Source: a virus (Duplodnaviria; Caudoviricetes). Taken from it: 28,785 bases of DNA. This document shows positions 1 through 28,785 of the stretch, one piece after another (the first letter of the stretch is position 1; every line of letters begins with the position of its first letter). The position numbers were made by a program, and so were the translations under genes. The notes below the pieces were generated by a model. It searched no databases, had not been told where the DNA came from, and saw only the letters and a list, made by a program, of their open reading frames with translations. The stretch spans positions 1 through 28,785 of IMG/VR virus record IMGVR_UViG_3300038492_000211; one strand, written 5' to 3'.

Positions 1-17
1 GTTTCCCAGTCACGATC
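1..17 (+). other. Round A/B (SISPA-type) random amplification primer tag; library artefact
   Basis: Bases 1-17 read GTTTCCCAGTCACGATC, the fixed part of the Round A/B primer GTTTCCCAGTCACGATC-N9, at the very end of the sequence. Confidence 0.9.
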
Positions 18-1606
18 CGTGCATGAATATTCACTCCCGTTTCGCAAAAACGGTAAAGATTATCATGCACTTGATAATGGCGATTAATCAGATCTCCGTT
101 GTATCCATAGTGAGTGTCATTGTAAGAATCATCCTGCATCAGAATATCAGTGCCACGCTTGCACTCAAGCAATGTGTTTCCTTGCATGAGAACACGCCCT
201 GGCCTGAGCATCCCAACCTGATCTGCGTCTGCGGTTGCAGAATCAAGTAACGCTCCTTCAATACCAATCCCATTGCTCCAACCATGTGCAAATGAATTCG
301 TCACCGAAATACCATTTGCACCATAAAGTCCGGTCCAAATGCCTTGCCCGTTGGTTTTACCTGAAAAGCGCACACTATCCGCAGATAGGTCTGCTGAATT
401 CCAAAAATCCGGATCGCCAATAGCTACAATTCGATCAAGTCGGAAATGGTATGCAGATTCTGATTGATCAAGCTCTGTTGTCCCTGGATTTCCTCGAACG
501 TTAATACCATTAATCGTACCTGCAAGTGTATGCACGGTATCGACAATCACGCGCTCCATTGACAAATCTTGGCATCCAATAATTTCAAAACCAACTGAAC
601 CCGCATGATCTATTTCAATGTCGCGTAACGTTACTCGTTCAACATTGTTGATATAGAAATTCCCATTGACAAAATTGGGACCACCAGGATAGTCTGTTCC
701 GTTCCAAAGATCACCATTAAATAGCACGCTGAATCCCTCGAGGTGCAATCCCTTTTCGCGATCAGTGCGTGACGCTGTCTGTGATGCTGCGTTGTTCAGG
801 ATGTTGTATTGGAAAAATGCATAGCCCGTCGAATCATTGATATGGCCATCTGGCACCTGGAATACCGTAATCCCGACACCATCACCAATCAGCTTGAAGT
901 TCTGAAACGTACTGTCCTCTGACACTTGGATCATTGAGTAGTCCGTCGACCGGCTTTTGGTAGTGCTATGAACACCAGCCGGTGCATATACAACCACGCT
1001 CGAACTATCCTTGAGCGTAAAGCTATCGATGATTCCACGAATACCCTTTGAGATTTCGGTGGCGTTGAACCAGAACGGCGATGCCTTAACTCTCGAACTC
1101 TCATGCCAGATAACCGCACCACCTGATTGAATATCGAAAATCTGCTGGTATGGTGATGCCTCAAGCGATGCACCGGCCTCGATGAACAGCGTATCCGTTA
1201 AGGTCAATTTGCCACCAGGACCAAATCGCAACCCCACGTAAGCCTTGAGTGTATCGTCAGAGCTCAGTGTGACATTTGACGTGATGTCCACCAGTGCCGT
1301 GTCCGTTTCAGCACTGTCAAGTGCTGCAGCAATGCCACCGCTAATATCCTGGACATTGTAACCGTATTGCCTCACGATCTGCCCAAACGTGCGCCCTGAG
1401 ACATTGAATACCTGATTTGCCAATGTACTCGGAAGCGTGAAAGTCCGGTTTGATCCAAGCGTGTTTCCCGACGCACTCAGTGTAAATGAAATCGTATCAC
1501 CGGCCGCACTGATAAAATAGACCGGGTTCCGCTTGATATGGTACTTAATGTCCTGCGCGCCGAGACTGGTCACCAGGAACAGAAAGACTACAAATATTCG
1601 GCGCAT
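2..1606 (-). CDS. Tailspike / pectin-lyase-like parallel beta-helix protein with N-terminal signal peptide; runs off the window, absent from the ORF track
   Basis: Manual translation: ATG at 1606 with GAGGTG RBS, open to the window edge. Begins MRRIFVVFLFLVTSLGAQD; contains GGKLTL..EASPYQQIF, SPFWFN, VYAPAGVH, LIGDGVGITVF and repeated N/I/G-rich rungs (NVERVTLRDIEIDHAGSVGFEIIGCQDLSMERV). Lies at the end of the tail module. Confidence 0.8.
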   Translation of the reverse strand, partial: MRRIFVVFLFLVTSLGAQDIKYHIKRNPVYFISAAGDTISFTLSASGNTLGSNRTFTLPSTLANQVFNVSGRTFGQIVRQYGYNVQDISGGIAAALDSAETDTALVDITSNVTLSSDDTLKAYVGLRFGPGGKLTLTDTLFIEAGASLEASPYQQIFDIQSGGAVIWHESSRVKASPFWFNATEISKGIRGIIDSFTLKDSSSVVVYAPAGVHSTTKSRSTDYSMIQVSEDSTFQNFKLIGDGVGITVFQVPDGHINDSTGYAFFQYNILNNAASQTASRTDREKGLHLEGFSVLFNGDLWNGTDYPGGPNFVNGNFYINNVERVTLRDIEIDHAGSVGFEIIGCQDLSMERVIVDTVHTLAGTINGINVRGNPGTTELDQSESAYHFRLDRIVAIGDPDFWNSADLSADSVRFSGKTNGQGIWTGLYGANGISVTNSFAHGWSNGIGIEGALLDSATADADQVGMLRPGRVLMQGNTLLECKRGTDILMQDDSYNDTHYGYNGDLINRHYQVHDNLYRFCETGVNIHARIVTGK

Positions 1607-3141
1607 GGCAATTCCACCTCGTACATGGGTTCACCTGGTCTGAGTTCTGGCGCATAGTTTGGATTGGTCAACCACAACTCGCGATAAATATTCCTTCCAC
1701 GCCCTCTACCTTTTCCGGAAGCGTAATACGTGGACACATTGGCAGCCGTCATTGCGTATTTTTTCAAGTCCAGATCATCGATCAAAAACGATCCACCTGC
1801 AGAACTCCGGCCGAGCAAAATCTGGGTGGGCTCACAAACACCCTGAAATCCTGGCGTCGATGTTGCCTGTTTTAGAACTCCGTCGACATAAAGACTCATC
1901 ACTGCGGCCGCGTCTTGATCCCAAACAATCGCAATATGTGTCCAGGTGTCCGGATCCAGAAAGTCACCAGTAGGCGCAACCTGAGCACCGTTGCCACTAT
2001 CGTCATAGTACCGCATACTCACCTCGAAGTTGCCGGCAGCGTTCTTGACAACCCTGAGAAAGTCTTTTCCTGTCGATGTTTCAATCTGCATAATCCAGCG
2101 TTCAGCGCCATCGTTGTGATGGAACCGTGGCTTGATCCAAAAACAGACTGCACCTTTGCGTTCGTTGATGTCGTCCTTGTCGATCGGCAGTGTTACCGTT
2201 TCGACAGACCGTGACTGTGCGGACCCAGTCGTGAAGATGTCTGACGAGGCCACCGTGCGATCAAGTTCGAACTGTGGATTTTGAATCAGCACATCCTGGT
2301 TAAGTGTTGCATTGAGGAACTGATAGTACAACCAGACATTTCCACCAGCAAACAAGCTGTTTAGTGTATGGTATTGATATCGCCGCCATTCTGTGCTTAC
2401 CGCAAAGTATTCATCCTGACGCGTATTGCCAGACGCCGAGGACCGAATAAACGCCTGCAATGTTACAGGCTTAGTCAATGCCTTCGCCCAGAAGGACGCC
2501 ACCCATGTGGATGATGCAGTTGCAGAAATAGACGATGTATGCCAAATACCTCCAACTCCCGTAATGGTATTAGAGCTCAAATGCCATGCGGCATTGTTGC
2601 CTCGAATGTCTGGACAGAATGTTGCGCCATCAGCCGTCAATTCACTGTTGAATGTGGCAAACGCCGAGAATGAACCGTTGTTGATAATCTCATTCGTGGA
2701 CGCACTTTCAACCAATAACCCACCACCAAACTTGCCAGCCTCAAACCGTGGTTGGTTTACAGCAGCTTCCTTCACCAGACCATCAAACTGATCAATGTAG
2801 TTTCCAACCGATGCTCGAGATACAGATCCGTCGACATGATCATTGGACAACAGCGTTTGATTTTCGAATGACCAGTATGGCCCTTGCGTCTCATGAACCA
2901 TCAGTGCAAACGTCTGCCCTGACCTTGCATGGCGATAGAACCCGGCCAATTCATGATTGACCACCTGCCCCCTTTCATATCGAAAGCGTAGGTTGATTGT
3001 TGCCCTGTCTGGACCGTTAAGAAACTCAACTTTCCCCGATCGCGCAACGTTCTGTGAGCGTGCTCTTGTTTCTGGACGACCCATTGCGGACGGATCAACA
3101 GAAGTCCTAACCGTCCGGCCGGCATATCTAATCAGCGCCAT
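1588..3141 (-). CDS. Distal-tail (Dit)-like tail protein with inserted carbohydrate-binding and LamG/concanavalin-like domains
   Basis: GLLVESASTNEI motif, CBM-like ASFWAK..VSTEWRRY, LamG-like GAVCFWIKP..WTHIAIVWD..LYVDG..IDDL; short N- and C-terminal segments resemble a split Dit fold. Confidence 0.7.
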   Translation of the reverse strand: MALIRYAGRTVRTSVDPSAMGRPETRARSQNVARSGKVEFLNGPDRATINLRFRYERGQVVNHELAGFYRHARSGQTFALMVHETQGPYWSFENQTLLSNDHVDGSVSRASVGNYIDQFDGLVKEAAVNQPRFEAGKFGGGLLVESASTNEIINNGSFSAFATFNSELTADGATFCPDIRGNNAAWHLSSNTITGVGGIWHTSSISATASSTWVASFWAKALTKPVTLQAFIRSSASGNTRQDEYFAVSTEWRRYQYHTLNSLFAGGNVWLYYQFLNATLNQDVLIQNPQFELDRTVASSDIFTTGSAQSRSVETVTLPIDKDDINERKGAVCFWIKPRFHHNDGAERWIMQIETSTGKDFLRVVKNAAGNFEVSMRYYDDSGNGAQVAPTGDFLDPDTWTHIAIVWDQDAAAVMSLYVDGVLKQATSTPGFQGVCEPTQILLGRSSAGGSFLIDDLDLKKYAMTAANVSTYYASGKGRGRGRNIYRELWLTNPNYAPELRPGEPMYEVELPCAEYL

Positions 3142-5612
3142 TAAAAGAATCCTGTTGTCGATTTCAGGGATAGATTAATACCAGTTCGATACAACCCCAG
3201 ACCACGGAACTGCAGCGTTGGCCGGTCTGCTAACGTCGCGTCTGTTTCATACCAATCCACCTTGGCATATGAACCATTCTGCAAAGTCTGCGCATGCACG
3301 ATGAATTCCCAATCCTCTACACCCGTCAGTGCTGGATTGAACGGAATGTCCAGCAAGTGCTTTGCTTCCAACGTTGCGGCGCTGGCAATACCAACCTGCA
3401 GCCGCGCATACTTGTTCGCATCTGTTGCAGTCCCTGGCGGTGTCATCCGAATTGTATATTTCTGATAGTGACTTGCTGCGGCCGCCAGAGTCTGCATGTG
3501 GTAGTACGCATCGCTTGGCAACGTAGCAACCCCAAGTGTTGGCGATAATGCCAATGCACTGTCAGTGATATCCACCAGCGTTACATTATCGATCGACTCC
3601 TGATACGCCGTACCGAGCTTATGATATTCAAACGTCCTTAAACCAAATGTTGGATGCTCCAGAAAGTCAAACTCAGCAGACCACACAAAACAGCGTTTGG
3701 TTGCAATGCCACGGCCGCCTACATCGTGGTTAGGAATATCTGAATGCGACACCGCCACCGTGTCACCGGTGTAAACCAGTGCTTTTTTGTACCAAGTCTC
3801 TGCATGTAAATCCATCCCCGGATTGCTGTACAACATCAGCATGCGGCGATAGAAATACTTGACCTGGTCATTTTGCACAATGACCGATTGCAAACCTCGC
3901 AGATCGAACGACTTTTGAACTGTCTCGCCAAGCGTGTTGACTGAGGGTACCGACTGGATTTCGAACTCATTGTACCCAATATCCCGAAACGCTGTGCGCG
4001 TGGTTCTGATGTTGTTCATCAGCTCTTGATCTACCAAGCCAACACCAGGCTTGCCAATGATCGTATCATCTGACAACGTAATTGCTGTCAATGGACCTGC
4101 CGGCAAATCCAGAATATCCGGAATGTGGAGATTGATTAGGCCCAATTCGTCAATGTATGGGAAACACGGTGCCATCGCCTGCAATACCGTGCGGTGAAAA
4201 AACTCTGGCGTCGCCTCGGTTTGTGATAACACTTGACGAAAAGCCAGACTCCAAGTACCGTTGCGAATGCCATAGTATTTACCACATTTCTGCAGGATTT
4301 CACGAACATTCACCTGATCCTCTGGGATGCCCAAACCATAACCCGCGATGCCCAGATCATAAATACCGTTGTTGCCATCGTCAGTTGTCACCAGATACCG
4401 CACAAACAGCTCACCAGGATTGCGTTGGTGCATGATATAACCCTGATGCACATCGGTGCCGGCATCAATGATTGTACCACCGCTGTATGCCCTCATGCCT
4501 GTTAGCCGAAGCGTTGGTCGGTCTGCAAGCGTTGCACTGGTTTCCGTCCAGTCTGCTTTCAGGAAATCCGGGTACTGTGGATCACCCGGCAGAATCTTAA
4601 CTGAAAAATTCAACGTTGCCGTGTCGCTTGGCGTGTATGACAGATTACCCTCTGCTTGCGATTGAATAGATCCACCAGACAGCGCTGAGCAGACGACTTT
4701 CACCGTTCTGCTGGACGTGGTTGCACTGCCCGGTGGAACCAGCTCTATACCCATGACAAAGTTATCATGGCTCGCCCACTTCTGGGTGAACGTCGTACCA
4801 CGCTGAATGTAAGCGTCGGCCGCTTCGAATGTTGTTGATAACGTCGACGAAAGCGCCAAGGCACTGTCATTGACACCCGCCAGCGTCACCGCATACAATG
4901 GATTCGACGGTGGGATAGTTCCATTGTACAAGGGCGACTGCACCACATCGTCGCCGAACTCGCCCTGATCAAGCGTAATACCCTCGTAACCGATATAGTT
5001 ACTGCCGCCATGTATCAGCACCGGTTGATAACCCTGTGGCTCATAATCGAACGAGGACGACCCGCCATTGCCGTTGAAGCTGGAGCCATCTTCAAGCGCC
5101 AGTGTAATTTCACCTCGAATAAACGTTCTGGCCAAGCTGGTTTCAGGAATCACACGGAACACATCGCCATAGATCTTGTACAGTCCACCTTGGCATGCAA
5201 AGGACATCACCATGAGGTCACTGTCCATCGCGCGCTCTTTGATGAAAAAGTCCGGTAACCTGGTGAACTCAGCGAAGTTCAACTCCTCGTATCCGTACCA
5301 GACTTTGACCTTGCGCCCGTCCATGAAGTAGTTTCTCACCACATCCTGCACAACGCCAGCAGAGTCCAGAACCAGAGAAAAAGACATATCGCCGATTGTA
5401 TTACGCGTTTCAAGTGGATCTGCGTCAGCAAACATTCCTGAGCCGTCATCTTCCAGTAGCTGGAAAAACGTGGCATCAATGTCTGCAAAAGAGCCACTTG
5501 CAAAATAAACGTCCTGTGCGTTGTACTGCGTGCCATCAATCTGCACGATGTACACCGGCGTCTTCCGCTCTAACTCGTTGTAGGTGTTGAATGTTTGGGA
5601 TGAGGTAAACAT
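3141..5612 (-). CDS. Baseplate hub / tail-tip protein with an internally duplicated domain
   Basis: 823 aa directly after the tape measure gene; GRKVKVWYGY, PYIDELGLINL and LVYTGDTVAVSH segments typical of hub proteins. Confidence 0.7.
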   Translation of the reverse strand: MFTSSQTFNTYNELERKTPVYIVQIDGTQYNAQDVYFASGSFADIDATFFQLLEDDGSGMFADADPLETRNTIGDMSFSLVLDSAGVVQDVVRNYFMDGRKVKVWYGYEELNFAEFTRLPDFFIKERAMDSDLMVMSFACQGGLYKIYGDVFRVIPETSLARTFIRGEITLALEDGSSFNGNGGSSSFDYEPQGYQPVLIHGGSNYIGYEGITLDQGEFGDDVVQSPLYNGTIPPSNPLYAVTLAGVNDSALALSSTLSTTFEAADAYIQRGTTFTQKWASHDNFVMGIELVPPGSATTSSRTVKVVCSALSGGSIQSQAEGNLSYTPSDTATLNFSVKILPGDPQYPDFLKADWTETSATLADRPTLRLTGMRAYSGGTIIDAGTDVHQGYIMHQRNPGELFVRYLVTTDDGNNGIYDLGIAGYGLGIPEDQVNVREILQKCGKYYGIRNGTWSLAFRQVLSQTEATPEFFHRTVLQAMAPCFPYIDELGLINLHIPDILDLPAGPLTAITLSDDTIIGKPGVGLVDQELMNNIRTTRTAFRDIGYNEFEIQSVPSVNTLGETVQKSFDLRGLQSVIVQNDQVKYFYRRMLMLYSNPGMDLHAETWYKKALVYTGDTVAVSHSDIPNHDVGGRGIATKRCFVWSAEFDFLEHPTFGLRTFEYHKLGTAYQESIDNVTLVDITDSALALSPTLGVATLPSDAYYHMQTLAAAASHYQKYTIRMTPPGTATDANKYARLQVGIASAATLEAKHLLDIPFNPALTGVEDWEFIVHAQTLQNGSYAKVDWYETDATLADRPTLQFRGLGLYRTGINLSLKSTTGFF

Positions 5613-7346
5613 CTACTTAGAGCCCTGTTTCTGGACCCGTGTTGCTGGTATGCTGGTTTGCCACCTGGTAACCTGGCGTTCTAACATCGGTGACAACCGG
5701 CGTCTTACAAACTGCCCATCTACCAGACCGCCCTTAATGACATTGGTGATCTGCACACCACCGCCAACGGCCGCTGTACCGTTGTTGATCGAGTTAAGGA
5801 ACTCCTCACCGAACCGCCGCATTGCCTGGCGCGTTACCACACCCTCACCAATCTGCGCAGCGATCAGTGTATTGTCTCGACCAAAGTTCCCGCGCGCGCC
5901 GCGTGTGATCATACCACCGGTGGGATATCCTTTGATCTTGCCGCCATCAGCCAATGCCTCGACCGGACCACCATCAGCAAACGGCAGAAACTTTTTCACC
6001 GCCAAATTAATGGCCAACGTGAGCAATGTAGTAGCAACGCTTTTAATAATTTCGCCGACATCTTCAAGTTGGAAAATGATCGCATTCAATGCTCGACCGA
6101 CTTCAGACTGCAAAGCAGCTCCCAATTGCTCAGTCGCCCTAATGTTATCCTCGATCGTCACGCGCATATCGGCGGATGATTCAACTTCCTTCATGATGCC
6201 AGCCATGCGCATTGCTTGCTCAGTGCTCGCGCCCAGGTGCCGTTCGAAGAACTTGGCATGGTCCAGCATACGCTCAAGGTCTGTTCGTGTGTCAACAAAC
6301 GCCTCGCGCATACCGATGCCATCGGCGGCCATTCTGATTGCCGCCTGTTCCATGCCTCTGTATGCTTTGGTGGGTGTTTCAAGGTTTTTGCCGAGGTCCT
6401 GAACTGCCTTGTTGATCTTAGGCATTGTTTTCTCGGCAGTATCCTTAATACTTTTGCCTGCCTTGTCGGCCTCAGTAAGAACGTGGAATTCAGCTCTTAA
6501 TTGTCTTGACAACATTTGTCCGAATGAAGTCTCACCAAAAGAGCGAATACCGTCTGTGATTTTACCGATAAATTTGGCGGTACCCTGCAAAATGGGCATT
6601 AACGGCACCAATGTTTCACGGCCAAGTCCCTTGAATTGATCGATCAAATTACCTAAAGCGTCAACAGCCTTTTCTGACTTATCAGCCATATCAGAGGTAA
6701 TTACTGCACCGTACCGCTTTGAATCATCGATCAATTCTTTAATGCCCGACCTCTGCTTGCTGAGAATCTGCAGCATACTGACGCCCTCAGAATCGAATAG
6801 CTTAAACGCCAGGCGTAGCTTTTCCGAACTGCTTTTGACCTCACTGAATCGATCAGCCAATTGTGGCAACAGTTCCTCAAATGATAGAATGTTGCCCTCT
6901 GAATCCTTGACCCTTAGTCCAAGTTTCTTAATGGCTGGCGCAGCCTCACCGGATCCCATTGACGCAAATTCACCAATTCGGCGATTGGCACGCTGGACAG
7001 CCATATTGAAGTTATTGACCTGTACACCGCTGCGTCGTGCCACAAACTGCATGGCAGACAGAAATTCAACCGATTCACCAAGGCGTGTTGACAGCTTCCC
7101 AACACTATCTGCACCAGAGATGAGATCCTTGGCAAACTTTGCCGTTGCCAATGCGACCATTGCCCGCTTGAGCTTGCCAAATTGCTGCGTCAGTCCCTTT
7201 GTGGACATCTGCGCCTTTTTGGTCGACCTGGATATAGAGCTCGCTGTCTTGCTGGTCTCAGAGCGAATTTTCGCACTGACACCACGCAGTTTACCAGACG
7301 CGAGGTCGTCTACATCTACGGCAATTTCAAGTACCTTAGTCGCCAA
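5613..7346 (-). CDS. Tail tape measure protein
   Basis: 577 aa, helical and A/K/L-rich; LEIAVDVDDLASGKL start, LSTRLGESVEFLSAMQFVA and FADGG..GEGVVTRQA motifs; TTG start after the chaperone genes. Confidence 0.9.
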   Translation of the reverse strand: MATKVLEIAVDVDDLASGKLRGVSAKIRSETSKTASSISRSTKKAQMSTKGLTQQFGKLKRAMVALATAKFAKDLISGADSVGKLSTRLGESVEFLSAMQFVARRSGVQVNNFNMAVQRANRRIGEFASMGSGEAAPAIKKLGLRVKDSEGNILSFEELLPQLADRFSEVKSSSEKLRLAFKLFDSEGVSMLQILSKQRSGIKELIDDSKRYGAVITSDMADKSEKAVDALGNLIDQFKGLGRETLVPLMPILQGTAKFIGKITDGIRSFGETSFGQMLSRQLRAEFHVLTEADKAGKSIKDTAEKTMPKINKAVQDLGKNLETPTKAYRGMEQAAIRMAADGIGMREAFVDTRTDLERMLDHAKFFERHLGASTEQAMRMAGIMKEVESSADMRVTIEDNIRATEQLGAALQSEVGRALNAIIFQLEDVGEIIKSVATTLLTLAINLAVKKFLPFADGGPVEALADGGKIKGYPTGGMITRGARGNFGRDNTLIAAQIGEGVVTRQAMRRFGEEFLNSINNGTAAVGGGVQITNVIKGGLVDGQFVRRRLSPMLERQVTRWQTSIPATRVQKQGSK

Positions 7347-7654
7347 TTGTCAAGTGTTCCTTGATTTCCTGGTGCACAATAAAAAGGTCGTCAATGAGCC
7401 CTTTCAACTCCAGAGACGACCAATCTGGTTTATACGAGGCCAGAAACAACTCTGGACCGATCGCAAGCACCGGCTCAGATCGACCGAGCAGGCTCAATGC
7501 GATTTCAAAATTACGTTCTACTTTCTGCGTACAATCGGTAAAAGGGCAGCCCTCGCATGGATAAGGATCAATCCCGGTTATTTCCGCTATTTCTTTGCAG
7601 CCTTCACAGGTTTTTTTCGGGTAGTCCGCCCTGAACGCTGCGAGGTATTTGATT
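7336..7654 (-). CDS. Tail assembly chaperone -1 frameshift extension (gpT-like part of gpGT)
   Basis: The -1 frame opens right after CAT AAA AAA AAA and reads IKYLAAFRADYPKKTCEGCKEIAEITGIDPYPCEGCPF...HLTIGD*, ending at TAA 7338-7336 over the tape measure start. No ATG in this frame. Confidence 0.8.
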
Positions 7655-8054
7655 TTTTTTTATGGTCACCGGACAGTTCGTCCAGATCGAAGTTATTTGG
7701 GTCAACTGCCTTGTTTTGGATCCAGTTGTAAATATCGATTCTGACGGACCTAAGATACCGCTGCGCCTCATAGGTGCACTTGGTCATCCCTTCGCCGTCA
7801 TCGTCCATTACCTCATTCGTTGATGGATCAATCAATCTAATCTGACGCCAGTTGCGAATCATGTGACCAAGCATCAATCTAAACTGATAGTCTGCTGCAT
7901 CTTCGTCGGTAGCGTCATTGCTTTCCCGATATAGCTTGACCTCGGACTCAATACCATCCAAAGTAAGCTGCGATGTAAAAGCGATTTCAAATTCAGCGCC
8001 CGATTCATGAGGAAACCAGCGCGTTGTTGTGTCGGAAGCTCTAACTTCAAGCAT
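7587..8054 (-). CDS. Tail assembly chaperone (gpG-like)
   Basis: 155 aa between tail tube and tape measure; IRNWRQI motif; A9 run near the 3' end. Confidence 0.8.
   Translation of the reverse strand: MLEVRASDTTTRWFPHESGAEFEIAFTSQLTLDGIESEVKLYRESNDATDEDAADYQFRLMLGHMIRNWRQIRLIDPSTNEVMDDDGEGMTKCTYEAQRYLRSVRIDIYNWIQNKAVDPNNFDLDELSGDHKKKSNTSQRSGRTTRKKPVKAAKK
7653..7661 (-). promoter_or_regulatory. -1 frameshift slippery site (A9)
   Basis: Nine T on the + strand, read in frame as AAA AAA AAA, at the canonical G/GT position. Confidence 0.8.
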
Positions 8055-8078
8055 TTTACCACGTCCTTTGTTTAGTGA

Positions 8079-9146
8079 TTACAGTACAAGCAACCCCGTT
8101 TGAATCGTGTTGCGGAATACAAACCAGAAAGGATCTTGCCGAGACATGCCGTTTACAGCACTCTCAGTACCCAGAACCTTGAACGATAGTGGCTGCGTTA
8201 CCTTACCTGGTCCGTCAGTCACCTCGCCGTTGTCAATGATTTCCAGGTGCGGCATGTACAAATGCATACCGTAAGTCGCCAGAGCGCCAGCGGCATATCC
8301 AAAATCCAAGTACAGGTGCGCCTTTTTGCGAGTATCATTGCCCAGATCAGTCACCCAAGTATCCGCTGTCTTTGTGGGGAATTCCAGTTCGAGCATAACC
8401 TCCGGATATTCCCCGTCTGCCGGCTCTTGCATGACTGCCTCATTCCCGTCTACCTCGCCACATGCAGCGTTGTACGCTTCATTCCCACGCGCATACTTGA
8501 ACGATAAACTGGACGGCTTGACCAGGTTAGCGGCCGCCAGTGTCGCGCCGCTCTGATCACCAATCCAAAGCCTGGTGCGATCGAACACGCACAGATTCGA
8601 CTCAGTTCTCGGTGTCACTGAATTCATCAGCGTTGTAGTCACCATTGCTTGCTGCAGCCTGGCGTTGTGGACCTGATAGACCAATTGATAGAACTGACCC
8701 GCCTCGCCATTAAGCTCAAAGCCATCAAACTTGATCGACGGATAGCCATGCACAATTGCGCCGTCCTGCTTTTCCATGACCATTGAACCAAACACACCGT
8801 CAAGACTGCCGGCTGGAATGATCGTATGATCCATCGCGCCAGTTGCATGCAAAAGTGTATTGGCGGTTCCACAAGCCAGCGCAATCATTCTCTCGCTTTC
8901 ATCTGCCCTCAAATATTGCGTGATGCTTTTGGACTCAAGAGGATAGTTGCCCTTGACCGATTGCTCCAAGTGCCTTCTTCTCGCACCAAGCGAATCGTCT
9001 GGCAAAGACTCACGCGCCGGCACTCCAAGATCCTCTGCCAGAATATGAATCCCATCGTTTGCACCGAACCCGCCCACCGGCGCTGTATTCCACGTGGTGT
9101 TCCTAGTTAAACCAACCAGATAGTCTCTTTGAATGACGTTTGGCAT
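8079..9146 (-). CDS. Major tail tube protein
   Basis: 355 aa beta-rich protein between terminator and chaperone; GAGGT RBS; tube-like YLVGLTRNTTWNTAP, DHTIIP, FELNGEAG segments. Confidence 0.8.
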   Translation of the reverse strand: MPNVIQRDYLVGLTRNTTWNTAPVGGFGANDGIHILAEDLGVPARESLPDDSLGARRRHLEQSVKGNYPLESKSITQYLRADESERMIALACGTANTLLHATGAMDHTIIPAGSLDGVFGSMVMEKQDGAIVHGYPSIKFDGFELNGEAGQFYQLVYQVHNARLQQAMVTTTLMNSVTPRTESNLCVFDRTRLWIGDQSGATLAAANLVKPSSLSFKYARGNEAYNAACGEVDGNEAVMQEPADGEYPEVMLELEFPTKTADTWVTDLGNDTRKKAHLYLDFGYAAGALATYGMHLYMPHLEIIDNGEVTDGPGKVTQPLSFKVLGTESAVNGMSRQDPFWFVFRNTIQTGLLVL

Positions 9147-9155
9147 TTCAACCTC

Positions 9156-9848
9156 TTACAGTAGTTTTTCTCTGACCGTCACCAAGGCGCTTAGCGCTTC
9201 GGATCCTGTACCCTGATCGACCAATTCAAAGCCAGTTGCCGTGATAGCATCCGGATAGCCTACCGAATCTGTGAGCTCCTGCACCTCCACGTACGGTGCA
9301 TTTGTCAAGTTATTCGGCACTGTTGCGAATACACCATTTCCAAACGTGTATGTACCCGCTGCAACGTTCTCGATTCTCCATGTTCGGGCTACATTCGCCA
9401 CGCCGTTTTCTCCGTTCCGCTCAAACCTGTAGGTCAGCGTTGTTTCGGCAATCCCAAACGTCTCCATTGCCACCGTCTGGAAATCCAGCTCGTCCGTCAT
9501 GTCAACCGATCCGCCAAGCTTCTGGTCGGTCAGAATAGCGGCAATCATGTCGTCGACAAGGTCATTGAGCTCGCAAATCAAGTCATCTGTTTGATCAGCA
9601 CTCACAACACCAAAGACAGTTGCAGAAATAGCGCTCTGGCGTTGCTTTGCTGCAAAGAATTCCACCCTCTCGGACCCCAACTGAAACACGATCGCCGGAA
9701 ACTGATCGCCCGGCCGTTCGTCTGGATCCAGCAGATAATGATCGACATACAAACCACCATCTGTTAAGTATCCATTGGCTTTCTTAATGGATCCAAACAT
9801 GCTGGCGATGTTGTCATGAATGACTTGCCGTGCTCGTACATTGGCCAT
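9156..9848 (-). CDS. Tail terminator / tail completion protein with C-terminal extension
   Basis: SIKKANGYLTDGG, FPAIVF and ILTDQKLGGSV motifs; about 85 extra C-terminal residues. Confidence 0.75.
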   Translation of the reverse strand: MANVRARQVIHDNIASMFGSIKKANGYLTDGGLYVDHYLLDPDERPGDQFPAIVFQLGSERVEFFAAKQRQSAISATVFGVVSADQTDDLICELNDLVDDMIAAILTDQKLGGSVDMTDELDFQTVAMETFGIAETTLTYRFERNGENGVANVARTWRIENVAAGTYTFGNGVFATVPNNLTNAPYVEVQELTDSVGYPDAITATGFELVDQGTGSEALSALVTVREKLL

Positions 9849-10285
9849 TAGTTCGCCGCGTCTGCATCCCTGGTAAACTTAGCTTGCCAGGCAAGTATGC
9901 CAGTATTGGCCCTCAGATCATAGACAAAACCAGAAATTAACACACCCTGTACCTGATACGACTGTCCTGGCGTGAGGATTACCGGACCGCCCGCTCGCGT
10001 TGTGTCTGCGTCCTTAAACCACACGTCCAGCGTGTCAGAACTGATATTTTGCACCGCCAGATCGTAAGCGCCGCCGCCATCCAGCGTAACGGAATCCATC
10101 GTTGTGCTTGTCGCCGTGGTGTCCTGCCGCCAATCGTAGGCATTCCAGATCTGATTGAGAACTTTCTTTTCGTTCCGGTTCCAATCGCGGCGCTCCTCGA
10201 ACGTAAATCCATATGCGGCATGGAATACCGCCAGAAGTCCAATCGCAACCAGCAGTGTACGTACCTGCTCAGTGTACTTTTTCAT
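9848..10285 (-). CDS. Signal-peptide-bearing beta-rich protein within the head-tail module
   Basis: MKKYTEQVRTLLVAIGLLAVFHAAYG-F signal; VQNISSDTLDVWF..VILTPGQSY beta-sandwich-like motif; overlaps both neighbours. Confidence 0.7.
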   Translation of the reverse strand: MKKYTEQVRTLLVAIGLLAVFHAAYGFTFEERRDWNRNEKKVLNQIWNAYDWRQDTTATSTTMDSVTLDGGGAYDLAVQNISSDTLDVWFKDADTTRAGGPVILTPGQSYQVQGVLISGFVYDLRANTGILAWQAKFTRDADAAN

Positions 10286-10758
10286 TTCTTTCGCTCCTTA
10301 TATCCAATGTGCTTTTGCATCGATTTGACAATCATCTTAGCCATGCGTTCGCGCATGATCGCCTCGGAATTAACTACACCTTTCGAGAACGGTGCACGCG
10401 GTTCGCTCAAGGCACCGATCGTATCGAATTCGTGAGTACGTGCATAGATCACGTTGGTACCGAGCGTTCCGACTACCTTGCGACCCTTACGAAACACCCG
10501 TGGAAAGTTGGCCATCCAATCCGCTCTGAGTCGTCCCGTAAGCGTTCTCAGCTTATCATCGAAAGGATTTGGTATCCAAGGACCCTTGTTGCCTGCTCTG
10601 CCTCGCCCTGGCGCGCTCAGGTGGTGTTTGGCCGTGAATGACTGTGCTTCTATCAATGCCGCCTCAAGCGCCTGCATTAAGGCACCTTGCATGTCAAACG
10701 ATTTATTCCGCTTGGCAAACTTTTTCAGCTCTTTGAGATTCACTTTTGTCGCAAACAT
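10282..10758 (-). CDS. HK97 gp10-like / virion morphogenesis protein
   Basis: LRTLTGRLRA and VGTLGTNVIYARTHEF motifs; position after the connector. Confidence 0.8.
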   Translation of the reverse strand: MFATKVNLKELKKFAKRNKSFDMQGALMQALEAALIEAQSFTAKHHLSAPGRGRAGNKGPWIPNPFDDKLRTLTGRLRADWMANFPRVFRKGRKVVGTLGTNVIYARTHEFDTIGALSEPRAPFSKGVVNSEAIMRERMAKMIVKSMQKHIGYKERKK

Positions 10759-11711
10759 CAGATATTCACCATTCGGTATCTGGCAAGCGCCGCCTTAACC
10801 TCTGGCAGCAAGTCCGTCACATTGTACGAACTGGAAGCTGCACCAAGTGCGCGGTTTGTTTTGGCCAGCTTTCCAGCAGCGCCCTTTTTGCGAGACTTCT
10901 GGAATGTCTCTGCGATCTGCAAGCCTAATGCCTGTCTCAGATCTGCCGGCACCGGAAATACTTTGTTTTCACTTTCCAGGGATGCGAGGCCGGACGCATT
11001 GGTATCACCATTCCAGCCAATTAACTTTGCTGCCGACCTCGCCGCGTTCGTACCAGAACTCCATTGCAGATTGAGCGTTACCCCACTATCAACGGAGATG
11101 GTGAAGCGTCCCTGTCCGTAATTGTACGCTACCTGCAATGTCTGGCCAGTTCCGAGCGTCGTTGTGTTCATGGCCGTCTCGAGGTGACTCACAAAACTCT
11201 GCACCGAATCGTACCAGCCGGCCGATAGCTCAGCCGAGTATAGCGTCGACACTGAACCAACCTTGAAGTCAATCCGATCGTTCTCACCACTGAACACCCG
11301 GAAGGGCTCATAGCCGCCTCGATATCGCACTCGAACGTTTTGCCTGCCTCGATAGAACACGCTTTCATCGTTGAATAACTCGATCTTGCCGAGTTCTTCC
11401 GAAACAATAACGTTGGTAGTTACCACGATCGCCGTATCAGCATCCCAATTTCTGTCAACGTCATCGTACAGGCTCTGCACGTTCTGAATCGGAAACTGAT
11501 TTAAGTACACCGCCGAGTTCTGGCCATCACCGTCGAAGTGCTCTATCATGTCGTCGACAATGAAGCGTCTACGGCAATATGACTCCGCCAATTGACTCAC
11601 ACTGTTGACCACGTTCTCAACAAAAGCAGCGTTCAATGTCGCCGTTTTATTGGCAAACATAAAGTCACGCGCCTCATCAGCGCTCAGCAGTGCATTGCGT
11701 TCGAGTGCCAT
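10758..11711 (-). CDS. Head-tail connector (gp6/gp15-like) with an inserted domain
   Basis: LLSADEARDF, AESYCRRRF, EHFDGDG, NVRVRYRGGY and VPADLRQA motifs. Confidence 0.85.
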   Translation of the reverse strand: MALERNALLSADEARDFMFANKTATLNAAFVENVVNSVSQLAESYCRRRFIVDDMIEHFDGDGQNSAVYLNQFPIQNVQSLYDDVDRNWDADTAIVVTTNVIVSEELGKIELFNDESVFYRGRQNVRVRYRGGYEPFRVFSGENDRIDFKVGSVSTLYSAELSAGWYDSVQSFVSHLETAMNTTTLGTGQTLQVAYNYGQGRFTISVDSGVTLNLQWSSGTNAARSAAKLIGWNGDTNASGLASLESENKVFPVPADLRQALGLQIAETFQKSRKKGAAGKLAKTNRALGAASSSYNVTDLLPEVKAALARYRMVNI

Positions 11712-11714
11712 CGT

Positions 11715-11987
11715 TTACTTTTTCTTTCCGCGTGGCTTTCTTTTCGGTGCTGCAGGTGGATTTGGATTCTTTGGCACTACCGTCTGGTCTGCCTTGGGAT
11801 TCTCTGGTGGCTTGGCACCGCCTGCCGTCTCATGAACATCTGGCATTTCGTCAAAGTTGCCAGGGAACTGCCTGAGTAGTCGGTTGCCTTCTTCCTCGTC
11901 GACGTGCTGAATCTGTTTGTCTTTGAACTTGTACTTTGGCCCATCATAGTTGATCAGCGCTGAGGTGCTTCTGAATCTAATGCGCAT
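11715..11987 (-). CDS. Small hypothetical protein with P/K-rich tail (head module)
   Basis: 90 aa, GGAGG RBS, overlaps the upstream gene end. Confidence 0.7.
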   Translation of the reverse strand: MRIRFRSTSALINYDGPKYKFKDKQIQHVDEEEGNRLLRQFPGNFDEMPDVHETAGGAKPPENPKADQTVVPKNPNPPAAPKRKPRGKKK

Positions 11988-13179
11988 TATGAATGCCTCC
12001 TTGTTGCCCGTAGGCGTATTTCTCGAGAACTGTTTTCAGGTTATAGTATGGCTGATGATTTGGCCGGTGCGCCATTGCTTTCTGTATGGCATCCAGCGCC
12101 TGCGGATATTTGGCCGCCTGTGAATACGCATCTGCCAGCTTTTCAAGCGGCAACCAGGTAAAGTTTTCAGGCACGATAAACAGAAAGGCTTTTGGCCGCT
12201 CATAGCTGAGCGCAATCCGGTAGTACAGCGCTGCCTCATCCATCAGCTTCATCACCTTGGCAGCATCACCCAACAACAACCAGTGGTCATTGCGCTGCAC
12301 GCGATCTTTCGTGCACTCAAACAGCACGTCACGCGCCGCATGCAAGTGCGCCAAATCGCCGTCATCGTCAAACATCCGGAAGTAGGCCAACGCTATGTGG
12401 ATCCGCGATTGATAGCGTTCATCACCAAACCCAGACTGGTCTATGTGCTTCTGGAACCATTCCAGCGATTCGGTCACCTCGCCCTGTTCTTCCAAAGTAC
12501 GGGCCAGATAGAACATGCTGCGCGTGTCGGTCGGATCGTCCTCAAGGCGCTTTCTCAAGCCCTCAATGTTCATCTGGCCGCGCTGCTCTTTGCGAGCTTC
12601 TACACGTTTCGGTGGCTGCCGGTGCTCCAGAATCATATCGCCGACATTCATGCGATATTGAATCGATTCCTGAATCACGTTATGAATCGGCAAGTTGAAT
12701 TTAACACCATCCTTGCCAGCATACTTCTTTTTGCCAGCCGATCGATAGACGCGCTTGAACATCACCGGCCTTTGATATTGCGTTGTCGTGCCGGTGCTTT
12801 TGTGTGGCGGATCCTGCATAACTGCATCCACTACCCGCACATGCCGGTATTGTTCTGGTAGGTTGTTGGCAACCTGGTTAGCTATTTCCACAGCGCGAGG
12901 TGTCATGTAGTCGTGACCGTCCAGCATCAGAATCCAGTCTTGTGTTGCCTTGGCGAGACATTCGTTTCTCATTTTTGAGAAATCATCTTGCCACTTGTAG
13001 CGGTAGACCTTGAACTTTTTGACCTTGTCCCGGTAGCGTTCAACGATCGTGAGCATTTCCGGATCACTTGTTTTGTCGACGCCAACAACAAGCTCGTCAG
13101 CGATATGAATGACTCTTGATAGTGTTTCACGGAACTTCTCTTGCTCGTTTTTCACGCACATGCATACAGTTAGAGACAT
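11977..13179 (-). CDS. Glycosyltransferase family 2 with C-terminal TPR repeats
   Basis: LTVCMCVKNEQ, ADELVVGVD, WQDDFSKMRN, DWILMLDGHD, IHN; TPR-like DPTDTRSMFYLARTL. Start placed at ATG 13179 (track gives 13206). Confidence 0.9.
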   Translation of the reverse strand: MSLTVCMCVKNEQEKFRETLSRVIHIADELVVGVDKTSDPEMLTIVERYRDKVKKFKVYRYKWQDDFSKMRNECLAKATQDWILMLDGHDYMTPRAVEIANQVANNLPEQYRHVRVVDAVMQDPPHKSTGTTTQYQRPVMFKRVYRSAGKKKYAGKDGVKFNLPIHNVIQESIQYRMNVGDMILEHRQPPKRVEARKEQRGQMNIEGLRKRLEDDPTDTRSMFYLARTLEEQGEVTESLEWFQKHIDQSGFGDERYQSRIHIALAYFRMFDDDGDLAHLHAARDVLFECTKDRVQRNDHWLLLGDAAKVMKLMDEAALYYRIALSYERPKAFLFIVPENFTWLPLEKLADAYSQAAKYPQALDAIQKAMAHRPNHQPYYNLKTVLEKYAYGQQGGIHNAH

Positions 13180-13210
13180 CTTCCACGTCCTTTTTACCAC
13201 GTCCATAGAA

Positions 13211-13260
13211 AGTGGCCACTACGCACCAAAGGAAAAAAACGCAGTGGCCACACGCACCGC
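13211..13260 (-). terminator. Putative terminator with an alternative hairpin
   Basis: mRNA GCGGUG-N8-CACUGC followed by GUUUUUUU; overlapping 12-bp alternative stem. Confidence 0.5.
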
Positions 13261-13272
13261 CTGGAGAACTGT

Positions 13273-13599
13273 TTAGGCGACAGGATTTACCCATTCAACA
13301 ATTGCGGTCTTGCCGGATGCCGTTGCATTGGCCGGCGTGATGCCGAGCGTCTGAATTGTGAACTCAGTACCAGCAATCAGACCCATATTGCCAAGCGTTA
13401 CACTGGCAACATAAATCGCTTGTTTGACCTCGCCACCAGACTCAGCGCTGGCCAGCGAAATGGCGACACCGGACGCACCGAGCGCCACGGCGGTAACGTT
13501 GGTTTGCAACTGCTTTAGCACACGCTGCAGATCAGCGGGCATGCTCGCATTGCGATAACCAAACGCTTCGCCAAGTTGGGTTAGGCTTTGAAATGTCAT
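13273..13599 (-). CDS. Probable capsid decoration / cement protein
   Basis: 108 aa, A/G/T/V-rich, immediately after the major capsid gene. Confidence 0.55.
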   Translation of the reverse strand: MTFQSLTQLGEAFGYRNASMPADLQRVLKQLQTNVTAVALGASGVAISLASAESGGEVKQAIYVASVTLGNMGLIAGTEFTIQTLGITPANATASGKTAIVEWVNPVA

Positions 13600-13622
13600 C
13601 GATCAGTCCTGAATTTATATGA

Positions 13623-13642
13623 GGCAGCCCTTTCGAACTGCC
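13623..13642 (-). terminator. Stem-loop after the capsid gene (GAAA tetraloop)
   Basis: GGCAGUUC-GAAA-GGGCUGCC; no U-tract, so a weak terminator or mRNA-stabilising hairpin. Confidence 0.55.
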
Positions 13643-13674
13643 GTTATTGCGATTTTACAACTCAGTGCTGCGGA

Positions 13675-15285
13675 TTATGACGCAGAATCCAGATTGATAC
13701 CGGACGCCACGGTCTTTTCACCGGTGCCGTAAACATCGGCAAAATCGCCGCGCTGCTTGGCAACGACCTTGTGCTGATCCAGCTCAGCATCGAACACACG
13801 ATCGAGCTTGACGCCTTCACGTGAACCGATGACAAAACCCGGAAGATACACAAGCTGTGCAGTTGTCTGTGTCTGACCACTCTGATAAACCCCCGTGCTA
13901 TTCAGATCAGACTGCGAGAACTCCGAAATCACAGCCGGGATATTCCAGACACGGCCAATCTCACCAGTGAGCAGCGTAGCGAAGTTACCATACTTCTCAG
14001 TCGTGAGCAGGTTGGAATCCTTGAGCAACAGTAAATAGCCCTCTGCGCTCAGAATCCAAGCCAAGTTTTCACGCATGATATTGTATGGCTTGCCCATTTT
14101 TTCGATCACACCATGAAGTAGATCAACCGTTGGAATCGCTGAACCAAGATCCTTTTCAGCGCTTTTGGCACTGGCCAGCTTGCGCAAGCCTTTCCACATT
14201 TTGCGCACGTCCGTACTCTCGGTCACGTTCGAATCCATGTGACTTGCCGAGTCATCGCCGTTCATGATCGCGTTTTCCCAACCGTTCGCCAGTGTCTGGG
14301 CAATGTTGCGCTCGAGAAACGGCAGAATGGCAACGATCGAATCCTCGACCTCTTCATTGGAACTCACAACACGAACGCCCATTTTCTTGGCCGTCAGTGT
14401 AAAGTTCCCGGTGCCAGGAGTCGACGCGCGAAACTTGGTTCCCTCATCATTGATATTTTCGGGAATGTAGTACGCCTGTGCGTCGCTCGTAAGCACGTTC
14501 GGCTGCAAGGTCTTGGTTGGCATCGGAATGATTTCAAACAGCGCCGACACACGTCTCAAGAGACGCACCTTGTCAAATAGGCGTGAGCTGAAACCACTTG
14601 GTACCCAATCCTGACCGGAACCGTCTGTCGACGTATTGAGCGCCTTGGCAAGACCGCTTTTGATCATGAAGTCTTGCAGCTTCTCGTACGCCTTAAACTC
14701 TGTCGGTTTGCGCCCGGTGAGCTTGTGCAACATATGCACGCGATCAGCAAGCTTTTGGAACTGATAGAGTTTCAGGCTATCCGGATCGGATGGTGCAACC
14801 TCATCAAACATCTGGCCGCCACGAACGCGCCTGATTTTCACACCAGGAACAAACGCTTTCATAATGTCGTCAGGAGTCGTCCCTTGGGCAATAACTGCAC
14901 TTGGATCGATTTCCCAACCAGCGCGCCGTTTATTGGCGTCGGCATTGATATCGTCGATGCTATCGCGACTCTGCTTATTTTCCTTCAAAACATCACGCAC
15001 AGATTCTGCAAGCAGCTTGATCGATGCGGCCGTTTGCGTTGAATTCAGAACCAAGTCCTGAATTTGCTTCAAACCCGCCTCGACACTATCTGGTTCCTGC
15101 ACGTCAATCTTGACAGGCTTCTCAATTTCAACAACATGGTGCGTGCCGTCCTTGAGCGTCAGCATTTTGCCGCCGCCTGAAACGTCCACCAGTTTCGCCT
15201 CTTCCGCTTCAACGTCGAACGGAGTCTGCTGGTCGCCGTCGATCTCTACGAGGGTACCGTCCAGCAATAGCTTATAGGTTTTCAT
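13675..15285 (-). CDS. Major capsid protein, HK97 fold, with long N-terminal scaffold region
   Basis: KALNTSTDGSGQDWVPSGFSSRLFD, TLTAKKM, ENAIMNGD, LLTGEIGRVWNIPAVIS, QRGDF; GAGGT RBS. Confidence 0.95.
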   Translation of the reverse strand: MKTYKLLLDGTLVEIDGDQQTPFDVEAEEAKLVDVSGGGKMLTLKDGTHHVVEIEKPVKIDVQEPDSVEAGLKQIQDLVLNSTQTAASIKLLAESVRDVLKENKQSRDSIDDINADANKRRAGWEIDPSAVIAQGTTPDDIMKAFVPGVKIRRVRGGQMFDEVAPSDPDSLKLYQFQKLADRVHMLHKLTGRKPTEFKAYEKLQDFMIKSGLAKALNTSTDGSGQDWVPSGFSSRLFDKVRLLRRVSALFEIIPMPTKTLQPNVLTSDAQAYYIPENINDEGTKFRASTPGTGNFTLTAKKMGVRVVSSNEEVEDSIVAILPFLERNIAQTLANGWENAIMNGDDSASHMDSNVTESTDVRKMWKGLRKLASAKSAEKDLGSAIPTVDLLHGVIEKMGKPYNIMRENLAWILSAEGYLLLLKDSNLLTTEKYGNFATLLTGEIGRVWNIPAVISEFSQSDLNSTGVYQSGQTQTTAQLVYLPGFVIGSREGVKLDRVFDAELDQHKVVAKQRGDFADVYGTGEKTVASGINLDSAS

Positions 15286-15298
15286 TGATTGCTTAACC

Positions 15299-16192
15299 TC
15301 AATTCAGTTTTGCAACTGCACCGGTCAACACATTGATGCTATTTCCGAGCAGTTCAACAGTTTTTTCGTAGTTGTCTGGGCTATCTTGTTCGTTCGACTT
15401 TTGTGGATCCACCTGATCCGACAGCTTATCCCCAACGATAGCCTTAGCATTTCGGAAAGTAAGCTCGATCAAACGGATATGATCATTGGTTAGTTCAACT
15501 TCAGAGCTGTCAACAGCTCCCTTGATTCGCGTCATTAGGTTGTGAGTACGGCCAACAGCCTCGGCAACATCAAACACCCGGCTTTTCTTCATTGGCCATA
15601 CATCGCGGTCAAAGTAGTCCTTGAGAAATTCGAACGACTTTGCCAGCGTGTCCACGTCCTTTCTCAAAGCCGAAGCATTCGCCGGCACCGGTACAATTGA
15701 GAACTCAAGTAGTTCATAGTCTTTAATGGTAAAACCCGTCTGGCCTTGCTGGTCTGCTTCTCTCGACCAACCACCGGGCAACACACGAAAACCAATAGAA
15801 CCGCTGTCCAGCACATCGCGAGCAACCTTGTCTGCAATCATGGCGGCAAAGCCATCGTTCTCATCGTCGAAATAGACCGTGCCAGTCACCTGGTTTTTGG
15901 TGATCTTGATCTTCTCGATTGGCAACGTTCCGATCGGCACGAAACCCCGTGCATCGTAACCATGTAACCAAAGCACCGGAATGTTGTCCTTTTTGGCATT
16001 TGCCGGCAGCTTCATGCCTTCCGGAATGATCACATCGCCATCCCGGTCGACTTCCTTACGCGTCAGAACCCAATCAAAACCACCATCGTTTCGACGCTTA
16101 GCCGCCTTTGTGGTCACGCAAAAGTGTTTCTTGCTTTCGTCAGGATCCTGTCTATCGATCCCCGGCCTTGCTGGTGTTTCGTTCAAGATCAT
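15299..16192 (-). CDS. HK97-family prohead maturation protease
   Basis: VDRDGDVI, PVLWLH, PIG, SIGF and ELLEFSIVPVPANASA motifs. Confidence 0.95.
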   Translation of the reverse strand: MILNETPARPGIDRQDPDESKKHFCVTTKAAKRRNDGGFDWVLTRKEVDRDGDVIIPEGMKLPANAKKDNIPVLWLHGYDARGFVPIGTLPIEKIKITKNQVTGTVYFDDENDGFAAMIADKVARDVLDSGSIGFRVLPGGWSREADQQGQTGFTIKDYELLEFSIVPVPANASALRKDVDTLAKSFEFLKDYFDRDVWPMKKSRVFDVAEAVGRTHNLMTRIKGAVDSSEVELTNDHIRLIELTFRNAKAIVGDKLSDQVDPQKSNEQDSPDNYEKTVELLGNSINVLTGAVAKLN

Positions 16193-16204
16193 TGTTAGTT
16201 TTCC

Positions 16205-16974
16205 TCAGAATCCGAATGTGACTGTGCATCGACAATTGATATTGTTGGCAGGAATCGAACCGCCAGCCGGGTGATCCATTGACTCACCTGTACCAACGAA
16301 CTTGTCATCAATGCCAACCGTCTCGGAAATGTTGTGCGGGTAGGGCTCACCCCTAACGTCCTCATCGAAGCTATGCAGCCACGATTTGGTTTTAACAATA
16401 CCTGACGTCTGCGCTGAAACCAATGCGCCGCGATTGCTCGAAGCGATCGTCTCAGTGCGCGCAATGAGAGGTGCACGGAACGACTCGGCCGCACGAAACA
16501 AGTGAGTGATCCGCCCTGTGAGTTTATCGATAGTCTCGCCACGCTCAAGACCCTGTTGCAATGTTCTTTGGACCTGACGCACGGTAAAGCGGTTGACGTT
16601 GCTGAACCGCTCAAGCCGATCGCCGAGGAACCGATCCACGATTGGATTCCTGGCATCGAATTCCACTGAAAGCCCATACTCTCGAGCCGTCCGCCTGAAC
16701 GCTGCGCGCAAGACTCGAATATATAGCGTTTCGCCCTTGGTCCGGAATAACTGGATCGCTGCTTGAATGTCAAACAAGATTTTATCCCAGTCGAGTTGCT
16801 GTATGGCTTTCTTTCCTGCATCGATGTCTCTAAGGTTCCGGACTATTTCGTCCCGTTGGTCTGCGAACTGTCCGCGTAGAAATCTGCGGAAGATACCGGC
16901 TTCAATTTCAGCTTGGTTTTTGAAGGCCAACCACCTGTGGTAGTCGCTGTCCTTTTCGATGAAAGTTTTTTTTT
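16205..16974 (-). CDS. Head morphogenesis protein (Mu gpF / SPP1 gp7 family); probably entered from the portal by a -1 shift
   Basis: RAPLIARTET, KSWLHS.D..VR, MDHPAG and NINCRC motifs. The frame is open through the A9 run; only a TTG at 16930 and no ATG near its 5' end. Confidence 0.85.
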
Positions 16975-18297
16975 CAGCAGTAGCGCAGCGCTCTTTTCGT
17001 CGTCGTCTTCTGCAATGACTTCCTCATCCAGGTCGTCAATCTCGGTGCCAAGTGGGATCTGACCGAATGGAACATAGATGACATCGCCGCCATCCATCTC
17101 AGTGAACTCTTGCCCGGCTTCCTCAGCATATAGCCGGCGCGCTTCATTGATCGCCAGAAACGGCATGCCTGTTGCTTCCTTGAGCGATCGCCGTAGTTCT
17201 ACCAAGTCCGGCTTGAGTGCATCTACCTGGCTAAGATCGTGCTGGATCCGCAACCCTGGACCAAACAGCGGCATGAAATGCTGATTCAATGCGTCCTCAA
17301 ACTTCCTGAGCTTGGGAATCATTGTTTTGGTCCAGAACAAACGTTCCTCAACCTCGGCCGTCGCCTTGTTGATCTGCTCACCCAGACCAACGTGCAGTTT
17401 GGGCGTCCCGGTTGTGCTCAGAATCTCGTTTGTGTTCCGCTCACGCTGCTGCATGAAATCCATGTCGCGCTGTGATGTGGTCGTTTCCTTCCACTCCAAT
17501 CCATCGGCAACCAGCGGCTTGCGAAACTTGCCCCACCCGGTGAACTCTTTGGTGAACTGTTCCTTGAGCCGTTGGAATGCTTGGTCACTCAGCGGTTCCT
17601 TTGACACCAGCATGCCCTCAGGCACCGCACCGTTTTTGAAAAAGTTCAGATTCCAGGACGCACAGTACAGATCTGTCTCAAGCGCATTACTGGCCGGCTC
17701 GATCGATCCAAGCCCTTTGTGATCGTTTTTGATGTAGATGTAGCGGAAGTACAGCACATACTCGCGCGGGATCTTGGTTTTCTTCCCGTTCAGCATGTAC
17801 TCGTAATGTGAGATGTATTCTTTTTCGTGTGGAACAATGGTCGTACGGTCTGGACGGAGGAAATAGATTTGCTCAACTGGATTGGTTGGCGATGGAGGTA
17901 GTTCTGGCCGTTGCGGTACAAGCTCCCAATACGATTCACCTACAAGTTCCATCGATTGGAAGTGCATTTCCCATAGATCGGCGCGGCTCTGCCACTTGTT
18001 TGGCGGCTTGATCGCATCGAATACCGGATGTGGCGGCAGGATCTCAAGTGACTCACCGCCTGCGGTATTTGCCATCAGCTTTGGCTTTAGCCCAGACGCA
18101 GCGTTGGCAATCTCGAATACCGTGGCATAAGCATAGGCATGCTTGCCATAGACGTCGATCAGTGCTGATTTTTCTTCGTTATCGTCTGCTGTGAGAATCT
18201 TTGCGGCACCACCGCCAGCATTCTCTGCTTGGATGGTTGCGGTTATGCGGGGAGAAAGGAGTTTTCTGTCGAGGGCTTGTCCAATGCCTGCGAACAC
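16843..18297 (-). CDS. Portal protein (HK97 family)
   Basis: HPV..IKPPN, LVGESYW, LRPDR, GLGSIE, FFKNGAVPEG, DMDF and INEAR motifs. Confidence 0.95.
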   Translation of the reverse strand: MFAGIGQALDRKLLSPRITATIQAENAGGGAAKILTADDNEEKSALIDVYGKHAYAYATVFEIANAASGLKPKLMANTAGGESLEILPPHPVFDAIKPPNKWQSRADLWEMHFQSMELVGESYWELVPQRPELPPSPTNPVEQIYFLRPDRTTIVPHEKEYISHYEYMLNGKKTKIPREYVLYFRYIYIKNDHKGLGSIEPASNALETDLYCASWNLNFFKNGAVPEGMLVSKEPLSDQAFQRLKEQFTKEFTGWGKFRKPLVADGLEWKETTTSQRDMDFMQQRERNTNEILSTTGTPKLHVGLGEQINKATAEVEERLFWTKTMIPKLRKFEDALNQHFMPLFGPGLRIQHDLSQVDALKPDLVELRRSLKEATGMPFLAINEARRLYAEEAGQEFTEMDGGDVIYVPFGQIPLGTEIDDLDEEVIAEDDDEKSAALLLKKKLSSKRTATTTGGWPSKTKLKLKPVSSADFYADSSQTNGTK

Positions 18298-18348
18298 GTG
18301 CGATCTCGCGATCTCTGCAAGACTTCCTGCTCGAGTTCTTCAATCGCG

Positions 18349-18380
18349 CAAATATACAGTCAGTCGCAAGCGTTTGACAA
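18349..18380 (-). promoter_or_regulatory. Putative promoter of the virion operon
   Basis: Minus strand TTGTCA-N18-TATATTTG in the intergenic gap upstream of the portal. Confidence 0.5.
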
Positions 18381-18434
18381 GGAAATAATATTTTGCCTAC
18401 TTAGGTCTTCGGACTGTGGGCAATAGAACCCGTT

Positions 18435-18692
18435 TCACAGTGGACTGTTTGATACCCCTGTCCTCGTACAGTTCTTTAGGCTGCGGAACTGTGGACGGGA
18501 GCATACAAAGCTTTGGGATTGTCTTCTTTGCCATTTCCTTCCTCTTATGAGTGTAAATCGTATCTCACAATATGCACGCGGCTCGTCTGGATGTATCCAG
18601 CGGGTTACGGGCCATCTTAGATCTTTGACCCGCATTCCCATTGCCGACGCGACATACTGTTTGAGTCGCTTCTTTGCGTGGCGGCGTTTCAT
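18435..18692 (-). CDS. Hypothetical basic protein
   Basis: 85 aa; ATGA overlap with the upstream gene. Confidence 0.5.
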   Translation of the reverse strand: MKRRHAKKRLKQYVASAMGMRVKDLRWPVTRWIHPDEPRAYCEIRFTLIRGRKWQRRQSQSFVCSRPQFRSLKNCTRTGVSNSPL

Positions 18693-18982
18693 TCTGATAA
18701 AGCTTTGTGCTCAGCCTCATCAGCAACCAATCCATCAGCACACGTACCGCACAACAGGATCGAATCATTTGAATCGTGCACGCAATCGTCATCGTCCAAA
18801 ACCGGTTTGCTGCATCCTTCACAGAAACCGACCAGCTCGTATTCCCGATCGTTCTCGTCAACAATTTCCAAGATCTTACGGCCACGGCCGACGGTTGTTC
18901 TGCACAGCTCGATCGCATCCTGAACAGTATCGGCGCTCAGCTCAACCTCTTCCGTCTTGATCATTGTGAATCGTACTTTCAT
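18689..18982 (-). CDS. Hypothetical acidic protein with zinc-finger motif
   Basis: CEGC..CGTC; GAGG RBS. Confidence 0.7.
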   Translation of the reverse strand: MKVRFTMIKTEEVELSADTVQDAIELCRTTVGRGRKILEIVDENDREYELVGFCEGCSKPVLDDDDCVHDSNDSILLCGTCADGLVADEAEHKALSE

Positions 18983-19322
18983 TGTCTTCCTCTGGTTTGC
19001 ATTCCCACGTCTCAGTGAATTCGAGCATCATGTCCTTGGTGGCAAAGCCGATCCATGTCCAGCCGAATGTAGTGACGCCGCCCATTTGCCAGGTTCCTGG
19101 CATACGGTGAATCGGCGATGCCTGACTGCCCCATTTCTCTGTGCACCAATCGATTATGCTGCGGTACTCTGCTGAGTCAAAATTGCCCGTACGCGCATCT
19201 ACCATCCACGGCGTTTCTGACCATATCCTCAACGTCAAGTCGTCTTGCTCATCGCCAGGCATGGATCGTTTCAGCATACGTTGCCAGAGCGGTGATCCCT
19301 GAATGTTTACGGTTGCATCCAT
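18942..19322 (-). CDS. Hypothetical Trp-rich protein
   Basis: 126 aa; IIDWCTEKWG..WIGFATKDMMLEF. Confidence 0.65.
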   Translation of the reverse strand: MDATVNIQGSPLWQRMLKRSMPGDEQDDLTLRIWSETPWMVDARTGNFDSAEYRSIIDWCTEKWGSQASPIHRMPGTWQMGGVTTFGWTWIGFATKDMMLEFTETWECKPEEDNESTIHNDQDGRG

Positions 19323-19636
19323 TTCTGAATCCTACTTGCTTTGCGTACAACCCACCATGTACCGATCGCCAGCCCAATCGCGTTTGCAATAACGTCAGGT
19401 ACCGAGAATCCTTCGCCGCCGATCCATCCCCATTCCTGGTAAGACAGCAGCGCGTCCTTGAGCTCATTGAGTAAGCCCAGGGTGAACCAAACGATGTTCT
19501 GCTTGACCAAGTGCCAGCCAAAGTACTTGCTTGCGTTGTAAACTGCAACGGCGAACAGAACGGCGTGTTCAAGCTTATCATACCGAATGATCATGCCGTT
19601 CTGAGTGAGAAAGGAATCCCAAATGATTTCAATCAT
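19307..19636 (-). CDS. VanZ/YfiM-like small membrane protein
   Basis: DKLEH, GLLNELKD and GFSVPDVIANAIG; three hydrophobic segments; GGGAG RBS before ATG 19636. Confidence 0.7.
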   Translation of the reverse strand: MIEIIWDSFLTQNGMIIRYDKLEHAVLFAVAVYNASKYFGWHLVKQNIVWFTLGLLNELKDALLSYQEWGWIGGEGFSVPDVIANAIGLAIGTWWVVRKASRIQKWMQP

Positions 19637-19838
19637 TGCTAACTCCCGTGTATTCATACACCCTGCCACACACCTGGCGGCCGTCTATTCGTTTCGTGCA
19701 TATCAGCGACGCATCGCCGTATATGCGGACTGTTGGCATGCGCTTGCCTTTGAGTTCTATGTAGTTCCGGAACCTCCACGCGAGGACCGTATAGCAACGT
19801 TCGCAGCGAATGACGTCACCATCACTCACTGCCGGCAC
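19629..19838 (-). CDS. Zinc-ribbon protein, Mu Com-like
   Basis: IRCERCYTVLA...LICTKRIDGRQVCGRV. Confidence 0.55.
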   Translation of the reverse strand: MPAVSDGDVIRCERCYTVLAWRFRNYIELKGKRMPTVRIYGDASLICTKRIDGRQVCGRVYEYTGVSND

Positions 19839-20020
19839 TCCCTCAGAATACTCTCAATCATCCCTTTCTGTCGATTACTGATATTGCCGTGCTTCTCGTA
19901 CCACTCTTTGACACTGTCCATCAGCTCGAGCTGACGATCGGTGGCGTTCTGCATCACAGCCTCGAACAGCTTGAACGTGCGGTCGATGCTTTCCTGGCGC
20001 TTTGGGTTTATCTTGTTCAT
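19826..20020 (-). CDS. Hypothetical protein
   Basis: ATG 20020 overlaps the MTase stop (ATGA); helical, ISNRQKGMIESI. Confidence 0.65.
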   Translation of the reverse strand: MNKINPKRQESIDRTFKLFEAVMQNATDRQLELMDSVKEWYEKHGNISNRQKGMIESILRECRQ

Positions 20021-20541
20021 TCTACCTGATCTCCAAAGGTAGTCCAATTATCACGACGATAACGAGCAAAATATTCTACAAACGGACCCGGGCTGCATGA
20101 CTCAATGATGTCGTACTGCTCGTCAGGCTTGCGACTGTGCTCACGCTTCCGGCTCACAATGATATTCGGCTGCGATCGACCAGGTGATAATGTTCGCATA
20201 TTTGTACCCTTGACACCAAACAGCAATACCTCAGTAACATTGCGGAAGTAAAACCCAACACCTCTGCAATCTGGGCCACCATCCTTCCGCACCTTGTACC
20301 AAATAATCATTGTTTTGTAGGTGAATCCCCACGCCTTCATGACTTTCAAGCCATCTTCGATTAAAGCGTTAGGAACCCATAGATACAAATGAGCTTTCTC
20401 CTGTGCATCAATAGGATAATCGCATATCTCCTGCACCGTCATAGTCGCGTAACGACGCAGTCGACCATGCTCCGGCGCAACCTTACCTGTACGATTGCTG
20501 AAGCGCCACGGTGGATCTGCAAGGATTGTTGAAAAGCTCAT
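20017..20541 (-). CDS. MT-A70 family N6-adenine methyltransferase (orphan in this window)
   Basis: TILADPPW, HLYLWVPN, AWGFTYKT, GFYFRNVTE and HSRKP; ATGA-coupled start at 20541. Confidence 0.93.
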   Translation of the reverse strand: MSFSTILADPPWRFSNRTGKVAPEHGRLRRYATMTVQEICDYPIDAQEKAHLYLWVPNALIEDGLKVMKAWGFTYKTMIIWYKVRKDGGPDCRGVGFYFRNVTEVLLFGVKGTNMRTLSPGRSQPNIIVSRKREHSRKPDEQYDIIESCSPGPFVEYFARYRRDNWTTFGDQVE

Positions 20542-20978
20542 GCCGCCTCCATCTCCTTTATTTGCCACTGCAGATACACACCCGCACATCGCCGGCAAAC
20601 AAATGCGATCACCGCGCTGCCTTTGCTAATCATGTATTTCGGACCGCGCACCACATGATCAGAGCAATGATCGCATTCGAATGTGAACGTTGAGTTGATT
20701 GCAATCTTACCCCTTTGCATGCATCGACTTACCTGGATCGGTGCAATATCTTTTTTCATGGTGCTGCGTGTGACCGTTTCTGTTTGAATCCCCGTGTTGT
20801 CAATCATCTCTTCCACGCTTTCACACTTACACTTACACTTGCGCCACTTCTTACCGCAGCCTGTGCACCTTGGTTGCTCGTGGTCTTTTCGGATGCGGCT
20901 CTTTGGCGGTACAGGCGGTGGCAGACTAACCGGGCTTCGTCCATCACCTGCATTGACCGGCTTTCTCATGCCGCGCAT
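20538..20978 (-). CDS. Pro-rich, Cys-rich hypothetical protein
   Basis: PPPVPPK, CTGC..CKCKC and CDHC..CRRC. Confidence 0.65.
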   Translation of the reverse strand: MRGMRKPVNAGDGRSPVSLPPPVPPKSRIRKDHEQPRCTGCGKKWRKCKCKCESVEEMIDNTGIQTETVTRSTMKKDIAPIQVSRCMQRGKIAINSTFTFECDHCSDHVVRGPKYMISKGSAVIAFVCRRCAGVYLQWQIKEMEAA

Positions 20979-21102
20979 CTCCCTCTGTTAATGATGGACT
21001 GCGTTGCGGTCCTGGTGTGATGTTGGGCTTGGGTACTGCTGGTTTCGGCGCAACGTTGCCTCGCTGCTTGCTTCCTGGCGTTATGGCTGGTTTTCGTTTC
21101 AT
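20944..21102 (-). CDS. Small Pro/Lys-rich peptide (52 aa; not in the track)
   Basis: GGAGGT RBS; MKRKPAITPGSKQRGNVAPKPAVPKPNITPGPQRSP... Confidence 0.6.
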   Translation of the reverse strand: MKRKPAITPGSKQRGNVAPKPAVPKPNITPGPQRSPSLTEGDARHEKAGQCR

Positions 21103-21129
21103 GCTTTACGACCTCCCGCTGGCTGCGCT

Positions 21130-21441
21130 CTATAGACTGTGAAATCCGTACATACGTTCCGTTAAGGCTTGCTTGGCTTCGGCGTCTTCCATTTCATCCT
21201 TGCAGCTTTCGCAGCATAGGGCGGTTTGGTGGATGCTGGCCGTGTCCAGATAATCGAAGTCATGCAAGTTGTCTTTATGCTCTGGCGTATGGCAAACGTC
21301 ACATGACTTTAGGTCCCGCTCCCACCGGTCAAGCCAAGTTTTGAGATCGGCAACCATTAGAAGTCCTACACCAAAAACGCCGAGCTCTTTGTGGTCTTTG
21401 AGCTTAAACTCTTCAACAAATTGCTCGCTGAGTGATTTCAT
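21130..21441 (-). CDS. Hypothetical zinc-finger protein
   Basis: CDVC..CCESC; ATGA coupling. Confidence 0.7.
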   Translation of the reverse strand: MKSLSEQFVEEFKLKDHKELGVFGVGLLMVADLKTWLDRWERDLKSCDVCHTPEHKDNLHDFDYLDTASIHQTALCCESCKDEMEDAEAKQALTERMYGFHSL

Positions 21442-21566
21442 TTCTTACACCTGCATCTAAAGAAGATTGCGTACTTTTTGCGGCCACATTTTGTGCAGCG
21501 TTCATTTTCCCAGACTATGCGCTTTGGCGGCCGAGGTGGTGGCTTTGGGTAATCGTCAAGATTCAT
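21438..21566 (-). CDS. Pro-rich zinc-binding micro-protein (42 aa; not in the track)
   Basis: MNLDDYPKPPPRPPKRIVWENERCTKCGRKKYAIFFRCRCKK; ATGA overlaps at both ends. Confidence 0.65.
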   Translation of the reverse strand: MNLDDYPKPPPRPPKRIVWENERCTKCGRKKYAIFFRCRCKK

Positions 21567-21670
21567 GACTCATTCTCATCTTTCAATCTAAGAATCAATG
21601 CCACTAAAGCAGCAGCAATGCAAAAGGCCGCAGCAACAACGTCAAGAGTCTTTAGAATCTCTTCTAACAT
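21563..21670 (-). CDS. Single-TM peptide (35 aa; not in the track)
   Basis: MLEEILKTLDVVAAAFCIAAALVALILRLKDENES; ATGA overlap downstream. Confidence 0.55.
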   Translation of the reverse strand: MLEEILKTLDVVAAAFCIAAALVALILRLKDENES

Positions 21671-21685
21671 CAGTAGATTATTTTT

Positions 21686-21770
21686 TGACCCTTCACCCGC
21701 GCACCACATAAACACTTAATCACGTGATTTCCGATTCAGTTAATTAAGTTGATGCGCGGGTAGTGAGTCA
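21686..21770 (-). ncRNA. Long intergenic RNA hairpin (structured cis element)
   Basis: Nested stems of 6, 12 and 9 bp, each containing a G-U pair on the minus strand. Confidence 0.6.
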
Positions 21771-21926
21771 TTAATGGCCAATCAATGGGCCGTAATCGTT
21801 CTCGTCCCACTGGTGATAACCAGGATCATTGTCGTCTGGATCGTCATCCCCCCCCGGTTGTTCGAAATCGGGCTCCGGTTGTTGTTCTTCTTCTACGTCT
21901 TCTTCTGGTTCTGGATCTGAACGCAT
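21771..21926 (-). CDS. Highly acidic peptide (51 aa; not in the track)
   Basis: GGAG RBS; MRSDPEPEEDVEEEQQPEPDFEQPGGDDDPDDNDPGYHQWDENDYGPLIGH. Confidence 0.6.
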   Translation of the reverse strand: MRSDPEPEEDVEEEQQPEPDFEQPGGDDDPDDNDPGYHQWDENDYGPLIGH

Positions 21927-21955
21927 TACTTGATCTCCATTAAAGTTTAACTTGA

Positions 21956-22336
21956 CTATTGACTCTGTTGCTGTATTTCCAAATTGTGCAAACGGACACC
22001 AATATCAAGCTGCTTAGCGCCCACCTGCCACACTTCCACCTCACTGGTGACCATATAACCGTTTTCCTGCATGATCTTGCGCTCACGAAGAATGCGCGGC
22101 TGATCATCAAAGTATTCTGGCTCAAGCTCAAACACCAAGTGCCGCCTGTTCTCAGTCAGATACATATCCACCACGCCATCACAGAGCGTTTTCAGGACAT
22201 GCTCATGGCCTCGGAATACAAAACCTACCTGGTCGACGTTTACGCTGTCTACCGGCTTCCACAGATCGATCGTTGTTTGCGCATCACCATCGAGGATTAG
22301 CGGTTGTTTGATTAGTAGAGCCATTATTGTTTGCAC
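21956..22336 (-). CDS. Hypothetical protein
   Basis: 126 aa, operon-consistent position. Confidence 0.65.
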   Translation of the reverse strand: MQTIMALLIKQPLILDGDAQTTIDLWKPVDSVNVDQVGFVFRGHEHVLKTLCDGVVDMYLTENRRHLVFELEPEYFDDQPRILRERKIMQENGYMVTSEVEVWQVGAKQLDIGVRLHNLEIQQQSQ

Positions 22337-22755
22337 TCACAGGTGTAGTCTTCGGTTTTGTAGATAGGTGCCTGCACGGTGTACGTATCAATTGAATCGG
22401 ACCCGACTATTCGCCCTTCTTCAAACGCCCGACACCAGCATGTACTTGGCCCCCAATGCACCGCAAACGGCTCGAACTCTCCAGATTCCAGCCAGCGATT
22501 TAGTGGATCCACCTTGTTTGCGCTGTCCAGCTTGGCCAAAAACCTTTCCGGTGTCCATGCGGTATCTGGGACAATCACATTGTCTTTGACCACAATGCTA
22601 TTTCGGGCTTCAATATAAGCATCGCGCGCTGTTTCCATTTCGATGATCGCCTTGCCAGATTCAAACCCATCCTGGTATCCTTCTGCATATGTAATCGCCA
22701 ACAGAAACGTCATCCCCAAAATGAACAGTGTCGCTAATAATGTTGGTTTATTCAT
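22324..22755 (-). CDS. Signal-peptide / membrane-anchored protein
   Basis: MNKPTLLATLFILGMTFLLAITYA-EG; CWC and CEC motifs. Confidence 0.7.
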   Translation of the reverse strand: MNKPTLLATLFILGMTFLLAITYAEGYQDGFESGKAIIEMETARDAYIEARNSIVVKDNVIVPDTAWTPERFLAKLDSANKVDPLNRWLESGEFEPFAVHWGPSTCWCRAFEEGRIVGSDSIDTYTVQAPIYKTEDYTCECKQ

Positions 22756-23173
22756 CGCCGTGTTTCCCTTTTACGTTTCCTGCCCACTTGCTGCCTGGCA
22801 GTCGTTCAGTGATCGAAAATCCTACAATAATTCCATCATCCTGCACATAGGTACACATGGGATGATTGCGCGCCAGCTTTGTGAACTCTTCCATAAACTC
22901 GTATGAGATGTGCACACCATTGATGATATAGCAATCCCGCTCCAAGCAGTAGATTTTTGTGAGCCCATCAATGCGCGTCCGAATAAACATCACCGGAAAC
23001 ATGCAGAACCAGACAGGTTTCAACCACCAAGGTATCCGCGTGCCTCCCTCAACGCCACAACGGTGCTTGATGTACAACCAGAGCATTCGCTTGCGCTCTG
23101 GCCATCGTGCGGCTTTCCAGTGCTTTCTCAGACGCTTCAGCGTGTAGTTAGTCTTAACTGTTAGCTTTATCAC
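22748..23173 (-). CDS. Hypothetical protein
   Basis: Likely GTG start at 23173 with GGAG RBS (track gives 23221). Confidence 0.6.
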   Translation of the reverse strand: MIKLTVKTNYTLKRLRKHWKAARWPERKRMLWLYIKHRCGVEGGTRIPWWLKPVWFCMFPVMFIRTRIDGLTKIYCLERDCYIINGVHISYEFMEEFTKLARNHPMCTYVQDDGIIVGFSITERLPGSKWAGNVKGKHGDE

Positions 23174-23480
23174 CCCTGAGCTCCGCAAAGAATTGTTTGA
23201 CGCGGTCGGCGTACTCTTCATCGGTTTCTGTGAATTTTACTTGATATAAATCGACCTCAATAAGGTCGCCAGTATCGTATTTTCTCCCCTTTTTCCATTC
23301 ATCACCCTGTCTATAAAAGACACGTGTGGGTTCTGATATAACGATAGCGGCATAAACATTTGCGGGACCGTCGCCACCCTCTGCATATTGAAACGACCCA
23401 ACGTACTCTGCTTTTGTAAGCACCGGCAAATCCTTGAACTTGCGGACCCACTTGCAGCGCCTTTTGATGGGGATGTCCAT
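23154..23480 (-). CDS. Hypothetical protein
   Basis: 108 aa; TAATG coupling with the upstream gene. Confidence 0.65.
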   Translation of the reverse strand: MDIPIKRRCKWVRKFKDLPVLTKAEYVGSFQYAEGGDGPANVYAAIVISEPTRVFYRQGDEWKKGRKYDTGDLIEVDLYQVKFTETDEEYADRVKQFFAELRGDKANS

Positions 23481-24241
23481 TATTTGGCGGCTTGAAGTTT
23501 GGCTTCTTCTGCATCAACTACTTGCAGCGCCTTTAACACGCCCTGCGATTTGCCCAGGGAAACCCAATGATCTTGCTCGACATACTTGAGTTCCCATAGC
23601 TTGCCAAATTTGAGATTTTCCAAGTAGTACACACCAGCCACACCGTGATGCATCCAAGTTCCAAAAGCATTCTCAGACAGCATTTCCTGCAGCTTCTCAT
23701 CGTGCCACGGCGGTTGTATTTTCTTCCAATTCCGCTTGTTGTGTACAAAGTACGGCTTTTCCCACCACGCGGATTGTTCTATGGTTGCTTCCTGGCCATA
23801 CAATTTGTGATAGGCATCGATCCAACCGTCATATTCCCGAATTTGAGCCTCGGAGTCCAGCAGCTTCTTAATCACATCAGCGCCTTTATCCAGTGGCCAA
23901 GGATGCGACACCATGACCAGCTCGAGTAACACGCGAAACTCTGCGGAAGTCAACATGCACTTGAGTTCGTTGTCAGGCTCTTTGCGCGCTTCGGCTTCAT
24001 ATTGGATGTTCATCAGCGGCTTGGTATCAAATGGTGCCTTATCTTGCAGAGCAATAAGTGAATGATACCCAGAGGATGCCGTATTTATAAAATGATCTTC
24101 ATCATCAATTACCACGTGCAGCGAATCACCCGTTGCCGATGGTGTCCTTACAACATCGCATTGATAATCGACCAAACCTCGCTTTGGGTCGCTAAATACG
24201 ATCGTCGCCTTTTTGCCTTCCAGATCTGCCATGCTTTTCAT
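23480..24241 (-). CDS. Hypothetical multi-domain protein
   Basis: ATG 24241 with GGAGAG RBS (track gives TTG 24274); LVMVSHPWP..GWIDAYH segment. Confidence 0.7.
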   Translation of the reverse strand: MKSMADLEGKKATIVFSDPKRGLVDYQCDVVRTPSATGDSLHVVIDDEDHFINTASSGYHSLIALQDKAPFDTKPLMNIQYEAEARKEPDNELKCMLTSAEFRVLLELVMVSHPWPLDKGADVIKKLLDSEAQIREYDGWIDAYHKLYGQEATIEQSAWWEKPYFVHNKRNWKKIQPPWHDEKLQEMLSENAFGTWMHHGVAGVYYLENLKFGKLWELKYVEQDHWVSLGKSQGVLKALQVVDAEEAKLQAAK

Positions 24242-24257
24242 TGTTCTCTCCAAATTA

Positions 24258-24349
24258 TAAGCACGTACCGGCAAATTACGCCCACTTCAAAACGAGCAAA
24301 AGGTTGCCATCTGATGCTCCGGTTAGGTGGTTCAGCCGGCGCGTGCTTA
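24258..24349 (-). ncRNA. Long intergenic RNA hairpin (structured cis element)
   Basis: UAAGCACGCGCCGGC pairs with GCCGGUACGUGCUUA (14 of 15), plus inner CCAC/GUGG and GAGCA/UGCUC stems. Confidence 0.6.
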
Positions 24350-24652
24350 GTTCAATACTTTGTGATCCGTTCTAACCTTGCCGTCTTTGCTGATCAAATC
24401 CAACTCCCAAACAACATGCTTGATCTGACCTAATCGCAGCTCACGGTTGCTATCGATCTCCACAACAACACTGAGCTGCTTAGTCTTTTTTCCGGTGCTT
24501 TGCGACTCCCGCCTGAGGCGATTAATTTCCATCCATGCGCCTTGCAGTGACTCGTACGTTGCCTGATCAAATTCCCGCTGACTTTTGGCAAACCAACCCA
24601 GACCAATGATGGTAATCACCACCAGTATTAAAGCGATTGCACCTACAAGCAT
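24347..24652 (-). CDS. N-terminally membrane-anchored protein
   Basis: TM segment LVGAIALILVVITIIGLGWF followed by a helical region. Confidence 0.7.
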   Translation of the reverse strand: MLVGAIALILVVITIIGLGWFAKSQREFDQATYESLQGAWMEINRLRRESQSTGKKTKQLSVVVEIDSNRELRLGQIKHVVWELDLISKDGKVRTDHKVLN

Positions 24653-25050
24653 TTGTTTTCACCGCTTTCTATGATGCCCTTGGCGTTTGCAAGGATCTCC
24701 TCAAGCTCGGTAACCGTCACGTCATCCACCAGGATAGTCACGGTGTCATCCTCGTTTACCCTGGCATGCGGACCAAGCTGTGCAGTTAATTGCACGGGTA
24801 CTGACATTAATCGATCGACCGCGCTTTTGAGCTGACGGACCTTTTTCATCATTGCCAGTACAACCGACTTTTCCAGCTCCCCCACTGGAACATCTGGATC
24901 GTGTTCTGAGTCCATAATCGTAAGCCCGTCGACACACCAGACAATGTCAGTATAGAATCCTGTCGATCGGACCAGTAGTTCCGGCACCTCGCCAGCAGGA
25001 TCACCCATTCTCACATTCAAATCCTGAACAACATCTTTTGCGCGGCTCAT
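24643..25050 (-). CDS. Hypothetical protein
   Basis: 135 aa; ATGA coupling, GGAG RBS. Confidence 0.7.
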   Translation of the reverse strand: MSRAKDVVQDLNVRMGDPAGEVPELLVRSTGFYTDIVWCVDGLTIMDSEHDPDVPVGELEKSVVLAMMKKVRQLKSAVDRLMSVPVQLTAQLGPHARVNEDDTVTILVDDVTVTELEEILANAKGIIESGENKCL

Positions 25051-25838
25051 AGGTGTCTCCGTCGTTTGCGTTCGGCATCAACCATTGCAAGCATGCGTGC
25101 ATTTATCGTTCTAACTCGATCCCTGGTATCACTATCCAGCGCGCGCAACGTTTGTATGACTTTCAGATAACTATGAAACTGATCAATAGTTTCTGCACTC
25201 ATCTTCCAAGGATCTTTGATACCTCTGCGTATCTTAGCGGCCGGCTCTGCGGTTTTCGGATCCAGTTGCAGCGTGTTCGCCACATCGAAACGCTTCTCAA
25301 GCGCCAAAGGCTTATCCCACGGCAACCAGCGATCCCACAACAAGCCGATCGATGTCTGTACGCAATGGTGACAATAGATCGCCTGGACGGGTTTACCTTT
25401 TTCTATCGGCGCGCCATCGTAACAACTTGAGAAATCAATCCGGTGCAGATAGCGGTCCTTAGTGTTGCAACACCATTTAGGCGGCCTACGTAACGATCGT
25501 TGCCATGCGTGTCGCGCTTCACTGCAGCATTGCGGTTCAACCTGAACGTCGTCGGTGTTTTCCATTGCTATGCGGTTGCAGTAGATGCACTCGTAATGTT
25601 CATCGTACGCCACTTCAACGTCATGAATCTCATCACCGTCTATTTTGATAACGGACTCATTTGAGCATAGTCGATTGGCAAAATCTTCGTAATCTCTATC
25701 CAAAGATTTCTGCTTTTGTTTCCGTTCCCAATTAACCACGATATGCTCATCAAGCGTTACAATGGCTCTATAGTTCTCACGCGCCACACGCAAGCCGAGT
25801 TTATTCCGCCTACGCACCGTGAAGCTCTGGAAAGGCAA
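25047..25838 (-). CDS. Cys-rich hypothetical protein (start uncertain, possibly GTG near 25787)
   Basis: CIYC, QCC, WCC and CHHC motifs. Confidence 0.65.
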   Translation of the reverse strand: MPFQSFTVRRRNKLGLRVARENYRAIVTLDEHIVVNWERKQKQKSLDRDYEDFANRLCSNESVIKIDGDEIHDVEVAYDEHYECIYCNRIAMENTDDVQVEPQCCSEARHAWQRSLRRPPKWCCNTKDRYLHRIDFSSCYDGAPIEKGKPVQAIYCHHCVQTSIGLLWDRWLPWDKPLALEKRFDVANTLQLDPKTAEPAAKIRRGIKDPWKMSAETIDQFHSYLKVIQTLRALDSDTRDRVRTINARMLAMVDAERKRRRHL

Positions 25839-25981
25839 ACCAGATCAGCATCAGCACAATGAGCCATAGAACCAAGTTTGCAGTCAACGAATAGACCCAG
25901 ACGCGAAACAATTCCGACCGTTTCCAAAGCAGTTGCAGCTTGAATTTCAATAGTCTCATAATTACCTCGTTCGATTACCAT
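25757..25981 (-). CDS. Hypothetical protein (weak)
   Basis: ATG 25981 overlaps the upstream stop and the ORF fills the gap. Confidence 0.35.
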   Translation of the reverse strand: MVIERGNYETIEIQAATALETVGIVSRLGLFVDCKLGSMAHCADADLVCLSRASRCVGGINSACVWRVRTIEPL

Positions 25982-26241
25982 GCATTTATGTAGTCGCGCA
26001 ACAGATATTCCCAGACTATCGCGACCGGCAGTGCATTCCATGCGACTTGAAACAAGATCTCATTAGCTACCGCCAGAATACACCATCCTTTGTGAGCTTT
26101 CCACATTTCAGTCCAGCGTTTACAGCCGTCGCCGAACAAATCGATTTTGTATTTGGCTTTGAATTGCAACGTATGAATCGCCATTGAAACTATTAGAGCA
26201 ATTGCCGCGATTGCCAGAAGTCTCAACCAGATCAAGTTCAT
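25975..26241 (-). CDS. Small two-TM membrane protein
   Basis: Two hydrophobic segments; ATGA coupling. Confidence 0.65.
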   Translation of the reverse strand: MNLIWLRLLAIAAIALIVSMAIHTLQFKAKYKIDLFGDGCKRWTEMWKAHKGWCILAVANEILFQVAWNALPVAIVWEYLLRDYINAW

Positions 26242-26552
26242 ACCTTCAGTACCTCATAAATTCTCTTGATCTTTTTCTCGTCTTCATTCGACCAATTCAC
26301 GAGGTTCGTATTCAATGGCAGCAGCCACTGGACCAACTCCTGGCACGGCTTACGCCCCTGAATCACACCCATTTGACCCATCGACATTATTGAAATCTCG
26401 CAAGCACTATCATCGCCCTGACTGGCTGTGATGCGTATCATGTTCAGCGCGCCGCTTTCAGTCCGCTCGACAATCTTAGCTTGCAGCCGCTTTGCCGCGC
26501 CATCCTGGTCATACTCAAAAACGATTGCTGTATTTGCTACTTGATTAAACAT
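26238..26552 (-). CDS. Hypothetical protein
   Basis: 104 aa; GAGGT RBS. Confidence 0.7.
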   Translation of the reverse strand: MFNQVANTAIVFEYDQDGAAKRLQAKIVERTESGALNMIRITASQGDDSACEISIMSMGQMGVIQGRKPCQELVQWLLPLNTNLVNWSNEDEKKIKRIYEVLKV

Positions 26553-26612
26553 CTAAAGACCTCGCTGATTCTGCCGATACTCTTTTCAGTAACGCACCAA
26601 AGAGGTATCACC

Positions 26613-26801
26613 ATGCAATTCTACAAAACACCTGAGCTAAACGAGCTTGTCAACGACATCACCACCAAAAACCTGGAACTTGGCGAACGCGTCACCAAGG
26701 CATCCGAAGACGATAGAGCGCTGATCTATCGAAAGTATCAGCTCAGACGAAAGTGTTTGCGAGAAATTTGGCGCTTTGTCAATTGTCATACTGTAGAATA
26801 A
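26613..26801 (+). CDS. Small helical protein, the only plausible plus-strand gene
   Basis: AGAGGT RBS then ATG 26613; MQFYKTPELNELVNDITTKNLELGERV...; occupies a gap between minus-strand genes. Confidence 0.55.
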   Translation: MQFYKTPELNELVNDITTKNLELGERVTKASEDDRALIYRKYQLRRKCLREIWRFVNCHTVE

Positions 26802-26934
26802 TATAGACACTCGCATTCAATGCGCAAGGTTTTTTTTCATCTTGCGCACTTGCCTTTCTGGGCGGCTTACATTTCGGCATCGGTGTGGTGGTCTTCGTTG
26901 CTGGCAATTGACTGCCAGGTTGCCATGACTTCAT
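26779..26934 (-). CDS. Small Pro/Lys-rich peptide
   Basis: ATG directly after the RNase H stop; MKSWQPGSQLPATKTTTPMPKCKPP. Confidence 0.45.
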   Translation of the reverse strand: MKSWQPGSQLPATKTTTPMPKCKPPRKASAQDEKKPCALNASVYIILQYDN

Positions 26935-26935
26935 T

Positions 26936-27667
26936 TTACTTCCTTCCATAGTCTGCTGGATTTTCACCCCAAAAAGTCGTATGCCACTTTCTGAACCGCC
27001 CCTTAGTGAAATCAGTATTCGACCTTAACCACCCCAGCGCATCCTGAACCATTTCTTTCACCTGATCCGGACAATCATCACGCTTGAGAATGACCGAGTT
27101 CACCTTGCAGCGCCGAACCCATGATAACGCCGTCTTGCTATCCGAATAGATGAGCATATCCATCTGACGATTTTCGAGGTACTGCAAGCCTTTGACCAAG
27201 CCCAGGAATTCAGCGATCGACGCACCACCACCACGATATGGACCATCGCTAAAAATGATCGCGTTTTGCGGCAGTCCTATTGCCTGATATTCCATCCGGT
27301 CCAGATTGCCAAGATATGAGCCGTCAACAACGATACACGGCAACTCAAGGCGTTCTTGGCGTTGTACCACTGCTTGGGCCTCTTTACGCTGCTGGCGCTT
27401 CTCTGCGCGTCTCTCATAACGATTCCTGCGCCGTGCTTCCTTCTTTAGTTGATCGTGTGATTTTTGAGATGTGTTTTTGCCCGGCAAACCACGGACATAA
27501 ATCAGCGGATCCCGCTTTAAAGCTTCCTTCGCTTCCCCGCGCGAATGGAAACCCTTGTAAACAGGACCGCTGTAACCATTGACCTGCTCGTAACATTCAG
27601 ACCATGAATCGTATACGCCTGGCTTTCTCCCTTTCCAGACGACGTAATGAGTGAAGCGTCTTGCCAT
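26936..27667 (-). CDS. rnhA: Ribonuclease HI with N-terminal hybrid-binding (caulimovirus viroplasmin) domain
   Basis: YVVWKGRKPGVYDSWSECYEQVNGYSGPVYKGF; VVDGS, AEFLGLV, IYSDSKTALSWV and WGENPADYGRK (Bacillus halodurans-type RNase H1). ATG 27667. Confidence 0.93.
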   Translation of the reverse strand: MARRFTHYVVWKGRKPGVYDSWSECYEQVNGYSGPVYKGFHSRGEAKEALKRDPLIYVRGLPGKNTSQKSHDQLKKEARRRNRYERRAEKRQQRKEAQAVVQRQERLELPCIVVDGSYLGNLDRMEYQAIGLPQNAIIFSDGPYRGGGASIAEFLGLVKGLQYLENRQMDMLIYSDSKTALSWVRRCKVNSVILKRDDCPDQVKEMVQDALGWLRSNTDFTKGRFRKWHTTFWGENPADYGRK

Positions 27668-27682
27668 GCTATCCACCTTTCA

Positions 27683-28573
27683 TCATAACTGATTACTAAC
27701 CAACTCAACCAATGCATCGACGTAATCCGCACCGTCCAACCTGATAAGACGATCGCAAAGTGCGTCCTGATGCTCCTGCGGACATTGATCAATCACGCTT
27801 GGCATCGCTGGTACCAATGACTGACCGACCGGCGCAGACTGCTGCAACCATGTGTGAGTAAACACGCACAACGATTTCAAATTGCACGCATCTGCCATGT
27901 GTGCCGGACCCGAGTCAATCCCCACAAACAGCTCAGCACGCTCAAGTACGTACTGCAGTTTGCCAAGTGACCAGTCTTCAAATTCCAACGTCGACGTCAC
28001 ACCCTCAGGCAAATTATCTACCCGATCCCATTTAAAACCCGTGTGATTCTCGAGCAATAGCGTTGGTCCGTTCTCTCCGAGTCGTTTCAGTATCTGATCG
28101 CGACCTGGCAATGTCTTTTCCTTGGTACCGCCCTGTGCATGCACAACGTACGCAAACCGCTCGCTGAGTTCCAGGCTATCATCTGGCATTGCTGGCATCA
28201 GCAATCGACTTGACAATTCCACTTGCATCTCGCGCGCAATGATGTCGACACGGTGTTCATTTAATCGCACGCCGCCCTGTATCGTTTCCAGCGGGACAAT
28301 GTCGACAACATCATACCCTTGAACCCTACCAAGCGCTTGGCCTTCGTTAATGACGCCCACCATGCCCTCAGCATAGCTTGCAGCGTGATGCCAAGGATTC
28401 ATCACCGTGTGATAGCTTTCGATACCGTTGATTAACAGCTCATCGTCGACAACCCGCTCAAGCAGCGCCAGGCTTACCTCATCCGTTTTCATGAGTTCTC
28501 TAAGTGTCGGCGTCAGAAACATTACGTCACCGATTCCATGCGGGAACACTATCAATCGCTTTGTCTTGCTCAT
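27683..28573 (-). CDS. Glycosyltransferase family 9 (ADP-heptose:LPS heptosyltransferase-like)
   Basis: HGIGDVMFLTPTLREL and AELFVGIDSGPAHMADA; ATGA-coupled start at 28573 (track gives 28618). Confidence 0.9.
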   Translation of the reverse strand: MSKTKRLIVFPHGIGDVMFLTPTLRELMKTDEVSLALLERVVDDELLINGIESYHTVMNPWHHAASYAEGMVGVINEGQALGRVQGYDVVDIVPLETIQGGVRLNEHRVDIIAREMQVELSSRLLMPAMPDDSLELSERFAYVVHAQGGTKEKTLPGRDQILKRLGENGPTLLLENHTGFKWDRVDNLPEGVTSTLEFEDWSLGKLQYVLERAELFVGIDSGPAHMADACNLKSLCVFTHTWLQQSAPVGQSLVPAMPSVIDQCPQEHQDALCDRLIRLDGADYVDALVELVSNQL

Positions 28574-28785
28574 ACCGTCTCCATTATTTTGGCGATTTTC
28601 TGGCATTGTTTTGTCCATGTCAGTTCATGTATTGGCTGAGTTTCGTGGAGAACTTGCACGGCGCTGGCATTTGCTATCAGCATTTCACCAACGGCTTGCA
28701 GCATATGGTTTCTGTTAGCGTATTGACTTAGCCCGCGTTGGTGTATTCCATCAAAAGCTGTCGCCATATCTTCATCCAGCTCATA
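28570..28785 (-). CDS. C-terminus of a gene starting outside the window, possibly a GT-B glycosyltransferase
   Basis: Frame is open to the window edge (YELDEDMATAF...HELTWTKQCQKIAKIMETV*); the terminal TW..helix resembles GT4 ends; coupled to GT9. Confidence 0.45.
   Translation of the reverse strand, partial: YELDEDMATAFDGIHQRGLSQYANRNHMLQAVGEMLIANASAVQVLHETQPIHELTWTKQCQKIAKIMETV

Follow-up and report, generated by a model that had tools for sequence, protein, structure and literature searches.

The late module of this virus carries a tailspike-like gene whose predicted product appears to begin with a Sec signal peptide, which raises the question of whether a tail protein could be exported, glycosylated in the periplasm and still reach the virion. 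In the textbook view, tailed phages assemble wholly in the cytoplasm. The reading that we prefer, with a probability of roughly 0.5, is that the gene encodes an exported and glycosylated beta-helix receptor-binding protein that would be added to particles at lysis.

Context, extent and start of the spike gene

The window analyzed here is the whole 28,785-base virus record. Its left 18 kb carry a late module on the minus strand, encoding portal, Mu gpF-like protein, prohead protease, HK97-type capsid, a GT2-TPR glycosyltransferase, head-tail adaptor, terminator, tube, tape measure, a putative hub, a LamG protein and the spike (Table 1). No sheath gene was recognized in the window, from which we infer a siphophage, and no terminase, integrase or lysis genes were recognized among the window ORFs scanned. 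Within the tail module the spike gene follows the genes for the distal tail and is tightly coupled to them, its start overlapping the end of the LamG gene by 19 nt. No consensus promoter or terminator was found at the LamG-spike junction. A moron (lysogenic conversion gene) with its own promoter was considered for this locus and rejected, given that the leader-bearing genes overlap their neighbors and that no consensus site is present at either junction (the window does not reach the 3' end of the spike gene). The LamG protein is another receptor-binding candidate and has no leader, an observation that counts against an exported virion spike.

Table 1. Coordinates of the features discussed in the text (window positions; strand as + or -, with a dot where none applies).
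Feature	Position	Strand	Basis or remark
5' 527 codons of tailspike-like gene	26..1606	-	Gene runs off window; full length 826 aa (P0003)
Predicted Sec/SPI signal peptide, residues 1-17, cleavage A17-Q18, Q-rule type	1556..1606	-	Sequence features
Shine-Dalgarno-like site, 8 nt before spike ATG, within LamG gene end	1615..1620	-	-7.4 kcal/mol (anti-SD pairing)
Sequon-rich N-terminal part, residues 18-270	797..1555	-	7 sequons vs 1.38 expected; stalk/cap role presumed
Start of predicted right-handed beta-helix body, ~residues 180-750 of 826	26..1069	-	Language-model features, rung motif
Small C-terminal domain weakly like K1-lyase_C	Beyond window, after beta-helix body	-	E 0.42
Probable library primer, not phage DNA	1..17	.	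Recurs at another contig end
Signal-less LamG/CBM tail protein, 0 sequons	1588..3141	-	phrog_5939 tail protein; GTA_spike_fiber
823-aa probable hub/distal tail protein	3141..5612	-	Named by position only; no family match
Tape measure protein	5613..7346	-	Family match
Tail tube protein	8079..9146	-	Relatives carry PF18906
Tail terminator	9156..9848	-	Family match
Second leader-bearing sequon-rich protein, 145 aa (P0006), small beta-sandwich-like	9848..10285	-	Neck module; start/stop codons overlap neighbors
Head-tail adaptor	10758..11711	-	phrog_442
GT2 + TPR glycosyltransferase within head-neck module	11977..13179	-	No export signal at homology-backed start
HK97-type major capsid protein	13675..15285	-	Family match
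Prohead protease, Mu gpF-like protein, portal	15299..18297	-	Family match

The window terminates inside the spike gene. The initial annotation had read an ORF of ~530 aa here; 527 of its codons are genuine, its final 8 residues within the window are spurious, and the ORF is open at the contig end. A contig from sequencing runs X1 and X2 leaves the window sequence before base 24 and then matches the sequence of a full-length twin of the spike, P0003 (826 aa), encoded on a 53.5-kb contig. This divergence, together with the P0003 continuation, identifies the first 527 codons as genuine. The string formed by window bases 1-17 was found again at another contig end, and we read it as a probable library primer. 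A further record, P0002, is a 97-98% variant of the spike that begins at residue 62. Runs X1 and X2 belong to one study, which may be the source of the window itself, and were therefore used for alleles only.

The spike ATG is preceded by GAGGTG, a Shine-Dalgarno (SD)-like site. The in-frame alternative starts are GTG at codon 12 and TTG at codon 62, the next ATG being codon 225, and neither GTG12 nor TTG62 has an SD-like site. The X2 allele differs from the window at 32 bases, affecting 31 codons between codons 40 and 123. Of these codon differences, 29 are silent and two are replacements, with 11 of the silent ones preceding the TTG, and codons 40-58 appear in this comparison to be under purifying selection; no variants inside the leader itself are listed in it. 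The initial annotation had named a true start downstream of the hydrophobic segment among the findings that would refute its reading, and in view of the SD site, the silent-rich allele and the lack of a better downstream start such a start is unlikely. GTG12 is excluded solely by its absent SD site, and a start at codon 62 was rejected on the absent SD-like site and the silent changes upstream of it.

The same codons bear on a dual-product arrangement, in which the full frame would yield an exported form and a second start a cytoplasmic, leaderless spike assembling on tails. The presence of GTG12 and TTG62 in frame, and a P0002 record that begins at the latter position, would suit this arrangement, but the lack of SD-like sites at both codons in a strongly SD-using phage and the purifying selection on codons 40-58 make it improbable, and P0002 starts with Leu, not Met, as if cut by a contig edge.

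Leader, sequons and predicted fold

The spike begins with the leader MRRIFVVFLFLVTSLGA-QD (1606-1556, minus strand), made up of two Arg, a 14-residue uncharged stretch and L-G-A followed by Gln (Q18), with a best 10-aa Kyte-Doolittle value of 3.24. The basic N region, hydrophobic core and predicted A-Q cleavage site reported in the initial annotation are all present, as judged with a hand-made heuristic for Sec/SPI signals that also found small residues at -1/-3 and no lipobox Cys. The leader thus resembles a Sec/SPI signal whose +1 residue is Gln, and export of the spike is, in our estimate, very probable. A lipoprotein reading was rejected for lack of a lipobox Cys, the only Cys in the window ORF being at 345, 482 and 521, none of them near the leader. 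Type IX secretion cargo was likewise rejected, as P0003 has no T9SS C-terminal domain (Pfam, NCBIfam) and no xPNP motif, and no barrel signature for reaching the surface was found in the spike.

Sequons were defined as D-S/T-(A/I/L/V/M/T), with expectations derived from shuffled sequences (10,000 shuffles for the window ORF). The 10 sequons listed in the initial annotation are all in place (residues 37, 97, 102, 118, 138, 231, 258, 356, 410 and 455), against 2.44 expected (p=0.0002; ~0.007 after 37 ORFs), and the LamG neighbor is indeed devoid of them (0 vs 1.6 expected). Its caveat that hub and capsid also hold several D-[S/T] dipeptides carries weight for the capsid (6 vs 2.3, p=0.025) and not to the hub (6 vs 3.6, not significant). 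The mature full-length spike contains 11 sequons vs 3.84 expected (2.9-fold, p=0.0016), with the excess in the N-terminal third: 7 fall in residues 18-270, 3 in 271-530 and 1 in 531-826. Control motifs in the full-length spike were counted at 1 vs 1.9 (E-S/T-x), 5 vs 4.0 (N-S/T-x), 2 vs 3.8 (reversed) and 4 vs 3.8 (swapped); the sequon excess is specific to Asp and to residue order.

Within the window, three of 37 ORFs have a sequon p<0.01, and all three have hydrophobic N-termini. Two other short hydrophobic-start ORFs have no sequons, and the capsid is the only one of the 32 remaining ORFs to reach p<0.05. Pooled counts are 18 vs 5.1 for the three hydrophobic-start ORFs and 32 vs 23.6 for the 32 signal-less ORFs, in a grouping made after the per-ORF counts were known and from which the two short ORFs with 0 sequons were left out. 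In a wider comparison of leader proteins, based on a crude leader caller for which two of six calls in the window and its sister phage L001 (see below) were false, the sequon excess was 3.72-fold for the window and L001, 2.27-fold for a Rhodothermus plasmid (23 vs 10.1, n=5), 1.39-fold for Gemmatirosa, near its own E-S/T control of 1.26, and 0.38-fold for the non-FCB genome G002 (3 vs 7.8, n=10). Sequon excess also occurs in proteins without a leader, as in the capsid of L001 (6 vs 2.5), which has 3 sites in common with that of the window, and in a leaderless 861-aa ORF of a further locus, L007 (14 vs 5.9, p=0.01). In crAss001, the leaderless spikes gp22, 23, 25 and 26 total 16 vs 11.8, none of them significant, and the membrane-anchored gp27 has 4 sequons vs 0.3. 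The distribution of the motif makes O-glycosylation of the spike likely.

Language-model (ESM) features place the spike among right-handed beta-helix proteins (best 0.93), with all 10 of the 10 best named matches in one clan. A beta-helix rung motif, written from general knowledge after the sequence was seen, occurs 6 vs 0.78 times (p=0.0002), and residues 760-822 show a weak match to K1-lyase_C. An AlphaFold model computed from the single sequence, with no alignment, had a pLDDT of 36 and was not used. Homology searches yielded no significant spike match in Pfam, PHROG, NCBIfam, PDB or cultured phages, and no relatives beyond the 97-100% twins in the protein collection (8000 candidates scored in each search), viral and metagenome contigs, cultured phages or PDB sequences. 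The spike N-terminus had no homologues in the protein collection, and no virion-attachment domain was recognized, residues 75-215 being without significant match among cultured phages and PDB sequences. The designation "tailspike-like", with a beta-helix body, is a reasonable prediction from these features, and the protein is likely to be the phage's receptor-binding or capsule-cutting protein.

A second leader-bearing gene, a sister phage and the host

A 145-aa protein encoded directly ahead of the tail terminator, in a gene overlapping both of its neighbors, also has a hydrophobic leader, with Phe, not Gln, at +1, and contains 4 sequons vs 0.8 expected. Its orthologue in L001 is 40% identical and keeps the leader and three of the four sequons, with Ser/Thr exchanges; only 4 of the 13 aligned Asp are kept, 3 of them being sequon Asp (p ~0.002). 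In the L001 copy the uncharged stretch extends over 20 residues and Gln is absent from +1, which means that the leader of this protein may be a membrane anchor. Comparison of an atlas model with small viral beta-sandwich proteins gave a TM of ~0.5, which we treat as a lead only. This neck-module protein probably follows the same export route as the spike.

L001 is the only true sister found (tube 54%, capsid 49-51%, same gene order) in scans based on alignments of the tube, capsid, small protein and GT2, and its sequence ends in the tape measure gene. Single-protein scans with the capsid and LamG proteins returned no sisters, and the other 17 tube loci (5 near-duplicate loci not shown) are 28-33% identical and lack the module. 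The GT2-TPR gene is conserved in the head-neck module of both the window phage and L001.

This conservation, together with the mild capsid excess in both phages, would fit an ordinary cytoplasmic tailspike. In that case the hydrophobic N-terminus would be a helix for assembly or anchoring that is never cleaved, and the surplus of D-S/T would stem from turn geometry or from target sites of the phage-encoded GT2 glycosyltransferase acting in the cytoplasm. The parts of tailed phages are normally cytoplasmic, and the crAss001 spikes, which have no leader, conform to that pattern. We nevertheless give such a spike little chance, because the leader is tripartite, its L-G-A then Gln closely resembling the L-N-A then Gln of gp087 from Cellulophaga phage phi18:3, and because the enrichment tracks leader-bearing proteins, besides being Asp- and order-specific, and has been preserved at individual sites of the second leader gene.

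The initial annotation, in proposing an exported and glycosylated receptor-binding spike, implied a classic Bacteroidota host; the export signal, true start and sequon excess passed their tests, and the host is contradicted by strong SD use in both the window phage and L001. Anti-SD pairing has a median of -6.1 vs -2.2 at 15 late starts of the window (p=1.4e-6) and of -6.15 vs -2.4 at 10 starts of L001, against -0.1 vs -1.4 at 23 starts of phi18:3, which shows no SD use. By simple count, 27 of 36 starts in the window have an SD site vs 136 of 602 other ATGs, but these starts were hand-picked and one was misplaced, and the conclusion is based on the pairing-energy test. Bacteroidetes and Chlorobi are nearly devoid of SD sites according to the available text of one survey (PMC3155529), and strong SD sites are given for 0.2-1.7% of genes, depending on class, in that of another (PMC7797042). 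Phage bS21 probably still blocks the anti-SD, as far as the accessible part of the source goes, and so offers no ready exception to the SD argument (PMC9723584).

The motif and the Q-rule, as described in the available portions of two sources, point to a host in the FCB group (PMC12871550, PMC5837995), and strong SD use places it outside Bacteroidia, Flavobacteriia, Cytophagia, Sphingobacteriia and Chitinophagia. The host is thus likely an SD-using FCB member outside those five classes. Ignavibacteria, Calditrichota, KSB1, Zixibacteria and Marinisomatota are presumably among the candidates. The accessible text on the Q-rule gives a high Q-value (77%) for Ignavibacterium album (PMC5837995). The D-S/T motif was found enriched mainly in Bacteroidota, according to the text available of a review (PMC12871550), which sits awkwardly with an SD-using host. 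Genomes reached via the tail tube were Desulfobacterota-type prophages at ~30% identity, and the RNase H gene returned weak phage matches only.

Known systems and a possible route to the virion

The nearest parallels to the spike leader are in the cultured Cellulophaga phages phi18:3 and phi13:2 (KC821620 and KC821633; Baltivirus, Pachyviridae). Three phi18:3 proteins, gp085, gp086 and gp087, are annotated "structural protein; experimental MS/MS proteomics", and each has a Sec-type leader followed by Gln. Like the spike, these proteins and phi13:2 gp084, gp086 and gp087 are large, encoded late, and have Gln at +1 after a Sec-type leader. The phi13:2 gp086 and gp087 share only their first 118 and 63 residues with their phi18:3 counterparts, and their bodies, annotated as pectate lyase, differ from those of phi18:3. 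Judged from these alignments, a shared N-terminus with swapped bodies is the mosaic layout of receptor-binding proteins, here with a leader in front.

These leader proteins have no significant sequence match to the spike (blastp, phmmer), and the host of both phages belongs to the Flavobacteriia, without SD use, in contrast to the window phage with its tape measure, tail tube and strong SD use. They are also sequon-poor (8 vs 21.2 overall; 1 each vs 3.0-3.6 for phi18:3 gp085-gp087), so that the precedent covers export and not glycosylation. An MS/MS annotation based on a virion preparation can also stem from secreted protein or vesicles purified along with the particles. On the strength of this precedent, our estimate for attachment of the spike to virions moved from doubtful to slightly favored, and by analogy with phi18:3, along with the position of the gene, attachment has a modest edge. 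A search of the literature found no discussion of the phi18:3/phi13:2 leaders, and the available text of the Cellulophaga proteomics paper has 0 occurrences of "signal peptide" (PMC13288928).

Other known spikes are similar in predicted shape and in position. P22 gp9, the K1-lyase type and crAss001 gp22-26 share with the spike a predicted beta-helix, a length of ~800 aa, a place after the distal tail genes and a weakly K1-lyase_C-like end; crAss001 gp22-26, unlike the spike, have no leader and no significant sequon excess. Known beta-helix tailspikes fold and attach in the cytoplasm. Mycobacteriophage virions are reportedly glycosylated by phage glycosyltransferases, and in the window phage, too, a glycosyltransferase gene stands among those for structural proteins. 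The mycobacteriophage reaction takes place in the cytoplasm and is phage-catalyzed, whereas the one proposed for the spike would be periplasmic and host-catalyzed.

Bacteroidota O-glycosylation, as set out in the available text of a review, uses D-S/T-A/I/L/V/M/T on non-cytoplasmic proteins only, with nearly full site occupancy (PMC12871550). The spike has the same motif, and Q-rule Gln at +1 (PMC5837995), but the host of the window phage, by its strong SD use, lies outside the classes in which these glycans were characterized. The word "phage" has 0 occurrences in the accessible part of that review (PMC12871550). Prophages of P. gingivalis (Nixviridae) carry five Q-rule genes of unknown function, one of 144 aa, whose products have Sec/SPI leaders with Gln at +1 and have been read as using host secretion; their source does not present them as spikes or components of the virion, and glycosylation is absent from the main text available (PMC10367356). 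A review of lysis describes, in its available text, exported endolysins and free depolymerase activity, and no exported spike (PMC6116005). No published account of Sec-routed tail spikes was found in searches on exported tail proteins, the motif beyond Bacteroidota and virion glycosylation (subscription journals and bioRxiv supplements lay outside their scope).

For an exported spike added at lysis, the position of the gene suggests that late transcription and coupled translation would yield a preprotein. Host Sec would export it, SPase I would expose Gln18 and a host cyclase would cap this residue as pyroglutamate. A host D-S/T-specific periplasmic transferase could then O-glycosylate the N-terminal third, and the motif distribution suggests that the distal helix would be left mostly bare for substrate binding. 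The protein would fold in the periplasm, probably as a trimer, and, having no type IX signal, would stay there until lysis opens the inner membrane, at which point progeny tails could pick it up.

The exported, glycosylated protein may instead never join the virion. Late in infection it would then work on its own, in the periplasm, at the surface or on vesicles, as a depolymerase or receptor-masking protein, clearing the host's own capsule for progeny release or blocking superinfection while LamG and hub bind the receptor. We hold this to be possible but less probable than the reading that we prefer. A protein with an export signal is normally kept apart from tail assembly in the cytoplasm, a LamG spike-like gene lacking a leader adjoins the spike gene, and the spike has no recognized attachment domain; in the accessible portions of the literature, free phage depolymerases are known (PMC6116005) and the P. 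gingivalis phage Q-rule genes are proposed to modify the envelope (PMC10367356). The gene is, however, at the tailspike position and fused into the tail operon, its product has neither a type IX C-terminal signal nor a barrel signature with which to reach the surface, the mosaic leader-bearing analogues of phi18:3 are annotated as structural by MS/MS, and the C-terminal end weakly matches a tailspike domain (E 0.42).

If the receptor-binding protein is indeed Sec-routed and added to particles, assembly would gain a further step at lysis, folding in the periplasm and host glycans would become available to spikes, and host range would be linked to the secretion and glycosylation machinery of the host. 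Such spikes may be overlooked by annotation pipelines in which proteins with a signal peptide are set aside as non-structural. A broader and more tentative proposal is that in this family of siphophages the particle is completed outside the cytoplasm, with the spike and a small neck or tail decoration protein exported by Sec, cloaked in host O-glycans and snapped on at lysis, and the phage GT2 glycosylating cytoplasmic parts; D-S/T glycosylation would then be at work in an SD-using FCB lineage outside the classic Bacteroidota. Each ingredient is already known, and leader-bearing structural proteins are already in GenBank. To these the window phage adds a neck-module gene that encodes a leader and is conserved, along with evidence that the leader and sequon theme extends to SD-using hosts.

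Glycosyltransferase and sequon-bearing proteins of the virion modules

The GT2-TPR glycosyltransferase encoded in the window shares 57% identity with its counterpart in the sister phage L001, the highest conservation of any gene in the module, and the enzyme may act in the cytoplasm to add sugars to virion proteins. The capsid protein shows a mild excess of D-[S/T]-[A/I/L/V/M/T] sequons in both phages (6 observed vs 2.3 expected in the window phage, 6 vs 2.5 in L001), with three sites common to the two. The small leader-bearing protein of the neck module is possibly an exported decoration protein or a membrane-anchored assembly factor.

Sequons were also counted in two further proteins, the 143-aa product of a window ORF (3 vs 0.46 expected, p=0.007) and crAss001 gp27 (4 vs 0.3).

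Coordinates of features in the window and in compared phages
Feature	Window (strand)	Other genomes	Remarks
GT2-TPR glycosyltransferase	11977-13179 (-)	L001 2723-3943	SunS-like (E 9e-13); among head-neck genes
Capsid protein	13675-15285 (-)	L001 630-2213	Leaderless
Small leader-bearing protein	9848-10285 (-)	L001 5803-6219	Conserved sequons; neck module, immediately ahead of tail terminator
143-aa ORF	22324-22755 (-)		Hydrophobic N-terminus; outside late module
MT-A70 methylase	20017-20598
RNase H	26936-27676 (-)		Caulimovirus domain
GT9 heptosyltransferase-like	27683-28618 (-)
Tandem Q-rule-leader proteins		phi18:3 (L019) 2892-8584; phi13:2 (L020) 6865-12844	Baltivirus; three per phage
gp27		crAss001 (L032) 15094-15696	Membrane-anchored; annotated as lysis regulator

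Leader proteins of Baltivirus

The tandem leader proteins of Cellulophaga phages phi18:3 and phi13:2 have N-termini common to both phages and exchanged bodies. Sequons are scarce across all leader proteins of the two phages (8 vs 21.2 expected), a scarcity that may reflect avoidance of glycosylation.

Gene content and tail-end variation

In the region 16843-18982, no terminase gene was found ahead of the portal gene, where small ORFs of no known function stand instead; the portion that this contig lacks must carry the genes for packaging and lysis. At the tail end (651-1838 and 4493-4817), sequencing runs X1 and X2 contain spike-gene alleles that are 8-12% divergent, a further contig with a junction at 1838, within the LamG gene, and variant pieces of the hub gene, all signs of a population-level mosaic tail end. 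Positions 1-17 are presumably a random-amplification primer remaining at the contig end.
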